Program-made: the position numbers and the translations under genes
The notes under the pieces: generated by a model
What the model saw: the letters and a program-made list of their open reading frames with translations, nothing else
Databases searched by the model: none
Told to the model about the DNA's origin: nothing
IMG/VR virus record: IMGVR_UViG_3300005336_000008
Direction: 5' to 3' (one strand)
Origin: a virus
Length of the DNA: 56,024 nt
Part shown: positions 1 through 56,024 of the stretch, piece by piece
How the letters are laid out: every line of letters starts with the position of its first letter
Position numbering within the stretch: position 1 is the stretch's first letter

Positions 1-120
1 TTAGGTCAGGGAAGTGCTGCATTGCCATTCTTAGAAGGAATCCGACAAGGTACTCCAAAACAACAAAATGAGTTTATCAAGAATCTTAAAGGCAGAAATG
101 CTGCACTTCTTGATGCTTTG
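1..120. repeat. Terminal 120-bp direct repeat, identical to 55905..56024. Most likely a circular-assembly overlap.
   Basis: I compared the first 120 nt (ttaggtcagggaagtgctgc...cttcttgatgctttg) with the last 120 nt and they match exactly. The reading frame continues across the junction. Confidence 0.95.
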
Positions 121-399
121 CAAACTCCCTGGCAGAAGCAAATTACAGCTTCGAATACGCAACTCCAAGCAGCACAAATGCAACTTAAGGCCGCGCAAGA
201 GCGTGTGGCGCAAACCAAGAAAGGCAAAGCCGAGGCTAAGAAGCCTATCAAGACAACCGCGACTCCAACTCGTACAACTCAGTCGGTAGTGCATCATCAC
301 CACGGCGATCAGGTAACAATTGAGGCATCAGGCGCAACTGCAAATGCAGTTAAATCCGCACTAGATCGTCACTCCTTCGACAAGCGAAACCGGCGATGA
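1..399 (+). CDS. Tape measure protein, C-terminal segment. It continues 52848..56024 across the circular junction, and bases 1..120 duplicate 55905..56024.
   Basis: Position 1 is in frame with the ATG at 52848 once 1 is mapped to 55905. The frame is open to the TGA at 397..399. The joined product is about 1151 aa. Confidence 0.85.
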   Translation, partial: LGQGSAALPFLEGIRQGTPKQQNEFIKNLKGRNAALLDALQTPWQKQITASNTQLQAAQMQLKAAQERVAQTKKGKAEAKKPIKTTATPTRTTQSVVHHHHGDQVTIEASGATANAVKSALDRHSFDKRNRR

Positions 400-881
400 T
401 TACTACATTGTTCGTATCAGGTGTCGCTGATAGCTACGCAAGTCAGATTGAGCTAGATACGCTTATCTATCCTTTGTTCAAATTCGGCTGGACGCCAGAT
501 TTAAACAGTGGTAGTCCTTTTCCAAAAACGAATTCATCAGGTAGTTGGAAATCACGGTCCAAAGTTGATGCAATGACCATTGAGATGAATGGTGCAATTC
601 TCGCAGATACAACTGCTGACTTCTGGACAAGAAGAAAAGCTCTAGTTGCAAAGCTAGTTCCACCACCAACCTTTGTAGGTGTAGAACTAGATCACGTGAG
701 ATTCGCAGCAACCTTTGATGGTGATGCAACTGTATATTATGCAGACTGTGTATTAGAGTCTAACATTGGAGCACTAGAAGCGACGGGAGCGCCTACAATT
801 CAAGAGTTCCAATGCATGTTTACTTGCAAGGACGGCTATTGGCGCTCAGGTTCTCCACTAGGTGCATTAGTAGTTATCTAA
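396..881 (+). CDS. Tail-module protein in the position usually held by a distal tail protein. Function not recognised.
   Basis: 161-aa ORF. Its ATG overlaps the tape-measure stop (ATGA), and it lies directly downstream of the tape measure. Confidence 0.65.
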   Translation: MITTLFVSGVADSYASQIELDTLIYPLFKFGWTPDLNSGSPFPKTNSSGSWKSRSKVDAMTIEMNGAILADTTADFWTRRKALVAKLVPPPTFVGVELDHVRFAATFDGDATVYYADCVLESNIGALEATGAPTIQEFQCMFTCKDGYWRSGSPLGALVVI

Positions 882-1181
882 ATGGCAACTGTCAACCAAA
901 CTCTAAGTTGTACAGGAAATGCTGTACCCATAGTCCAGAAATTTCCCGCAAAGATACAAACTGCAACTGGTACAGGATCGGTAAGTATCCTCAAAATACC
1001 AGGGAGAGTATTATCTCGTACGGCAGTTTCAACTCCTGTGATTGCACTACTGAGATTTGGAATTGATACTTTTGATATTGTACAAGTTTCAACCCGATGG
1101 TTTATTAAACCTGTCGATAGTGTTACTGCAAGAGCCCAAAAGAGATTTGGAATTATGGTGAGAGGTAGGCCAAATGGCTAG
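882..1181 (+). CDS. Hypothetical tail-module protein
   Basis: 99-aa ORF that abuts the previous stop. It contains ATGTGSVSILKIPGRVLSRTAVS, which resembles the repeat unit of the 40198..42588 protein. Confidence 0.6.
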   Translation: MATVNQTLSCTGNAVPIVQKFPAKIQTATGTGSVSILKIPGRVLSRTAVSTPVIALLRFGIDTFDIVQVSTRWFIKPVDSVTARAQKRFGIMVRGRPNG

Positions 1182-1503
1182 CGGAATCGGGATCGTTCAA
1201 GGCACTAAGGAGATTATTCCGGTTGAGGTAGTTGACAAGTCGGGTCTAACTTCTGATCTTTCTACTGCCTCTCCAAAGTTTTGGTTTCAGGCACCTGATG
1301 ATTCTTATGTATATGACAATGTGGCTACAACTGCTTCTGGAATGATTATGATGCCATTGGTTGATACAAGTTCAGGTGGCCCAGGTGGATTGCTTGATGT
1401 CGGTACTTATCGTATGTATGTTGGTTGGACTAACGGTTCGGAAGTGGTGAAGAAGTTTGCTGCCTTCGTGACGATTGGACTAGCTGAACTAAATGGCAGT
1501 TAA
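1174..1503 (+). CDS. Small tail-module protein, a distant paralog of 42588..42896
   Basis: 109-aa ORF. It shares the pattern GMI..PL(V/I)D(T/S)...G(T/R)Y(R/K)(M/L)(Y/F) with the 102-aa ORF at 42588. Confidence 0.6.
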   Translation: MASGIGIVQGTKEIIPVEVVDKSGLTSDLSTASPKFWFQAPDDSYVYDNVATTASGMIMMPLVDTSSGGPGGLLDVGTYRMYVGWTNGSEVVKKFAAFVTIGLAELNGS

Positions 1504-2641
1504 GCTTTGGTATGATATTACGGATCATGATGGAGATACGTTAGCTACCTTCCCATTTGAAGAAGGTACAGTAACGTATCGTCTAAGTGATGTCGGAGAT
1601 AATGGTCTTAGTATTTCATTAAAGGGTAATCCTGACCTAACCGATACACTATTTGGCCCGCGTCGTACAGATTTCATCCTCCGTTTGGAATCAGACGTGA
1701 TGGGTACGAGCGGCACAAACGGTAACCTACAGGGAGGCATTTGTGGCCCTGTAGGATTAAAGTCTCTAGATGATCGGGTACGTCTAAGGGGCGTTGACTG
1801 GCTAGCGTGGCTACAGCAGCCATACCACTTTACAGGATATCCCAAAGACCCTGAGGATTGGGTTCAGAACAATGTGACGCAAGATGTAATCAAGTATTGG
1901 GTTCTTGAATCTCAGCAAACTATCATCAGTGATATTCTCGATGGAATGTACGATGGTACAAATGAGACAATTCAACTCACAGCTTCTTATGGTGGAACAG
2001 GATGGCTTGAACAAGTAGATTCTTTCATGATTCAGATTGGTGATACTACCAACGTTCTTGATTCTATTAGAGCCGTTGGACAGCTTGTTGAACCCTATGG
2101 ATTTGATTTTTGGTGTGATTGGGATAAACTCATCAGATTTTATGCACCACGTAGAGTGACCGCAGAATCGGCGGTTCCAATTGCACTATTTGAGCCGAGT
2201 GGTGTAAATGGTCTTGTAGATATTAACTGGCAAAACAATGGACCAATTAACAGCTCTGCTGTAGGAATGCCCACAGCCGCATTAATGAAATATCATTCGT
2301 ATGCACCAGCGCGCGAACAATTTAGAAATTGGCTCGAAATCATCCAGATGAATGAATACATTAGAGATGATTTCATGGCGCAGCAGGCGACAAATGATAT
2401 CGGAGGATTGCATTCCAATCCTCAGAAAGATAATACGATTACTTATCTTCCTGATCGTATGGACCCTTTTGATGAGACTGTTGGTTTCTACAATCATTGC
2501 GGTTCTGTTGTGTTCATTGATTCAGAAGATGAGTTTAGACCTTACTGGCGAATTCAAGCTCCTTATGTAATTACGCAGCAAGAAATTTCGGCGCAAGGTA
2601 GTCAGTGGATCGGCACGATGACATTGGATCAAATTTACTAA
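1493..2641 (+). CDS. Tail tip / baseplate-like structural protein
   Basis: 382-aa ORF in the tail-tip block between the tape measure and the large fibre. It overlaps both neighbours. Confidence 0.65.
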   Translation: MAVKLWYDITDHDGDTLATFPFEEGTVTYRLSDVGDNGLSISLKGNPDLTDTLFGPRRTDFILRLESDVMGTSGTNGNLQGGICGPVGLKSLDDRVRLRGVDWLAWLQQPYHFTGYPKDPEDWVQNNVTQDVIKYWVLESQQTIISDILDGMYDGTNETIQLTASYGGTGWLEQVDSFMIQIGDTTNVLDSIRAVGQLVEPYGFDFWCDWDKLIRFYAPRRVTAESAVPIALFEPSGVNGLVDINWQNNGPINSSAVGMPTAALMKYHSYAPAREQFRNWLEIIQMNEYIRDDFMAQQATNDIGGLHSNPQKDNTITYLPDRMDPFDETVGFYNHCGSVVFIDSEDEFRPYWRIQAPYVITQQEISAQGSQWIGTMTLDQIY

Positions 2642-3045
2642 TGGCTAATAACTTTGAACCCAAATCTAAGAGTGTGGTGGATTGGCTCTCGGAAAGGGCG
2701 AATCGTCATAATTCTCGCTTAACTGAATTAGAGATTGCACGACTTGGTAAAGTTTGGATCGATCCAGGTATCCTTGCAGGAATCTATACTTGGCAGAATG
2801 GTTTTGATAGCGCCGGCGATCCTTACTATCCTTTCCAGTATCGTTTGTATGATCGTGACCATTTGCAAGTGAATGGAACCATCTCAGATTCAGGTCCTAG
2901 CGGTAGTTTAGGATTTACGCTTTTGCCTCCATTTTGGCCCACAAAAGATCAAGCCGTGTGGGGCAACGTGGACGTAAGCGGAGAAGTGCAGTTATGTGTA
3001 ATCAGGATTGTTTCTTCGAATGGACAATGTTTCATTAATTACTGA
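2641..3045 (+). CDS. Hypothetical tail protein. I moved the start to the ATG at 2641.
   Basis: The ORF track gives 2605..3045. The ATG at 2641 forms a TAATG overlap with the upstream stop and gives MANNFEPKS... Confidence 0.6.
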   Translation: MANNFEPKSKSVVDWLSERANRHNSRLTELEIARLGKVWIDPGILAGIYTWQNGFDSAGDPYYPFQYRLYDRDHLQVNGTISDSGPSGSLGFTLLPPFWPTKDQAVWGNVDVSGEVQLCVIRIVSSNGQCFINY

Positions 3046-6000
3046 TGCCTCCCGTTAACGACAATTTAGCCAACGCCACTGTTCTTTCTGGACCGTCTGG
3101 CTCAATAGGGGACACCCTGGTTGGCGCAACCATTGAAAACGGTCCATATACTATGGACGGTTTTACGGAATTAGCTTATTGGGGTGTTCCAACGGTTGCG
3201 GATGGTCGTTCGGTTTGGTACAAATATACTGCTGCATCTGATGTTAATTTAGTTTTAGATATAGTTGGAACAGGATTTCATCCATATGTTGAAACTTGGG
3301 TTGAGGATTCCCCTGGTGTGCTTACATTTGTAGATTGGTTCGGCGACGGAACATCTGATCCTTCTGCATCTAATCCCATTCCAATTCCTAACGGTGTAAC
3401 ATTATACATAGTTATAGACAATTGGGAATTTGATACAAGCGAAGGCTCATTTACTCTTGATTGGGAAGTATTTGCTGCTCCACCGAATGACAACATTGCA
3501 AATGCAATATTGATTTCTTCTAGTGGCGATATTATTACAGCCTCAACGGTTGGTGCAACAACAGAAGTCGGTGAAGATACATATGGTAACAACGCAATCT
3601 GGTATAAATGGTTTCCTCCGTCATCTGGCGTTACAGCCACATTAACCAAGCTTGCTGAAAGTCAAGATCATGCGGTTAGGATATACCAATCAAATGTAGG
3701 GGATAATGCAGATTATGGCGATTTGGGCGTGCAAGTTGCGCAAGTATCAGATCCCCCTATAGATACTGCTCAATTTACAACACAAAGCATTTGGTATTAC
3801 ATTATTGTAGTTCCCGACAGCACGCCTGGAACTGTTTCATTTTCTCTCACATTAGAAAATGAAACAGATACTCATGATGATGGAACAGTTTATTTGCCAA
3901 CTCAACCTAGAGGTTGGTCTGTTGGTAATAATGTAGGAACGACTACAGAAGTTGGTGAACCAACACATGCCGGTGTAGGCACTCATCATAGTGCTTGGTA
4001 TTATTTCGAACCAACTCATGTTGGGACCTACACATTTACCATTGAGCGGGTATGGGGAGATTTAGAAAATCCTGTTCTAGCCGCCTATACAAATCCATTT
4101 GACGTTTTTGGCGCCATGACTGAATTGGATTCTAATGCAACAACACCGCTTCCATCTATCACATTTACTATAAATGATGCTGATCGTTTTGATGATATCG
4201 CGATTGTTGTTGCTGGACGCGCAGAAGGACAGGAAGGCGGATACGTAATTAGCTGGAATCTTGATTCTGTTGAGCCAAACGATAATTTTGAAAACGCCAT
4301 TGAAATCTCTGGAACAGGGTCTTTAACAGATAGAGACTTAGATGGAGCAATGCTCGAAATTGGTGATTACTTCCTGTTCCAGTATTCAGGTCAATTTGGA
4401 AATCACTGGTATAAATTTATACCTGATGATGATGGTTCAATAGAGCTAACTATTGATGTAGGAACTTTGCTATCACAAAGAGTGTGGGTCTGGAAAGGTA
4501 CAGTTAGAGAAGATTTGGTAGCTATTGCCTATCAACTTTATAATGCTGGTCCCACTTCTAAACTTTTAAAGCTCCCTGTAGAAGCAGGACAAACATATTA
4601 TATTGAAGTTTATGGTACTCCACAATATACATATGATATATCTTGGGAAATAAATACTGACGCCCCTGTTGATTTTCAACCCACAAGTGTTGGTGATTTT
4701 GACACAAATAGTGGTGGGTCCGATTCTGCTGGAGAATTGGTTTTCGGGCCAACTGATTATGTCCAGCACACAATTTTGCCTAGTGGTCACTCTAGAGCAA
4801 CAGATCACATTTATGTAGGATTTAACATTCGATATGGCAATTCGAACAGAATGTTGGCTGGAAGCGGGGATCAGAAAATTAATGTGCTTGAGATTTATTC
4901 CGTAAGCAATACATTAATTGGTGGAGTTAAAATCTATGAAGATTTAGGTAATCTTGAAATAACAGGTCATCTTGAATGTCTTGGTGGTGGCACAAGCGTT
5001 TATAAATTATCAGAAGACAATATTTATTGTGAATTCGTTATTAATAATGTCCCTTCTGATGATTATACAACATCTGCTAAAGATATGTCCATGATTATAC
5101 AGGGGACCGAACTTACAGCGGACAATACTTCGTCTCCTTCTACTCAACTTATTGGTTATATCAAGCTTGGGTATATTAATGAACCAGCAACCGCGCCAAA
5201 TCTTGATTTGAGATTTTCCGATATTGTAGTTAAGACAATACATGATGATGAAGGATTGCCTGACCCACCATTTTACGCCGACCCTAATGATCGACTTTTT
5301 TTCGCAACTGGATTCAATGAAAGACAGACAACAGCTTCACATATGGGTCGGGGATTCAGGAATACTACAATGGCAACTGCATATACTATTATCGATGATC
5401 CTACAGGGGGCGGTAAGGGAGCAGTTGTAGATGCTTCTTCCGCAGCCAAGACAGTTGCCGTACCTGGATTATCATCGCTTTTTGGCGGCATAGGAAAATA
5501 TAGAGTAACTGCTGGATGGTGGGTTTACTTGACAACCATTGGTAGTGGCGGAATACTTGCAACTGTAACAGGGACTCAAAAAGGTACTCTTAACGCAACA
5601 TTTTTAGCCTTAAAGTGTCAATCTGACGGAACATTATATATAGAGACTGATGGTGGTGTAAACGGGGTCCTTTCAAGGGCTTATAGTCATAGAGTTATGG
5701 AGACTGGCTCTTGGCATCATATCGAAATTGAGGTTACAAGAAATATCCCCCGAACAGAAGGTAGATGGTGGATTGATGGAGAAGAACAAGAGCCGATTAT
5801 AGGAGATAGAGGAACAGGAAGAGCTTGGAGTTTTATGGCGGGCTTCAGTATTTCTCTTACTTCTTCTCTGAGAGGATACATTACCGACATTACCAGCACT
5901 CTCAAGGAACATGTGGGTCCAATTAAGTCAAGTATTGTTTCTCCTGATGCATCAGGCACTCACGATCTTGGAACGATCACGCATTACACAGAAGGTGATG

Positions 6001-7160
6001 GAACAGAGACATTTATTACAAGTATCGATGATGGAACAACATATACATCGTTGGGTGCAACCGATCCGGTTCACGGATTTATTGACGAATGGCCTAATAA
6101 TGATAGTACATCTACAAGTGACATGATTGGTGATGTCAACCGCAGCAGCTATATTGAATATACATATGCTGATGTGGGCGGCGGAGAAGATGTTTTGTTT
6201 ATCAATGCATTTACTGCTGTTCGTCCAATGCATATTATGACTGTTGACTTTACTGGCTTGCACACTTATCCCGACTTAATACCCCACAGCAGGGATCAAT
6301 CAGATACAGGGGCAATGATTTCTACTTCTAAGTTTTTGTTGGGAAGCAGAGAAGTCAATCAACTTAATGAATATTCAAGTGGTTTTGACACAAACTACAG
6401 AGTCTCACAAATTCCGTTAGGTCATGCTCCCGATGGAGAATTGTGGACTCCTTCTAAAGTAAACAGCATGATTGCACGATGGGGGTATCAACACTGGTTT
6501 ACCGCTAGCCCGCAGCAAGGCAATGCGTTGGAAGCCCAAATGATGGAAATTATTATGGCGGAAACCGTATCCGTCAGCTTGGACGAATATGTACCTCCTG
6601 CTCCTGAAATTAATTTGGTCGCACAGCAATTTGATAATCAAACTCCACCATATGCATTTAACAGTTGTCTTGCATGGTCCAAGACTGATCTAAGAACAGA
6701 CCCAAATATGTCTCGCAAAATTTGGCTATTCCCAACGTATGTAAAGGAGTGGGAATCATTTAGATTATTCTGGCGAGTAACGCCAGCCTATGACGCAGAT
6801 CAACCTGGATTTGATGGAGTCTATAATAATAATCAATTATCTAAATGGCTTTTGACTAGTGGAGAATTCTACGGAGATATTGCAAACAATCTAAATGTCT
6901 CTGAGGAACGTTGGGGCAATAATTATTATATTACCAATGAATTTACAGATTGGGAAATGCGAGTTATGTCCCCATCCCTGATCTATAATCCTTGTGCTCT
7001 TGGCGCCCTCGTAGACGAAGATGGAAACATTACTTTCGAAGCATTTATTCGTGATAGCTACGGGATCGATTCAGATATTACTACATTAGTGGTAAACATC
7101 ACTAGAGGCGATTGTTGTGGTGGCGCTTTGATGTTCAACAAAATTGTAGCACTTAGATGA
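3045..7160 (+). CDS. Large tail fibre / host-recognition protein with four N-terminal PPC-like (pre-peptidase C-terminal-like) repeats
   Basis: 1371 aa. Repeats of about 130 aa begin near 3045, 3474, 3870 and 4269. They carry (P)NDN(L/I/F)xNA...G.T.E.GE...WYK(Y/W/F) motifs. It is the last and largest gene of the tail block. Confidence 0.8.
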   Translation: MPPVNDNLANATVLSGPSGSIGDTLVGATIENGPYTMDGFTELAYWGVPTVADGRSVWYKYTAASDVNLVLDIVGTGFHPYVETWVEDSPGVLTFVDWFGDGTSDPSASNPIPIPNGVTLYIVIDNWEFDTSEGSFTLDWEVFAAPPNDNIANAILISSSGDIITASTVGATTEVGEDTYGNNAIWYKWFPPSSGVTATLTKLAESQDHAVRIYQSNVGDNADYGDLGVQVAQVSDPPIDTAQFTTQSIWYYIIVVPDSTPGTVSFSLTLENETDTHDDGTVYLPTQPRGWSVGNNVGTTTEVGEPTHAGVGTHHSAWYYFEPTHVGTYTFTIERVWGDLENPVLAAYTNPFDVFGAMTELDSNATTPLPSITFTINDADRFDDIAIVVAGRAEGQEGGYVISWNLDSVEPNDNFENAIEISGTGSLTDRDLDGAMLEIGDYFLFQYSGQFGNHWYKFIPDDDGSIELTIDVGTLLSQRVWVWKGTVREDLVAIAYQLYNAGPTSKLLKLPVEAGQTYYIEVYGTPQYTYDISWEINTDAPVDFQPTSVGDFDTNSGGSDSAGELVFGPTDYVQHTILPSGHSRATDHIYVGFNIRYGNSNRMLAGSGDQKINVLEIYSVSNTLIGGVKIYEDLGNLEITGHLECLGGGTSVYKLSEDNIYCEFVINNVPSDDYTTSAKDMSMIIQGTELTADNTSSPSTQLIGYIKLGYINEPATAPNLDLRFSDIVVKTIHDDEGLPDPPFYADPNDRLFFATGFNERQTTASHMGRGFRNTTMATAYTIIDDPTGGGKGAVVDASSAAKTVAVPGLSSLFGGIGKYRVTAGWWVYLTTIGSGGILATVTGTQKGTLNATFLALKCQSDGTLYIETDGGVNGVLSRAYSHRVMETGSWHHIEIEVTRNIPRTEGRWWIDGEEQEPIIGDRGTGRAWSFMAGFSISLTSSLRGYITDITSTLKEHVGPIKSSIVSPDASGTHDLGTITHYTEGDGTETFITSIDDGTTYTSLGATDPVHGFIDEWPNNDSTSTSDMIGDVNRSSYIEYTYADVGGGEDVLFINAFTAVRPMHIMTVDFTGLHTYPDLIPHSRDQSDTGAMISTSKFLLGSREVNQLNEYSSGFDTNYRVSQIPLGHAPDGELWTPSKVNSMIARWGYQHWFTASPQQGNALEAQMMEIIMAETVSVSLDEYVPPAPEINLVAQQFDNQTPPYAFNSCLAWSKTDLRTDPNMSRKIWLFPTYVKEWESFRLFWRVTPAYDADQPGFDGVYNNNQLSKWLLTSGEFYGDIANNLNVSEERWGNNYYITNEFTDWEMRVMSPSLIYNPCALGALVDEDGNITFEAFIRDSYGIDSDITTLVVNITRGDCCGGALMFNKIVALR

Positions 7161-7390
7161 ATGTTGATCTACAACAGATTTTAGAAACTGTAAGAGCGGC
7201 CGGAATAACAGGCTTACTTGTGTTTGCTCTTATTGGAGGTTTCAGGAAATGGTGGGTATTTGGCTGGCAATATAAAGATGTTTGTAAAGAAAAAGATGAA
7301 TGGAAACAATTAGCCCTCGGAGGCACGCAGTTAGCGGAGCGTTCCGTCAGTGTTGCAAAGGAAGTTGCGGAGGTGAAATCTCCATTATGA
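7157..7390 (+). CDS. Small single-pass membrane protein, probably associated with the lysis cassette
   Basis: 77 aa with one hydrophobic helix (AAGITGLLVFALIGGF). ATGA overlap with the fibre gene stop. Confidence 0.6.
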   Translation: MNVDLQQILETVRAAGITGLLVFALIGGFRKWWVFGWQYKDVCKEKDEWKQLALGGTQLAERSVSVAKEVAEVKSPL

Positions 7391-7536
7391 TCTTTAGTCA
7401 TCTATTCAAAAGGAGAAAAAAGTCCACCAATAGAGATATTATTGATGTAAAACGTCGTCAGAAAGCTGTTGAGATAGAACTACGTCAAGTTGAGCAGGTT
7501 ATCGCCATTGCACGAAGAAGGGGGTCTAATCGGTGA
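7387..7536 (+). CDS. Small basic protein. I trimmed the start to the ATG at 7387.
   Basis: It lies in the frame of track ORF 7300..7536. The ATG at 7387 forms an ATGA overlap with the upstream stop. The sequence is MIFSHLFKRRKKSTN... Confidence 0.4.
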   Translation: MIFSHLFKRRKKSTNRDIIDVKRRQKAVEIELRQVEQVIAIARRRGSNR

Positions 7537-7961
7537 CTGACCTAATCGCGGATTGGACGACAGCGGGGCCATACAAAAATTTAACTTGGGTCACGATTAC
7601 GTTTACTGCTGTCGTCATAGTAGCACTTATTTTCGTGACTTTTGAATTTTGGGATTCATGGAAAACATATCGTGCTGTACGAAAAGGAGGACAAAACGGA
7701 CGATTTTTACTTCTAGCAGAAAGTAGCGTTAGACGTAGCGTTGGAAGATTCGTTATTCAGTTAGTATTCCTGATGCTTGCATCAGTAGCGATTTCTATCT
7801 CAGTCACCGAAGATAGATCACATTTATATTGGTATCGTGTTGCATTCGTTAGTACGTTTCTTGTTGCAGAGGTAGTCTCTTGTCTATTAATTGTGAATGA
7901 TGTAGTCACAAGGCATAGACTTGAAAAGATGATTCATGATTCATTTAATAAGGAGCCATGA
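7533..7961 (+). CDS. Multi-pass membrane protein, holin-like or lysis-associated
   Basis: 142 aa with three hydrophobic segments. It sits just upstream of the endolysin. Confidence 0.6.
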   Translation: MTDLIADWTTAGPYKNLTWVTITFTAVVIVALIFVTFEFWDSWKTYRAVRKGGQNGRFLLLAESSVRRSVGRFVIQLVFLMLASVAISISVTEDRSHLYWYRVAFVSTFLVAEVVSCLLIVNDVVTRHRLEKMIHDSFNKEP

Positions 7962-8077
7962 TGAACGCACAATTAACGTTATGGGAAGCTGATCCAGATG
8001 CGCCAACGCCAGAAGATGAACCTAAAGAACCTGATAGTGAAGAAGGGGAAGGAACTGTTCCTCCTGAGGACGACTAA
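7958..8077 (+). CDS. Possible small acidic ORF (39 aa)
   Basis: MMNAQLTLWEADPDAPTPEDEPKEPDSEEGEGTVPPEDD. It fills the gap between 7961 and 8080 and overlaps the upstream stop. It is below the ORF-track size cutoff. Confidence 0.3.
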   Translation: MMNAQLTLWEADPDAPTPEDEPKEPDSEEGEGTVPPEDD

Positions 8078-8079
8078 TT

Positions 8080-8853
8080 ATGGCAACACCTAAAGTACCA
8101 CTTTGCAGAACACTACAGCGCGGTATGACCGGGAATGATGTGATCGCGCATAAACGCGCACTTTCACACGCATTCCCCGATTTGTACCCGTGGTGGAAAC
8201 GCGGATTTTCTCCGCAGTACGGCACAGCATTCGAGAATGCTGTTAAGGGTGCTCAGTTAATTATGAAGGTTCCCGTTACCGGGAAGATCAACAAAGTCAC
8301 TCACGATGCGCTTCGTCAAAGACGGACAGCACGTCATAGAACTGAGTGGGCTTTTGATGATTATTCAATTCATCTTGCAGAGGTCTATTGCGCTAATCAC
8401 AAGAAGAAGAATAAGCGACAGCTTGCAGTAGAAGCAGGATTTTACTGGTATGCACATCGCTATGATATGGATGCATACAGTCAAATGCGTGCTTTTATTC
8501 TATGCAAGCCTCCGACAGTTCCCAAAAAGTGGGATTGTAGCGCAATGGTTACAAACTGCCATTACGCTGCTGGTGCTCCCGATCCTAATGGACGTGGTTA
8601 TGATGGGCAGGGATATACTGGCACTTTAATTGGACATGGACATAAGGTTAAATTCGGTTTACTAGAACCAGGTGACTTTATCTTCTATGGTTTTCATCGT
8701 GGTGCAAGTCCTGCATTCCCTGTAGGAGCACCAACGCATGTTGCAATGTACACAGGAGGTGGAAACGTCTTAAGCATGGGAAGTTACCCAATGGGTTTCT
8801 ACAAGTACAACTATCGTAGCGATATCAATTGCTACGTTCACTACGATATTTAG
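8080..8853 (+). CDS. Endolysin: an N-terminal peptidoglycan-binding-like domain plus a C-terminal NlpC/P60-type cysteine peptidase
   Basis: The N-terminus reads LQRGMTGNDVIAHKRAL. The C-terminus has a Cys motif (WDCSAMVTNCHYAAG) and a His motif (PTHVAMYTGGGNVLSMG). Confidence 0.85.
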   Translation: MATPKVPLCRTLQRGMTGNDVIAHKRALSHAFPDLYPWWKRGFSPQYGTAFENAVKGAQLIMKVPVTGKINKVTHDALRQRRTARHRTEWAFDDYSIHLAEVYCANHKKKNKRQLAVEAGFYWYAHRYDMDAYSQMRAFILCKPPTVPKKWDCSAMVTNCHYAAGAPDPNGRGYDGQGYTGTLIGHGHKVKFGLLEPGDFIFYGFHRGASPAFPVGAPTHVAMYTGGGNVLSMGSYPMGFYKYNYRSDINCYVHYDI

Positions 8854-8862
8854 GAGGCTGAG

Positions 8863-9276
8863 TTGCAGGACCTACTAAATGCGGCTTTCAATGATACGAG
8901 AGTTCAGATTGCTCTGCTACTTCTCGTACTCGATTTCCTACTTGGAACAGTAGCCGCACTTGTTGACAACACGCAGGGCTTCCGTCTTAGCTTCATTGCG
9001 GATACCATGCGTAACGATGTGCTTGGGAAGATGGTGCCGTTCTTCATTCTGTATGGTGGTTATCTATATGCTGCTAATGCAGACCTAGTGATCCCTGGAC
9101 TCGATATGGAAGTGCTTATGAACGCTGCTTGGGTTGTTGTTCTTGCAGCATTCGTGGGTTCTATCCTTAAGAGCGTGACTGATCTAGGTCTATTTAAGCA
9201 GTTGCAGAGTGATGTTCCACAAGTTGCCGGACCTGATCCTGTTACGCCAGAAGTTCCGGCACCACCTAATCCTTGA
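8863..9276 (+). CDS. Holin-like membrane protein with a TTG start
   Basis: 137 aa with several hydrophobic helices. AGGAGG lies 5 nt upstream of the TTG. It is immediately downstream of the endolysin. Confidence 0.7.
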   Translation: MQDLLNAAFNDTRVQIALLLLVLDFLLGTVAALVDNTQGFRLSFIADTMRNDVLGKMVPFFILYGGYLYAANADLVIPGLDMEVLMNAAWVVVLAAFVGSILKSVTDLGLFKQLQSDVPQVAGPDPVTPEVPAPPNP

Positions 9277-9365
9277 GCACAAATGATCTATTAACGGTTC
9301 TGAAAGTAATTCTAGCAATTTTGCTAATCATCTTACTTATCAGAATCTTGTTCTAACTTTCAAAG

Positions 9366-9394
9366 TTCTCTCTCGTTCAGGGCCAGAGAGAGAA
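9366..9394. terminator. Hairpin with a 9-bp stem (TTCTCTCTC/GAGAGAGAA) in the convergence zone
   Basis: Read directly from the sequence. It lies between the end of the plus-strand late arm and the 3' end of the minus-strand tRNA. Confidence 0.4.
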
Positions 9395-9397
9395 GCA

Positions 9398-9438
9398 GAG
9401 GGAGTCACCTTTACTCCTGGGGTGGCTCCCTCATTTTT
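9398..9438 (+). terminator. Intrinsic terminator candidate for the late (plus) arm
   Basis: A 12-bp stem with one mismatch (GAGGGAGTCACC / GGTGGCTCCCTC) is followed by ATTTTTG on the plus strand. Confidence 0.6.
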
Positions 9439-9444
9439 GTGCAA

Positions 9445-9528
9445 TGCCGACGGAGGGACTCGAACCCTCAATCCTTTACAGGCGTCAGATTTTAAGTCTG
9501 ATGTGTATACCAATTCCACCACGTCGGC
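9445..9528 (-). tRNA. tRNA-Leu, anticodon UAA, type II with a long variable arm. No CCA is encoded.
   Basis: I folded the cloverleaf by hand. The acceptor stem is GCCGACG/CGTCGGC. The anticodon stem is TCAGA/TCTGA with loop CTTAAAA. The T arm is GAGGG-TTCGAGT-CCCTC. The D loop contains GG. Length is 84 nt. Confidence 0.9.
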
Positions 9529-9534
9529 ATGAAT

Positions 9535-17891: not shown

Positions 17892-18096
17892 AAGTCACCA
17901 TTTTCTTATTAGTGCATCCCCACGTTACACAGCCAAATTTCCTTACACCATTAACTGTGTTGATGTTCCTCATGTACTGATTGCACTCATTGCAAATCGG
18001 CGGTTCAAATTCGACTAACTCCATTACTTCGATTTCTTCTACTTCATCCGTCCCATTAGTGACAAACTTCTTAACTTTCATCATCATACGGGCCAT
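17884..18096 (-). CDS. Small zinc-ribbon protein
   Basis: 70 aa with CNECNQ....CVTWGC. Confidence 0.5.
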   Translation of the reverse strand: MARMMMKVKKFVTNGTDEVEEIEVMELVEFEPPICNECNQYMRNINTVNGVRKFGCVTWGCTNKKMVTYE

Positions 18097-20276
18097 AATC
18101 TATACCCTCTTCCAGACGCTTTAATTGTAATCAATCCCCTTTCTTCTAATGTTGAGAACACGATTTTTGCAGGCACACTCTGTAGGTGTCTGCGTCGCAT
18201 GATTTCTGCGCGAGTGATTCCCGGCGTATTGCGAATCATTCTTAGAACACCTTGAATGAGTCTTTCTGATGTTGTTGTTCCCACATTTGACATCATATGA
18301 ACTGAATGTGGTGCCCACCGCTCAATGAAATGTGCAGCTTTGAGCACGTCTTGTAATTCGACTTTCACGATAAAGTCTTTTGGCTCTTGTCTAATAGCAG
18401 CTAGGAGTGTGGAGAACTTTAGCAAAGAAATCGCGATTCTTGAAAATGTTGGCAAAGCGACATTTGACTGTGATGATTCACTTGCTGTAGTTACCAACAG
18501 TTTCTCGATTTGCTGCATCTTTCCCCATGCTGCATCTGTTAATGTTGCTTCGACTTCTTTGCTGATCTGAGCATCTACACCGAAAATCTTTTGCTCAATA
18601 ACTTGAACTTGATAGTGTGAGATAATTTGTTCAAGATCGCTTTTTAAGGTATTCTTGATATCTTTTCCTGTGCTAACTGTTGGTGGTCCCATCCAGCGTA
18701 CATTATCAATATTCGACTCACCATTTACAACAAGGAAACGAGGCAAAAAGCCTGAGAAGAAAAACTGCTCATCTACAGTCTCGTACACTCTATCCTGAAT
18801 GCCTCCACCAAAGAAAATGAAAATCGGTCGTTTTACGCTGATCGTCTTTTTACTAAGCTGACGAATCATCACAGGAGGCACATCATAGAGTTGTGTTAAT
18901 GCTTCTGGCATTCCTGCGAGATATGTCTTGCTACTCATTGCGTGAAAGAATCCTGCGACTTCATCACGAAAGTAGATAGATACTTTTTCAGAACGTTGAT
19001 CTAATGAACCGAAAAGACCTTCTGCGGAGGAATCTTGTGTCGCCAAAATAGCTTCTGGAGTAAGTTCATGAACAAAATCCATAGCCATTTTCATTGCTGT
19101 AGTTTTTCGCGTGATCGTGCTTTCCCCTAATACAAGTCCCCACAGGTTAGGATACATTCTATCCCAAGACATTTCAATGTGAAGCTTGTCTGCAAGCAAT
19201 GACGACAACATAATCGCGCCGCAGAGTTCGTGGTAAATCTGATTCGCATCTGTTACCTTACTTGCCCATTCAACGTACTCATCGAAGAAAGTATTATCTT
19301 TGATTTTCTTTCGCTCTGAATCATCTAGAAGGGATGGGAACTCGAGATTTTCGTCTAATGCACCCGCGATGATTGCGAACGTTTTATCGATTGTTTCTGC
19401 ACGGAGAATGTCAAGCCATAAATGTGAAAGAGGACGTTTATCTCTTTCATATTTGTTACACTTAGCGGAGATAGCAACTATGAATGCCTCTTCACGAGAC
19501 ATTCCAACTTCAAAGAGAATTCGAATAAGTTGCCATAATACACCAGACCATTCACCTTCTGGTTCAACTGAGTACAGATTTGCAAAACCTGTTCGAGTTA
19601 GTGCATGACGATACTCGTGAATGATGAATTCTGGTGCAGGCAATTCATCGAGATTAGGCATATCAATATCATCAACGCCATGTTCCTTAAGCTCTTCAAT
19701 TAGAATTGCTTCGAATTCGGCTGCATCAACTCGTTCATCTGTTGCTGCGAGTATTCGTACTTCTGGTGTTGAGTCATACTTGAAGTTGAATGTATAAGGT
19801 ACTCGTAGAAGCTTAGTGAGTGCCCATCCCGAGTCCACCCCGTTGACACGATATTTAGAGAAGATCCTTTTCGAGTATTCTTCTGCAATCGATGGGGGTA
19901 CATCATCACCTAATTTCCATAGTGCTTGAAAACGATCAGGAGATGATTCAATAATAATTTGAGGTTTTGGATCAAGAAGAGAAGGATGACAAGTATCCAA
20001 ATCTGCCCATACAATGTCCATAGGCAGACAATTCTCTTTCTTGCGTTCTGGCTTATCTAGAAGATTGACCCCAAACCAAACATTCTTTGCAAGTGAACCT
20101 TCGATAAATTTTTGGATATCGCCTCTCTGCGAAGGCCACTTAAAGAATTGTTGATTAAATGCATCTTTGTGCCCATTCGCTGAAGGTTCACCTGTGCCAA
20201 TACAGATGTATCCATTACGATCCCCAAATACATAATCGAGGAATTGACGTCTTAGATCTGATTCTTTTGTAGGCAT
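18084..20276 (-). CDS. Primase-polymerase / helicase-like replication protein (DUF3987-type)
   Basis: 730 aa. The N-terminal prim-pol-like region carries NVWFGVNLL and VWADLD. The central region has a P-loop-like GESTITRKTTAMK. It lies in the replication block. Confidence 0.6.
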   Translation of the reverse strand: MPTKESDLRRQFLDYVFGDRNGYICIGTGEPSANGHKDAFNQQFFKWPSQRGDIQKFIEGSLAKNVWFGVNLLDKPERKKENCLPMDIVWADLDTCHPSLLDPKPQIIIESSPDRFQALWKLGDDVPPSIAEEYSKRIFSKYRVNGVDSGWALTKLLRVPYTFNFKYDSTPEVRILAATDERVDAAEFEAILIEELKEHGVDDIDMPNLDELPAPEFIIHEYRHALTRTGFANLYSVEPEGEWSGVLWQLIRILFEVGMSREEAFIVAISAKCNKYERDKRPLSHLWLDILRAETIDKTFAIIAGALDENLEFPSLLDDSERKKIKDNTFFDEYVEWASKVTDANQIYHELCGAIMLSSLLADKLHIEMSWDRMYPNLWGLVLGESTITRKTTAMKMAMDFVHELTPEAILATQDSSAEGLFGSLDQRSEKVSIYFRDEVAGFFHAMSSKTYLAGMPEALTQLYDVPPVMIRQLSKKTISVKRPIFIFFGGGIQDRVYETVDEQFFFSGFLPRFLVVNGESNIDNVRWMGPPTVSTGKDIKNTLKSDLEQIISHYQVQVIEQKIFGVDAQISKEVEATLTDAAWGKMQQIEKLLVTTASESSQSNVALPTFSRIAISLLKFSTLLAAIRQEPKDFIVKVELQDVLKAAHFIERWAPHSVHMMSNVGTTTSERLIQGVLRMIRNTPGITRAEIMRRRHLQSVPAKIVFSTLEERGLITIKASGRGYRLWPV

Positions 20277-20581
20277 TATCCCGTCAAGATTTCTTTAGCC
20301 TGCTCTTTAAGATCATCAAGTAATTTAACGAATTCCTGCGCGTCGATAATCAGTTGATTCTTTGACTCACGAAATCTGGTTGAACTTGAATCAATGCGCT
20401 CGGAAATCTCTACTAATCTGATTGCTGTTTCCTTTAAACTTGAAGAAGGTTTTTGCTTATGTACTCTCAACTGTGCTTTTTCGGCACGATGTGTTTTACA
20501 CAAAAATGCGTAAGCACCTTTATTGACAAAGCTAGTGCCTTCGCATCCATTTATTTTACATGGGAAAGTTTCAAGTGTCAT
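20276..20581 (-). CDS. Hypothetical protein with an N-terminal Cys/His cluster
   Basis: 101-aa ORF with C..C....C..H near the N-terminus. Its stop overlaps the primase start. Confidence 0.55.
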   Translation of the reverse strand: MTLETFPCKINGCEGTSFVNKGAYAFLCKTHRAEKAQLRVHKQKPSSSLKETAIRLVEISERIDSSSTRFRESKNQLIIDAQEFVKLLDDLKEQAKEILTG

Positions 20582-20588
20582 AAGAGTA

Positions 20589-20628
20589 ATGCAGGGAGTA
20601 GGCCAGCGACGAATCCTACTCCCTGCAT
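20589..20628 (-). terminator. Perfect 14-bp hairpin (ATGCAGGGAGTAGG / CCTACTCCCTGCAT). Terminator or attenuator after the DUF669-like gene.
   Basis: Read directly from the sequence, with a 12-nt loop. It lies between the stop at 20639 and the next start at 20581. Confidence 0.5.
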
Positions 20629-20638
20629 CTTTTAGAGG

Positions 20639-21166
20639 TTAGACTAGCTGCGGGCTTCCGTTACCGTTTGCATCATACGGCTTGAAACCCTTAACCTCAT
20701 TATCCATGACGCCTTCCTCAGCGCCCCACTTCTGCTTCTGTCCTACAACTACGAGAATATCCTTACCCTTGATTTCATCGAAATCGGGATCGAAATCGCC
20801 GGACAGGATTTCTTCCTCGCTGTATCCTACGCACTTGAAGAACTGACCAAGAATTCGGTCCATTACCTTCTTGTGCTCATACGGCTTTCCACCGACCTTT
20901 GCAGGAGCGATGATTAGCTGACGGAACAGACGACGATTATGCACCTTTACAGTATCGCCGTCTGCGTCCTCTCTATCCTCATCTTCTACCTTGAACTGAA
21001 CGTTAATCATAGGAGTGCCCTTCGGAAGAACCGAAGTGTCACTACCCTTAGTCTGCTTCATTTCCATCTTGAACACAGTACAATGATACGTTCCAGATGG
21101 AATTGCATCGAAATCGCCACCGCTCAAATCAGCACCAGCGAGGTTAAGTCCTAGTCCTTCACCCAT
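20639..21166 (-). CDS. DUF669-like putative ssDNA-binding protein. I moved the start to the ATG at 21166.
   Basis: AAGGAG lies 10 nt upstream of the ATG at 21166. It is the gene next to the Sak4-like ATPase, as in many phages. Its codon usage is GC3-rich, which suggests high expression. Confidence 0.5.
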   Translation of the reverse strand: MGEGLGLNLAGADLSGGDFDAIPSGTYHCTVFKMEMKQTKGSDTSVLPKGTPMINVQFKVEDEDREDADGDTVKVHNRRLFRQLIIAPAKVGGKPYEHKKVMDRILGQFFKCVGYSEEEILSGDFDPDFDEIKGKDILVVVGQKQKWGAEEGVMDNEVKGFKPYDANGNGSPQLV

Positions 21167-21213
21167 CAGTTTATTACTCCTTAGCGTATATAGCGTGTAT
21201 AGCCGGATAGCGT

Positions 21214-22014
21214 TCAAGCAGCAATTTTAGACTGTTGAACGAACTCCCATATCATTGGCATTGTTGGCATTTCCAGAATTCCGGGCACATCATCTGGCTT
21301 ATTGCGCCATTTAGCTTTAACTCGCTTAGTTCCCGAAATCTGCATCGTTACATAAGGAGTGTCTTTCCCTTCTACCTTCTTATTCTCCTTCTGCATGTAA
21401 CCAACGATATCGAAGTAACCACTAAACTCTGACTTCATAAAGCCTGAGAGTTTAGGAAAGTACCGTGTTATGTCTGTAGTTTCGTCTGTATATTCTCCTC
21501 TCCATGCTGTCCAAACTGTGTGAAGTGGTAAATCTCTGAGCGAGATTACACAACGTCGTAGTCTCTTTCCGATCTTGCCCCATTCACGTGGAGACGGCAC
21601 ATCAATATCTACTGTATCCCCACGAGACTTTGCAATCGCAAGTTTCTTAGCCTCTTGCATTACTGTATCAATATCGAGGCTTTGTAGCTCCGTTGCATTG
21701 TCAATAATTAAACCTTTATAGTACGGTTTGTCGGAGTAGCAATCATCCTGCAAAAGCTTAACTGTTTTTTCTAGTTCATCAATACTACGAATTTCTTTAG
21801 CTTCGTAGTTCTTACGATATGCTACTGTTAGAAGCCCTTGTTCAAATCCTAGATGGAGAACAGGACTCAAATCTTTGTGATCTTGCATTGTACCGGCAAG
21901 ATATGTCTTGCCTGAATCCGGTTCACCGTATGCAAGGACATTTAGATGTTTCGTTAATTCATGAAAGTCCTGCAAGCCAAGTTGTTGCCTAATATCAACT
22001 GTCGTCGTTGCCAA
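21214..22014 (-). CDS. RecA-fold ATPase, Sak4 / AAA_24-like
   Basis: The Walker A motif is AYGEPDSGKTY. 266 aa. It is in the conserved position before the DUF669-like and primase genes. Confidence 0.7.
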   Translation of the reverse strand: MATTTVDIRQQLGLQDFHELTKHLNVLAYGEPDSGKTYLAGTMQDHKDLSPVLHLGFEQGLLTVAYRKNYEAKEIRSIDELEKTVKLLQDDCYSDKPYYKGLIIDNATELQSLDIDTVMQEAKKLAIAKSRGDTVDIDVPSPREWGKIGKRLRRCVISLRDLPLHTVWTAWRGEYTDETTDITRYFPKLSGFMKSEFSGYFDIVGYMQKENKKVEGKDTPYVTMQISGTKRVKAKWRNKPDDVPGILEMPTMPMIWEFVQQSKIAA

Positions 22015-22219
22015 CGTTTTTCCAATCGTCCCAAATCTTCTTTAATTCTGTACGATGTTCTTCGCGTAGCTTCTGAATCTGAGGTAGATATTTATCGTTT
22101 ACAGCTTTGATCTTTCTATCTCTATCAGCTTTAGTTGCTTCACGCGCTTCAATATTTCTTCTTCTTTGTGTCTGTCTAGCAAGAAGTTCTCTGTGTCGTT
22201 TATCTGACTTGCTTTCCAT
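21995..22219 (-). CDS. Hypothetical charged coiled-coil protein. I trimmed the start to the ATG at 22219.
   Basis: The track gives 21995..22246. The ATG at 22219 (MESKSDKRH...) forms a TAATG junction with the upstream DUF1508-like ORF. Confidence 0.5.
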   Translation of the reverse strand: MESKSDKRHRELLARQTQRRRNIEAREATKADRDRKIKAVNDKYLPQIQKLREEHRTELKKIWDDWKNVGNDDS

Positions 22220-22392
22220 TAATATCCTCGTTCTGTCCAAGTCCACATTGGGAAATACTTTTGATGGAGTGTTTCAATATCTGACTTATTATGATATCCT
22301 TCACTAGCAGCGATGATTTCGTTATTGCCTTTGCTCTTTAAATGGAAATACCATAGATTATTTGTAACGCTATGGAATACTTCAAAAATCAT
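22219..22392 (-). CDS. YegP/DUF1508-like small protein (57 aa), missed by the 60-aa cutoff
   Basis: MIFEVFHSVTNNLWYFHLKSKGNNEIIAASEGYHNKSDIETL... fits the DUF1508 pattern. It has an ATGA overlap with the upstream gene. Confidence 0.6.
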   Translation of the reverse strand: MIFEVFHSVTNNLWYFHLKSKGNNEIIAASEGYHNKSDIETLHQKYFPMWTWTERGY

Positions 22393-22634
22393 TTCTCTAC
22401 TCCCATTGCGATCAGCATGTCATTCATTCTATTCAAGCAATGAACTGAGCAGTATGGAATGCCTTGTAGCTTATAACGTGTTGGTGATCCACAACCTCTA
22501 CTTGCACACCGCATTTCTGAATCAAAGAAACGAAATGGTCCGTTTTGCGTTGGTCTAGGATAACGACTTTCTACTTGATCTGGTTCTTCAACAAGAAGCT
22601 CTTGTAAGAAATCAATATCCGTGAGGGAATTCAT
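22389..22634 (-). CDS. Small Cys-rich protein with an N-terminal DIDFLQELL motif
   Basis: 81-aa ORF. It shares an N-terminal motif with 31446..31847. Confidence 0.55.
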   Translation of the reverse strand: MNSLTDIDFLQELLVEEPDQVESRYPRPTQNGPFRFFDSEMRCASRGCGSPTRYKLQGIPYCSVHCLNRMNDMLIAMGVEK

Positions 22635-22965
22635 CTACCCATCCTCGTCGTATAGCCTCGTAGAATTCCACACAAGGTCCGTCATTGCGATTGTAGTTAA
22701 CAATGCGCGGATTCATTTCGGCTCTTTTTAGACCAGATGCAACTTCAAGAATTGTGTCATCATCCTTCTCTTCCCAAATCACAATAAAATGATCGCCTAC
22801 CTGAGCGTGTGAAATGAGTTGATTGCATCCAGCGCATGTATATGGATTAATTGCTACACACCAAAAATCATCATAACCTGCATCTGTATAATTTAGCATT
22901 GGATCAACGAGTTGATCTAATGCTTCGATTAGAGCTGGATTATTTGTTACGATAACTGTGCCCAT
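22612..22965 (-). CDS. Hypothetical protein
   Basis: 117-aa ORF in the same-strand array. Confidence 0.6.
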   Translation of the reverse strand: MGTVIVTNNPALIEALDQLVDPMLNYTDAGYDDFWCVAINPYTCAGCNQLISHAQVGDHFIVIWEEKDDDTILEVASGLKRAEMNPRIVNYNRNDGPCVEFYEAIRRGWVDEFPHGY

Positions 22966-24275
22966 TATCTATCAAAGTTCTTCTCGTATCCGTCTTTAAT
23001 CATATCTTCCCAATCCCAACCTGATTCAACTGCGAGACAAGGCCCACGGAATCGGCATTTAAGACATGAATAGTCTTTAGTAGGATTGGGATAGATACGA
23101 GGATTATCGAGCATATCCATTGCTTCCATATACAAGCGCAAACCTGCATTCGCTTTTTGATGTGCATTGCGAGTTACAGGATGCCGCTGAATAAATTGCT
23201 TTTCGCCTTGCTCAACAAGATACGTGTAGTATGCTTGCATCTTTTCGTCGGACTGGAAGTAACTTGTCAGTCCGAGTTCTTTGATTGTTTCAGCAAAAAG
23301 ATAAGGTGTGGTACTTTCCGTCGCCTTGTTGAGTGAAGGCAATCCTCTAGTTGTAATACTAGGTGGACGTGGGTATGCTTTTCTCAAAGCTTGATACACA
23401 ATGCCAGCTATATTTTTATATGGCAAGTCATACATTTGTGCTTCCACTTCGGCGGCCCAAATGTATGTTGTGCACTGTTCGTCTAAATCTGTATGATCGA
23501 AGTAGTCGTCTTTAATCGTATCAGCAGTTTTGTGGTCGATAATTGCGTAATTACCTGTCGAGTTACCGTGAACGATTAAGTCCATTCGACCGCGTGCATG
23601 AACTTGCTTCATTACACCTGTATACGGATAATCTTCTGCACCATCTTTTGGTGAAGGAATCATCAGTGGACCAAAAGCATTTTCTGCTTCTTTCGGTTCC
23701 CAATCTTCTGGCATTTGCCGTGCATCATACATATACAGAGGCTTGCCTGTTGTGGGATCAAGAATGGGAACACTGAAAAGATGTTCTGACGCAATTACCT
23801 CGAAGTCGTCATTGCGTTCTGCATACTCTTTGTAGAACTTCATCATACCGAGTCCAATTGTATGATGCAGTTCAAACGCTTCATAGTCAGGATCGGGTAG
23901 AACATCTTTCAATCCCTCAATTGTCCATTTACCGTTTTGTTCATGAGGGAATCTATCAGCGAATTCATCTACTTCACTTTCCTTGATTTCACCACCATTC
24001 CACTGGAGGTTAAACCAAGCATCAAAAGTTACTTCTGGGTCTTGTTTCAAAACAGGATTATAATAATGTTGTAGAGCATGGTGAATTCCCGTTCCAAACC
24101 AGAACGGGAAATAGATACCATAAATTGTTACTTTCGGAATCAGATTTTGATGAGCTGGACTAGACCAAACCCATCGTCTACGACACTGTTTAAATGTCGC
24201 GCGATCCGAAGTATGAATCGGAATAATATCGTATTTATCGGGTACTTCAATTTTGTCTAACGTCGCTGTAGACAC
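22965..24275 (-). CDS. PD-(D/E)XK (RecB/Cas4-like) exonuclease with Cys cluster residues. GTG start.
   Basis: It has an IIDHKT motif, an N-terminal FKQCRRRW and a C-terminal CLKCRFRGPC. 436 aa. It is the first gene behind the promoter at 24306..24334. Confidence 0.6.
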   Translation of the reverse strand: MSTATLDKIEVPDKYDIIPIHTSDRATFKQCRRRWVWSSPAHQNLIPKVTIYGIYFPFWFGTGIHHALQHYYNPVLKQDPEVTFDAWFNLQWNGGEIKESEVDEFADRFPHEQNGKWTIEGLKDVLPDPDYEAFELHHTIGLGMMKFYKEYAERNDDFEVIASEHLFSVPILDPTTGKPLYMYDARQMPEDWEPKEAENAFGPLMIPSPKDGAEDYPYTGVMKQVHARGRMDLIVHGNSTGNYAIIDHKTADTIKDDYFDHTDLDEQCTTYIWAAEVEAQMYDLPYKNIAGIVYQALRKAYPRPPSITTRGLPSLNKATESTTPYLFAETIKELGLTSYFQSDEKMQAYYTYLVEQGEKQFIQRHPVTRNAHQKANAGLRLYMEAMDMLDNPRIYPNPTKDYSCLKCRFRGPCLAVESGWDWEDMIKDGYEKNFDR

Positions 24276-24305
24276 ACTATACCTTTTGCGGTTGCAGGAG
24301 GCGAT

Positions 24306-24334
24306 AGCCTAGCACATACATTGAGGTTTGTCAA
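24306..24334 (-). promoter_or_regulatory. Sigma70-like promoter, TTGACA-N17-TAGGCT, with a TGc extended -10
   Basis: The -35 is at 24334..24329 and the -10 is at 24311..24306, in the gap between 24361 and 24275. Confidence 0.6.
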
Positions 24335-24360
24335 GAGCAAAATGTTGGAAAGCACGCAAG

Positions 24361-24771
24361 TCATTCTTCCTCAAAATGACTAAATGGTGGTTCGTCCACA
24401 ACTCGGTATTTGCGGCTAATCTTCACTAGAGCAAAATTATTGAATTCATGTGGAAGCCCTAAAGCCAACATAATTGATTCAGCTACTTCTTCCCTTGTCC
24501 ATCTATGTTTCCCTTTGAGAATATTAGCGATTGTATGATAAGAGACATTCGCATGATCGGCAAGGGCATAAATTGAGCCATTGTTATCCTTGTATGTTTG
24601 AATGAAAGGAACCAAACAATTTGTCTGAACAAATAGACCGCTATATGTTAAACGATGATGATTACCTTTAGGACGTTCAGCATTCTTAATCTTAGTTTTG
24701 AGATTGCGAATTTCTTGATTGATAAAAACTCGCATATTCTCTAACTGAGCTAAACGTTCGTCGTCTGTCAT
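24361..24771 (-). CDS. Putative helix-turn-helix DNA-binding protein
   Basis: 136 aa. An N-terminal coiled coil is followed by YALADHANVSYHTIANILKGKH, which is HTH-like. Confidence 0.45.
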   Translation of the reverse strand: MTDDERLAQLENMRVFINQEIRNLKTKIKNAERPKGNHHRLTYSGLFVQTNCLVPFIQTYKDNNGSIYALADHANVSYHTIANILKGKHRWTREEVAESIMLALGLPHEFNNFALVKISRKYRVVDEPPFSHFEEE

Positions 24772-25187
24772 GGAGCAGGATAAGTCTTAAGCTGATCGAG
24801 TGCCTCAGGGAGATACATCATTTGTGAAACGAATCCTCTAGCAAGAGTAGTTCTAGGATCGGTATAAAACACATTATTGATACTCGCATGAATCAATGCA
24901 GTAGCACAACAAGCACAAGGAACAGCAGCAACAAAATTTCCAGACTTACGAGCGATGCCAGCAATATAAACGCAAGCTCCATCTAACTTACCACGCTTAT
25001 GTCGTAAGTTGAAAAGTGCATGAAGCTCTGCGTGCATAGAATACAACTGACGCATCCTCCACGTTCCAGAATGCTGAAAACCTTTAGCAATAATTTCACC
25101 ATTCTGTACTACTACACAACCCATCATATAACGCTTATGCGTTGAACGCTCTGCAACCTTAATCGCTTCTGTCATGAACTCACTCAT
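24768..25187 (-). CDS. dCMP / cytidine deaminase-fold zinc enzyme
   Basis: It has the HAELHAL and PCACCATAL zinc-binding motifs. 139 aa. Confidence 0.85.
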   Translation of the reverse strand: MSEFMTEAIKVAERSTHKRYMMGCVVVQNGEIIAKGFQHSGTWRMRQLYSMHAELHALFNLRHKRGKLDGACVYIAGIARKSGNFVAAVPCACCATALIHASINNVFYTDPRTTLARGFVSQMMYLPEALDQLKTYPAP

Positions 25188-25396
25188 GGTTCTCTCGCTG
25201 TTAATGCTTCATAAGCCTTTTTACGACCGTTTGGAAATCTTAATTCTGACGCCATTTCAGAACTTGCAGAACCGTCGAAATACTGAACAATCACTTCTCC
25301 GAGTCCTGCTGAATTCCACTTAGTCGCGCTTCCTACAATAAAACCTGCTTCGTTTGCTACTAGAAATGGACTCTGAGGATCGAAATCTCTTTTCAT
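25184..25396 (-). CDS. Hypothetical protein
   Basis: 70-aa ORF that is overlap-coupled to its neighbours. Confidence 0.55.
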   Translation of the reverse strand: MKRDFDPQSPFLVANEAGFIVGSATKWNSAGLGEVIVQYFDGSASSEMASELRFPNGRKKAYEALTAREP

Positions 25397-25563
25397 ACCG
25401 AACGACCATGCTTTCTGCGCTTTCGATTGACTGTGCTCTTGTGCTTATTTAGATAACGCTCTCGTTTGTCTCTTGTGGAATTCTGACGCAAACCCTTCGG
25501 TTTGTTTCTGTCCATAAAGCGGTGAGTGTTCTCATCCGGCTTAGTTTCGTATTTTCTAGCCAT
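25393..25563 (-). CDS. Small, very basic ORF (56 aa), below the track cutoff
   Basis: MARKYETKPDENTHRFMDRNKPKGLRQNSTRDKRERYLNKHKSTVNRKRRKHGRSV. It fills the gap and has an ATGA overlap with the downstream gene. Confidence 0.5.
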   Translation of the reverse strand: MARKYETKPDENTHRFMDRNKPKGLRQNSTRDKRERYLNKHKSTVNRKRRKHGRSV

Positions 25564-25774
25564 GTGTTCTGCCTGTTCTCTGATTGTGTAGATGTTGAAT
25601 AATTTGCAAACACAAATCTTCTACTGCTTCATCAACTGAATTACCGGAACCATTCCTCACGGGATAGTCACAAGACTGAGCAATGTATCTCTTACCAAGA
25701 ATCGGTACTTCTTCCATTTCAAACGTAGCAATAATAATCTTCAGTTCACTGAGCTTCATAGCATCTTGCTCCAA
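25556..25774 (-). CDS. Hypothetical protein
   Basis: 72-aa ORF that overlaps the 3' end of the SNF2 gene. Confidence 0.55.
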   Translation of the reverse strand: MEQDAMKLSELKIIIATFEMEEVPILGKRYIAQSCDYPVRNGSGNSVDEAVEDLCLQIIQHLHNQRTGRTHG

Positions 25775-27420
25775 TGAGAGGCTTCGTTCCAGTTCTCTTT
25801 GTCCTCTAGTTCGATTGGATCTTTATCTCCGAAGATTGCATTGAACCAGTCTAGCTTTTCTTCATTCGTATCAAGCATTCTCTGATCGACTGTATCTTCT
25901 GCAAAGAAGCGCAAAACAATAGGTGCGCCTTTTGATACATCAAAGCCAGGACGCCATACTCTTGCAATTGCCTGTTCATTATTCATTGGCGCCCAATCAA
26001 GATCAAGCAATGCAACATAACTTGCAGAAGTCAAGTCGATTGATTCCCCACCAAGCTTGATTGTACTGAGAAATACCTGATGGTTCTTCTTAGGGAATTC
26101 AACTCCCCACTTTAGATATCTTTGCGAATCGTTGTCATTTACGCGGAGACGCATCCATTTGATTCCTACGTTATCTAGTCGTGCTTGCAGCAAATCAAGT
26201 GGATCATTGAAGTTAGAGAAAACAACAATTTGCTGTTTATCTTCATCGTCCCACTGTAGACCATCAATGATTTCCATCAATGCATCAAGCTTAGCGGAAG
26301 GATCAATCAGGCGAATCTTGATTACACGTCTTTCTTCCTTTTCACTCCACTCGTCACTAATTACATCTGGTGTACCAACGCAAATCTGACGCAATCTCTG
26401 CAACTGCGAGAGAACATTAGGTGAGTGCAATGGTTCACCTTTTTGATCCAATAGTCTTAGTTCATATTTAATCTGATCGTACATACTGCGCTGAACTTTG
26501 TTTAGCTCAACGTAGATATCCTCAAAGATTGGCTCCGTAAGATCAGGGAATACTTCGAGCTTAGTGCGTCGTGGACCGAATCGCTTTCTAAGCTCTCTGA
26601 ACTCAGGAATCTTATTTCGCTTAAGTCCAGTGATTGTACGATAACCGTTCCACGCATCTTCCTCACAAAACTCAGCACGGAATTTCCAGTGATCCGTAAA
26701 TTCATCTGGTTCGAGGAAGTTGAGCAATGACCAAAATTCATCAGGACGATTTACGAATCCTGAACCTGTCATGATATACTTGTAACGAGTCTTTAGCTTC
26801 TTGATGTTAACAGTCCATTTCGCATCTGGATTCTTAATTCTGTGGCCTTCATCAAGTGCCACCAAATCCCATTCTCGTTCAAGTAGAGAATCTGCGATAG
26901 AGGGCTTCTTTGGAATCTTTCCTTCTCCATCACACACAAAACATGGCATAAGGAAATCTTCTGATAAACCGCGTCCATCACACTCTTTACACTCATCGAA
27001 CTTATTGATATTACTGCGAGAAAACAATGGGTAGTGCGTCACAACAACATGAGGAAAATCAATTGTTGGAGCAAGACCCTTAGCCTTACCAATCTTGATT
27101 TGCATTCCATTGAGAATTAGATAGAAACCATCAGCCTTGTAATTGATGATTTGCCACTCTGATCCAATTGTCTTTGGAATGTCTCTAAAGTACGCACCCT
27201 TACCTGATGCAGTTGTGATAACTAGAACTCGAGGATTTTCCAATCCTTTGAGTTTTTCTTCCATGCGCCACAAAAAGGAAGAAGTCTTAAAACATCCCAT
27301 TTGTGACCAATCAGCAGCATTGTCAAGATGACTGTATTCAGCCCTATCTTCAAGCTGCCAATATGAGGGTGTTAGCAATTCAGTCATTTCATTCCTTAAT
27401 TGGAATTCTCCCTCTGCCAC
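25756..27420 (-). CDS. SNF2-family helicase/translocase with an inserted DnaJ-type CxxCxGxG zinc finger
   Basis: Motif II is LDEGHRIKN and motif VI is QAIARVWRPG. The insert is CKECDGRG...CFVCDGEG at about 26920..26991. Confidence 0.85.
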   Translation of the reverse strand: MAEGEFQLRNEMTELLTPSYWQLEDRAEYSHLDNAADWSQMGCFKTSSFLWRMEEKLKGLENPRVLVITTASGKGAYFRDIPKTIGSEWQIINYKADGFYLILNGMQIKIGKAKGLAPTIDFPHVVVTHYPLFSRSNINKFDECKECDGRGLSEDFLMPCFVCDGEGKIPKKPSIADSLLEREWDLVALDEGHRIKNPDAKWTVNIKKLKTRYKYIMTGSGFVNRPDEFWSLLNFLEPDEFTDHWKFRAEFCEEDAWNGYRTITGLKRNKIPEFRELRKRFGPRRTKLEVFPDLTEPIFEDIYVELNKVQRSMYDQIKYELRLLDQKGEPLHSPNVLSQLQRLRQICVGTPDVISDEWSEKEERRVIKIRLIDPSAKLDALMEIIDGLQWDDEDKQQIVVFSNFNDPLDLLQARLDNVGIKWMRLRVNDNDSQRYLKWGVEFPKKNHQVFLSTIKLGGESIDLTSASYVALLDLDWAPMNNEQAIARVWRPGFDVSKGAPIVLRFFAEDTVDQRMLDTNEEKLDWFNAIFGDKDPIELEDKENWNEASHWSKML

Positions 27421-27614
27421 TCGTTGTATTTTTCTGTTGCTCTTTCTTCAAAGCGTAAACGAATTTGATCCCAAAGCGACTTCTGTACAAATTCATGAGT
27501 CCAAACAGAACGACCGAGTAGTTCTTCTACTGCTTTGTGAATCTCACCAAACGGTGCGTAAGTCTTTCCTGTAGCAATAGAATAACCGACCTCTAATGAG
27601 AAGTCCGATTCCAT
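27396..27614 (-). CDS. Hypothetical protein
   Basis: 72-aa ORF directly upstream of the SNF2 gene. Confidence 0.55.
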   Translation of the reverse strand: MESDFSLEVGYSIATGKTYAPFGEIHKAVEELLGRSVWTHEFVQKSLWDQIRLRFEERATEKYNEWQRENSN

Positions 27615-27630
27615 TTAACTGCTCCTAGTG

Positions 27631-28071
27631 TTATTGAGAAACCGTTACGTACCGTTCTAGTGTGAGCTTTAAAGCATCTTCTTTACTTGTATGCTTTTCG
27701 TAGATTAAGTAACGATAGTACCTACGTGCCCGACGGCATTCTGGTTTCTTTGTGCAAAAGATGTGACGACCATTTGTGGTATGTGGCATTTCTGTACCAC
27801 AAGTAGCACACTTCGGTCTTTCACTGTTTAAGATTTCTCTGATAGCAAACTTCGCGGTAACATTGTCCGCTAGCATCAAAGATTCAATTGTGTCTGCATT
27901 CTGTGTCAGCCACAATTCAAGCTTTTCTGCTTTATCGATTGGTGTGGGGTCCTTTGTATTAACAGACCCCACACCAGCACAACTATCACAAAAGCCTGTT
28001 TGTTCATCTAAGTGATCTACAAATTTCCCACAATTGGGACATAGATCATTTAGGTTGAACAATGCTTCCAT
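27631..28071 (-). CDS. Zinc-ribbon protein
   Basis: 146 aa with CPNCG...CDSC and CATCG...FCTKKPECRRARRYYRY. Confidence 0.55.
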   Translation of the reverse strand: MEALFNLNDLCPNCGKFVDHLDEQTGFCDSCAGVGSVNTKDPTPIDKAEKLELWLTQNADTIESLMLADNVTAKFAIREILNSERPKCATCGTEMPHTTNGRHIFCTKKPECRRARRYYRYLIYEKHTSKEDALKLTLERYVTVSQ

Positions 28072-28072
28072 G

Positions 28073-28468
28073 TTATGACCACGGACCTGTGCTTGTTCCG
28101 TAATTGCTCAGTTCTGCAAAAACTTGAACTGAGTACGCTGGATCAGATTTGCATCTATTGTAGTCTACCCACGTATGATACCGTGGAATCATTTGTGCGA
28201 CACATTGTGCTTGTTCATTTGGATCAGAGTAAGTGGTATTAACAGCACCAGGGCAAAAACCACTTTCTCGATTAACGATACCGTATGCCCAATAGTAAGT
28301 ACCATGAGGGCCAAAAGTTCTTTCCAGTAATTCCTTTACGATTACTTTTACTGTTTCTGAGCAATCGCCATATCTTACGGAGTACGTGCCGCCGTTGGCG
28401 ATTGCCTTTTTTCCTTCTTCAGCTAATTGCTCATTCGACCACAAATGGATAAGTTTGATATCATCCAT
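28073..28468 (-). CDS. Possible lytic transglycosylase (SLT)-like protein. The frame stays open a further 89 codons upstream to 28735, and that extension encodes a signal peptide.
   Basis: It contains NRESGF..GAVN...QCVAQMIP, which looks like an ES...Q-M-I pattern. For the in-frame extension see the finding at 28469..28740. Confidence 0.45.
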   Translation of the reverse strand: MDDIKLIHLWSNEQLAEEGKKAIANGGTYSVRYGDCSETVKVIVKELLERTFGPHGTYYWAYGIVNRESGFCPGAVNTTYSDPNEQAQCVAQMIPRYHTWVDYNRCKSDPAYSVQVFAELSNYGTSTGPWS

Positions 28469-28835
28469 TTTTCTTAGAACTCTATCTGACCACTTAAATA
28501 GCTGGGAGTGTTCTCTAATTGCGATTCTACCAGCTTTTGATTTTGCTAACTCAGGATGATTCTTGAAAAACCTTTCAACATCTAGTGCATGATCTTTCCT
28601 AGATTCAAACTCCTGATATTTCTCCTGATAGCTCTTAAAGTGCTTAGGTGTATAATGGGCCTGGGCCTGTCCTGCGATTACCCCTGAAATGAGTATTGCA
28701 GTTAGTATGGCTTTTGGCTTTCTGACGACTTCCTCCTAGATTGCTTTTCAGGATATTGCGGCGGTAACAGTCCAACCGCATAAACCGTTACCGCCGCATT
28801 TGGAGAATTCTGCTTGCGGTGAGAATTCCCCATTT

Positions 28836-28861
28836 GCCTAAATCGGGGGATCGATTTAGGC
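28836..28861. promoter_or_regulatory. 10-bp-arm palindrome (GCCTAAATCG-N6-CGATTTAGGC) at the predicted transcription start of the 28869..28897 promoter
   Basis: Read directly from the sequence. It lies immediately downstream of the -10 element on the minus strand. Confidence 0.4.
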
Positions 28862-28868
28862 ACCAACG

Positions 28869-28897
28869 ACGGTAGCACAAACCACCGAGTTTGTCAA
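28869..28897 (-). promoter_or_regulatory. Sigma70-like promoter, TTGACA-N17-TACCGT, with a TGc extended -10
   Basis: The -35 is at 28897..28892 and the -10 is at 28874..28869. Confidence 0.55.
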
Positions 28898-28927
28898 GTC
28901 ACAAAACATGAAAAGTTCAAATCTTGA

Positions 28928-29155
28928 CTAACACCATCGAGATTGCCAATTCGGAGTTTTGGTTAAACACTCATTACATAACCATTCAACTCTGATTGTT
29001 TGATGTTCTGAATGCTTTAATGTAATCTGAGTGCAAAGTCTACGCATTCCACAATCATCACAATACAATCTATGCCGTGGAGATTCATCGTGAATCTTTA
29101 CAAGATTGTATGCTTCAATTTTTAACATCAAATTCTGTCTTTTGTGATGAATCAT
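28928..29155 (-). CDS. Small Cys-rich (zinc-binding) protein
   Basis: 75-aa ORF with CDDCG...CNEC. The start is uncertain, with an alternative ATG at 29128. Confidence 0.5.
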   Translation of the reverse strand: MIHHKRQNLMLKIEAYNLVKIHDESPRHRLYCDDCGMRRLCTQITLKHSEHQTIRVEWLCNECLTKTPNWQSRWC

Positions 29156-29312
29156 TTAACTTTACAAAGTACTCTCGAATTCGTAAAACAATACAATCTT
29201 CTTCATGTTCCTCAGGCCAACGACCACAGAAGATGCACCAATTTGATTCATATCCAACATAGATATGATTTTCGATTACTTCCTTAAGTAATGCATCTGC
29301 ATCAGTCATCAA
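29115..29312 (-). CDS. Hypothetical protein
   Basis: 65-aa ORF in the same-strand array. Confidence 0.5.
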   Translation of the reverse strand: MMTDADALLKEVIENHIYVGYESNWCIFCGRWPEEHEEDCIVLRIREYFVKLNDSSQKTEFDVKN

Positions 29313-29563
29313 ATTCTATCCTTATGAATAAGATAGAGATTTGTGTTATGTGCCTTAACGATGATTTTGTCTGCATGCTCTCGACCCCACGAATTATTCT
29401 TTAATGCGAAATTGATTCCATCTGCACGATGACCTAAACCTGCATATTCAATTCCTGGCGCATCGGAATTCATTAATGCATCAATCATAGTCCTAAGCTT
29501 AGGCTCACGCTTCATACTTATAGGTCTATCACTGATTGACGGGGAAAGGGCTTCTTGTTCCAC
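29309..29563 (-). CDS. Hypothetical protein
   Basis: 84-aa ORF. The start is uncertain, with an alternative ATG at 29515. Confidence 0.5.
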   Translation of the reverse strand: MEQEALSPSISDRPISMKREPKLRTMIDALMNSDAPGIEYAGLGHRADGINFALKNNSWGREHADKIIVKAHNTNLYLIHKDRI

Positions 29564-29870
29564 CGATTTTTTCTCCTGTTACCACGCTTTCAAACCAGTA
29601 CACACATGGTATTCTTTCAACCTGTGAAGGATCAGTTGGAAAATCTTTACACTGATTTGGACGATCTTCATAAATACTACAACGCTTCTCTTCTGTGAGT
29701 TTTGGGCAGGGATGAATGATTGGTAACCAGGTGATTCCATCTTTTGGTAATCCTCTCGCTTCAATCCAATCAGGATCATTTTGTGAAAAGTCAATTTGGA
29801 TAGGATGCGTTAAAGCTTCGCAGCAATAACCGCATCCGTCACATTCTCCATGCCTTACCCAATCAGACAT
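29529..29870 (-). CDS. YkgJ-family (CxxCxxCC) zinc/iron-chelating cysteine-cluster protein
   Basis: It has the CDGCGYCCE motif near the N-terminus and further conserved Cys residues. 113 aa. Confidence 0.65.
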   Translation of the reverse strand: MSDWVRHGECDGCGYCCEALTHPIQIDFSQNDPDWIEARGLPKDGITWLPIIHPCPKLTEEKRCSIYEDRPNQCKDFPTDPSQVERIPCVYWFESVVTGEKIGGTRSPFPVNQ

Positions 29871-30613
29871 AATTCAATAAGGGGTACAAGTATTCACTTT
29901 CGTAGTCGTAGGCTGACCCTACGTTTTACTTGTGTGTATACTGTACCCCTTATTCAATTATGAGGTTTGTAGTGTGCGCGGCCTACGTTAAATACAATGA
30001 GTACATATAATATTATCATACCCATTTAGCTACGAGTTTGCCGTAAGTAGCTACTGTCGCACTACTTATTTTCTCACGATTTGCCACTTCGTGACACACA
30101 CTACATTTTTGAGCTACGTTTACCTACATTCTATTACTTGCGTGCTTTCATAGAATGTAACCACCCTTCCCAACCTGCAATTTCCACTATCTCACACGAT
30201 AGTCCTCAACGTAGCTCAATGAGATAGTCGAACCTAGCTTTGCCCCCGGAGGAAAATTCAGGAGATACTAGGTTATCTCTTGATAATCTCCTAGACAAAG
30301 ATCGACTATCTCATTCAACTACGTAATTAACTTACAGAGTGAGCGGTATCGTGTTTAACTCTGTAAGCCCCGAGGAATCTTCTGTTCCTCGGCTTAGTAG
30401 TGACGCATTTCCTGCTTAGACTTAATAGAAAAGAAATCCCGAGCAAAAGCTCACTCATCAAAGGATTTTTCTGAGCTTTTCTATCAGTATCTTACAGGTT
30501 GCTCCGCTCTCTACTAAATCAGTAGACTTTCATCTACTATTAAGTGCTAGTGGACGGGAGGAACACTAGCACTTAATAGTAGATACGGTCGTTAGACCGT
30601 ATCTACTAATTAC
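29871..30613 (-). other. 743-bp ORF-free, hairpin-dense non-coding locus. It could be a structured RNA or a replication/regulatory region.
   Basis: There is no ORF of 60 aa or more on either strand, and I found no start codon preceded by an SD. It holds at least 9 stem-loops, including a perfect 20-bp stem at 30533..30552/30564..30583. Confidence 0.6.
30212..30322 (-). ncRNA. Copy 1 of a conserved-base long hairpin element
   Basis: The sequence is TAGCTC-AATGAGAtagtcga...tcgactaTCTCATT-CAACTAC. The 14-bp stem is 30218..30231/30302..30315. Confidence 0.4.
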
Positions 30614-30991
30614 TTACTTGCTCTGAGCCGCGCGAGCCTCAGCAACCTTCTTCGTGTTAATAACGAAAAGCTTCTCGGAAAGGACAACGCGCTCCTCACC
30701 CTTCTTACCATTCGTCTCCTGCTTAACACGAACCTGCACATCAGTACCACCAGGAATAACAAGCTGACCAGTTTCGTCATTAACCTTCTTGCGAGCGTTA
30801 TCAAGAGCGGTCTTAATAACCTTCGCAGGCTTACCAGCGAAACTACCAGCAGTTAGATCAACCTCACGACCAAGCTCTCCACTTGCAAGGAAATCCGAAA
30901 TGTACTCACCTGCGTTAGTCTTGCTGCGAGTCGATCCAAGAATTCCAGTAATGTCATCAAGTGAAAGGCCAGTATCAGAAGCAGTTGCCAT
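30614..30991 (-). CDS. Abundant-looking early protein of unknown family (paralog A, 125 aa)
   Basis: It is about 70% identical to 35992..36363 by my manual alignment. Its codon usage is GC3-rich compared with its neighbours. Confidence 0.75.
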   Translation of the reverse strand: MATASDTGLSLDDITGILGSTRSKTNAGEYISDFLASGELGREVDLTAGSFAGKPAKVIKTALDNARKKVNDETGQLVIPGGTDVQVRVKQETNGKKGEERVVLSEKLFVINTKKVAEARAAQSK

Positions 30992-30997
30992 TTTTTA

Positions 30998-31453
30998 TTA
31001 CTCTCCTTTTGTTGCCCTGCGTTTTGATTTTTCTAGATTTACTACCCGACTCTCGAAATTACTTAGGGCCGTTGTTACATCAATACCTCCTAGTAATCTT
31101 TCTAGCTCTTGAATCCGTGCCTCCAGCATAGCATAGTCGGGCTTAGGTGTCAAGTCTTTGTCATTACCGTCGAGCCACCCTGATACGTCCCACTTTTCTG
31201 GCAAACCATGTAAGACAATAACTGTATCAGCACCACGACCGCCACGCTGTAAAAATTGAATTGCGTTGTGACGTTCTAACGCTTTTCGGACAGAGCCATA
31301 GTAAGTTCTACTAATTCCAGTTGCTTCCCAAGCTTCACCATATGATCCTGCAAAAACTCGAGCCTTATTACCTGACTCCAATACCTGAGTTCGTGCTCGA
31401 TCATCTAAGGCGTTAAACATTGTAATGCAATGATGTACAAATGTGTCAGTCAT
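30998..31453 (-). CDS. Hypothetical protein, possibly a winged-helix domain plus a C-terminal coiled coil. I moved the start to the ATG at 31453.
   Basis: The track gives 30998..31477. The ATG at 31453 gives MTDTFVHH... and a short overlap with the upstream stop. Confidence 0.55.
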   Translation of the reverse strand: MTDTFVHHCITMFNALDDRARTQVLESGNKARVFAGSYGEAWEATGISRTYYGSVRKALERHNAIQFLQRGGRGADTVIVLHGLPEKWDVSGWLDGNDKDLTPKPDYAMLEARIQELERLLGGIDVTTALSNFESRVVNLEKSKRRATKGE

Positions 31454-31847
31454 TGTTCGTGTTATGAGCAAGACCATCCAGAAAATCCCAACGGCACATT
31501 TCTACACCATTTACAATTGCCGTTACTCTCTCTGGCCCTTTGTCCTGCATTAGAATACCAAGACAATTTTCACCCTGAGAACAAATGCCGGACATTTGAA
31601 CATTTGTGCTTTCACATTCGAGACATTTATCAGGAAAGGAAGCTTCTGGATCTGTTTCAGAAGTATAACCTTTTTCACAAGAATTAATCGCGCCGCAATT
31701 CAGACAGCGATTATTGATATGATCTTTCTTAAACCAAGAATCAAAATCTCTTGTGTCTTTAGGCTTTCTTGCTCTACTTCCTTTTGGTGGATCAGGTGTT
31801 TCAATTAGTGCTTCAAGAAAATCAAGATCATCAAGCGGAGTTGGCAT
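31446..31847 (-). CDS. Cys-rich protein with an N-terminal DLDFLEALI motif
   Basis: 133-aa ORF with several CxxC pairs. It shares an N-terminal motif with 22389..22634. Confidence 0.55.
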   Translation of the reverse strand: MPTPLDDLDFLEALIETPDPPKGSRARKPKDTRDFDSWFKKDHINNRCLNCGAINSCEKGYTSETDPEASFPDKCLECESTNVQMSGICSQGENCLGILMQDKGPERVTAIVNGVEMCRWDFLDGLAHNTNND

Positions 31848-32121
31848 CTACAACCAACCTGCTTCTAAGATTTTCCAAAGAAACGCGGGTCATAGGAATA
31901 AAGTCCCCCACAACCGTAAACACATAGTCAGTTCCATTCTCGCAATTCTTAACGAGAAAAGTGCGACCATTCAAGATCACACTATTCTTGCCACTCTCAA
32001 TTGCAGAAATCATCTGCTCTGTAAACGGATGGAACCAACTAATCAACGTAGTCTTGGTTGAAGTAGTCTCAAGAATATTCTGAGCCTCTTCTGCGGTCAT
32101 TGCACGACCACGCTTTTCCAC
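31831..32121 (-). CDS. Hypothetical protein with a GTG start
   Basis: AGGAGGTG lies 5 nt upstream of the GTG at 32121. It is the first gene behind the promoter at 32170..32198. Confidence 0.6.
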   Translation of the reverse strand: MEKRGRAMTAEEAQNILETTSTKTTLISWFHPFTEQMISAIESGKNSVILNGRTFLVKNCENGTDYVFTVVGDFIPMTRVSLENLRSRLVVDANSA

Positions 32122-32169
32122 TTTTACACCTCCTAAAAATTCGCGGTTGTTAAATCCGACGGCTCAAAT

Positions 32170-32198
32170 AGCATAGCATAGATGCTCAGGAAAGTCAA
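32170..32198 (-). promoter_or_regulatory. Sigma70-like promoter, TTGACT-N17-TATGCT, with a TGc extended -10
   Basis: The -35 is at 32198..32193 and overlaps the upstream stop codon. The -10 is at 32175..32170. Confidence 0.55.
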
Positions 32199-32704
32199 GA
32201 GGCAAAAGCTACCAACATGAAATCTTGATTATCCTCAGCAATCCTATTAGCCTCAATCTCGTACAAATTTCCTTTGTACCTTCGGCCATGTTCACCATCA
32301 ACAGCCTTGTAATCCGCGTGATGCCACAATGTAATATCTTTGCCTGTCTCTTTAGCCCATTTTTCTGATTGCATACAATGAGCCAATTCGTGCCAAAGTG
32401 TATTACTCGTTTCGGCAGCTTCACGCTCTTGGTCTACTGTAATTTTATGGTGCTGTTTCGTATTTCGATGAGTACCGTATGTCCAGCCTTTGCCACCTTT
32501 ACCCCAACTTCTACCACGACCACGTTCTCTAACTGCTCGCGCAGTTGCGGTCATGTAGCGAATATGAACTGGCATCTTAATGCCTAGTTTATCAATAGCT
32601 TCTAGAATAGCATCTTGATCTAGATACCATCCGGCTCTTGCCTGCTCACCTGTGCATTGAAGTCTATTGAGATTTAGAATATCGTCTAGTTCCATAATAT
32701 TCAT
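32195..32704 (-). CDS. HExxH zinc metallopeptidase-like protein, SprT-like. I moved the start to the ATG at 32704.
   Basis: It carries the LWHELAHCMQ motif. The ATG at 32704 forms an ATGA overlap with the upstream gene, whereas the track starts the ORF at 32728. Confidence 0.55.
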   Translation of the reverse strand: MNIMELDDILNLNRLQCTGEQARAGWYLDQDAILEAIDKLGIKMPVHIRYMTATARAVRERGRGRSWGKGGKGWTYGTHRNTKQHHKITVDQEREAAETSNTLWHELAHCMQSEKWAKETGKDITLWHHADYKAVDGEHGRRYKGNLYEIEANRIAEDNQDFMLVAFAS

Positions 32705-32892
32705 GTTTGCTTTGCACACGCCTGACAATGAATATTGAGTTTAACGTCATGTACGCAACTCAATTCAGATTTAGGACGACTACCGAATTTCAACCACCAA
32801 CCAACAGACTTATAAACCATGCGTTTGTCGATTGTTACAATTGCTAGAGATTTACGATGTTCATCCATTATGTGCCTCGTTCCAAAGCTCAC
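32701..32892 (-). CDS. Hypothetical protein
   Basis: 63-aa ORF in the same-strand array. Confidence 0.5.
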   Translation of the reverse strand: MSFGTRHIMDEHRKSLAIVTIDKRMVYKSVGWWLKFGSRPKSELSCVHDVKLNIHCQACAKQT

Positions 32893-33112
32893 TAATTGGA
32901 TACAAGTCTACATCTGGCGAACATGCATTTAGGAATCTAATAGGATCGAATCTTTCAGGATTGTCTCTCTTAAAAGAATCTGCAAAATCAATTGCAAGTT
33001 CACAAAGCAAGCCGCGCATTACAACTTGCAAATGATCGTTTGAAGTTGTGGGGAACTGATCGCGGATCTTCTTTGCAACTAAATTGTAAGTTGCTTTATG
33101 GTGCGTTGCCAT
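32861..33112 (-). CDS. Hypothetical protein
   Basis: 83-aa ORF in the same-strand array. Confidence 0.55.
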   Translation of the reverse strand: MATHHKATYNLVAKKIRDQFPTTSNDHLQVVMRGLLCELAIDFADSFKRDNPERFDPIRFLNACSPDVDLYPISELWNEAHNG

Positions 33113-33260
33113 CGTTAATTTCCTTTAAGAGTTCCAACATTTGCTCATATGTACTACATTCATGTTCCTCACCATTAACCATATCTACCAATACATAAGT
33201 TGGTTCCGTAACGTTGATCTTCTGAATAATGCGATACAATTCTACTTCAAGTGTAGGCAT
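33096..33260 (-). CDS. Small ORF (54 aa), below the track cutoff
   Basis: GGAGGA lies upstream of the ATG at 33260. The sequence is MPTLEVELYRIIQKINVTEPTYVLVDMVNGEEHECSTYEQMLELLKEINDGNAP. Confidence 0.45.
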   Translation of the reverse strand: MPTLEVELYRIIQKINVTEPTYVLVDMVNGEEHECSTYEQMLELLKEINDGNAP

Positions 33261-33451
33261 TATTCCTCCGAAAATCTAATGCCTGCTAGTGGCATCTTTA
33301 CAGACGGCGACCAGATATCAGACGGATTATCTCTTTGTGAGATTGTAAGCACACCATTGTGTAGTCTAACTGCAATTCTGCGCTCAAAAGCGTTTGTAGT
33401 ATCGTACCACACGGCGCTAACCTTCTGCAAGTGTTCAATCTCTTTAAACAT
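33260..33451 (-). CDS. Hypothetical protein. I trimmed the start to the ATG at 33451.
   Basis: The track gives 33260..33511. The internal ATG gives MFKEIEHLQ... and a short overlap with the upstream stop. Confidence 0.5.
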   Translation of the reverse strand: MFKEIEHLQKVSAVWYDTTNAFERRIAVRLHNGVLTISQRDNPSDIWSPSVKMPLAGIRFSEE

Positions 33452-33680
33452 AAGGATCGATTCTAGTAGTGTATTGATTGATCGGAATGAAAGAGACAAC
33501 CATTGCCTCATTCATTGGTACAACTACGTACCTCTTATCCCTCGGTTCATAATCAGGCCAACCTTTTGCTCGAAATGCAATCCGCACAATTTCATCGGCC
33601 GGAGTATCTGCGTCTGCTTCAACAACGATCGGCCAATTCCTCACAGTAACCATATCATTGCGCCAGACTATGAACTTCAT
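33444..33680 (-). CDS. Hypothetical protein
   Basis: 78-aa ORF with GGAGGATAAA upstream of the ATG. Confidence 0.6.
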   Translation of the reverse strand: MKFIVWRNDMVTVRNWPIVVEADADTPADEIVRIAFRAKGWPDYEPRDKRYVVVPMNEAMVVSFIPINQYTTRIDPYV

Positions 33681-33681
33681 T

Positions 33682-33858
33682 TTATCCTCCGTTCAAACAA
33701 GAATAGTATTCGTAATCACTAGCTTTGTGTACGATTCCATTATATGCTACTGTTTTGCATTCGTCCTTGCGTCTATCATTTTGTATCCCAATAATTTGTG
33801 TTTCCATCGCAACTAAGATGAACGCAAGAATCGCGGCCGCTACCAGGAATCTTAACAC
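33682..33858 (-). CDS. Small membrane ORF (58 aa, GTG start), below the track cutoff
   Basis: GGGAGG lies upstream of the GTG at 33858. It has a hydrophobic N-terminus (LRFLVAAAILAFILVA). Confidence 0.4.
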   Translation of the reverse strand: MLRFLVAAAILAFILVAMETQIIGIQNDRRKDECKTVAYNGIVHKASDYEYYSCLNGG

Positions 33859-33872
33859 ATCACCTCCCTGGT

Positions 33873-33989
33873 TTAGAAGATGTATTCGATTAGTTCTTTA
33901 ATACCATAACCTACAAAGAACCAGAATACCATACATAGACCGATAATGCATACCCATGTTGCAAGTGTCATTGTGAATTGTGCTCTCAT
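33873..33989 (-). CDS. Small membrane ORF (38 aa)
   Basis: ATGA overlap with the upstream stop. The sequence is MRAQFTMTLATWVCIIGLCMVFWFFVGYGIKELIEYIF. Confidence 0.35.
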   Translation of the reverse strand: MRAQFTMTLATWVCIIGLCMVFWFFVGYGIKELIEYIF

Positions 33990-34225
33990 AGATTCACTCT
34001 CCAAATCCTACCTCCCGTCAACGTGTGGGTCATTTCAATCTTTCCAGATTCAGTGAGACTATCGAGTGCATTATCGATATCATCTATATTGAGATTTGTG
34101 TATCTAAGAGAAGCTGCAATTTCCCACCAGTATGTCCAACGCATTGTGCCGAACAAGTGGTTATAGACGAATCGCTGCTTCTCACAAAGTGTGTCTGCAA
34201 AGTAAATGGCTTGGCTGTTAGTCAT
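33986..34225 (-). CDS. Hypothetical protein
   Basis: 79-aa ORF that is overlap-coupled. Confidence 0.55.
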   Translation of the reverse strand: MTNSQAIYFADTLCEKQRFVYNHLFGTMRWTYWWEIAASLRYTNLNIDDIDNALDSLTESGKIEMTHTLTGGRIWRVNL

Positions 34226-34437
34226 CGCATTGCACCAACACTTTCAATGTTATTGAGTGCATTGTCAATTCTATTGTATGCTGCAATTGCAAGATGCGCG
34301 CCGATAGAATTGTAAGCAAGCTTGATTCGGACGATATCTGAAATAGCATCCACGATCTGCGAATCTGTAGGATCGTAGAGAATTCTATTCTCTGCAAGTT
34401 CCTCTGCTTCGTCGATGATTTGATCGTACAGTGTCAT
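34222..34437 (-). CDS. Hypothetical protein
   Basis: 71-aa ORF that is overlap-coupled. Confidence 0.55.
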   Translation of the reverse strand: MTLYDQIIDEAEELAENRILYDPTDSQIVDAISDIVRIKLAYNSIGAHLAIAAYNRIDNALNNIESVGAMR

Positions 34438-34455
34438 TTGCGGTTGATTCCTTTC

Positions 34456-34641
34456 TTAGTCGTTCCACTTAATAGATTCCCAAATCTCAACAGCCTTATC
34501 ATTAGCTGTAGTCGATTCCATTGTTTCCTTCAAATCTTCTAGAATGTCGATTGCGGTTTTGTCCATTCTGCATGTCTCTGGATACTCATGAAAATATCTT
34601 TGAAGCAAACTCATTAGTGCTAGTGCTTCTGTATCGTTCAT
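34456..34641 (-). CDS. Hypothetical protein
   Basis: 61-aa ORF in the same-strand array. Confidence 0.5.
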   Translation of the reverse strand: MNDTEALALMSLLQRYFHEYPETCRMDKTAIDILEDLKETMESTTANDKAVEIWESIKWND

Positions 34642-34940
34642 GAATAGTATCTCCCGACGATAATTGTATCATTATCGGAATCGAATGTACCTCTATCTGT
34701 TCGTGGATACCTAACAAGGATTCCACTAAAGAAGGTATCAGAGTGATACCCGTCCCAAAGATCGAACGTACCATCTAGTCCACTAGTTGTAGTGAACTCC
34801 CCCAAATCGTAAACCTCACCTTTGTATCTAAAGAAGTAACCACCATCCTCTCCTAGATAGTCAAACTCTTTTCGCTCTTTTTCTGTCAACTCATATTCGC
34901 GGATGACTTCACGCGGCACGTTATTTGTAATGATTTTCAT
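34638..34940 (-). CDS. Hypothetical protein
   Basis: 100-aa ORF in the same-strand array. Confidence 0.6.
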   Translation of the reverse strand: MKIITNNVPREVIREYELTEKERKEFDYLGEDGGYFFRYKGEVYDLGEFTTTSGLDGTFDLWDGYHSDTFFSGILVRYPRTDRGTFDSDNDTIIVGRYYS

Positions 34941-34952
34941 TGTAGTTTACTC

Positions 34953-35147
34953 TCAGTGGGTAGGGCCAGATTCCCAATCTAGAAGAATCCTAACCAACTG
35001 TTCATCTTCCTGAATATCAGCAACTCGTTTACACTCAGACTCCGCATCTGCGAATGAGAGACCGTAGACGGTAATTTCACGTCTATTGTTCGCAGAGTCT
35101 ACGATTACACAATCGTAGCGAAATTTTAGAGGCTTATCGGGATGCAT
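34953..35147 (-). CDS. Hypothetical protein
   Basis: 64-aa ORF with AGGAGGTAAAA upstream of the ATG. Confidence 0.55.
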   Translation of the reverse strand: MHPDKPLKFRYDCVIVDSANNRREITVYGLSFADAESECKRVADIQEDEQLVRILLDWESGPTH

Positions 35148-35149
35148 TT

Positions 35150-35329
35150 TTACCTCCTTGCGTAAGAAACGTATTTGTTTCTTTCAGGATAGGCAGGGTA
35201 TAGAATCTCTAGAGGGATACCGTGCTTAATTCGAAGCGCCTCAACAAATTCGGCGGCTTCTGATTTACGCTTTTCAGCAGCAGGGCCATGTTTGTCTGGC
35301 GCATACGATTTGTAGTGTTCGCTTTTCAC
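35150..35329 (-). CDS. Small ORF (59 aa, GTG start), below the track cutoff
   Basis: GGAGGG lies 5 nt upstream of the GTG at 35329. The sequence begins MKSEHYKSYAPDKHGPAAEKRKSEAAEFVEALRIKHG... Confidence 0.45.
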   Translation of the reverse strand: MKSEHYKSYAPDKHGPAAEKRKSEAAEFVEALRIKHGIPLEILYPAYPERNKYVSYARR

Positions 35330-35348
35330 TTTATCCCTCCTTTCTGAT

Positions 35349-35446
35349 TAGCTCAATGAGACAATAAGTGGTTCCACTACTGACGCAGTTCGGGCTTTTA
35401 GTCAACCCGGCGATTTCGGGCTTAACTTATTGTCTCATTCAACTAC
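35349..35446 (-). ncRNA. Copy 2 of the conserved-base long hairpin element
   Basis: The sequence is TAGCTC-AATGAGAcaataagt...acttattgTCTCATT-CAACTAC. The 15-bp stem is 35355..35369/35425..35439. Confidence 0.4.
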
Positions 35447-35602
35447 CCGGTTTGTTTTCTCTGCTAGTCAACCGGGTGAATCCTAGCAGACTGGGTTTCT
35501 AGTTTAAAGACTTCAACCCACTGTTTCGGTCTAAATTCGGTAGCGGCTGTTACTTAGGTAGTAACATTTAATCGGCTCACCATGCCGAACCGCTACACTC
35601 TT

Positions 35603-35881
35603 TTACCAGCGTGAAGTTTCTAGTACGTAAAGCTTAGGATGGAATCGCTTATAATCGTTTGCGAATCCCTTATCAGGAAGATGCCTTCCCTCTACAGTGT
35701 AACGTGGGTCTAGAAGTGAACCGTGTGCCGTGCGGCTAACAGTCTTGATTCGCTTTTGCGTACAAGCCTTCTTAACAGCATTCTTGTTCGCAAGATTTGT
35801 AAAGCACAAATGCCCGCGACCGTAGCGCATCGAATCTGCAAGTTCGTTCACTTCTGCGTCAGTGAGTGTAAGCTCACTCAA
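35603..35881 (-). CDS. Hypothetical protein. I moved the start to the TTG at 35881.
   Basis: The track ORF (35603..35944) runs through the promoter at 35910..35938. GGGAGG lies 5 nt upstream of the in-frame TTG at 35881. Confidence 0.5.
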   Translation of the reverse strand: MSELTLTDAEVNELADSMRYGRGHLCFTNLANKNAVKKACTQKRIKTVSRTAHGSLLDPRYTVEGRHLPDKGFANDYKRFHPKLYVLETSRW

Positions 35882-35909
35882 AATAACCTCCCGTTCGATT
35901 TGTAGCTTA

Positions 35910-35938
35910 AGTGTAGCATACTTCGAAATGTTTGTCAA
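35910..35938 (-). promoter_or_regulatory. Sigma70-like promoter, TTGACA-N17-TACACT, with a TGc extended -10
   Basis: The -35 is at 35938..35933 and the -10 is at 35915..35910. The leader ATCGAACGGGAGG is shared with the promoter at 37349..37377. Confidence 0.6.
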
Positions 35939-35991
35939 GTACAATTAGCACGGTTGTTTAAAGGATGCCCGCGTGCAATTCATCCTATTTC

Positions 35992-36363
35992 TTACTTGCT
36001 TCCGTTCTGTGACGCACGGGCCTCAGCGACCAACTTAGTGTTGATGATGAAAAGCCGCTCAGAAACAACGACCTTCTTATCACCCTTAAGCCCGTTAGTC
36101 TCCTGCTTGATTCGAACCTGAATGTCGGTTCCACCCGGAATCGCAAGCGTTCCAGTCTCATCGGAAACCTTCTTGCGCGCAGAATCAAGAGCCATCTTAA
36201 CCTGCTTTGCAGACTTTCCGACGAACGAACCAGCACCCAAATCGACCTCCCGACCCATCTCACCCGAAGCGAGAAAATCCTTCACGTAGTCGGAAGAATT
36301 AAGCTTCGAACGAGTAGAACCAAGAACCTCATCGATCATGTCAAGTGAGAGCGTATCAGCCAT
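35992..36363 (-). CDS. Abundant-looking early protein of unknown family (paralog B, 123 aa)
   Basis: It is about 70% identical to 30614..30991. It has a strong RBS (AAAGGAGGTGA), its own promoter and a long structured leader. Confidence 0.75.
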   Translation of the reverse strand: MADTLSLDMIDEVLGSTRSKLNSSDYVKDFLASGEMGREVDLGAGSFVGKSAKQVKMALDSARKKVSDETGTLAIPGGTDIQVRIKQETNGLKGDKKVVVSERLFIINTKLVAEARASQNGSK

Positions 36364-36393
36364 TTAATTTTCACCTCCTTTCTTGCGGTTGAA

Positions 36394-36506
36394 GTTATTT
36401 GAGGGATAAACGCAACCGGATTATCAACCCAAAACTTAGCCCGGTCATCTTTTATCAGGGTTTGACTTATCGGCCGATCAAGCCTTACGTCTATCCCTCA
36501 AATAAC
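36394..36506 (-). promoter_or_regulatory. Long stem in the 5' leader of paralog B (15-bp perfect arms enclosing 83 nt)
   Basis: GTTATTTGAGGGATA (36394..36408) pairs with TATCCCTCAAATAAC (36492..36506). It lies between the promoter at 36528..36555 and the RBS. Confidence 0.5.
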
Positions 36507-36527
36507 CTCTCCTTTCATTATAGTTGA

Positions 36528-36555
36528 AGTGTATCAGACTGTGTTGGGAAGTCAA
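36528..36555 (-). promoter_or_regulatory. Sigma70-like promoter, TTGACT-N16-TACACT
   Basis: The -35 is at 36555..36550 and the -10 is at 36533..36528, about 158 nt upstream of the ATG at 36363. Confidence 0.5.
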
Positions 36556-36574
36556 CTATACTTAAGTCTAGGTT

Positions 36575-36751
36575 TTAGGGTTTCGGTACTGTGAGTCTAA
36601 ACTGTTCGTTTTGATTTACTGCGAGACGTTCGAATACTTGCATAACCTTGCGTAGTGAAATATTCTTGGGATCATACATATGCGTAATCTCCCAACCCTT
36701 CGGCGTTTTAGTCTCGATTGTGTAGAGTTCGTCCCAATCAGGGTATTCCAT
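36575..36751 (-). CDS. Small ORF (58 aa), which I prefer over the overlapping track ORF 36616..36807
   Basis: AGGA lies 5 nt upstream of the ATG at 36751. MEYPDWDELYTIETKTPKGWEITHMYDPKN... has protein-like composition. The competing frame is Arg/Leu/Ser-rich and has no RBS. Confidence 0.45.
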   Translation of the reverse strand: MEYPDWDELYTIETKTPKGWEITHMYDPKNISLRKVMQVFERLAVNQNEQFRLTVPKP

Positions 36752-36853
36752 CGTGATCCTTTCAGTGAGAGGGTATATTGTACCGACTCAGTGAGTGCAA
36801 AAGTCATTTTATTGAGTTAACTCTAAGAGTACTAGAGTCCGTTAGTATTACTA

Positions 36854-36887
36854 CTATATACTATATATATTATATAGTATTATATAG
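36854..36887. repeat. TA-rich quasi-palindrome: CTATATA twice, then TATATAG twice
   Basis: Read directly from the sequence. CTATATA is at 36854 and 36861. TATATAG is at 36871 and 36881. The region is intergenic. Confidence 0.7.
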
Positions 36888-37083
36888 GTCTATAGCCTCC
36901 TAGCTAAGACTTATACGTGCTATTGCGACCCTGTGACACTGTACGTACACTGGACGCCGTAGCGGTTTTGCTTGTTCTGATTAATACCAATTGCGGATAA
37001 TTCGGAGGTTACGCTTAATCTTTCGATGTGAAGGGTTATAACCCAGGAAGTACAGGAAACGATCCCACATGATTTACTCCTGT

Positions 37084-37317
37084 CTAGTTAAGCCACCACA
37101 TTTCGGCGGCGATCTTAGTGTCAGTAACAGGCTTACTGTTATTCAAGTGCTCTGCACACCTACGCTTAGTCTTGCCTCCCCCATTCTCGACCATCAGTAC
37201 GGGATTGGTACATTCGGCAACGTGGCACTTCTCAGTCTTGACGTGAATACAAAGCTGAGTATTAGCGGACGGACCGAATCGGCGCTTATTCATCAGACTA
37301 GACCGCGTGCGTGCCAT
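37084..37317 (-). CDS. Small basic Cys/His-containing protein
   Basis: 77-aa ORF with GGGAGGAAAATAA upstream of the ATG. It has its own promoter at 37349..37377. Confidence 0.6.
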   Translation of the reverse strand: MARTRSSLMNKRRFGPSANTQLCIHVKTEKCHVAECTNPVLMVENGGGKTKRRCAEHLNNSKPVTDTKIAAEMWWLN

Positions 37318-37348
37318 TTATTTTCCTCCCGTTCGATGTAGTAGATAG

Positions 37349-37377
37349 ATTGTAGCTTATGTGTGGGGTAGTGTCAA
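37349..37377 (-). promoter_or_regulatory. Sigma70-like promoter, TTGACA-N17-TACAAT
   Basis: The -35 is at 37377..37372 and the -10 is at 37354..37349. Confidence 0.6.
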
Positions 37378-37382
37378 GTAGA

Positions 37383-37415
37383 GGGAAGGGCCAATTTTGT
37401 GTTTTGGCCCTTCCC
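37383..37415 (-). terminator. 12-bp hairpin (GGGAAGGGCCAA / TTGGCCCTTCCC) after the first early gene
   Basis: Read directly from the sequence, with a 9-nt loop. It lies between the stop at 37426 and the next promoter. Confidence 0.5.
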
Positions 37416-37425
37416 CAACTTCGCA

Positions 37426-37695
37426 CTAGCCGTTATTGTAATCGTGGTCGAGTGTGATCGATTGAATCAGGCTACGCTTCTGCGCATTCTGGCTTGCGCG
37501 AGTGATACGCTTCGCGTGCTCATTCGGGGTACGTGTGCGGACGAATGGGATGCGAGTACCGTCGGGGAAGATCGAGACACATTCGCCGGATTTCGTGCCG
37601 GAGCCCTTCCAACGTTCTGACACTCGCCTGGTCGTAGAAGTAATGGCACCGAATGCCTTAGCATCGGCTGCATTCTGCATTCTTGCGTCTCGCAT
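37426..37695 (-). CDS. First early protein of the minus arm (89 aa, basic, GC-rich)
   Basis: GGGAGGCATC lies upstream of the ATG at 37695. Overlapping alternative frames look spurious. Confidence 0.6.
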   Translation of the reverse strand: MRDARMQNAADAKAFGAITSTTRRVSERWKGSGTKSGECVSIFPDGTRIPFVRTRTPNEHAKRITRASQNAQKRSLIQSITLDHDYNNG

Positions 37696-37836
37696 GATGC
37701 CTCCCGTTCTGTTTGGCGACTTCGAACTAACAAGAGGAACTATATGCCCGTGGGAAGGAAAGTGTTGCCGCTATCAATTTCTAACTCCATTCTCAAATTT
37801 TGAAAAAGGGTCCCATATTTACCACCCATTCTAATT

Positions 37837-37865
37837 TTGATGCACCACTAGAGTCCGTATACACT
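37837..37865 (+). promoter_or_regulatory. Plus-strand promoter candidate, TTGATG-N17-TACACT, ahead of the late arm
   Basis: The -35 is at 37837..37842 and the -10 is at 37860..37865, about 47 nt upstream of the ATG at 37912, which has a GAGGTGA RBS. Confidence 0.45.
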
Positions 37866-37911
37866 TCACACAGAAGCCCCCAATTTTGCCTACAAAAAAT
37901 GAGGTGAACGA

Positions 37912-38280
37912 ATGGATCTAAATGATGCAGAAGATATCCTGAGTGAACCTCAGGACTTTGGTAGTTTGTCAGAATCACTTAAGGACTATCGGAAGTCTTT
38001 AGAGGAAGAATTCAAAATTGCCTCTACAGGAACTTCCGAGGATATCGCTGATGAGGCAAGAAAGAAACTTGCACTATTACTACCGGATGCGTCTAATAAG
38101 TTAGCGCAGATTTTGCACACGGGTGGAAAAGAGGATGCAGTACCATTAGCAGCAGTTAAGCTAGTTTTCGAGTATACAATCGGAAAGCCTGGAACAAAGA
38201 AAGTGGAGGAAAGCGATTACAACAAGATTCTGAAGGACCTCATGAAAAAGCCAGATGAAGAGCCAGCAGAAAAGGAGTAA
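37912..38280 (+). CDS. Hypothetical acidic protein, the first gene of the plus arm. A small terminase role is possible but unsupported.
   Basis: 122-aa ORF with an RBS. No recognisable motif. Confidence 0.6.
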   Translation: MDLNDAEDILSEPQDFGSLSESLKDYRKSLEEEFKIASTGTSEDIADEARKKLALLLPDASNKLAQILHTGGKEDAVPLAAVKLVFEYTIGKPGTKKVEESDYNKILKDLMKKPDEEPAEKE

Positions 38281-38285
38281 ACAGA

Positions 38286-38507
38286 ATGGCCGATGAGTCC
38301 AAAATGTTCCGTCTCCGTGTTGGAGACAAAGTTTCCTGGGATGATACAAGCGAGCATCCTCCCATTCAGTATGAAGGTGAAGTAACAGGTTTCGGCAATG
38401 AAGAACTTACTTATCTAAACGTTGCACTATACGAAGTCTCAGATGAAGATAAGAAGAAGAAGGTAGAAAAGACTTTAACGGAAGACGAAGTTAGGCGTAT
38501 TGGATAA
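38286..38507 (+). CDS. Hypothetical protein
   Basis: 73-aa ORF in the same-strand array. Confidence 0.55.
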   Translation: MADESKMFRLRVGDKVSWDDTSEHPPIQYEGEVTGFGNEELTYLNVALYEVSDEDKKKKVEKTLTEDEVRRIG

Positions 38508-38764
38508 TGATCCCAAAGATTGCAATCAGGAGTACGTCAGCAAAAGTTAAACGTGCCGAGCTTCACGGCGTAGTCACAGTTGGCCCTGAGTCCGCTGAGA
38601 AGCTCACCAAGTTATTAGGAAGAAAGGTTGAAGTTGGTGAAACATTTGATTTAGGTGCCCTCGCCGTTTACGACGAATCATTCTGGAAACGTCTTAAGGC
38701 TAACGTCCAGATTGCTTTGGCACATTCAAAAAGCCCATTTCGTAAGCCTCTAGATAGAGGATAA
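38507..38764 (+). CDS. Hypothetical protein
   Basis: 85-aa ORF with a TAATG junction to the upstream gene. Confidence 0.55.
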   Translation: MIPKIAIRSTSAKVKRAELHGVVTVGPESAEKLTKLLGRKVEVGETFDLGALAVYDESFWKRLKANVQIALAHSKSPFRKPLDRG

Positions 38765-38791
38765 TAACACTAGAATAAGAAAGGGCCAACA

Positions 38792-39193
38792 ATGGCTTTC
38801 GGTGTAGCTACAGTCCTTACTAACAAAGGTAAGGCACTTTTCGCAGATCGCGCAAGAACCACGCCAGGTACATATTCCACTTCTCCTAAGTTCATCGGAA
38901 TTGGAACTGGCGCAACGGGAGCAGCAAGAACAGCAGTAGCAGCGGATACAGCATTAACGACCGAAGTTGAAACTAGAGCCTCAGGAACTGAGTCAACAGT
39001 TACAACGACTCAGACAGGTGACACTTATCAGTCCCAGGGCACAGTTTCAATTACAGCAACTAGAGCAGTAGATGAGTCGGGACTATTTGACGCATCTACT
39101 TCTGGGAACATGATTACCTCTGCAACGTTAAGTGTAATCAACCTCCTAAACGGTGACTCCCTACAGTTAACCTGGAAGGTGCAGATCACATAA
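38792..39193 (+). CDS. Tail-collar-fibre N-terminal-domain-like protein (DUF3751-like)
   Basis: LTNKGKALFADRA....FIGIGTGATG...ESGLFDASTSGNMITSATL resembles the tail-collar fibre pattern. Confidence 0.45.
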   Translation: MAFGVATVLTNKGKALFADRARTTPGTYSTSPKFIGIGTGATGAARTAVAADTALTTEVETRASGTESTVTTTQTGDTYQSQGTVSITATRAVDESGLFDASTSGNMITSATLSVINLLNGDSLQLTWKVQIT

Positions 39194-39236
39194 TGAACAA
39201 GCGAGTCCTTTAGTTGAAGGAAAGAGAGTTATATAG

Positions 39237-40157
39237 ATGAAAAAGCAAAGTCTCTTCTTGCTCGCAGCATTAGGTGCATTAATCGCAGGAGGTTATGCTG
39301 CTTCTGCGCTAATGGCGACGGAAGTGACTGAGACGCACACTGTACCGTTTAATGTCGTCGTCGGAGACAAAACGGTTTCAGATCAATACGTGCTGACAGA
39401 CACAGACACAATTCCTGATCCGGTTACGGTCACGGAAACTTCGCCGCCAGTTACAGTTACCGTTACTACGACAACACCTACTAACACAACTCCAACAACG
39501 CCGACTGATACAACGCCTACAACACCTACTACTCCAACAGGCAATAATTTAATCCTACCAGACAATACAACTTGGCGTTGTACTTCAAATGTAAATTATG
39601 ATCTTGTAAAAGTTAATATCACACAACAGGAACAACGACAGGATGCAGTATTCCTTTCAAGTGGTTGCACGGGTCACATCGGACGTTTAGAAGTTGATAC
39701 GTGGGCGTCTGATGGAATCCACATTGGTCCATTTGCTGAAAATCTAACGATTGATGGTGGTTACGCAATCGTGCATGATCGCTGTGGTACTGCTTGTGAT
39801 CCGTTACACGCAGATGTAATTCAGGTACTCGGTGGTTCCAACATCACGTTTAACAATTTCAATGTTGAACTACAGTATTCTGAGCGCACTAACTCCGCAC
39901 TTTATATTAACTGCGGAAATAACTGCCAGCAGCGACCTACAGATATCGTATTCAACAATTCAACGTTTAAGAGAACACCTGATAAGAATCGTGTAGTTCG
40001 AATTGGAAATTCCGTCAGAAGTGGTATTCGCAATTCAACGGTCTATTGGTGCGGTACAGGTTCAGAGTGTGATGCACCTACAGCACCAGCAATTTGGTTT
40101 AATGGATTGCAGACCGATCCTGTAAATGAGAACAATACACTAATTACTTACGGATGA
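39237..40157 (+). CDS. Exported or anchored protein: signal/anchor, Thr/Pro-rich linker, then a Cys-containing beta-helix-like domain
   Basis: The N-terminus is MKKQSLFLLAALGALIAGGYAASALMA. The linker is TVTETSPPVTVTVTTTTPTNTTPTTPTDTTPTTPTTPTG. The C-terminus has N-rich repeats (NITFNNFNV, FNNSTF, IRNSTVYW). Confidence 0.65.
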   Translation: MKKQSLFLLAALGALIAGGYAASALMATEVTETHTVPFNVVVGDKTVSDQYVLTDTDTIPDPVTVTETSPPVTVTVTTTTPTNTTPTTPTDTTPTTPTTPTGNNLILPDNTTWRCTSNVNYDLVKVNITQQEQRQDAVFLSSGCTGHIGRLEVDTWASDGIHIGPFAENLTIDGGYAIVHDRCGTACDPLHADVIQVLGGSNITFNNFNVELQYSERTNSALYINCGNNCQQRPTDIVFNNSTFKRTPDKNRVVRIGNSVRSGIRNSTVYWCGTGSECDAPTAPAIWFNGLQTDPVNENNTLITYG

Positions 40158-40192
40158 ATTGTGTGGCCTTCTCTTGTAGGAGGCCACACAAT
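40158..40192 (+). terminator. 11-bp hairpin (ATTGTGTGGCC / GGCCACACAAT) between 40157 and 40198. Its 3' arm includes the AGGAGG RBS.
   Basis: Read directly from the sequence. There is no clear T-tract, so it could act as an attenuator or a translational control element. Confidence 0.35.
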
Positions 40193-40197
40193 ATCTT

Positions 40198-42588
40198 ATG
40201 ACTCTCGCTCTAGACACCTTCACTAAAACAGCACTCTTTACGGGTGATTCTAGTACCAACCATACTCCTATTGGTACACCTAAAGCTGTCCTCGTCTGTA
40301 TTGCTCAGAATGGTACTGATGCAGATGAAATGGCGGGAGTCACTTATGGTGGCGTAGCCATGGCACGATTGACCAATGGCTTCGCGAAAGATACGGCGAC
40401 CGAATTTATGGCGTCGTATATTTATTTCTTAGGTTCAGGTATTCCAACCGGGACACAAACGGTAAACTTCGATACATCAGCAGTTAATGGTGATAAAGTT
40501 GCATGGATTATTACTTTAACAGGAGCAGCTAATACAGCAGTTGAAGCTTCTGGAGTCGCCCAAGAGAACCAAGCAAACCCAACTGTCGTTCTTACTACCG
40601 GCGCGAGTGTAGAAACATGGGCAATGAGCATTGTCATGTCCGGTCAGGGTACACAAGCTGCATTTACGTCTGGTACAGGATTCAGTAAACTAGATAACCA
40701 TGACTTCGGCCAGCAAGTTGCAGTTCTAGAAACAATCGACACGAATGATGCTGGTGGTAATGTAACTGTAGGATGGACAGCTACTACTGATGATGTCGCA
40801 ATGGTTGCAGTTGCGATCAAGGAACTTACGGGATCAACTCAATTTGCAACTCTAAGTGCATCTGGTTCAGGAAGTCCAGTTTTGCAAAAAACTCCAACTA
40901 AGGTCTTGTCGGGAGTTGGAACTGCGGCTCGAGTTTTGATTCGTGCACCAGCTAGATCACTATCTTCTAGTGGAACTAGCGTTCCTGTACTTAGAAGGAT
41001 TCCTAGCCGTTCACTTTCGGCGGCTGGAACTGGAGTTGTATCTTTAGTTACTTCCAAAGTAGTTATTAGATCCTTAAGTGCAACAGGTACGGGAATTAGC
41101 ACACTTGTACGTTCACCTATTAGACTGCTCTCTGTAGTTACATCTGGTGTAGCAACTTTCGTACGTTCTCCATTGCATATTTTCTCTGTTGCAAGAACTG
41201 TTACTCCAAGTTTAATTAGAAGTCCAATCAGAAGCCTGTCTGTTACGGGAAGTGGAACGGCCACATTAGTTAGAAATCCGATTCGAAGTCTACTTGCTAC
41301 AGGTGTTGGAACTGCAACTGTAGCAGCATTAAAACTAAGTTTAAAGACATTAAGTGTTACTGTTACTGGTGTGGTGTCTTTGATTCGAGAACCGCGAAAA
41401 ATTCTTGTAACCTCAGGATCAGTTACAGTAGTAGTTACACTAATTCGTGATATCTCAAGAAATCTAACTGTATCAGGAGCCGGCGTTGCAAGTATTACGC
41501 GTTCTCTCTCACGTACATACTCTATTCAAGCAAGTAATGTCACGTCTCTGGTTCGTAGCGCTCAAAAGATTCTTGTTACCACTGGATCAAATGTTGCAAC
41601 ATTTGTACGTACGCCTATCAGGGCATTAAGCATAACTGCAGTAGGTACAGCAACTTTCATCAGAAATCCATTACGAACATTAAATGTAATTGGCACATCA
41701 ACAGCAACTCTCTCCGTTATCAAAGTACGACTAGCGGAGTTCGCAACTACAGCAACTGGATTAGCATCATTAATCAAAAATCCGCAAATTAATCTCTCGG
41801 TTCTAGGTACGGGAGGGGCATCCGTAGTACGCTCTATATATACTGTGTACTTGGCTGCTGGAACTGGCTTGGCTACACTAGTTCGGGTGCCTGCCCGTGT
41901 GCTGAGTTCAGTCGGCACGGGAGTAGCATCCTTAACCAGCCTAAAAGTGAGACTAGCTTCATTTACTGCAATTGGAACGGGGACGACAAGTTTAATTAGA
42001 GCACCAATTAGAACATTAAGCACAATTGGAACAGGAATAGCATCACTCTCAATAACTTCAATCATCTTAAGGACATTCAATGTTACAGTAACAGGTGTTG
42101 CCTCATTAAGTAAATTACCATCGCATGTATTTAGTGCAACATCTAGTGGGGTGGCATCATTAACAGCAGCAGCCTTACAATCCGCAGTATTTACGACAAC
42201 TGCTACCGCAGTAGCCTCAATTCGTCGAGCGCCGCAGGTAAGTTTAAGGGTTACAGTAAATGGAATTGCAGTACTAGCCCGTTTGGTAAGTTCAACATTT
42301 TCTACGACTGGTTCTGTTATTGTGACAATGATTCAATCGACGGCTACGACGGTTGAATTCTTTGTAACTGCAATCGGAAATACTACCTTAATCAGATCAG
42401 TACAAAAAGTACTAGAGGTTACAGGAACAGGAATCGCAACATTAACAACACAAGTATTCCAGAACGCTGGAATGATTATTGCAAGTGGTATTGCATTAAC
42501 TCAGTGGTCTGGACAGGCTCTACTTAGATTCTCAGGTTACGCAATCGAGCATCTCAGAGGTAAACCAATGAATCCGAAAGATATGTAA
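40198..42588 (+). CDS. Repeat protein: an N-terminal globular domain of about 210 aa followed by about 29 tandem 18/20-residue repeats. Fibre-like.
   Basis: I parsed the repeats by hand from residue about 215 to about 770. The consensus is L-S-x-x-G-T-G-x-A-(S/T)-L-(V/I)-R-x-P-x-R-x. Confidence 0.8.
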   Translation: MTLALDTFTKTALFTGDSSTNHTPIGTPKAVLVCIAQNGTDADEMAGVTYGGVAMARLTNGFAKDTATEFMASYIYFLGSGIPTGTQTVNFDTSAVNGDKVAWIITLTGAANTAVEASGVAQENQANPTVVLTTGASVETWAMSIVMSGQGTQAAFTSGTGFSKLDNHDFGQQVAVLETIDTNDAGGNVTVGWTATTDDVAMVAVAIKELTGSTQFATLSASGSGSPVLQKTPTKVLSGVGTAARVLIRAPARSLSSSGTSVPVLRRIPSRSLSAAGTGVVSLVTSKVVIRSLSATGTGISTLVRSPIRLLSVVTSGVATFVRSPLHIFSVARTVTPSLIRSPIRSLSVTGSGTATLVRNPIRSLLATGVGTATVAALKLSLKTLSVTVTGVVSLIREPRKILVTSGSVTVVVTLIRDISRNLTVSGAGVASITRSLSRTYSIQASNVTSLVRSAQKILVTTGSNVATFVRTPIRALSITAVGTATFIRNPLRTLNVIGTSTATLSVIKVRLAEFATTATGLASLIKNPQINLSVLGTGGASVVRSIYTVYLAAGTGLATLVRVPARVLSSVGTGVASLTSLKVRLASFTAIGTGTTSLIRAPIRTLSTIGTGIASLSITSIILRTFNVTVTGVASLSKLPSHVFSATSSGVASLTAAALQSAVFTTTATAVASIRRAPQVSLRVTVNGIAVLARLVSSTFSTTGSVIVTMIQSTATTVEFFVTAIGNTTLIRSVQKVLEVTGTGIATLTTQVFQNAGMIIASGIALTQWSGQALLRFSGYAIEHLRGKPMNPKDM

Positions 42589-42896
42589 TGGCTATTGCAC
42601 AAGCTACAATTCATGTACCAAAGGGTAGTATTCAATATTGGCCTGTTAAGGTCAAGGACGCTTTCGGAACTATCTTAACCTTAGATGGTTTGGACCTAAG
42701 ATATGATCTTTACAAAGATGATGAAGATGAGACGGAAATCGTAACAAACGCAATTGCAGGAAATGAAGGTATGATTGCTCAGCCACTAATCGATTCAAAT
42801 TCTTTAGATGAAGGACGTTATAAGCTCTTCATCTCTTTTGCTGCATCACCACAAACGCCAAGATTAGGTCCTTTCTTCTTTCAGGTAGATGACTAA
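42588..42896 (+). CDS. Small protein, a distant paralog of 1174..1503
   Basis: 102-aa ORF with a TAATG junction. The shared motif is noted under 1174..1503. Confidence 0.6.
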   Translation: MAIAQATIHVPKGSIQYWPVKVKDAFGTILTLDGLDLRYDLYKDDEDETEIVTNAIAGNEGMIAQPLIDSNSLDEGRYKLFISFAASPQTPRLGPFFFQVDD

Positions 42897-44270
42897 ATGA
42901 GACTTATTCCACCAGTCGATAGAGACGAAGTATTCGAACGGATTAAGTATAAGCCTCATTCAGAGGAACAGTATAGAATCCATGATTCGTTAGCAAGATT
43001 CAGAATTCCAAGTTGTGGCCGGCGATTTGGAAAGTCACAAGCTGCTGGTCATGAAATGACTCTGAATCTTTTTATTCCAGAAACGCTTTGGTGGATCGTT
43101 GGTCCAACTTATCGACTCGGTGAGAAGGAATTCAGAGTTGTCTGGAACGATCTTAAAGCTCTAAATCTTCTGGATAAGTGCAGCACTAGACAATACAACA
43201 TTAATCAGGGTCAGATGCGTCTTGTCACTCCGATGGGATCAACGCTCGAAGTTGTATCAGCAGAGAAACAGGATACCCTCGTTGGTGAAGGTCTTGATGG
43301 TGTAATTATGTCTGAGGCTGCCAAGCATAAAATGTCTACTTGGCAGATGTACATTGAACCTGCTTTGTCTGACAAACGTGGTTCAGCAATCTTCCCGAGT
43401 ACGCCACAAGGATTCAATTGGTATAAAGGTCTGTATGATATGGGCCAGCATCCCGACTTTGAAGATTATGAATCTTGGCGATTTCCGACTTGGACAAATA
43501 AGGCAATGTACCCAGGAGGGTACGATGATCCAGAACTTGTTAGAATTCGTCGCACGGTTTCTAAACAGTATTGGGAACAAGAGTATGCGGCGGAGTTCAC
43601 TTCGTTCGAAGGACAAATCTATCCAGAATTCGATGAACGTGTTCATGTTAAAAGGCACGAGTATAATCCATTATGGTTTAACGCATGGGCCTTTGACTTC
43701 GGCTTCGCAGATCCATTCTGTTGTTACGATATCCAAGTCGATCCCTCTGACAACGTATACATCTGGCGGGAATATCAGGTCAGTCATTTAAGTACATGGC
43801 AGCATGGTCATATCTTAAAGAATCGTGAAAATCCAAATAACTTTCACGTGAATATGATGTATGCTGATCCTGCTGGTGCAGATGAAGTCGCAACCTTAGA
43901 ACTGGTGTTGGGTAAAATTTTTGCTGAACGAGTTAGTTGGCATGAAGGTATCGAAGCAGTTCGTCGTTGGATGGCTCCTGAAGAGGGACCATCAAAATTA
44001 GTTATTGATCCTTCTTGTGTCCATCTCATTCGTCAAATTCAACAGTTAAGAAGAAAAGAGAATAGAGAAGGTCATAATGAGAGAACTGGTCAGCATGATT
44101 ATGATGATCACGGACCAGATGCAATTAGATACTTCTTCTCTCAACATTTTGTGCTTGGAAGGAACATGACACTAGCGTCCGTATATACTAGGCGGGGAGA
44201 GCGCGAGAGCGATGCGTTCTTTACGTACTCTAGTGGTTTTAAACTAAACGACAGTATCTCATATGGCTAA
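42897..44270 (+). CDS. terL: Terminase large subunit
   Basis: Walker A is CGRRFGKSQ and the Walker B-like motif is LDGVIMSEA. The nuclease region has MYADPAGADE. 457 aa, followed by the portal gene. Confidence 0.85.
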   Translation: MRLIPPVDRDEVFERIKYKPHSEEQYRIHDSLARFRIPSCGRRFGKSQAAGHEMTLNLFIPETLWWIVGPTYRLGEKEFRVVWNDLKALNLLDKCSTRQYNINQGQMRLVTPMGSTLEVVSAEKQDTLVGEGLDGVIMSEAAKHKMSTWQMYIEPALSDKRGSAIFPSTPQGFNWYKGLYDMGQHPDFEDYESWRFPTWTNKAMYPGGYDDPELVRIRRTVSKQYWEQEYAAEFTSFEGQIYPEFDERVHVKRHEYNPLWFNAWAFDFGFADPFCCYDIQVDPSDNVYIWREYQVSHLSTWQHGHILKNRENPNNFHVNMMYADPAGADEVATLELVLGKIFAERVSWHEGIEAVRRWMAPEEGPSKLVIDPSCVHLIRQIQQLRRKENREGHNERTGQHDYDDHGPDAIRYFFSQHFVLGRNMTLASVYTRRGERESDAFFTYSSGFKLNDSISYG

Positions 44271-45666
44271 ATTACCCACATTAAGTAAAAAGGATCAAAC
44301 ACCCCGAAAGCAAGTTTCGGGAACGGGGTATTCTGCTAATGGTGCTGTTGATGTAGCTCCTGTTGCATATGGAGAATTAGGCTCTTCTCGCATTGCACAG
44401 ATCATTGATCCTGTTCCTGAATTAGCGAATAGGAACCAAGAGCTACAAACATACAAGAAGATGATTCGTGGTGATGTGTCTGTCCGCTCATCATTGCGAG
44501 TAGGTAAATCATCTATTCTTGGTGCTGAGTTCTACATCGACGCATATTCTCCAGAAATTGAAGATCAGGTTGTCGCTGAATTTTGCAACGACAACCTTTT
44601 TTATGGTGGTAACATTCCGTGGGTAAAGACATTAGAAGGAATCGTGAGATTCCTCGAAAATGGCTTCTCATTCTTTGAGCATGTTTGGGAACTAAGAGAA
44701 TGGTCACCAAGAACTAGTGCACCAGGAGCAAACAAAAAGAAATATACAATGTTACGCAAGTTGGCCGAAAGGCCCGCTCGCACAGTTACAGGATTTGACT
44801 ACGACGAGAATGGTGGATTAAACTTTGTTACGCAGCAAGCTATCGGAGCGGATAACCGCGCGAAAGAAGTTAAGATCCCAATCTCGAAAGGTGTCTTATT
44901 TACTTTTGAAGGAGACGGGAATGCCGAAGGTGAGAGTATTCTCCGTCCGGCTCATAGGAATTGGTACTATAAAGATAAGCTTTATACGATTGACGCAATC
45001 CAAAAGGAACGTCATGGTATTGGAGTGCCCGAAGTTGAAGTATTACCGGGTGCGACCAACAGCGATAAAAGACTTGCAGAAGAACTTGGCGCTAACCTTA
45101 GGACGAACGAACGAGGGTACATCGTTCGACCGTCAACACTTACTATTGGATTCGCAGAGCTTAAAGGGCAACCAGTTGATGCACTAGAGTCAGCACTTCA
45201 TCATGATAATCAAATCATGAAGAATATTCTGGTTCAGTTCATTAATCTTGGTTTAGACTCTTCTGGTGGTGGACGCGCAACAGGAGCAACAGCTTTCGAT
45301 GCATTCATGAAGGCAATGAGATACATCGCAAATATGATTTGCGATTATATCAATATGTTTCTCATTCCTTATCTTGTTGCTTATAACTTCCCCACAAATA
45401 GATTTCCAAAACTCTGTGTTCGCAATATCGGTGAGACTAAGGATATGCAGGCTTGGTCGTCTATGGTAAAGAATCTACTTGAAGCTCAGGGGATCACTCC
45501 TGATATGCCGACTGAGCAGTATCTTCGCAAGATCGCGGATATGCCACAAAAGACTGAGCCGCGTCCAGTAGAAGCTGATAATCCTGCCAACATCGATAAG
45601 CAAGCAAGTAACAATGGTGGTGCAGGAAATATCGGAAAGTCTCCTAATGATGCAGGAGGCAGATAA
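44263..45666 (+). CDS. Portal protein
   Basis: 467 aa. It overlaps the terL stop and precedes the protease-scaffold and capsid genes. The call rests on position and size. Confidence 0.7.
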   Translation: MAKLPTLSKKDQTPRKQVSGTGYSANGAVDVAPVAYGELGSSRIAQIIDPVPELANRNQELQTYKKMIRGDVSVRSSLRVGKSSILGAEFYIDAYSPEIEDQVVAEFCNDNLFYGGNIPWVKTLEGIVRFLENGFSFFEHVWELREWSPRTSAPGANKKKYTMLRKLAERPARTVTGFDYDENGGLNFVTQQAIGADNRAKEVKIPISKGVLFTFEGDGNAEGESILRPAHRNWYYKDKLYTIDAIQKERHGIGVPEVEVLPGATNSDKRLAEELGANLRTNERGYIVRPSTLTIGFAELKGQPVDALESALHHDNQIMKNILVQFINLGLDSSGGGRATGATAFDAFMKAMRYIANMICDYINMFLIPYLVAYNFPTNRFPKLCVRNIGETKDMQAWSSMVKNLLEAQGITPDMPTEQYLRKIADMPQKTEPRPVEADNPANIDKQASNNGGAGNIGKSPNDAGGR

Positions 45667-45668
45667 TC

Positions 45669-45842
45669 ATGGGTGATACAGAAGCACGCGCACATGATAG
45701 AGCCGAACCTGGCGGAGCACCAGTTTATAATGGACCAAGTAAAGCAGCACAAGAGAAATGGAGAATTGAAACTCCTTATTTCGCACTTGATCCAGAAGAA
45801 GACGCAGAGCGAATTGAAAGTTTACCAAAGCCAGGTAAGTAA
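45669..45842 (+). CDS. Small ORF (57 aa), below the track cutoff
   Basis: MGDTEARAHDRAEPGGAPVYNGPSKAAQEKWRIETPYFALDPEEDAERIESLPKPGK. It fills the gap after the portal gene. Confidence 0.45.
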   Translation: MGDTEARAHDRAEPGGAPVYNGPSKAAQEKWRIETPYFALDPEEDAERIESLPKPGK

Positions 45843-45979
45843 TGCCTGTTAGGAAAACAGGTGGTGGTTATAAGTACGGTAGCAAGGGTAAGTTGTACAG
45901 AGGTAAGGGAGCAAAGGCAAAAGCAGCGAGACAGGGTAGAGCAATTCAAGCTAGCAAGCATCGCAAGGGAAAGAAATAA
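45842..45979 (+). CDS. Small, very basic ORF (45 aa)
   Basis: MPVRKTGGGYKYGSKGKLYRGKGAKAKAARQGRAIQASKHRKGKK. It has TAATG junctions at both ends. Confidence 0.45.
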   Translation: MPVRKTGGGYKYGSKGKLYRGKGAKAKAARQGRAIQASKHRKGKK

Positions 45980-47532
45980 TGAAAAAATACGACAACGTTT
46001 TAAATCATGTTTATGGAGTACCCTGGCTCATCACAGAAGATGGTTTACAGTCAATCCTCGGAATTCTTGATCGTAAGATTGAAGGCGATTCTCTTTCCCT
46101 TGAGCAGCTCGAAGAACTTAGGGAAAAAGGCGGATCAAGAAACCATCTGGATTTACCTGAACAGCCAGGTATTGCTGTACTCCCTATTCATGGTTCAATT
46201 TTTCCCAAAGCAAATCTTCTTACTGAGTTTAGTGGTGGAACTTCCGTTTCAGCAATGATGAATGATCTAGATTCATTAATGGCTGAGGATAATGTTCGGG
46301 GGATTCTTCTCGATATCGATTCTCCTGGTGGTTCTGCTACAATGATGCAAGAAGGTGCTGACGCAATTTGGGAAGCACGTCAGTCTGGAAAGAAACCTAT
46401 TTGGGCCATTGCGAACTCTCAGGCGGCCAGTGGAGCATACTATCTAGGTTCACAGGCTGAAAAACTTTTCATGACTCCTTCTGGTACGGTAGGCTCAATT
46501 GGAGTTATTTCCGTACATACTGACGAATCGGGTCAGGATGCAAAGGAAGGAATTAAGCGAACTGTTCTCACTGTTGGTGAGAACAAAGGTATCGGTCATC
46601 CAGCACTACCATTGAGTGATAAAGCTCGAGAAATTGTGATGGAACAAATGACCGAAATCTACGGCGAATTTACTTCTGCCGTAGCCCGCGGACGTGGAGT
46701 ATCCGTGGAAGATGTAACTGAAAACTACGGCAAAGGACGTGTTTATAAATCTCGTTCGGCCCTTGAGAAAGGTATGGTCGATGGAGTAAAGACAATTCGT
46801 AGTGTATCTGAGAATTTCTTGCAAGAAGTTTTTAGTTCAAAGGGTAAATCACAAGCTGTTGTACCACGACAGGTAGGAGTCAAAATGCCGGAGCTTACTC
46901 CCGAGATTCTAGAGTCTCTAGAACTCAGTGAGGATGCAACGTCTGATGACGTTCTTGCCGCAATCGCCGGAATTCGTGAAACTAATCCGGCACCAACGCC
47001 TGATGTAAATGATCCTGCACCGATTCTTACTCCTGAGTTTGAGAAGCAGTATCCAGAAATCGCTTCTCAGCTTAAGGCAGATCGTGCAGAAATGGCTGAA
47101 ATGCGTGCAGGTCGTCGCAAGGATGCAGCAAAGATGTTCGCTGCTCAGTATGAAAGATTCTCAACTGATGAAGGTGCTGAGACTGGTCTTGGTTTTTCAG
47201 GTCTTGCACTTACTCAGGTTGAGGAAATGCATCTTAAGATTGCAGATGGTCTTATGACGCATGATGATCTTTCATCGCTCCTTGATAACGTTGCATCTGG
47301 AAATGCAATCGTAGATTATCGCGAGCTTGGTTCAACTCGTGGTAAGGAAGTTACGACTGATGGTGCTTCTGCTGCAACTGAACTTACTAATAAGGCTAAG
47401 GCTATCCAGGTTGAAACTGGTGAGTCTTATGGTGATGCACTTGCTAAGGTAATGGCCGATCCTGAAAACGAAGAACTTGTTTCAGCGTATCGTTCTACTT
47501 ACCGCCCCGCACATGAGGGAGGTGAGAAGTAA
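45979..47532 (+). CDS. Prohead protease (S49/SppA-ClpP fold) fused to a scaffold-like C-terminal region
   Basis: The protease region reads ILLDIDSPGGSA...ANSQAASGAYYLGSQAEKLFMTPSGTVGSIGV. The C-terminal half is helical and charged. Confidence 0.8.
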   Translation: MKKYDNVLNHVYGVPWLITEDGLQSILGILDRKIEGDSLSLEQLEELREKGGSRNHLDLPEQPGIAVLPIHGSIFPKANLLTEFSGGTSVSAMMNDLDSLMAEDNVRGILLDIDSPGGSATMMQEGADAIWEARQSGKKPIWAIANSQAASGAYYLGSQAEKLFMTPSGTVGSIGVISVHTDESGQDAKEGIKRTVLTVGENKGIGHPALPLSDKAREIVMEQMTEIYGEFTSAVARGRGVSVEDVTENYGKGRVYKSRSALEKGMVDGVKTIRSVSENFLQEVFSSKGKSQAVVPRQVGVKMPELTPEILESLELSEDATSDDVLAAIAGIRETNPAPTPDVNDPAPILTPEFEKQYPEIASQLKADRAEMAEMRAGRRKDAAKMFAAQYERFSTDEGAETGLGFSGLALTQVEEMHLKIADGLMTHDDLSSLLDNVASGNAIVDYRELGSTRGKEVTTDGASAATELTNKAKAIQVETGESYGDALAKVMADPENEELVSAYRSTYRPAHEGGEK

Positions 47533-47918
47533 TGGCCGAAGGTGGAAACAGTATTCTTGAGTTAGGTTTTGATGCAGCAGCAGCACTAACTCAGTATACA
47601 GCAGTTAAACTATCCGCTAACCAGACAGTTACCCCTGTTACGGCAGAAGGTGATCTTTGGATTGGTATTACCCAGTTCGGAGTTACTTCTGGTGAAATTC
47701 TAGAGGGTAAAGGTGCAACAGTGTGGCTCATGGGTACTTCCTTAATTAAGGTTGGTACTGGTGGAATCACACTAGGCACGATTGTCGTTATGGATGCAAG
47801 TGGTCAGGCAGTTGCTTCAAATACTGGTGCACGGCCACTTGGTATTGCTTTAAATACCGGCGTTGCTGGTGATCTTATTCCTGTCCTTCTAACGCCTGGT
47901 CTGGCGCTCATTCCGTAA
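47532..47918 (+). CDS. DUF2190-like head decoration/cement protein
   Basis: 128 aa and Gly/Thr/Val-rich. It sits between the protease-scaffold and the major capsid gene. Confidence 0.5.
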   Translation: MAEGGNSILELGFDAAAALTQYTAVKLSANQTVTPVTAEGDLWIGITQFGVTSGEILEGKGATVWLMGTSLIKVGTGGITLGTIVVMDASGQAVASNTGARPLGIALNTGVAGDLIPVLLTPGLALIP

Positions 47919-47935
47919 GGGAGGTGAGATACTAA

Positions 47936-48964
47936 ATGGCTTACGATCCTCAGCAGTTATACATCGATCCCATTCTAACTGGTTTTTCTCTGGGATACGA
48001 GGAACAGACGCTATACGGCACTCGCCTCGCACCGGAAATGACGGTGAGATCAAAGAGCGCACGATATCGCGTTTTCGATCGTTCACACTGGCTACTGTAT
48101 TCAGATAGACGCGAGCCTGGAACGCAGACTCGCACGATTCAGCCTCGCAAGTGGAGTGAAGATACTTACAAGACTCAGCAGCACGCACTTAAGGGTTTTG
48201 TTGCTGATGAAGAACGGCGTGAGTTAAATTCTCAGGGTGGACTTGCAGATGCTACGTTTGGTGGCGATCTACAGATTGATCCAGATCGTGATGTTGCGGA
48301 AGATACTACGGGTGGACTACTTCGTGGTCATGAGAATCTAGTTCAGTCTCGTTTCCGTAATACAGCAAACTATGCAGCAGGTCATACTACAGCACTTGCA
48401 GGTGCAGCTAAGTGGTCTGATTACACTTATGTAACGCCTGGTGAGGTAACTTCTATCGTTTCTAATCCAGTTGCAGATATCAAGACAGCAGTTATGCGTG
48501 TTTATCTTGATACTGGCCGCTGGCCGAATACGATGGTGATTCCGATTGACGCTCTTGGCGTTATTGAAGGGCATCCTCGTGTTGTTGATAGGTTCAAGAA
48601 CTTTGCGTTAACTGATCCAGAAGCTTGGAAGCAGCTACTCAACGTTCCTGCACCTGCTAACTTCTTCATCGTTGATTCAAAGTACAATGCTGCACAGAAT
48701 GTTTATGCAACCGAGAGCATTTCTTCGTTCTGGGGTCAGGACGTTTGGATCGGTCTTGTTGATCCAACGCCTGGCCAGCGAACTAAGACGTTTGCAAAGA
48801 CATTCGTTTATCCGCAGCCTAATGGTGAAGTTCGCGCAGTTGATTCATGGCGTGAGAATGATCCAAGAGGCGATTGGCATCGTACAACGTATGAGTATGA
48901 TGTGAAGATCGTTTCCAACGTTGCTGGTTATCTCATCCAGACCGCTGTTGCGGCACTATCGTAA
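47936..48964 (+). CDS. Major capsid protein
   Basis: 342 aa with an RBS (GGGAGGTGA). It is in the canonical position after the protease, scaffold and decoration genes. Confidence 0.75.
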   Translation: MAYDPQQLYIDPILTGFSLGYEEQTLYGTRLAPEMTVRSKSARYRVFDRSHWLLYSDRREPGTQTRTIQPRKWSEDTYKTQQHALKGFVADEERRELNSQGGLADATFGGDLQIDPDRDVAEDTTGGLLRGHENLVQSRFRNTANYAAGHTTALAGAAKWSDYTYVTPGEVTSIVSNPVADIKTAVMRVYLDTGRWPNTMVIPIDALGVIEGHPRVVDRFKNFALTDPEAWKQLLNVPAPANFFIVDSKYNAAQNVYATESISSFWGQDVWIGLVDPTPGQRTKTFAKTFVYPQPNGEVRAVDSWRENDPRGDWHRTTYEYDVKIVSNVAGYLIQTAVAALS

Positions 48965-48984
48965 CGGAAGGGGATAGATAAAAA

Positions 48985-49296
48985 ATGGCAACAATGTATG
49001 CATGGACTGATATTAAGCACGCTGACGGAGTTGTGAAGGCGGGCGAATCAGTTACAGCAAAGAAGCTCGGTGTAGACGATGATGAGTGGGATCAGCTTTG
49101 TGATTCAAAGGCAGTTCGGGCTGCAAAGTTTCCCGATATGCCTTCTGATTTCCTAGGCTCTCCACTTGAATTCGTTCAGAAGCAGATCAACGATCAGCTT
49201 CGTGTTGCAGAAGATGCAATGTCAGATGATGATGCGATGCTTCTGGCTACTCAGAATGCAGAAGCAATGACTGAGGAACCGGAGGATAACGAGTAG
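48985..49296 (+). CDS. Hypothetical acidic head-module protein
   Basis: 103-aa ORF followed by a terminator hairpin. Confidence 0.55.
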   Translation: MATMYAWTDIKHADGVVKAGESVTAKKLGVDDDEWDQLCDSKAVRAAKFPDMPSDFLGSPLEFVQKQINDQLRVAEDAMSDDDAMLLATQNAEAMTEEPEDNE

Positions 49297-49316
49297 GGGG
49301 TTAATACCCCCTACTC
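49291..49316 (+). terminator. Hairpin with a 10-bp stem (GAGTAGGGGG-TTAATA-CCCCCTACTC) after the head genes
   Basis: Read directly from the sequence. It overlaps the stop codon of 48985..49296 and is followed by AATTTAT. Confidence 0.55.
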
Positions 49317-49324
49317 AATTTATC

Positions 49325-49768
49325 ATGGCATACGCAGCTTTATCCGATGTAAATAAGCATTTACCTGACGATAAAGCTCAGGCTATGGATAGTGAGATTA
49401 CCGATCTATCCATTGAAGCGGACCGTCTGGTTCGAACCCGCATAGCTTCTGTAGTCGATTTAGATACAGTTGCATTATGGGTAGACCCTGCAAGTACTCC
49501 TGAAATTATTTCAACTATTTCAGGTTTACTAATCGCAGCACAATTCTACGCCAGACTCGTAGCGGAGGATGAAGCAGACGGTTCCGCTTATGCTCAAACT
49601 TTATATGACCAAGCAATGGCTTTATTGATGGATATTCGTAATGGTGATGCTATCATCATTGGTGTTGACGGCACAGAAGTAGATACCGATATTTTATCTG
49701 GTACATCTTTCTGGCCAAATGCCACCACACAAGAGCCATTCTTCAAAGTAGCTGATGCGTGGTCTTAA
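49325..49768 (+). CDS. Head-tail connector/adaptor candidate
   Basis: 147-aa ORF, the first gene after the head block. The call rests on position only. Confidence 0.45.
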   Translation: MAYAALSDVNKHLPDDKAQAMDSEITDLSIEADRLVRTRIASVVDLDTVALWVDPASTPEIISTISGLLIAAQFYARLVAEDEADGSAYAQTLYDQAMALLMDIRNGDAIIIGVDGTEVDTDILSGTSFWPNATTQEPFFKVADAWS

Positions 49769-50434
49769 ATGCCTGAGTTTGGTTCTCCATCTGCAATTCT
49801 AGGTTCATTCGAAGCTATTCCTGAGATTGATATTGATGCTGTTAATTTTGAAGAAGCAGCTATTGCTATCGCTCAGTTAGCAAATTACGTTGATAACGTA
49901 GAAATACCTTTAAGAGCCGTTGTTAGAATTGCAAAGGATGATATCGAAGAGCGTTTCGAGAAAGAGAATGATCCTGATGGAGACGGCTGGTTTGACTTAA
50001 CTCCCGACTACGCCAAAAGGAAACAACGAGAAGTAGGATTTGAGCATCCTATTCTCCAACGAGAAGGTGATCTTAAAGAGAAAGCAACCGATAGAGGGAA
50101 TTGGTCGGTCAGTGGCGAATCAATCTGGTACTCAACTGCAAATTTGCCGGACTATTGGGCAGTTCACCAGTTTGGATCTGCTGACTTCGGGACTGTTTTC
50201 CATCAGATGGCTAATCCCGATCCGAATGCGAAAACAACTGAAGGTGAACAGAATATTCCACCAAGACCTTTTATCGGTATGAGTAAAGAAGCAGAAGCTA
50301 AAGTTCTAGAGTTATTTGATATTTGGTTTAGTTATGGATTAGAAAGAGCTACCAAAGAATTTCATATATCGAGTGTGGGGACTTTACACGTCAGAACTCC
50401 GCTAGGTAGAATTGGTGAAAGAATTCCATTTTAA
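49769..50434 (+). CDS. Virion morphogenesis / head-tail joining protein (Mu gpG- / P2 gpS-like)
   Basis: HQFGS....IPPRPFIGMS is typical of that family. 221 aa. Confidence 0.55.
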   Translation: MPEFGSPSAILGSFEAIPEIDIDAVNFEEAAIAIAQLANYVDNVEIPLRAVVRIAKDDIEERFEKENDPDGDGWFDLTPDYAKRKQREVGFEHPILQREGDLKEKATDRGNWSVSGESIWYSTANLPDYWAVHQFGSADFGTVFHQMANPDPNAKTTEGEQNIPPRPFIGMSKEAEAKVLELFDIWFSYGLERATKEFHISSVGTLHVRTPLGRIGERIPF

Positions 50435-50910
50435 TGGCTCAGTTAATTAATACAATTACTGAAGCTATTGATATGGTGTCAGAGAAGATTGAGGATAAAG
50501 CCGGTGAGTTAGGAATTGCGTATGTTGGAGCGTATGACGAAGTACGAATCCCTAAGTATCCAGCAGTTGTAATTATTCCAGGTGATAGAAACAAGGTACT
50601 TCATGGAGAGAACACTTTTAATATTCTCCTAGTACTCGAGCTTTATGTTTATCACGCTAATCTTACTATGAATAAGCGTGAACGATCTAAAGCTGATTTA
50701 AAGTTAGTTGATGATCTTGAAGCTTTGTTAGAAGAAGATTACGGTTGGCAATCTGATCCTTTAGATACAGATACCAAGAGATTAATCTTCGGATATGTCG
50801 CTGATATTGAACCTGGAAATTTACAACCTCGAAACAGAAAATCAAATCTCGTCATTGGTACGCGAATGGTATGGCGAGGAATATCTCAGCGGAGGTTAAA
50901 AATCGGATGA
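50434..50910 (+). CDS. Neck / tail-completion protein candidate
   Basis: 158-aa ORF with a TAATG junction. The call rests on position. Confidence 0.45.
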   Translation: MAQLINTITEAIDMVSEKIEDKAGELGIAYVGAYDEVRIPKYPAVVIIPGDRNKVLHGENTFNILLVLELYVYHANLTMNKRERSKADLKLVDDLEALLEEDYGWQSDPLDTDTKRLIFGYVADIEPGNLQPRNRKSNLVIGTRMVWRGISQRRLKIG

Positions 50911-51185
50911 ACGTAAAGTTCCACAATCCTGAGTTACCAAAAGATATGGAAGTTGACGTTGGTGGGCTTTGTCTTATCAATGGAAAAACAGTTAAGTTCA
51001 CCGCAGAAGAACTCGAACTTTACGAAGTTCGTCACGAAGGCCAGTCTTTGAAGAGTCGCTTAAGCACAAATCCTTTTGCAGAAGTAGACGGTGTTGCAGG
51101 AAAAGTAAAATATCTTCATCCTGAAAATCAGGTAGAAGAAAGTGAGGCCACATCTGACGAAAAGCCGAAGGAAGGTGATAAGTAA
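50907..51185 (+). CDS. Hypothetical protein. I moved the start to the ATG at 50907.
   Basis: The track gives 50871..51185. The ATG at 50907 has GGAGG upstream and an ATGA overlap with the upstream stop. Confidence 0.5.
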   Translation: MNVKFHNPELPKDMEVDVGGLCLINGKTVKFTAEELELYEVRHEGQSLKSRLSTNPFAEVDGVAGKVKYLHPENQVEESEATSDEKPKEGDK

Positions 51186-52168
51186 TGGCACCAGGGATCG
51201 GAGCAACTAGCTATGTAGGCATTGCTCCTGAAACTACAATGGGTACTTATGTCGCTCCAACGACATTTATTCCCGTTCTTAGAGATACACTTAAGTATAC
51301 CGAATCAAAGTATTATTCACCACAGCTACGACAGCAGGTAGTTGATCCAGAAGTCAAGTCTGGTTATTATCATATCGAGGGCGAAATCGAAATGGAAGTG
51401 GATACTAACGTATTCCTTTACTTCCTTTACGCTTCTCGTCACGCGATTACTAAGACAGGTGCTGGCCCTTACGTTTATAAGTTCGTTCCAACAACTGCTG
51501 GTTCAACTTCAACGGGTGCTGGCCAGGTTCAGAAAACTCTATCAATTACATCAGTACGCAATACTGAGATTTTCGGTTTCAACGGAATGACCGTTTCTCA
51601 GTATGAGTTCACTATTGACAATGGTGTTCTTAAGTGCACAATGTCAATGGTTGGACTCGGCGAAGAAGAGGAAGCACTACCTACACCTACATGGGTTGCA
51701 GCCGATCTACTTGGTGCAGATTCTCATAACGTGTTCACAGGTGCTTCTGGTGTATCTCCTACATTCGCACAGAATGTAAACTTCAATGGTTTCACTTTCT
51801 CTGTAAATCACAATGCAGAAGCACAGAATAGAATCAAGTCACAGAGAAGTGCTAACTACGTTAAATTCGGAAAGACCGACCTAGAAGTTAGATCACAGCT
51901 AGACTTCGTTGATCGTACAGATTACGACAATATGAAGTCTGCTGCAACTCAGGCTATCAAGCTAGAATCTACAGTTGGTGGTGGAGCTTACTCTGCTGCA
52001 ACTGATGGTATCTATCTACAGGCTAACAGAATGGCATTCGACACGTATGATGTTACTGTCGAATCGATCGAGGATATTGTTATGGCTGACTTCGTGGGAC
52101 ATGGCCTTGCACAAGTCGGTGGAGACGCTTATGAAATTGGTGTGAAGTCAGCAATTAGCATTTCGTAA
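51185..52168 (+). CDS. Major tail (tube) protein
   Basis: 327 aa, immediately upstream of the chaperone pair and the tape measure. Confidence 0.65.
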   Translation: MAPGIGATSYVGIAPETTMGTYVAPTTFIPVLRDTLKYTESKYYSPQLRQQVVDPEVKSGYYHIEGEIEMEVDTNVFLYFLYASRHAITKTGAGPYVYKFVPTTAGSTSTGAGQVQKTLSITSVRNTEIFGFNGMTVSQYEFTIDNGVLKCTMSMVGLGEEEEALPTPTWVAADLLGADSHNVFTGASGVSPTFAQNVNFNGFTFSVNHNAEAQNRIKSQRSANYVKFGKTDLEVRSQLDFVDRTDYDNMKSAATQAIKLESTVGGGAYSAATDGIYLQANRMAFDTYDVTVESIEDIVMADFVGHGLAQVGGDAYEIGVKSAISIS

Positions 52169-52207
52169 CAACACAGAAATACAACAGGAGAACAGGAGTA
52201 GTAACAA

Positions 52208-52678
52208 ATGCCCGACGGAACTGTTTCACAGGAAACTTATAAGCGCGAATTAAAGTCACTTCCACCAGATGGGTTCGTTGAACTCAAGATGCTCCCCTAT
52301 TACGATATGCTTGTTCGTCGTGATAAGGGGAGCATCGCGTCTATGGAACAAACTCAGCAGCGCAAGAAGAAGGGTGAACCCGATAGTGCAAAGTTAACCA
52401 TTGAGTCTTTGCAGACTTGGGAACGCGCTTATATGTTTAAGAATTGTATCGTAGACCATAATATTACTGATAAGAAAGGTCAGCTATTAGACTTTCGTAC
52501 TGAAATGGCTCTACATTTACTGCGCCCTGATATTGGTCAGGAAATCGAAAGACTAATTGATGAGCTTCACTCGGAGGATGATCTTGCTGAGGATTTTCCG
52601 ATTGCGCCTACATCATCCTCAGAACAGCCGGATCAGGAACCACATCTGCGGGAGATTACGGATACTCCGATGAGCTAA
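52208..52678 (+). CDS. Tail assembly chaperone (G-like)
   Basis: 156 aa with an acidic C-terminus, directly upstream of the tape measure. A -1 frame extension follows it. Confidence 0.7.
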   Translation: MPDGTVSQETYKRELKSLPPDGFVELKMLPYYDMLVRRDKGSIASMEQTQQRKKKGEPDSAKLTIESLQTWERAYMFKNCIVDHNITDKKGQLLDFRTEMALHLLRPDIGQEIERLIDELHSEDDLAEDFPIAPTSSSEQPDQEPHLREITDTPMS

Positions 52679-52848
52679 TTGAGGAAGTAACACTCTGGAT
52701 GCAAATCTACAGAGTATGTAGAGTGTTCAGAGCACTTCCTTATCCTGGTGGAGTCCTTAATCAGCCAAAACATGCAATCAATCGTTTACTCGCTGTAGGC
52801 GATGCACACGATAAATTTGAATCAGAAGAATTAAAGAATAAAGAATAA
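52208..52848 (+). CDS. Putative -1 frameshift fusion chaperone (GT-like), about 213 aa
   Basis: The -1 frame is open from 52591 to the TAA at 52846..52848, which overlaps the tape-measure ATG. The extension reads ...DELIEEVTLWMQIYRVCRVFRALPYPGGVLNQPKHAINRLLAVGDAHDKFESEELKNKE. Confidence 0.5.
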
Positions 52849-55800
52849 TGGCATTTCGCGGATATGAACTAAACTTGATGTTGCGCGTGCAAGATCGTGC
52901 ATCTTCAAGACTTCGTAGACTCTCTCATGATATTGGGGGAGTAAACCGCGCTGCTCAATTACAAAGAAGTGCAGGAAGATTAGCAACACAGCAAACTCGT
53001 AATCAACTTGATATGACAAAGACTCTTGCACAGCGAGAGGCTTTATTGGCACAACACGGTACAGAAAGACTTGGCACACAGTCTAGATTACTTAGACTTA
53101 AAGCCCAGGAGCTAACATTAACAGATCGCATTAATCGAATGTCTCCTGGACAGATGGTTAGTGCGAGAGGACAGGCATCACTAAAACGATTACAAGCAGT
53201 TCAGAAGGATATCATCCGAACGGAAGAACTTAGACGTATTGCCATTCGCAACAATAACACGGCATTAGCGGATCAGCTTCTTCTTGAACAGCAGATCAAA
53301 CGTGAAATCGAACAGCAAGCCATTGCACAGAGAGCAGCAGAAAAAGCTGCACTCGCACAAAGACGTGCTCGCACATTAACGCATGTTGGGTCAGCAGCAC
53401 TAATTGCTGGTGGGGTTGGAGTTGCTGCTTCCGCAGCAGCCGCAGGTTCTTTCGCAAACTTTAATCGCCTAGCAGTTGGTGCTGCTACTCAGATGCGTGG
53501 TGTAAATGAAGGATTTGAACAAACAGTAAAGATTGCAGGTGTAGTTGAATCAAGTCTATTAGATTTAACTCGCCAGTTCCCTGCGGCAGCGGATGAAATG
53601 GCACAGAGTATTTATGATATTTCATCGGGAATGACATTCCAGATTGATCGAACTTCTCGCTTAACAGAAACGCAGCAAAGATATAATCAATCCTTACGAA
53701 TTCTTAAGCTCGCAAATCAGGTTGCCGTTGCAGGTAATACTGATCTTAATACGGCAACTGATGTTCTCATTACTACATTCAACAACTTTGATCCTGCTGT
53801 TCAACGGCCAATTAAACTTCTTAATGAACTATTCGCAATTGTTAGGTTCGGTAAGGGAACCTTTGCGGAGTTCTCACCTCAAATTGGTAGATTAGCAGCC
53901 AGCGCGAGAGCCGCTGGTCAGACATTAGGAGAAGCAGGTGCAGGACTAGCATTCCTCTCTCAGCGTATGCCTCTGTCCCAGGCAACAACAGCATTAACTA
54001 GAATTTTTCAGGTCATTGGTCGGCCTGAATTTACAGCAGGTTTCGAGCAACTCTTTAAGGTGTCTCCTTTCAAGGAAGGAACGAGGCAGCTTAGAGACTT
54101 GTCAGATTTGATGTTTATTATTGAAAAACAGGGTCCGAAACTTTGGAAGGGCTTTGGAAAAGGCTCTGTAGACCTGCAGAACGTAATTAAGAATATTACT
54201 GCAGCGGGTCAAGATCTTATAAAAGGCACCACAGGTCATACTGGTTTAGTCTCAACAGAGTTCTCACGCAAAGCGATTACTGACTTTATTCTCGGTGGTA
54301 AGGAATATCGTAAAACAGTTCAAGATGTAATTGGGACTCAGGGAGAATTCTTCCGATCACTACAGGCATTCAGAAATCAGCCAGGAGTTCAGTGGCAGAT
54401 TGCGATTAACCAGTTCAAGGCATTTGGAATTGTAATCGGTCAAACTGTTCTACCTGCTATTCTAAGATTCTTTGATGCTATCAATCATTTATTAGATGAG
54501 TTCCGTGATCTAAGTCCGAGAACTCAGAAAATGATTGGACAGTTTGCAGCATACGGATCAATTTTCTTGTTCGTTGGTGGAGCGATTACAAGTGTGCTTG
54601 GTGGTTTAGCAATTCTTACTGTTAGTCTCCGTACGTTAGGAACTACAGTTGGTACAGAACAGGGCACTGGAGTTCTTGGTCGTGTTAGTGGGCTTCGTGT
54701 TGCACTTTCGGGATTAGCCGCAATTGGCGCTATCTCGATCATCCTTAAAACTGCATGGAGTGGTAATGCTACCGCAATGGACTTCATTCAAGGCGCAATG
54801 TTAGGTGCCGCTGCTGGTAGCATTTTCGGGCCAGAAGGCGCAATTATTGGTGGAGTCACAGTTCCTGTTATTATGAAATGGCTTAGTGATCGTAGTAAGC
54901 CAAAGGAAGAACTTGACTATCCACACCAGTTATATGAACAGTACAAGAGCCAGGGCAGATTCAATTTCCGCTGGTTCTGGGAAGCTGGTCCTAAGAACTT
55001 TAGTGGTTTCATGAAGGAATGGAAAGCTGATGTTGCGCGCGGAAAGCAAATCATTGCAAGAGGTCAGAAAGATCTAAATAACTTTACCTTCAAAATCCCC
55101 GGTACCAACAAGAGCGTTTTCCAGAACGCTCTTGTTGTGCCTGCTACAACAGCATTGAATCAGGTAAGTAACAAGAACAAAAACACCACAAATAGTATGC
55201 TTAAGAACTGGCAGGGTCTTGCCACACAGCTTACAGGTCTTGATCTATTTAGTGGTGTAAATCAGCAAATGGCTAATGCTGCCGTTAATGTGCAAACTAA
55301 TCTTGCGCGTGCACTAGCATTAGGGAATACTGCACAACAGCGTGCTGCAATCAATGCACAGATTGAGTCGGATAAGCGACAGGTCGCGAGATTAGAAAAG
55401 ATTCCAGCAGCAAAGCGTACCGCGAATCAGGCTAAAATTCTAATCCAGCTATACAATGATATTACACAACAGCGCGGTAGACTTGAAGCGATGGATAATG
55501 CAGCGGCAGCAGCGCAGACTAAAGCTGCTAATGCAACTAAAAAGCACAACGCAGAACTTGAACGTCATAAAAAAGCGATTGAACGAGCTAACAATGCATA
55601 CAAAACTGCCGAACGTAGAGTGGATGCACTCAAACTTAAGTTCAAGCAACTTAAGGAACAATCACTAGATCAGCTTAGAAGTGCATTCGGTGATATCTTT
55701 GGTGGACCCTTTATGCAAGGTCCCATTGGACAAGCCTTTACGGGAATCGCTAGCACACTAGCTGGATTTGGTAAGACGTTCCCTATTCCGGCACAGTTCA

Positions 55801-56024
55801 TCTTACAGGATCAACAGATTCAAAAATCCAACTTTGAGCAGCTAACCAAAGATCTTACTTTCTTGCAGAAGCGTGGTGTTGATCCAAAAACAATTCAAAA
55901 CATTTTAGGTCAGGGAAGTGCTGCATTGCCATTCTTAGAAGGAATCCGACAAGGTACTCCAAAACAACAAAATGAGTTTATCAAGAATCTTAAAGGCAGA
56001 AATGCTGCACTTCTTGATGCTTTG
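52848..56024 (+). CDS. Tape measure protein, N-terminal 1059 codons. It continues at 1..399 through the circular junction.
   Basis: The frame is open from the ATG at 52848 to the window end, so there is no stop and the ORF is absent from the track. The sequence is a helical MAFRGYELNLMLRVQDRASSRL... followed by hydrophobic GAALIAGGVGVAASAAAAG segments. Confidence 0.85.
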   Translation, partial: MAFRGYELNLMLRVQDRASSRLRRLSHDIGGVNRAAQLQRSAGRLATQQTRNQLDMTKTLAQREALLAQHGTERLGTQSRLLRLKAQELTLTDRINRMSPGQMVSARGQASLKRLQAVQKDIIRTEELRRIAIRNNNTALADQLLLEQQIKREIEQQAIAQRAAEKAALAQRRARTLTHVGSAALIAGGVGVAASAAAAGSFANFNRLAVGAATQMRGVNEGFEQTVKIAGVVESSLLDLTRQFPAAADEMAQSIYDISSGMTFQIDRTSRLTETQQRYNQSLRILKLANQVAVAGNTDLNTATDVLITTFNNFDPAVQRPIKLLNELFAIVRFGKGTFAEFSPQIGRLAASARAAGQTLGEAGAGLAFLSQRMPLSQATTALTRIFQVIGRPEFTAGFEQLFKVSPFKEGTRQLRDLSDLMFIIEKQGPKLWKGFGKGSVDLQNVIKNITAAGQDLIKGTTGHTGLVSTEFSRKAITDFILGGKEYRKTVQDVIGTQGEFFRSLQAFRNQPGVQWQIAINQFKAFGIVIGQTVLPAILRFFDAINHLLDEFRDLSPRTQKMIGQFAAYGSIFLFVGGAITSVLGGLAILTVSLRTLGTTVGTEQGTGVLGRVSGLRVALSGLAAIGAISIILKTAWSGNATAMDFIQGAMLGAAAGSIFGPEGAIIGGVTVPVIMKWLSDRSKPKEELDYPHQLYEQYKSQGRFNFRWFWEAGPKNFSGFMKEWKADVARGKQIIARGQKDLNNFTFKIPGTNKSVFQNALVVPATTALNQVSNKNKNTTNSMLKNWQGLATQLTGLDLFSGVNQQMANAAVNVQTNLARALALGNTAQQRAAINAQIESDKRQVARLEKIPAAKRTANQAKILIQLYNDITQQRGRLEAMDNAAAAAQTKAANATKKHNAELERHKKAIERANNAYKTAERRVDALKLKFKQLKEQSLDQLRSAFGDIFGGPFMQGPIGQAFTGIASTLAGFGKTFPIPAQFILQDQQIQKSNFEQLTKDLTFLQKRGVDPKTIQNILGQGSAALPFLEGIRQGTPKQQNEFIKNLKGRNAALLDAL
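55905..56024. repeat. Terminal 120-bp direct repeat, identical to 1..120
   Basis: Exact match by direct comparison. Confidence 0.95.

Follow-up and report, generated by a model that had tools for sequence, protein, structure and literature searches.

A gene-free stretch in the early arm of an uncultivated soil phage reads as a row of conserved, separately folding RNA modules

Phage genomes are mostly annotated by protein, and gaps between their genes stay blank. The gap described here is a 743-bp gene-free stretch (29871–30613) of an uncultivated soil phage, contained in a viral sequence of 56,024 nucleotides that was analysed as a whole (the window). The early genes are encoded on the minus strand, and the phage carries its own primase and polymerase genes. 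The best match of its DNA polymerase among known phages reaches 27% identity, and the lineage is without a cultured relative. Two genes of the early strand flank the stretch:

30614–30991, minus strand: gene A, an ORF of 125 aa of no known family, the upstream neighbour of RNA module M1
29529–29870, minus strand: the downstream gene, an ORF of 113 aa with a CxxCxxCC domain (Pfam PF03692)

Gene A has 56 homologues in metagenomic phages. Its protein finds no Pfam, PHROG, PADLOC, PDB-sequence, PDB-profile or fold match, and the AlphaFold model (pLDDT 74) retrieves nothing with E < 0.3 among PDB folds; without a family or fold match, protein A offers no lead to an RNA-binding partner. The largest ORFs within the stretch encode 48 aa (30081–30227, plus strand) and 44 aa (30327–30461, minus strand), which bears out the original prediction, made from the sequence alone, that no ORF of 60 aa or more is present. 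Its statement that no start codon is preceded by an SD also holds, the downstream CxxCxxCC gene likewise being without one.

The stretch folds well beyond its shuffled counterparts. The minus strand reaches a minimum free energy of −286 kcal/mol versus −189.6 ± 8.3 for shuffles (z = −11.6) and the plus strand −253 (z = −10.9 versus shuffles), while 200-nt windows at the locus descend to between −70 and −81 kcal/mol, compared with a genome mean of −46 ± 9. Consistent with the earlier description of a hairpin-dense locus, an inverted-repeat search recovers every stem that had been listed, among them:

29868–29888/29942–29962: inverted repeat, 21 nt, 95%
30209–30231/30302–30324: inverted repeat, 23 nt, 91%
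30331–30340/30358–30367: inverted repeat, 10 nt
30445–30453/30472–30480: inverted repeat, 9 nt
30532–30552/30564–30584: inverted repeat, 21 nt, 100%
30577–30590/30595–30608: inverted repeat, 14 nt, 100%

The last two overlap by 8 nt, rather than by the 4 nt first reported. The iterated word TCTACTA, or its complement TAGTAGA, lies at 30510, 30533, 30577 and 30602 as described; for the threefold word CTACGTT, the copies at 29919 and 30114 were placed correctly, and the third is located at 29983, not 29973.

Read on the minus strand, the locus is predicted to comprise five or more conserved RNA modules, each of which folds on its own (M1, M2, M3, M5 and M6), arranged on the transcript in the order M1, M2, M3, M8, M6, M5. 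Covariation among homologous phages, which had been put forward as a check on an RNA, is observed for stems of M1, M2, M5 and M6, in small alignments of 3–9 related sequences; the shuffle control to which the counts below refer ignores phylogeny. M1 consists of three hairpins immediately 3′ of gene A, the stop codon of which lies 5 nt ahead:

30577–30608, minus strand: hairpin H1, UAGUAGAUACGGUC-UAAC-GACCGUAUCUACUA, with 14-nt perfect arms
30540–30576, minus strand: hairpin H2, a 13-bp stem with a different sequence in each relative
30520–30539, minus strand: hairpin H3, short, a repeat of the X word as UAGUAGA-loop-UCUACUG

The outer 8 bp of H1 form a conserved word, X. H1 is kept in nine relatives, where its inner stem carries compensatory changes and its loops include GAAA and UUCG. 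The arms of H2 are just 35% identical among relatives and all ten aligned pairs are changed on both sides, whereas the loop-closing pair of H3 is U·G in seven of nine relatives. In total, 18 of the 31 pairs of M1 are compensatory, which is far above the slid controls and reached by none of 500 shuffles. In an alternative fold of nearly equal energy, X1′, H2 and X2 join into a 21-bp stem (30532–30552/30564–30584), which is the form seen in the original prediction and the one that RNAfold prefers for M1 in isolation. A "domino" pairing of the X word from M1 into stem P1 of M2 was rejected as a general feature, fitting the window and relative L033 and failing in L032, L024 and L021. A search of the phage genome found no target for the H2 arms beyond their own sites.

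30325–30525, minus strand: M2, an RNA of ~200 nt with stem P1, a long irregular hairpin P2/P3, a variable hairpin P4, a hairpin P5 and a proposed pseudoknot

Hairpin P5 of M2 (30331–30367) presents an invariant loop of 18 nt, UAAACACGAUACCGCUCA. We propose that GAGCGG (30504–30509) pairs with CCGCUC (30341–30346) to form the pseudoknot, which covaries once, as GAGCAG/CUGCUC in L021. For the alignment of five lineages (A2), RNAalifold returns 47 pairs, 25 of them compensatory, and 94.5% of alignment cells are paired when the pseudoknot is included. Changes on both sides affect 25 of 44 pairs, compared with 4–8 in slid controls and with no shuffle out of 500 reaching the observed value. A covariance model of M2 (R1) has the window site on the minus strand as its sole match, a scan of IMG/VR and GTDB genomes with the M2 anchors gave zero matches, and a search of the phage genome found no target for the invariant loop except its own site.

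29966–30108, minus strand: M6, a four-way junction of ~140 nt with closing stem P1, hairpin a, hairpin b and a long arm c

Hairpin a of M6 bears the conserved loop A(G/A)UGGCAAA, while the loop of arm c corresponds to the AT-rich patch noted originally. Besides the window copy, M6 is present in L032 (6905–7046) and in L041 (537–674), an unrelated 77-kb phage contig, and neither of these copies is AT-rich in arm c. Its 37 pairs are 96.3% paired, with 15 changed on both sides (slid controls, 0–4; 0 of 500 shuffles). In L032, M6 is situated between tRNA-Gln (6836–6909) and tRNA-Glu (7048–7119) on the same strand, with spacers of 5–10 nt to the flanking tRNA genes. M6 is itself not tRNA-like, being ~140 nt long and having no T-loop consensus. 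The M6 anchor pattern finds only L041 in IMG/VR; in GTDB it gives three matches, approximately the number expected by chance, which the M6 model rejects.

M3 and M5 are "foot" hairpins that share the conserved base TTGAAT...ATTGA, and a third hairpin of the family lies outside the stretch:

30209–30324, minus strand: M3, foot hairpin, ACGUAGUUGAAUGA...UCAUUGAGCUACGU around a structured cargo of ~70 nt
29868–29962, minus strand: M5, foot hairpin of ~95 nt with the conserved interior GUAUACACACAAG...GUGAAUAC
35352–35442, minus strand: third foot hairpin, just ahead of a further early gene with its SD and GUG
30100–30228, minus strand: M8, between M3 and M6, with small hairpins at 30186–30203 and 30125–30159

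The homologue of M3 in L032 (6002–6126) is 87% identical, with 2 of 42 pairs compensatory. The basal stem of M5 takes in the start of the SD-less CxxCxxCC gene, CAU being paired there with AUG (29870–29868). The M5 alignment (window, L024 and L032) contains 34 pairs, of which 10 are compensatory, including those of CAU with AUG, and L021, L024 and L034 also have an SD-less CxxCxxCC gene with its start codon in a stem. Across 197 kb, foot hairpins occur 23 times on the gene strand versus twice on the opposite strand. The 21 distinct examples are all intergenic and in the early arm, and 19 of them retain a G-G mismatch within the motif UUGAA/UUGAA. They have merely the ~9–14-nt foot in common, their interiors being unrelated yet complementary, and the cargo that they enclose varies from 20 to 250 nt. 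As a separate observation, the tRNA-Lys of these phages resembles the word ACUCGUAGCU(A/C)AAU in its 5′ part, a match of 11–17 nt that provides a lead towards a tRNA-derived origin of the foot words. M8 can be closed by pairing of UUGAGCUACGUU with AACGUAGCUCAA, in competition with the 3′ foot of M3; no homologues were found in relatives and it is without covariation support, making this poorly supported linker the least certain part of the locus.

Compensatory changes alone do not prove an RNA, because template switching can keep long perfect inverted repeats complementary in DNA. The main argument against such an account is the asymmetry of the wobble positions, namely, that pair tables for M1, M2 and M6 contain 52 G·U cells versus 6 A·C cells, so that we take the structures to be gene-strand RNA. 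In addition, 11 of 12 relatives show stronger folding of the gene strand than of the complementary strand, the G+T fraction being near 0.5. We consider it highly probable that RNA structures on the gene strand are under selection, with one gap holding at least three well-supported new folds (M1, M2 and M6) together with a recurrent hairpin family.

No module belongs to a known Rfam family. With Rfam 15, cmscan of the whole window at the gathering threshold yields only tRNA-Leu at 9445–9528, and at E ≤ 10 the region produces only sub-threshold miRNA-hairpin noise; neither search detects GOLLD, ROOL or HEARO, which had been named as candidates. In about 20 relatives, Rfam returns only tRNAs at gathering and permissive thresholds. 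Searches of 50,697 GenBank phages by blastn with the locus and by tblastn with protein A gave no match. GOLLD, ROOL and HEARO are highly structured phage non-coding RNAs found at times beside tRNA genes; the present locus consists of several modules of ~100–200 nt rather than one fold of 400–800 nt. Module order is dissimilar between the window, L024 and L032, and L039 retains M1 alone, with unrelated modules beyond the first ~55 nt between flanking genes that are 72–80% identical. Because modules are reordered or replaced between relatives, we reject a single large RNA. The original RNA reading is supported in kind by covarying stems, by gene-strand G·U pairs and by the failure to find a promoter-like site on that strand within the stretch, but the one large processed RNA that it envisaged gives way to a mosaic of at least five modules.

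Relatives hold tRNA genes in the same island, whereas ARAGORN and Rfam find no tRNA in 29871–30613 of the window. The L032 copy of M6 is the one embedded among same-strand tRNA genes, the window copy having no neighbouring tRNA. In L021, another module follows tRNA-Lys, and even in the distant L040 an RNA island comes after an A gene.

The locus as a whole is best explained as a processed RNA island within an early transcript, a sequence-based reading to which we assign a probability of roughly 0.6. The island would probably be part of an early polycistronic transcript shared with gene A and the CxxCxxCC gene. On the minus strand of the stretch, no sigma-70-like promoter was found, and exact TTGACAAAC boxes occur on this strand only at 35938, 28897 and 24334. 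The search for intrinsic terminators on the same strand gave one weak match of 5 pairs inside M2 (30453–30440), shuffles giving as many, and H1, H3 and the foot hairpins have no U tracts of the kind that follow the GC-rich hairpin of such terminators. We suggest that an endonuclease specific for double strands, most likely RNase III of the host, cleaves the long, nearly perfect stems of M1 and of the foot hairpins. This would leave the mRNA of gene A with a hairpin-protected 3′ end, unmask the AUG of the SD-less CxxCxxCC gene and set free the cargoes of the hairpins, along with M2 and M6, as small and stable RNAs that act in trans, like the tRNAs in the islands of relatives. For processing by RNase III at these hairpins we see slightly less than an even chance. 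It is possible, although we hold this tentatively, that M2 and M6 at least are stable RNAs acting in trans and not in cis, and the ~200-nt pseudoknotted RNA and the ~140-nt four-way junction are candidates for tests of function.

The 7-kb early precursor of T7 contains five hairpin signals that are cut by E. coli RNase III, and the 3′ hairpins left by cutting stabilise the mRNA (PMC3867540). As with the T7 signals R0.3–R1.3, the phage hairpins described here are recurrent and intercistronic in what would be an early polycistronic transcript made by the host polymerase, span approximately two helical turns with a conserved irregularity, and are located at the 3′ end of an upstream gene and just ahead of the next start codon (PMC3867540). 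An RNase III signal is intercistronic and has a stem of about 20 bp or more; the arms of M3 (23 nt) and M5 (21 nt) attain this length, while M1 forms either three stems (14, 13 and 7 bp) or a single stem of 21 bp. At RNase III target sites, mismatches or loops lead to cuts in a single strand (PMC3867540). Where T7 has an asymmetric internal loop, the foot hairpins have one G-G mismatch, which may mark a cleavage site. A further distinction from T7 is that the hairpins enclose variable cargo and that their cleavage is predicted. The X and foot words could also be protein-binding sites instead of nuclease determinants.

For the freed RNAs, the closest comparison is with RNAC and RNAD of T4, structured non-tRNA small RNAs that lie among tRNA genes on the same transcripts and whose roles are unknown (PMC3014915, PMC9697503). 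The position of M6 between two tRNA genes in L032 and the tRNAs in the islands of relatives are similar. However, neither sequence nor Rfam links the two, the tRNAs have all been lost from the window island, and several module types rather than two are shuffled between relatives in an early operon, whereas RNAC and RNAD are classed as late RNAs (PMC9697503). Should the modules prove to be stable products of processing, the T4 observation would widen to a class of phage RNA genes that is modular and evolves fast.

A purely cis-acting structured spacer is the alternative that survives best, although we regard it as unlikely. Here the modules would form a long 3′UTR/5′UTR that shields the gap from Rho and RNases and gates translation of the CxxCxxCC gene, with no role in trans. 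Such a spacer would account for M1 abutting the stop codon of gene A, for M5 burying the AUG of the SD-less next gene and for the placement of other foot hairpins immediately upstream of start codons, and it agrees with the absence from the stretch of a promoter or terminator of its own and with the failure to find trans targets of the M2 loop or H2 arms in the phage genome. Sequestration of a start codon in an RNA helix is established for the T4 genes e, soc, 49 and I-TevI (PMC3014915), and the CAU/AUG pairing of M5 is of this type, although it differs in having no SD at all and in involving a ~95-nt hairpin with a conserved interior that belongs to a repeated family. A spacer would, however, have no need of the pseudoknot or of the invariant loops and junctions of M2 and M6; it does not predict M6 between two tRNA genes, or in an unrelated phage away from the A and CxxCxxCC genes; and the gain, loss and reordering of modules are gene-like. 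Were the cis reading alone true, the locus would represent a non-model case of hairpin-punctuated early transcripts with a stem-gated SD-less gene.

An extension of the processed-island reading, speculative and decidedly unlikely in our estimate, is that the island is an exchangeable cassette of RNA genes. The conserved feet and the closing words (UUGAAUGA..., CGUAGCUCAAU) would double as marks for processing and as joints at which recombination could swap structured RNAs and tRNAs between phages, and the cargo, for which M2 and M6 are candidates, would be trans-acting RNAs for host takeover or anti-defence, perhaps decoys for RNA- or tRNA-targeting immunity. If true, the island would be to RNA what the hypervariable anti-defence islands of phages are to proteins.

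Improbable, too, is the view that the locus is selfish or decaying DNA without phage function, in which template switching preserves the complementarity of MITE- or REP-like palindromes or of what is left of a tRNA island. The foot words do resemble terminal inverted repeats, recurring at least 21 times in the family, module content turns over rapidly, and the likeness to the 5′ part of tRNA-Lys would fit such remnants. The Correia/NEMIS elements of Neisseria are MITE-like repeats whose conserved inverted ends form a long hairpin in transcripts and which are processed in mRNA; the foot hairpins are likewise repeated, with conserved inverted ends and a long transcript hairpin. In MITE or REP families, however, the whole element is shared and occurs in both orientations, whereas copies of the foot hairpins have only the foot in common, differ in interiors that nevertheless remain paired, and are oriented with transcription. 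Moreover, template switching does not predict the excess of G·U over A·C, and single-stranded loops stay unchanged between lineages that share only ~70–80% identity in their flanking genes.

The second possibility raised at first, a DNA element, is very improbable. The locus would be an origin or a protein-binding region in which the X and CGTAGCTCAAT words act as iterons, with an AT-rich patch for unwinding or with hairpins of single-stranded DNA for priming. Iteron-type phage origins such as lambda ori combine clustered short repeats with an AT-rich patch, and both are found here, as words of 7–12 nt repeated in both orientations and as the patch in M6; H3 by itself resembles an 18-bp operator, and a primase and polymerase are encoded by the phage. 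An iteron origin, which would have regularly spaced direct repeats and an AT-rich unwinding element, both kept in relatives that have the replication proteins in common, was nonetheless rejected: the words are inverted, covarying hairpin arms with irregular and variable spacing, the M6 copies of L032 and L041 do not keep the AT patch, and the locus is exchangeable between relatives, with all but M1 replaced in L039. Cumulative GC skew displays no inflection at the locus, the stems overlap a start codon, and the G·U asymmetry and the GNRA/UUCG loops favour RNA.

Hidden coding, in small proteins or an unusually decoded gene, has a negligible chance of being correct: ORFs of 44–48 aa exist, but the conserved protein-coding frame that relatives might have revealed was not found, tblastn similarity being spread over several frames on both strands for the same segments and the longest stop-free frame in the locus comparison being ≤58 codons, and substitutions in relatives track base-pairing, not codons.

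The gene-free stretch at 29871-30613 is real, and its density of structure lies far beyond chance. Its minus strand folds at -286 kcal/mol, compared with -190 ± 8 in dinucleotide shuffles (z = -11.6), and its plus strand at -253 (z = -10.9); it is also the largest outlier cluster in a 200-nt sliding fold scan of the whole window (-70 to -81 versus a mean of -46 ± 9). The original prediction that it holds no gene is borne out by a longest open frame of 48 codons, and an independent repeat search recovered all of the stems reported there. Two details required correction: the 14-nt hairpin 30577-30590/30595-30608 does overlap the 21-nt stem 30532-30552/30564-30584, but by 8 nt rather than 4, and the repeated word CTACGTT is present, but with one copy at 29983 instead of 29973.

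The window ends, 1-120 and 55905-56024, form an exact 120-nt direct overlap, which marks a complete, circularly closed assembly with a genome of ~55.9 kb. The genome is that of a tailed phage encoding a family-A polymerase, primase, exonuclease, Sak4, SNF2 helicase, terminase, portal and protease. The best match of the polymerase has 27% identity, neither the 29871-30613 locus nor protein A has a match among 50,697 GenBank phages, and the phage has no close cultured relative. Between about 9.5 and 36.4 kb every gene lies on the minus strand, where exact TTGACAAAC boxes (-35-like) occur only at 35938, 28897 and 24334, all within intergenic gaps, and a search for sigma-70-like sites on this strand within 29871-30613 found none. 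From this arrangement we infer that an early promoter further upstream drives transcription of gene A and the stretch together.

Features of the locus and a related hairpin elsewhere in the window
30614-30991, minus strand: gene A, 125 aa, no known family, upstream of the stretch
30608-30520, minus strand: M1, three abutting hairpins (H1-H3) immediately 3' of the gene-A stop codon
30525-30325, minus strand: M2, helix P1, long hairpin P2/P3, variable P4, and P5 with an invariant 18-nt loop
30324-30209, minus strand: M3, foot hairpin (conserved base, variable interior)
about 30228-30100, minus strand: M8, the M3-M6 interval, with small hairpins
30108-29966, minus strand: M6, four-way junction of ~140 nt
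29962-29868, minus strand: M5, foot hairpin
29529-29870, minus strand: CxxCxxCC-domain gene (PF03692), downstream of the stretch
35442-35352, minus strand: third foot hairpin, GGGUAGUUGAAUGAGACAAUAA...UUAUUGUCUCAUUGAGCUAAUC, immediately 5' of an early gene's SD and GUG

Metagenome assemblies contain 56 homologues of protein A, and the loci compared represent about 15 distinct lineages carrying gene A. Nearly all of these lineages have a gap of 350-1000 nt behind gene A in which no gene is called, even L040, where the helicase gene retains only ~70% nucleotide identity; the exception, L035/L036, has a gap of just 117 nt that holds M1 alone. The gap itself is poorly conserved at the nucleotide level, and in L039, where protein A is 98% and the flanking genes 72-80% identical, only its first ~55 nt can be aligned with the window.

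Within M1, H1 and H3 carry a common 8-nt word, X (UAGUAGAU/AUCUACUA), with H2 between them. Among nine relatives 96% of cells are paired, and both sides change in 18 of 31 pairs, compared with 3-8 in slid controls and 0/500 shuffles, although here, as for the counts below, the sequences are few and related and the shuffle control ignores phylogeny. In H2, 10/10 aligned pairs are compensatory. Relatives have a GAAA or UUCG loop on H1, and X is nearly invariant in the nine, whereas by eye it changes concertedly across all copies in divergent lineages (AUAGAU in L021, UAAUGG in L030/L031, AUUAUG(A/G)AG in L035). Because X recurs, X1', H2 and X2 can alternatively form the 21-bp stem noted in the original prediction; the two folds are near-isoenergetic, and RNAfold prefers the alternative for the isolated window M1. 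Three short assemblies identical to the window (L003, L004, L005) end inside M1 or 1 nt past the gene-A stop, consistent with assembly-graph breaks at the start of a hypervariable, hairpin-rich island.

Across five lineages, M2 is paired in 94.5% of cells, and 25 of 44 pairs are altered on both sides (4-8 in slid controls, 0/500 shuffles). In the loop, CCGCUC is complementary to GAGCGG of the P1/P2 junction, and the two may form a pseudoknot, for which L021 provides one double change (GAGCAG/CUGCUC). The M2 covariance model matches once per genome and on the gene strand only, in the window, L021, L024/L025, L032 and L033. M6, with only three copies aligned (window, L032, L041), is paired in 96% of cells, and 15/37 pairs change on both sides (0-4 in slid controls, 0/500 shuffles); the hairpin loop A(G/A)UGGCAAA and the junction strands are conserved. 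The L032 copy lies between tRNA-Gln and tRNA-Glu with spacers of 5-10 nt, and the L041 copy in an unrelated 77-kb IMG/VR contig, where foot hairpins flank it too. Anchors of M2 and M6 do not occur in GTDB genomes or, except for L041, in IMG/VR. M8 has no homologue among the relatives and is unsupported as a structural module. Matches to Rfam, including GOLLD, ROOL and HEARO, to which the original prediction had pointed, were found for no module.

The foot hairpins share the base (ACGUAG)UUGAAUGA...UCAUUGAG(CUACGU), including a G-G mismatch kept in 19 of 21 distinct ones, and carry above it a stem, variable yet still complementary, with 20-250 nt of cargo. All are intergenic and in the early arm, with 23 on the gene strand versus 2 on the other (197 kb, window plus loci), and the hairpin at 35352-35442 shows that the family is not confined to 29871-30613. 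M5 has compensatory changes in 10/34 pairs, and at its base CAU is paired with the start AUG of the CxxCxxCC gene, which lacks an SD in every relative; the sequences of L024, L021 and L034 also have CAU/CGU-AUG pairing.

We assign a probability of about 0.8 to these being RNA structures of the gene strand that are under selection. Counted over M1, M2 and M6, the pair tables contain 52 G·U cells versus 6 A·C cells, an asymmetry that neither a cruciform nor a duplex protein site nor an opposite-strand RNA would produce. Moreover, in 11/12 relatives the gene strand gives the more stable fold of the two strands, with G+T near 50%, the H1 loops of relatives are GAAA or UUCG, and the foot hairpins hold a single orientation relative to transcription. 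Template switching can, however, keep long palindromes perfect without RNA selection.

A purely cis-acting spacer would account well for M1 and M5, but is unlikely, as it leaves unexplained the invariant loops and pseudoknot of M2 and the presence of M6 among tRNAs and in another phage. That the island is an exchangeable set of trans-acting takeover or anti-defence RNAs is a doubtful proposition. Selfish or decaying repeats would fit the module turnover and the TIR-like feet, but are improbable given the G·U asymmetry, orientation bias and invariant loops. Still less probable is an origin or protein-binding DNA element, which is contradicted by hairpin covariation, replacement of the locus in L039, a featureless cumulative skew and the lack of conservation of the AT-rich patch; this patch, noted in the original prediction, is the loop of one M6 arm and is not AT-rich in the two other copies. 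Hidden coding can be dismissed, since similarity to relatives extends over several frames and both strands, and substitutions track pairing.

The modules act as units, like RNA genes of a processed polycistronic transcript. The window has the order M1-M2-M3-M8-M6-M5, L024 has M1-(foot hairpin)-M2-M5, and L032 has M1-M2-(hairpin)-M5-(other)-M3, where M6 is relocated into the tRNA array; L039, L006 and L021 have other modules in common, located either ahead of the CxxCxxCC gene or immediately behind tRNA-Lys. In relatives, genes for tRNAs (Ile, Lys, Gln, Glu) lie within the gap or shortly after it, whereas the window's gap has none. Such dense structure probably brings a generic benefit too, by protecting a long untranslated gap against Rho and RNase E. 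We suggest that M1 and the foot hairpins are cut by host RNase III or a similar dsRNA nuclease, because the boundary stems resemble T7 early-precursor signals; cutting would leave a protected gene-A mRNA, release M2, M6 and the cargoes, and unmask the AUG of the CxxCxxCC gene.

The likeness to T7 lies in the long near-perfect stems at module boundaries: its 7-kb early precursor has five RNase III signals, in which helix irregularities direct single-strand cuts, and the 3' hairpin left after cutting stabilises the mRNA (PMC3867540). For modules as RNA genes of a processed transcript, the closest parallel is the tRNA region of T4, from which two small RNAs without an assigned role, RNAC and RNAD, are also made (PMC3014915, PMC9697503). 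Phage islands of small RNAs and tRNAs, and early transcripts punctuated by hairpins, are a known kind; new here are the individual folds, the family of foot hairpins and the exchange of modules like cassettes.

The same gap in more distant relatives (L030 about 5990-6110, L031 about 5590-5720) holds another conserved structured module, GGCAGAGUCCAACAGGCG.AGC...GGACUGUUGGA.UGCU.ACG ... GAGCGGUCGGUAUCC, with compensatory differences by eye and no Rfam match. L039 (about 4980-5150) and L033 (about 3740-3870) combine a 6-7-bp acceptor-like stem and a T-arm-like GGUUC(A/G)AUUCC hairpin with a >60-nt insert in place of the D and anticodon arms; neither is called by ARAGORN or Rfam, and they may be tRNA-like RNAs or disrupted tRNAs. 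The boundary word (A)CUCGUAGCU(A/C)AAU (window 30036, 30120, 30209-30222; L032 7201-7275) matches the 5' portion, acceptor/D-arm, of tRNA-Lys in the relatives (GACUCGUAGCUCAAUUGG), which suggests, as a lead only, that module-boundary words derive from tRNA genes.

Gene A has a minus-strand early paralogue, B (35992-36363); the two proteins (123-125 aa) share 72% amino-acid identity, and searches by fold and by family matched neither. Genes of both types are found throughout the phage family; M1 follows the A type only, and behind the B type come a simple hairpin and a promoter-like TTGACAAAC. Another minus-strand gap that is poor in ORFs and folds strongly, at 28469-28927, contains the TTGACAAAC box at 28897 and a long GC-rich hairpin, GCGGCGGUAACGG...CUGUUACCGCCGC (about 28805-28755), an arrangement also seen in L032 and L020. 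The adjoining minus-strand ORF, 28073-28468, has a frame open upstream to about 28727, with a signal-peptide-like N-terminus (KPKAILTAILISGVIAGQAQA) after AGGAGG but no ATG, GTG or TTG start. Finally, the region from which the early and late arms diverge (37290-37560, plus strand) folds strongly (-101 kcal/mol over 271 nt), and contains a GC-rich terminator-like hairpin, GGGAAGGGCCAA...UUGGCCCUUCCC, and a further TAGTAGAT word at 37339.

Follow-up and report, generated by a model that had tools for sequence, protein, structure and literature searches.

Hairpins in the early arm

The window analysed here is a 56,024-nt stretch of viral DNA. A promoter-like site at 36528..36555 on its minus strand (TTGACT, 16 nt, TACACT, with TG; a consensus match only) would start the minus-strand early transcript. 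About 10 nt after this sigma-70-like promoter a long hairpin begins in the leader of paralog B (36391..36509, minus strand). Downstream of position 36555, in intergenic gaps of the minus-strand early arm, as originally proposed for c1 and c2, lie three further hairpins, c2 (35346..35448), c1 (30209..30324) and c3 (29867..29963), all encoded on the minus strand.

The original prediction described two hairpin copies with a conserved base and a distal stem that differs in sequence while remaining complementary. Both copies, c1 and c2, are real and read as described. The exact 14-mers GTAGTTGAATGAGA and TCTCATTGAGCTA(C/A) of the shared base are found only at these two copies within 56 kb, and the distal arms (tagtcga/tcgacta in c1, caataagt/acttattg in c2) are perfectly complementary, enclosing 70 nt, which are structured, and 55 nt, respectively. 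The flanks also pair on the minus strand (GUAGUU/AGCUAC, with one G-U pair), so that each stem consists of 5-8 bp, a 1x1 G·G mismatch and 14-15 bp. In c1 (5′ arm 30324-30302, 3′ arm 30231-30209) an 8-bp outer helix is followed by the mismatch G30316 x G30217 and a 14-bp inner helix; in c2 the mismatch is G35440 x G35354 and the inner helix has 15 bp. The end of c2 is followed, after 8 nt, by the ribosome-binding site AAAGGAGGG of a gene with its start at 35329.

The family in the window is not restricted to these two copies, as c3 is an additional member with the layout CAUAAUU-G-AAUAAGGGGUACA(G)...(U)UGUACCCCUUAUU-G-AAUUAUG. It has the same G·G mismatch as c1 and c2 and three compensatory pairs in the base that had been supposed to be conserved. 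Its 3′ arm ends in the AUG (29870-29868) that is the start codon of a CxxCxxCC-domain gene, which lacks a Shine-Dalgarno sequence. The family covariance model scores 76.3 bits for c1, 77.3 bits for c2 and 51.1 bits for c3, and the stems of the three members span 21-23 bp with one G·G mismatch each. Minus-strand folds reach -54.2 kcal/mol for c1 (z -7.1) and -41.6 kcal/mol for c2 (z -6.1) relative to shuffles, and are better than the plus-strand folds. A comparison of microdiversity was uninformative, there being no substitutions in c1, c2 or c3 among identical contigs.

The hairpin at 36391..36509 had been reported as a third element of the same architecture, with a 15-bp stem enclosing 83 nt. 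It actually has a 25-bp stem without mismatch, with three G-U pairs on the sense strand, and encloses 69 nt. The similarity to c1 and c2 holds for the general form, but not for family membership: the sequence is unrelated, there is no RUAGYU-G / G-ARCUAY base and no G·G mismatch, and the family covariance model finds no match there at E<=5. Directly after the stop codon of paralog A there are overlapping hairpins (30513..30608, minus strand), formed by five TAGTAGAT/ATCTACTA units with perfect stems of 14 bp and 21 bp. These represent another family with a conserved base and a variable distal stem, and hairpins of this type are kept at the same site in the related loci L003, L269, L271 and L273.

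A family of covarying RNA stems

A search of related phages extended the G·G hairpin family to 29 members from 17 related soil-phage contigs, with strong covariation. In the main stem, 93.4% of the cells are paired, which none of 500 shuffles reached, and both sides have changed in 17 of 21 pairs. Two copies alone had been insufficient to speak of compensatory change; it is demonstrated with 29 members. In the stems of 14 members we counted 295 Watson-Crick pairs, 30 G-U pairs and not a single A-C pair on the sense strand. This ratio of 30:0 indicates that the structure forms on the sense strand, as RNA or, less likely, as sense single-stranded DNA. The same asymmetry does not support a cruciform in double-stranded DNA, which had been offered as an option. 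Covarying pairs, strand asymmetry and the intergenic position in the early arm all support the original claim that structure rather than sequence is selected.

Across the family the stem spans 21-27 bp. It is double-stranded over two turns, with one G·G mismatch separating an outer helix (5-12 bp) from an inner helix (11-18 bp), and conservation within the family is highest in the outer helix (RUAGYU/ARCUAY). The enclosed interiors measure 8-123 nt. Across the clade, perfect stems of 18 bp or more are also commoner in sense than in antisense orientation (94 versus 43). Ten metagenome contigs around L069 that match the DNA pattern were discarded as unrelated or chance matches (21-24 bits, outer helix of 3 bp).

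In the clade-wide scan, 47 sense-strand hairpins with a G·G mismatch were found in 31 of 80 loci, compared to one on the antisense strand, and each other type of mismatch occurs in only 2-6 hairpins. The G·G mismatch is nearly invariant and is present in several sequence subfamilies with unrelated helix sequences. An exception is an orthologue-like copy in L271 (7487-7608), which has a C-G pair instead. We know of no requirement of RNase III for a G·G mismatch, and the strong preference over other mismatches points to a more specific reader than this enzyme. A literature search for the motif strings and for RNase III sites with a G-G mismatch found nothing relevant.

A downstream segment complementary to the 3′ arm

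In 19 of the 29 members, the 3′ lower arm of the hairpin has a perfect complement in a downstream segment, RUAGCUC, termed A''. At least 11 contiguous pairs are formed in these 19 members, as compared to 1.6% of shuffles. The A'' of c1 (AACGUAGCUCAAA, 30108..30120, minus strand) lies 88 nt downstream of the hairpin and contains a 12-nt perfect complement of the 3′ lower arm that includes the mismatch G; one of 300 shuffles was as good. The helix between 3′ arm and A'' is 88.8% paired with 8 double-change pairs (none of 500 shuffles as high). A'' is also present in other sequence subfamilies. The segment is absent from 10 of the 29 members, including c2 and c3, but these retain the G·G mismatch.

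When A'' pairs, C-G pairs take the place of precisely the G·G and U·G positions, and the pairing reaches 2-5 nt past the first helix. Whole-unit folds alternate between the extended hairpin and an inner hairpin with a coaxial A'' helix, the stem comprising 22-32 bp in the latter state. The two folds differ by 0.1-9 kcal/mol, and the A'' fold is the minimum-energy structure in 5 of 10 units. In L152, L180b, L180c, L084b and L085b, A'' is located 13-18 nt before a ribosome-binding site, and no consistent pairing of either fold with the ribosome-binding site was found.

Genomic position and distribution

Every family member is intergenic and oriented in gene sense, and members precede start codons of genes that are unrelated to one another. 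In members without A'', the ribosome-binding site or the start codon is 0-25 nt from the hairpin. One member in L180 lies 9 nt 3′ of the phage tmRNA, and arrays in L080 and L085 are found just downstream of strong intrinsic terminators. For c3, orthologues in L271 and L269 keep the position of the start codon, while their paired inner arms are entirely different.

Some close relatives are without the stems: L273, with a paralog A that is 98% identical, and L003 have no elements, and the same gap is occupied by a tRNA or tRNA-like sequence, which is accompanied by ORFs in L003. The elements are thus dispensable, which speaks against a processing site. This gap, which lies between paralog A and the CxxC gene, is a hot spot of mosaicism, with hairpins in the window and tRNA-like sequence in L273 and L003.

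A search of GenBank phage DNA with positions 29000-37500 and an IMG/VR scan with paralog A as single protein had no match, and in tblastn with helicase, terminase and polymerase all relatives were below 37% identity. Only distant SNF2 helicases were found in a scan of genome collections, the best on a 1.5-kb contig from a Saccharimonadales MAG, and at 40% identity this match is too weak to name a host. Among about 60 scanned ORFs, many of which match no family, none matched an RNA-processing enzyme family. A search for a partner protein by phylogenetic association returned only matches confounded by adjacency (paralog A, p=6e-4), with locus coverage as a further confounding factor.

Proposed role

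We consider this to be a real and previously undescribed family of long RNA stem-loops between early genes of uncultured soil phages. Their structure, strand, position and distribution and the covariation in both helices are established by the comparisons above; cleavage, the enzyme responsible and possible consequences for the stability or translation of the mRNA are what we infer. The hairpins probably mark where long early mRNAs are cut or refolded. The reading that we prefer, at a probability of about 40%, takes them for putative RNase III-type processing sites between cistrons that come with a helper for refolding.

According to this proposal, the elements would be sense-strand RNA that acts in cis within the early and middle polycistronic transcripts in a clade of soil phages with genomes of ~55-60 kb, and the likely job of the stem would be to punctuate the long transcript. 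A double-strand-specific endoribonuclease, by default RNase III of the host, would recognise the stem and cut it; a host enzyme is the most parsimonious assumption because none of the ~60 phage ORFs scanned, of which many match no family, matched an RNA-processing enzyme family. The G·G mismatch may set the register of cleavage or limit it. After the cut, or after strand exchange, the freed 3′ lower arm would pair with A'', so that the new 5′ end would carry a perfect helix of 11-16 bp, with the ribosome-binding site following after 13-18 nt. The likeness to RNase III sites that had been suggested fits the length of the stem, the location between cistrons, the presence of several elements per genome and their occurrence in relatives. 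It does not extend to the near-invariant G·G mismatch, the downstream competitor strand and the interiors of 8-123 nt, which are not known from sites of the T7 type. The C-G pair in the L271 copy and the position of the L080 and L085 arrays right after terminators also speak against this reading. More tentatively, the family may represent a new class of phage RNA element at cistron junctions, in which a factor reads the G·G helix and A'' invades from a toehold to leave a nicked dumbbell. If so, it would be a self-contained, sequence-portable module that times or partitions early gene expression, and the fast diversification of the distal arms would keep copies within one transcript orthogonal.

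Several other explanations were weighed. It is unlikely, if conceivable, that the hairpins are binding sites for a specific phage or host RNA-binding protein, for instance processive antitermination signals of the N/nut or put type. The G·G mismatch would then widen the groove as the recognition feature, which fits its being favoured over every other mismatch across subfamilies with unrelated helices, and the highly conserved outer helix would provide sequence identity. The placement in leaders and early intergenic regions is also compatible, with members in L085 and L080 upstream of intrinsic terminators that precede the next gene. But the stems far exceed known sites of N, Rev and coat proteins in length, there is no candidate protein beyond the confounded association of paralog A, and A'' is left unexplained. 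With respect to a lambda nut-type site, A'' mostly reads GCUCAAU, its likeness to the rrn boxA being confined to L080a (GCUCUUCAACA), and an N-like protein did not turn up. Somewhat less probable still is a co-transcriptional switch for which cleavage is not obligatory. Here the extended hairpin would form first. Once transcribed, A'' would displace the 5′ lower arm, whose pairing is imperfect and has built-in weak points in G·G and U·G, and the resulting dumbbell with a free 5′ flap would alter translation, decay or termination of neighbouring genes. Covariation in both mutually exclusive helices, the C-G pairs made by A'' at the weak positions, its 2-5 nt extension as a toehold, the nearly isoenergetic folds and the short distance from A'' to the ribosome-binding site in five elements argue for such a switch. 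The G·G mismatch in members without A'', the lack of consistent pairing to the ribosome-binding site in either state and the absence of an evident ligand or signal argue against it.

That small stable RNAs have the stem as a scaffold or as a handle for their processing, with the interior as functional cargo that is excised as rRNA is, we regard as improbable. The interior of c3 is identical to that of L271 in 52 of 53 nt while the arms have diverged and the flanking genes are only ~75% identical, and L084a, L152 and L153 have a common, conserved interior in which a compensatory change is found. Such conservation is not accounted for by a plain cleavage site, and in relatives the elements are placed among tRNA and tmRNA genes. 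But interiors are almost lacking in L182b, L146a and L085a, there is no interior motif common to paralogues, and Rfam has no match. Least probable to us is a function at the DNA level, either as a lagging-template hairpin for priming or initiation or as a recombination cassette like those of T4-type phages, its arms kept complementary by template-switch correction and not by selection on RNA. Such correction should have erased the G·G mismatch and the 30 G-U positions, which persist. Moreover, covariation of A'' takes place in cis over varying distances, the elements are linked to ribosome-binding sites or start codons, target-site duplications were not seen, and none of the ~60 scanned ORFs, many without any family match, matched a transposase, integrase or HUH-nuclease family. 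In favour of a function at the DNA level are the mosaic nature of the gap between paralog A and the CxxC gene, arms that change much faster than the c3 interior, and the tolerance of single-stranded DNA for G-T wobbles; a start of replication in the divergent region at ~36.85 kb, if correct, would also make the sense strand the lagging template.

To our knowledge, very little is known about how uncultured soil phages shape their early mRNAs, which T7-like phages do by conserved intercistronic hairpins. The preferred reading as processing sites apart, the family offers an RNA structure that is cleanly supported by covariation and has two uncommon features open to testing, a near-invariant G·G mismatch at a set position of the two-turn helix and a conserved competitor strand that gives rise to a second fold. 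The mismatch would be a new determinant if a double-strand RNase or an RNA-binding protein used it for recognition or register; the closest analogy is a mismatch motif that animal pri-miRNAs have in their lower stem. If functional, strand exchange would make the elements compact natural toehold switches within phage operons. In addition, the gap marked by the hairpins is prone to recombination, and relatives have tRNA or tmRNA genes there instead.

Comparison with known systems

A number of known element types were considered and rejected. The hairpins resemble integron attC sites in having a conserved base, a variable paired distal part with terminal structure, a fold on one strand and unpaired bases. 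However, the R''/R' motifs (RYYYAAC/GTTRRRY) are not at the correct ends, as GTTGAAT fits GTTRRRY but is located at the 5′ end of the folding strand with ATTGAGC as partner, there is no cassette structure, and neither an integron integrase nor a tyrosine recombinase is among the annotated ORFs. MITEs or other small transposable elements do not fit, with interiors unrelated between copies and flanks without duplication, and a REP/RAYT reading fails on the defining features. Intrinsic terminators are rejected for want of a U-tract after the 3′ arms (only in L141 is the A'' helix followed by UUAUCUUU), and promoters within or just upstream of the hairpins for want of a consistent -35/-10 at a fixed distance. 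An origin from tRNA was considered because of GGTTCGA in the c1 interior and a D-arm-like GTAGCTCA in A'', but neither ARAGORN nor Rfam gives a match, and A'' is not followed by a GAGC partner. An upstream ORF in the 5′ arm (AUGAGAUAG) is not conserved. With the covariance models of Rfam 15, the only gathering-level match in the window is a tRNA at 9445-9528, and in E-value mode positions 29800-30700 together with L080, L085 and L068 gave only sub-threshold noise from microRNA-like hairpins.

The immunity RNA of phage P4 (seqA / seqB / seqC) acts in trans via the processed CI RNA and causes termination. As in this RNA and in three-segment attenuators, one segment, here the 3′ lower arm, is complementary to two others of the same transcript, one on its upstream and one on its downstream side; unlike in P4, all three segments lie within ~250 nt and tandem arrays occur. 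PeSLs of T4-type phages are cassettes of an early promoter and a terminator stem-loop (PMC2839356, PMC4122927). They share with our family that repeated intergenic motifs flank small novel early ORFs in plastic regions and are patchy among close relatives, but the G·G hairpins have no associated promoter or U-tract and their stems are much longer. The downstream product of SP82 early mRNA is stabilised by a purine-rich 5′ sequence that resembles a ribosome-binding site, and c2 is likewise followed, 8 nt on, by AGAAAGGAGGGAUAAAG. SP82 early mRNA is cited as being cut by B. subtilis RNase III (PMC4838370, references 19 and 20). Conserved stem-loops in early transcripts and genes with strong Shine-Dalgarno sequences are common to both systems. 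Phage T7 early mRNA has the RNase III processing sites R0.3 to R1.3, with an internal loop and a small terminal loop. Our family differs from these in its single G·G mismatch, interiors of 8-123 nt and the A'' competitor, shows no sequence similarity, and its cleavage is putative. What it has in common with the T7 sites are several related sense-strand hairpins per genome between early cistrons, their occurrence in relatives, a stem of about two turns and a non-canonical element near the expected cut site.

Hairpins in the window

The two plus-strand copies of the original prediction, c1 (30209-30324) and c2 (35346-35448), have the sequence reported for them, and their base 14-mers are absent from the rest of the window. 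The genes around them are encoded on the minus strand. The sequence of the supposed flanks was also given correctly, but these are not mere flanks: on the minus strand GUAGUU pairs with AGCUAC, one U·G pair included. As this pairing encloses a 1x1 G·G mismatch, each copy is one long stem. The opposed bases are G30316 and G30217 in c1 and G35440 and G35354 in c2. Folding energies are -54.2 kcal/mol (minus strand) and -46.4 kcal/mol (plus strand) for c1, and -41.6 and -31.5 kcal/mol, respectively, for c2. A repeat scan revealed a third member, c3 (29867-29963), which retains the G·G mismatch and differs from c1 and c2 in three pairs of the base, both partners having changed each time (two G-C to A-U, one A-U to G-C). 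It ends with the AUG of the CxxCxxCC gene. When the window was scanned without sequence constraint, the G·G architecture was limited to these three hairpins.

Each reading frame of the 5′ arms (30324-30311, 35446-35433 and 29962-29949, minus strand) contains a stop codon (UAG, UGA, UGA), and these stops survive the compensatory changes in c3 (UAA, UGA, UAA) and are also found in most relatives. A Shine-Dalgarno sequence is lacking at the CxxCxxCC gene of every relative, whether the c3 hairpin is present or not (window 29868-29870; L273, ~5305; L271, 7881), and the start codon of this gene is buried in the c3 outer helix wherever the hairpin occurs.

The hairpin family in related phages

A search with a degenerate two-arm pattern returned 1 true member from IMG/VR and 8 from metagenomes, true matches being told by complementarity of the distal arms, which the pattern had left unspecified. 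The covariance model of the family (R1) added more copies, many of them in tandem pairs or triplets and all in gene-sense orientation, and every contig that carries a member is related to the window phage. An SNF2 helicase alignment provided 76 IMG/VR loci of a 55-60 kb clade. With R1 and a motif-plus-pairing scan of the clade loci, the covariance search of related phages and metagenomes proposed originally has recovered a family of 29 members in 17 loci. Ten metagenome contigs (L044, L046, L047, L065, L069, L075, L095, L096, L101 and L105) have ACAATGTTGAATAAGGCAT...ATGCCTTATTGAATTACAG in common, a 10-bp stem in the same UUGAAU/AUUGAA context as the family, with weak model scores (21-24 bits).

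The consensus is 5′-(A)CGUAGYU-G-AAUGAGAYAG[variable paired arm][interior 8-123 nt][arm′]CURUCUCAUU-G-ARCUACG(U)-3′. Conservation is greatest in the outer helix and the G·G mismatch, while the distal arm is unlike in every copy; the interior may be nearly absent (8 nt in L182b, 13 nt in L146a, 14 nt in L085a). When only the arms of the 29 members are aligned, 93.4% of the cells are paired, a percentage inflated by members partly picked for pairing (pattern- and model-derived matches were not selected on distal arms), and in 17 of 21 pairs both partners have changed. Neither shuffles nor slid registers come near these values, which upholds the claim of compensatory change and selection on structure.

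Which molecule folds can be read from the non-Watson-Crick pairs. A palindrome in double-stranded DNA, or an antisense RNA, is expected to show equal numbers of G-U and A-C. The stems of 14 members contain 295 Watson-Crick pairs, 30 sense-strand G-U pairs, no A-C pair and 5 other mismatches (G·G excluded), and therefore fold on the sense strand. The folding molecule is thus sense-strand RNA or, less likely, sense-strand single-stranded DNA. With the same inequality, the double-stranded DNA cruciform that had been offered as an alternative is not supported. A DNA-level role is unlikely.

The G·G mismatch extends beyond the family. A sequence-free scan of 80 loci (a single 1x1 mismatch between an outer helix of 6 bp or more and an inner helix of 11 bp or more) found 47 G·G hairpins in sense orientation (31 loci) versus a single antisense one, and 2-6 for each other mismatch type. 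Among the matches are G·G subfamilies with unrelated helix sequences, such as UCGUGAUCA-G-CAUG, some of them with the downstream motif A′′ described next.

A second helix downstream

In 19 of the 29 members, a motif complementary to the 3′ outer arm (A′′; RUAGCUC plus 0-4 nt) follows 5-110 nt downstream. A′′ is a perfect complement of 11-16 nt that pairs with the 3′ outer arm, with the mismatch G (through a C) and with a few adjacent bases beyond the reach of the 5′ arm; an A′′-like match occurs in 1.6% of shuffled downstream sequences. The A′′ helix itself covaries (ACC/GGU in L084b, CCAU/AUGG in L085a, GUAGUUC/GAACUAC in L146). Folding of whole units results in two near-isoenergetic states, the extended hairpin and an inner hairpin stacked on the A′′ helix, the latter predicted to release the 5′ outer arm. 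In the c1 unit, a switch to the A′′ helix would expose a ACGUAGUUG flap. Members without A′′ are either the first of two overlapping tandem copies or lie 0-25 nt ahead of a ribosome-binding site or start codon (c2, c3, L016, L153, L182b). A′′ motifs that precede a gene stand 13-18 nt ahead of its ribosome-binding site.

Turnover and neighbouring RNAs

Nearer relatives were found via homologues of paralog A, one of two related small minus-strand genes. The hairpins are missing from L273 (paralog A 98% identical) and L003. L271 and L269 keep an orthologue of c3, whose 3′ outer arm includes the start codon of the CxxCxxCC gene. The 53-nt interior of c3 differs by one base between the window and L271, the flanking genes are ~75% identical, and the inner arms have changed at many positions with pairing maintained; L269 has an unlike interior at this site. 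One L271 copy has C-G instead of G·G. The gap contains a tRNA gene and two ORFs in L003 and an unrelated filling with a tRNA-like 3′ end in L273. This pattern of retention, absence and arm divergence indicates that the elements are modular and dispensable, with conserved bases and fast turnover of the arms.

The same non-coding gap is occupied by a tmRNA just upstream of the hairpins in L150 (7582-7917), L181 (7595-7927) and L180 (8834-9130), detected by Rfam RF00023 (79-85 bits) and also by ARAGORN; in L180 it ends 9 nt ahead of a family hairpin. The window itself has no tmRNA. L080 (40-110) and L085 (320-385) share a motif, CCUCCCGUAAGG...GGGGAGG...CCUCCCCUUU, with a strong intrinsic terminator at its end (-24 to -29 kcal/mol), ~27 nt from the array's first hairpin, which follows it. 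The motif resembles an attenuator or the 3′ end of a small RNA, and has a weak, sub-threshold match to Chloroflexi-1 (25 bits).

Other long hairpins

The element in the leader of paralog B (36391-36509), originally listed as a third one, is unrelated in sequence as stated; its architecture is a different one, a perfect stem of 25 bp in which three pairs are sense-strand G-U. It lies directly 3′ of a promoter-like site and is not matched by R1. Directly 3′ of the paralog A stop codon (30513-30608, minus strand), five TAGTAGAT/ATCTACTA units make up hairpins that overlap and exclude one another, with perfect stems of 14 bp and 21 bp. L003, L269, L271 and L273 retain their base AUCUACUAUU but have another distal stem, which makes this a second family with conserved base and variable arm. 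Perfect stems of at least 18 bp are also common in the clade and favour the sense strand (94 versus 43 antisense).

Genome setting

The contig is circularly assembled (bases 1-120 recur at 55905-56024), has a G+C content of ~42% and is identical to JGI contig Ga0207707_10000268 (JGI 3300025912). The plus-strand arm codes for structural proteins (terminase, portal, protease, major head, tail). In the minus-strand arm, small ORFs of unknown function come first, and genes for replication and nucleotide metabolism lie beyond them (SNF2 helicase, D5-type primase, PolA and others). Searches of GenBank phage DNA and at the protein level found no close cultured phage.

Paralogs A and B (30614-30991 and 35992-36363, minus strand) encode proteins of 123-125 aa without Pfam or PHROG match, and each heads a stretch that ends in long hairpins. 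Their homologues are common across the clade (56 protein-database clusters, all unnamed). An AT-rich TATATA-type palindrome (36849-36882) in the divergent region between the gene arms may serve as an origin of replication or as a region of divergent promoters. A nucleotide-metabolism set (16791-17487, 24768-25187, 11513-11977, 13947-16313) comprises MazG, a dATP/dGTP diphosphohydrolase N-terminal domain, dCMP deaminase, a circularly permuted YpsA SLOG protein and PolA with an N-terminal UDG-like domain, which hints at modified DNA bases. The best helicase match in the genome collection (40% identity) is to L184 (DASVXH010000085.1), a 1.5-kb contig in a Candidatus Saccharimonadales MAG, a faint hint at the host.

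Possible function

No Rfam family matches the hairpins, and the ~60 ORFs scanned, many of which match no family, gave no match to RNA-processing enzyme, reverse transcriptase, RNA polymerase or integrase families. Interpretations as promoter, terminator, attC, MITE, tRNA-like element or upstream ORF each fail on defining features.

In the best-supported reading, the hairpins would be sense-strand RNA stems of about two helical turns which punctuate the polycistronic early and middle transcripts as RNase III-type substrates. Host RNase III would cut the stems, and the A′′ strand would re-pair with the 3′ lower arm, giving the downstream cistron a helical 5′ end; the cutting itself, the nuclease responsible and any stabilisation are our inferences. 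Three features suggest more than a generic RNase III site: G·G is strictly preferred, some orthologues have conserved interiors, and the design is two-state. Alternatively, the hairpin may be read by a specific binding protein, act as a switch independent of cleavage, or serve as a scaffold for a small RNA.

Transcript-punctuating stems as RNase III substrates are familiar from other phages. In T7, host RNase III cuts stems of similar kind in the early mRNAs. The early mRNAs of SP82 contain the same kind of substrate, cut by host RNase III (PMC4838370).

Follow-up and report, generated by a model that had tools for sequence, protein, structure and literature searches.

The window, a 56,024-nucleotide stretch of viral DNA (IMG/VR record IMGVR_UViG_3300005336_000008), contains an intact open reading frame (ORF) for a 796-aa protein that is made up of an N-terminal globular domain, a long array of short tandem repeats and a C-terminal tail. 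The exact 796-aa sequence was found on 9 public contigs. The gene is preceded by genes for a 133-aa and a 306-aa protein and followed by a gene for a 102-aa protein, and a smaller relative of the array lies in the tail-tip gene block (Table 1). The 796-aa protein and its relatives are called ropes below, and the 133-aa protein and its relatives beads, after the arrangement that we propose for them. The 306-aa protein, whose membership of the module is uncertain, matched Pfam Pectate_lyase at 0.058 only, and its gene is not conserved in the related phage L021.

Table 1. Positions of the rope, bead and associated genes and of the parts of the 796-aa protein in the window.
Feature	Position	Strand	Basis or remark
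Distal tail protein (Dit)	396..881	+	PHROG 33 at 7.8e-6
Putative mini-rope, 99 aa: three units (aa 7-60) and a distinct C-terminal part; directly after Dit	882..1181	+	BLASTP
109-aa paralogue of the 102-aa protein, after the mini-rope	1174..1503	+	BLASTP, 1e-6 to the 102-aa protein
133-aa Gp80/whisker-like 'bead' protein	38792..39193	+	Two genes upstream of the 796-aa ORF; Pfam, PHROG, AF2/Foldseek
306-aa protein: signal peptide, T/P-rich linker, β-helix-like C-terminal part; between bead and rope genes	39237..40157	+	Module membership uncertain
796-aa protein (proposed rope), whole ORF including the stop codon	40198..42588	+	ORF intact
N-terminal globular domain, aa 1-210, β-sandwich; putative distal payload	40198..40827	+	AF2, PHROG 553, BFVD Foldseek
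Repeat array (aa 219-774): units of 18 or 20 aa, 29 clear and one degenerate; proposed to act as a strand-donor rope	40852..42519	+	Autocorrelation, seed HMM, AF2, PHROG 23524
C-terminal tail, aa 775-796	42520..42585	+	Kept, with unit 30, in P0018, P0021 and the L021 rope
102-aa small protein, start overlapping the rope stop codon; candidate collar/adaptor	42588..42896	+	Position, homologues
Terminase large subunit (TerL); module directly upstream	42897..44270	+	Pfam and PHROG matches

The array is highly regular. BLOSUM autocorrelation over aa 219-774 with 300 shuffles put lag 18 at the top (0.85, z = 15.5), and lags 38 (z = 11.1), 56 (z = 12.0) and 20 (z = 6.5) were also raised. Segmentation with a seed HMM placed 29 clear units, which start at aa 219, 237, 255, 273, 293, 311, 329, 347, 365, 385, 403, 423, 441, 459, 477, 495, 515, 533, 551, 569, 589, 607, 627, 645, 665, 683, 701, 721 and 739, followed by a degenerate 30th unit (aa 757-774). 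Units 4, 9, 11, 16, 20, 22, 24 and 27 are 20 aa long. The 18-aa units conform to the consensus L-S-V-T-G-T-G-V-A-S-L-(I/V)-R-x-P-x-R-x, while in the 20-aa units an end of the (T/S)-x-K-V-x-L type takes the place of R-x-P-x-R. The preliminary description had counted about 29 tandem 18/20-residue repeats, in agreement with this segmentation; its interval of 3-6 units between the 20-aa variants is corrected here to 2-5.

No array was detected at the DNA level by Tandem Repeats Finder. The mean pairwise identity of the 18-aa units is 30% in protein and 43% in DNA, and the array of a related phage is 38% identical over 587 aa, which supports the earlier proposal that the repeats are degenerate in DNA, old and maintained at the protein level. 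T, S, V and A abound in the array, acidic residues are almost absent, and its charge is strongly basic (R+K 9.2% vs D+E 0.9%). Such a composition, together with the low prediction confidence described below, would suit a monomeric β-solenoid or an extended surface spacer that merely keeps the N-terminal domain at a distance from the particle and has neither a partner nor a defined quaternary structure. We regard this as quite improbable. Position-specific conservation (L1, G5-G7, L11, R13, P15 and R17) persists despite the low DNA identity between units, the orthologous arrays have kept 38% identity over 587 aa, and the 18/20 unit lengths are retained across very distant arrays; a loose spacer would be less constrained.

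The N-terminal domain and the array gave different results in structure prediction by AF2. Consistent with the globular N-terminal domain of about 210 aa noted previously, aa 1-210 are folded in the monomer model, with a pLDDT of 65-94 per 10-residue block, mostly 85-93. Residues 1-214 match PHROG 553 'minor tail protein' (8.3e-8), and Foldseek searches of BFVD with the domain returned minor tail proteins of Mycobacterium and Gordonia phages (~210-240 aligned columns, E to about 1e-6) as well as uncharacterised phage proteins (E to 2.5e-14). In homologues P0001-P0015 the same domain stands ahead of different repeat types. The pLDDT of the array is <50 almost throughout (544 of the 796 residues of the protein are <50). 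The lack of a monomer fold is compatible with a rope that depends on a partner, but it is unspecific, as an obligate homotrimeric fibre would look alike.

Database searches placed the repeat outside the described families, as had been supposed. The array alone matches PHROG 23524, whose function is unannotated, in three stretches (2.6e-10), and has 163 relatives among 1.84 billion representative proteins. It has no Pfam match. The 796-aa protein matched no PDB sequence in phmmer at E <= 10, and neither tblastn with this protein nor blastn with the TerL-portal region found a match among 50,697 GenBank phages. A Foldseek search of PDB with the full-length model yielded generic jelly-roll noise (best E = 0.03) and was discarded, the repeat part being unfolded. 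A left-handed β-helix of hexapeptides, with 18 residues per turn, was rejected (lag 6 = -0.58, z = -1.7; no Pfam Hexapep match), as was a pentapeptide repeat (lag 5, z = -3.7; no Pfam match). Annotation is lacking for the repeat family, and gene callers often overlook it.

Triple β-spiral shafts (adenovirus fibre, reovirus sigma1, PRD1 P5) are homotrimers built from ~15-residue repeats with a conserved Gly/Pro turn. Short β-rich repeats in which Gly and Pro positions are conserved, within a viral fibre protein, are common to both; in the array, however, the period is 18/20 instead of 15, and those shafts have no linkage to a bead protein. A shaft of this type was rejected by period (lag 15, z = -0.1) and by the PDB sequence search. 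The array might still be a self-sufficient shaft of a new β-spiral or β-helix type, whose units fold alone, probably as a homotrimer, with the Gp80-like 133-aa protein as a separate fibre component or assembly factor. The strong β-type two-residue alternation and the conserved Gly and Pro positions would suit repeated hairpins, and the AF2 monomer run is compatible with an obligate trimer. Low-confidence AlphaFold 'β-helix' models for an analogous region of phage LSH1 (PMC13243795) and the globular payload domains inserted inside the arrays of P0016, P0018 and P0025 also speak for such a shaft. We nevertheless consider it unlikely, given that the array lacks 5-, 6- and 15-residue periodicity and any PDB or Pfam relative. 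A self-sufficient shaft would also leave unexplained two features of the relatives described below, namely an invariable linkage to a bead family that requires donated strands and a fusion of the array to a Gp77 domain in rope-like polarity.

The 133-aa protein is a member of the Gp80/whisker family. The single scores are weak, and it is their agreement that decides the assignment. The match to Pfam PF23140 Gp80 (2e-4, 22.2 bits) falls under the 27-bit cut-off, while PF23140 is present in close homologues of the protein, which match the family profile at E about 1e-50. It also matches PHROG 5417 (5.8e-10) and PHROG 240 (0.0056), and PHROG 240 takes in both GP4 gp80 (8e-32) and the Bas63 whisker gp5 (6e-29). 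The AF2 model (pLDDT 76, pTM 0.70) contains an N-terminal strand and helix followed by a β-sandwich. Its top Foldseek matches in PDB have probabilities of 0.90-0.99 with E values of only about 0.04-0.07; they include the 107-aa connector chains of Bas63 (9mt4_K/L, probability 0.99/0.98, E only 0.04), the Sf14 neck chain 9c39_K and the phi812 arm segment 9fko_A (probability 0.98). The Bas63 and Sf14 connector/neck chains are taken to be whiskers from their size and from the Bas63 paper. In hhalign comparisons, the bead family aligned to GP4 gp80 with E = 0.0016 at a probability of 16%, and the alignment to Bas63 gp5 was not significant. The Gp80-like family as a whole comprises >5,500 clusters.

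Bead and rope genes are closely linked. A match to PHROG 240/5417, Pfam Gp80 or the A2 profile identified a bead-family gene upstream of the repeat-array protein, at a distance of 0-6 genes, in all 12 loci examined (the window, L003, L004, L005, L007, L011, L014, L015, L016, L021, MW202615 and Rhizobium phage RHph_TM16). Three of these loci (L014, L015 and L016) were picked from the bead side, their neighbouring genes not being known beforehand. The L008 locus was not counted; there, the 133-aa protein upstream of P0003 belongs to PHROG 3758 and is not demonstrably Gp80-like. In a related phage the bead is 90% identical to that of the window and the rope, of 704 aa, has no globular N-terminal domain. 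The bead and the array are thus kept together without the N-terminal domain, indicating that the array, and not the payload, is the constant partner of the bead.

A natural fusion provides a second line of evidence. P0026, whose array is related to that of the window (E = 6.8e-21) and shares its 18/38/56 periodicity, ends in a C-terminal Pfam Gp77 domain (8.8e-24, 84 bits against a 27-bit cut-off), the fibre-tail adaptor/collar domain of GP4. The polarity, from array to collar, is the same as in the Bas63 collar protein (9mt4_G) and in the gene order of the window. With the low array pLDDT, this genomic and fusion evidence favours a partner-dependent rope over the self-folding β-solenoid or trimeric shaft suggested in the preliminary description.

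The position of the module might suggest a role inside the particle. It lies between the small (TerS) and large terminase subunit genes in L005 and MW202615 and next to TerL in the window, and its basic array could be imagined to act in the capsid or in packaging, for instance by binding DNA, rather than in a virion fibre. This is hardly credible in view of the relatives: their lectin, esterase, GDPD and cadherin-like domains are of the sort usual in host-binding proteins outside the particle, and one relative is joined to Gp77, an external collar domain. The resemblance of the N-terminal domain to minor tail proteins and the mini-version in the tail-tip gene block argue against it as well. 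The 796-aa protein very probably belongs to a virion fibre.

In MW202615 and one metagenome contig, reverse-strand ORFs are annotated in place of the rope gene. The rope gene of L021 is present but uncalled.

The 102-aa protein that follows the rope is a candidate for the anchoring component. A 58%-identical homologue comes after the rope ORF in L021, and in L003 and L007 this position is occupied by BppU_N proteins. The 102/109-aa family itself shows weak BppU_N matches in 4 of 38 members, and hhalign gave no significant alignment of the family to GP4 gp77, the L003 BppU_N protein or the Bas63 collar. The C-terminal tail of the rope is a possible anchor to this small protein.

A similar pair of genes is present at the tail tip, directly after the Dit gene. 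Residues 7-54 of the 99-aa protein align to aa 218-265 of the 796-aa protein, that is, to its first three units, with 38% identity (BLASTP, E = 5e-9). The repeat-unit similarity reported for this ORF is therefore real and stronger than had been claimed. Among 415 ORF segments of the genome it is the best non-self match to the unit HMM, albeit a weak one (E = 0.055), and its homologue in L022 (9763-10011; 9e-17) matches the unit HMM at 1.7e-5. The 109-aa protein encoded next has a 56%-identical homologue in the same position in L022. The similarity had been taken as a hint that the 796-aa protein docks at the tail tip. Because the 99-aa protein is a three-unit rope followed by a paralogue of the 102-aa protein, and because the pair is conserved in a related phage, it looks like a duplicated rope and small-protein module rather than a docking site.

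Together, these observations lead us to propose, with a probability of roughly 0.6, that the 796-aa protein is the rope, or scaffold, subunit of a giant 30-unit bead-chain virion fibre that carries the N-terminal domain as a distal payload. This reading rests on the identity of the bead, the published mechanism of its family, the linkage in every locus examined, the P0026 fusion, the absence of an autonomous fold and a comparable period; by our reading the Bas63 rope has ~16 aa per monomer, and GP4 gp79 has periods of ~20 aa, both comparable to 18/20. The 30 tandem units would not fold on their own. Each would occupy the groove of a single 133-aa bead and donate β-strands that complete the bead's incomplete β-sandwich, and bead dimers would be threaded one after another in the manner of GP4 fibre I and the Bas63 whiskers. 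Fibre length would then be fixed by the unit count, giving about 30 beads or 15 dimers, which from bead size alone may be guessed to be of the order of 60-100 nm. The 102-aa protein, a putative β-protein, would fix the C-terminus of the rope to the virion, and the 'minor tail protein'-like domain would form the binding payload at the free end. The three-unit rope and the 109-aa paralogue probably serve to mount a small number of these beads at the tail tip. Two features of the arrays are not easily reconciled with a register of strictly dimeric beads: the 20-aa units are irregularly spaced, and MW202615 shows a 3-unit super-repeat.

The 18/20-residue arrays and their sister arrays of 14-, 16- and 20- to 22-residue units may form a general, unrecognised class of molecular rulers, a generalisation that we hold more tentatively and at somewhat less than even odds. 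Each unit would bind one Gp80-type bead, and the repeat number would template fibres of any length, examples being the tail tip with 2-3 units, the present case with 30-35 and L014 with >1,400 residues of 14-aa units. Interchangeable payloads (lectins, esterases, phosphodiesterases) would occupy the free end. Such systems would be expected in thousands of phages of all tail types, with rope genes missed by gene callers and Pfam.

The first bead-on-rope fibres became known in 2023 (GP4) and 2025 (Bas63, Sf14), all of them short, with 2-5 dimers. If the proposal is correct, the same principle builds far longer phage fibres whose length is encoded in a tandem repeat. It would also offer an explanation for long stretches of phage fibre proteins that resist folding by AlphaFold, as in LSH1, and would tie the very large orphan Gp80-like family to its partner genes. 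The window offers a clean testable case, in which a single bead gene, ~30 units and a candidate anchor occur together with a three-unit mini-version in the same genome. A systematic annotation error, the replacement of rope genes by reverse-strand ORFs, is flagged as well, and payloads on a length-programmable stalk would bear on host range and on phage adhesin engineering.

In fibre I of the Ralstonia podophage GP4, dimers of gp80 sit on a 'rope' protein that is anchored on gp77, the fibre-tail adaptor (PDB 8JOU; Zheng et al., 2023, cited after PMC12609058 and PMC11445570). This rope is a polypeptide of its own; it bears five dimers and interlocks with an Ig-like collar (PMC12609058). Like GP4, the window has a small bead gene of the Gp80 family whose neighbours encode a non-globular protein of periodic sequence and a protein of ~100 aa; the gene sizes are 133-306-796-102 aa against 140-325-568-93 aa in GP4. 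In both, the rope is an independent polypeptide; in addition, P0026 joins an array homologous to that of the window to a Gp77 domain. The differences are also clear. GP4 has five dimers and the window 30 units; GP4 is a podophage and the window a siphophage; and the 102-aa protein, unlike the GP4 adaptor, is not demonstrably Gp77-like. GP4 gp79, which adjoins gp80, is G-rich with 10/20-aa periods and, unlike the window rope, has no N-terminal globular domain. Neither the window unit HMM nor phmmer with the array detected similarity in any GP4 ORF, gp79 included. As a candidate for the published rope, gp79 has no match among PDB sequences.

The Escherichia myophage Bas63 provides the closest structural comparison for the bead, its collar-whisker complex and that of Sf14 (PDB 9MT4, 9C39) containing the connector/neck chains that best match the bead model. 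Whisker dimers of Bas63 wrap the N-terminal rope of the collar protein 'like beads on a string', with the rope filling out their incomplete sandwiches (PMC12609058). The polarity from rope to Ig-like collar equals the gene order of the window, but in Bas63 the rope is only a ~65-aa N-terminal extension of the collar protein, with two dimers and no payload domain. By our reading of the gp4 sequence, these ~65 aa serve 4 monomers. In sequence, no similarity between the window repeat unit and the Bas63 rope could be detected. The 'bead-chain' neck fibre of Anabaena phage A-1(L) was set aside as a model, as it consists of stacked trimers without a rope.

An analogous three-gene module occurs in a siphovirus, the Alishewanella phage LSH1, the likeness being drawn from the published description. 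Its gp34 combines a payload with a long AlphaFold-unfoldable region, gp35 is dimeric and GP4-fibril-like, gp36 is a small Ig-fold protein, and the three always occur together (PMC13243795). The authors proposed a gp36-gp35-gp34 chain, and not the unfoldable region as a rope (PMC13243795). In the baseplate arms of Staphylococcus phage 812 (phi812) and Listeria phage A511, linkers of the scaffold gp117 thread six arm-segment (gp118) dimers (PMC13433997). Instead of a regular 18/20-aa array, the phi812 scaffold, a wedge protein of several domains, has irregular linkers. As proposed for the rope, a long scaffold fills the gaps between small dimers to give continuous β-sheets, and it also carries docking sites and domains, so that phi812 offers a baseplate precedent for the tail-tip mini-rope.

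The open reading frame for the 796-aa protein is intact. BLOSUM autocorrelation over the C-terminal two thirds of the protein gave a sharp peak at lag 18 (z = 15.5 versus shuffles), with lesser peaks at lags 20, 38 and 56, and a pronounced two-residue alternation in the array. Segmentation by an HMM built up from a handful of seed units resolved 29 clear units at residues 219–756 (21 of 18 aa and 8 of 20 aa), followed by a degenerate 30th unit at residues 757–774. The 18-mer consensus is L-S-V-T-G-T-G-V-A-S-L-(I/V)-R-x-P-x-R-x; the 20-mers have a (T/S)-x-K-V-x-L type end instead of the R-x-P-x-R end. The preliminary description of regular 18-aa units with 20-aa variants was therefore correct, except that the 20-mers occur every 2–5 units rather than every 3–6. 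Its statement that the array is degenerate in DNA also stands: no DNA-level tandem array was found across the repeat region, and mean identity between units is 43% in DNA and 30% in protein. The period had further been judged unlike that of known fibre repeats, and hexapeptide, pentapeptide and 15-residue β-spiral repeats are indeed excluded by the absence of signal at lags 5, 6 and 15. The array is nearly without acidic residues (D+E 0.9%, R+K 9.2%).

An AlphaFold2 model built from a 15-sequence alignment contains a confident β-sandwich at residues 1–210 (pLDDT 65–94 per block, mostly 85–93), and nearly the whole array has pLDDT below 50. The N-terminal domain alone matches PHROG 553 'minor tail protein' (8e-8) and has many fold matches among predicted structures of minor tail proteins from actinophages. 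The full protein has no Pfam family, no PDB sequence relative at E ≤ 10 and no relative among 50,697 GenBank phages searched by tblastn. HMMER, run exhaustively over 1.84 billion representative proteins with residues 215–796 as query, returned 163 relatives, 40 of them below 1e-10. In those whose sequences were read, the array is C-terminal to, or surrounds, globular domains; Laminin_G_3 occurs in 10 of the 55 scanned relatives, and others carry esterase (BD-FAE), GDPD, cadherin-like, BNR or DUF4082 domains. Unit spacings across 35 family proteins are 18 aa (166 times), 20 aa (74) and 19 aa (19); the 18/20 dimorphism is conserved throughout the family and the order of the 20-mers is irregular. 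A second homologue set has only the N-terminal domain in common, followed by very different short repeats.

The ends of the window are identical over 120 nt (positions 1–120 and 55905–56024) and the phage genome is therefore circularly closed, at 55,904 bp. It has a siphophage gene layout, in which further head and tail genes encode a protease, a scaffold or decoration protein, the major capsid protein, and neck and tail-tube proteins. The repeat gene is located just upstream of TerL, in the order 133 aa, 306 aa, 796 aa, 102 aa, TerL, and the start of the 102-aa gene overlaps the stop codon of the repeat gene. The 306-aa protein begins with a signal peptide and includes a linker rich in Thr and Pro and a β-helix part with weak pectate-lyase similarity. 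It is not conserved in the related phage described below, and secreted enzyme, moron and fibre accessory are candidate roles. Neither Pfam nor PHROG gave a match for the 1371-aa tail-tip protein, and none of the small ORFs tested upstream of the module was recognisable as encoding a small terminase subunit. The tape-measure ORF is missed by ORF lists that ignore wrap-around. The reverse strand of such arrays carries long open frames, and in GenBank MW202615 and a metagenome gene call these were annotated and the real repeat gene (about 700–1000 aa) was missed.

Coordinates of the features discussed (window unless another sequence is named)
Feature	Position	Strand	Remark
Dit	396..881		then tail-tip genes
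Short repeat ORF, 99 aa	882..1181		directly after Dit
109-aa protein	1174..1503		follows the 99-aa ORF
1371-aa tail-tip protein	3045-7160
Small ORFs tested for small terminase subunit	37069-38280
133-aa protein (bead)	38792..39193
306-aa protein	39237-40157		between bead and repeat genes
796-aa repeat protein	40198..42588	+
Array within it	40852-42519
Reverse open frames	40839-41264, 41562-42080	-
102-aa protein	42588..42896
TerL	starts 42897
Portal	starts 44263
Tape measure, 1151 aa	52848..56024 continuing to 399		across window ends
Related phage (L021), repeat ORF, 704 aa	7885..9996	+
Related phage (L021), array region with reverse open frames	7885-9996
MW202615.1 (L023), array region with reverse open frames	4710-7709
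L014, 2817-aa protein	7410-14360
GP4 (L010, MH638294), gp79	10948-11925	-

The 133-aa protein belongs to the Gp80/whisker family, the bead proteins of Ralstonia podophage GP4 (gp80) and Escherichia myophage Bas63 (gp5); no single score is strong, and three independent lines agree. It matches Pfam PF23140 'Podophage GP4 fiber I protein gp80' weakly (2e-4, 22 bits; cut-off 27). Weak matches were also obtained to PHROG 5417 and to PHROG 240, which covers both GP4 gp80 (8e-32) and Bas63 gp5 (6e-29), and the profile of the bead family recovers more than 5,500 clusters, some with PF23140. In the AlphaFold2 model (pLDDT 76, pTM 0.70) the chain starts with a strand and a helix and then forms a sandwich. 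In the PDB, Foldseek ranks highest two Bas63 connector chains of 107 aa (9mt4_K/L, prob 0.99/0.98), an Sf14 neck chain of 108 aa (9c39_K) and the phi812 arm segment (9fko_A), at weak E-values of about 0.04–0.07; chain size and the Bas63 paper indicate that 9mt4_K/L and 9c39_K are whisker proteins.

A bead-family gene accompanies the repeat-array protein in every locus inspected. Starting from the repeat side, these were the window, L003 (P0008), L004 (P0014), L005/L006 (P0017), L007 (P0016) and L011/L012 (P0004). The L004 bead is 70% identical to that of the window; P0004 is an N-domain homologue with another repeat type, and its locus encodes a bead with a full Pfam Gp80 match. Three loci reached from the bead side (L014, L015 and L016) were picked only for lying on long contigs, and in each the gene after the bead encodes a large protein whose N-terminal part is globular and whose C-terminal part is a long, short-period array. 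The arrays of L015 and L016 have 20-aa units, the latter matching the unit HMM at 5e-6. In the 2817-aa protein after the Gp80-like gene of L014, 14-aa units (NSFxGNSNL type) take up more than 1,400 residues; if also a rope, this protein would be by far the longest. The same bead-then-array pattern was found by tblastn in two GenBank phages: Rhizobium phage RHph_TM16, where EVB27_045 precedes EVB27_046 (1661 aa) with a terminal 18/20-aa array, and the uncultured podovirus MW202615, where a 'tail collar fiber protein' gene precedes an ORF absent from the annotation, which spans about 998 aa, contains about 35 units of 18/20 aa and lies between TerS and TerL. The MW202615 array has a 3-unit super-repeat, whereas the beads are dimeric.

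In the related phage (ERZ28614307 scaffold_19), the bead is 90% identical to that of the window, the 102-aa homologue 58% and TerL 77%. The collection's gene caller placed three reverse-strand ORFs where we find a repeat ORF of about 35 units. This ORF shares 38% identity with the array of the window across 587 aa (E = 3e-88), lacks a globular N-domain and is followed immediately by the gene for the 102-aa homologue. Array, bead and small downstream protein thus travel together, and the N-terminal payload domain is optional. A repeat-unit fragment had been noted in the 99-aa tail-tip ORF, and the similarity is real: it aligns with the first three array units (E = 5e-9). The proteins that follow the long and the short array (102 and 109 aa) are paralogues, 28% identical (E = 1e-6). 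In the related phage, Dit is likewise followed by an 82-aa short array, which matches the 99-aa ORF at E = 9e-17 and the unit HMM at 1.7e-5, and next by a 106-aa counterpart of the 109-aa protein (56% identity); the 99-aa ORF thus encodes a short rope that is conserved and has a partner protein of its own. By analogy with the phi812 baseplate arms, this rope probably holds a small number of the same beads at the tail tip.

A direct connection to a known anchor is provided by the 1210-aa protein P0026, which matches the window array over about 450 residues (E = 6.8e-21) with the same 18/38/56 periodicity, and whose C-terminal end (residues 1123–1205) is Pfam Gp77, the GP4 fibre-tail adaptor (84 bits, cut-off 27). 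In P0026, an array of this family thus forms one polypeptide with the domain by which the GP4 bead fibre is anchored. The rope-then-collar polarity of P0026 is that of the Bas63 collar protein and of the window gene order, array and then 102-aa gene. The 102/109-aa family has 47 public relatives, none annotated, and profile comparisons of the window 102-aa family gave nothing significant; weak matches to BppU_N, an Ig-like baseplate-anchoring domain, occur in 4 of 38 members, and in L003 and L007 a BppU_N protein gene follows the repeat gene.

We infer, with a probability of roughly 0.6, that the array acts as the rope of a chain of Gp80-like beads. The beads would be threaded on it, one 18/20-aa unit binding one bead, to give a fibre with about 30 beads that would be anchored via the C-terminal end of the rope and would display the minor-tail-like N-terminal domain. 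The fibre may attach at the neck, on the model of GP4 and Bas63, or at another site. About ten D/E positions are invariant or near-invariant in the bead family, and charge pairing with the basic array is possible. The main rival explanation, that the array is a self-sufficient trimeric shaft, is considered unlikely.

By our own reading, the Bas63 collar protein (gp4 = 9mt4_G, 166 aa) has about 65 N-terminal rope residues for four monomers, about 16 each. In GP4, gp79 adjoins gp80 and is a 325-aa, G-rich protein in which a 10/20-residue periodicity extends over about 11 segments; it has no counterpart among PDB sequences and is a candidate for the published 'rope'. The closest published parallel to the window module comes from siphovirus LSH1 (PMC13243795), whose accessory module gp34–gp36 combines a payload protein, the C-terminal region of which does not fold in AlphaFold, with a dimer resembling the GP4 fibril and a protein of Ig fold. 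The authors of that study offered no explanation for the region that does not fold. Our literature search found no paper on tandem-repeat ropes of this size or on this repeat family. GP4 and Bas63 had already established the principle; the novel elements are the giant regular array and the sequence family to which it belongs, the payload architecture and the occurrence in a siphophage.
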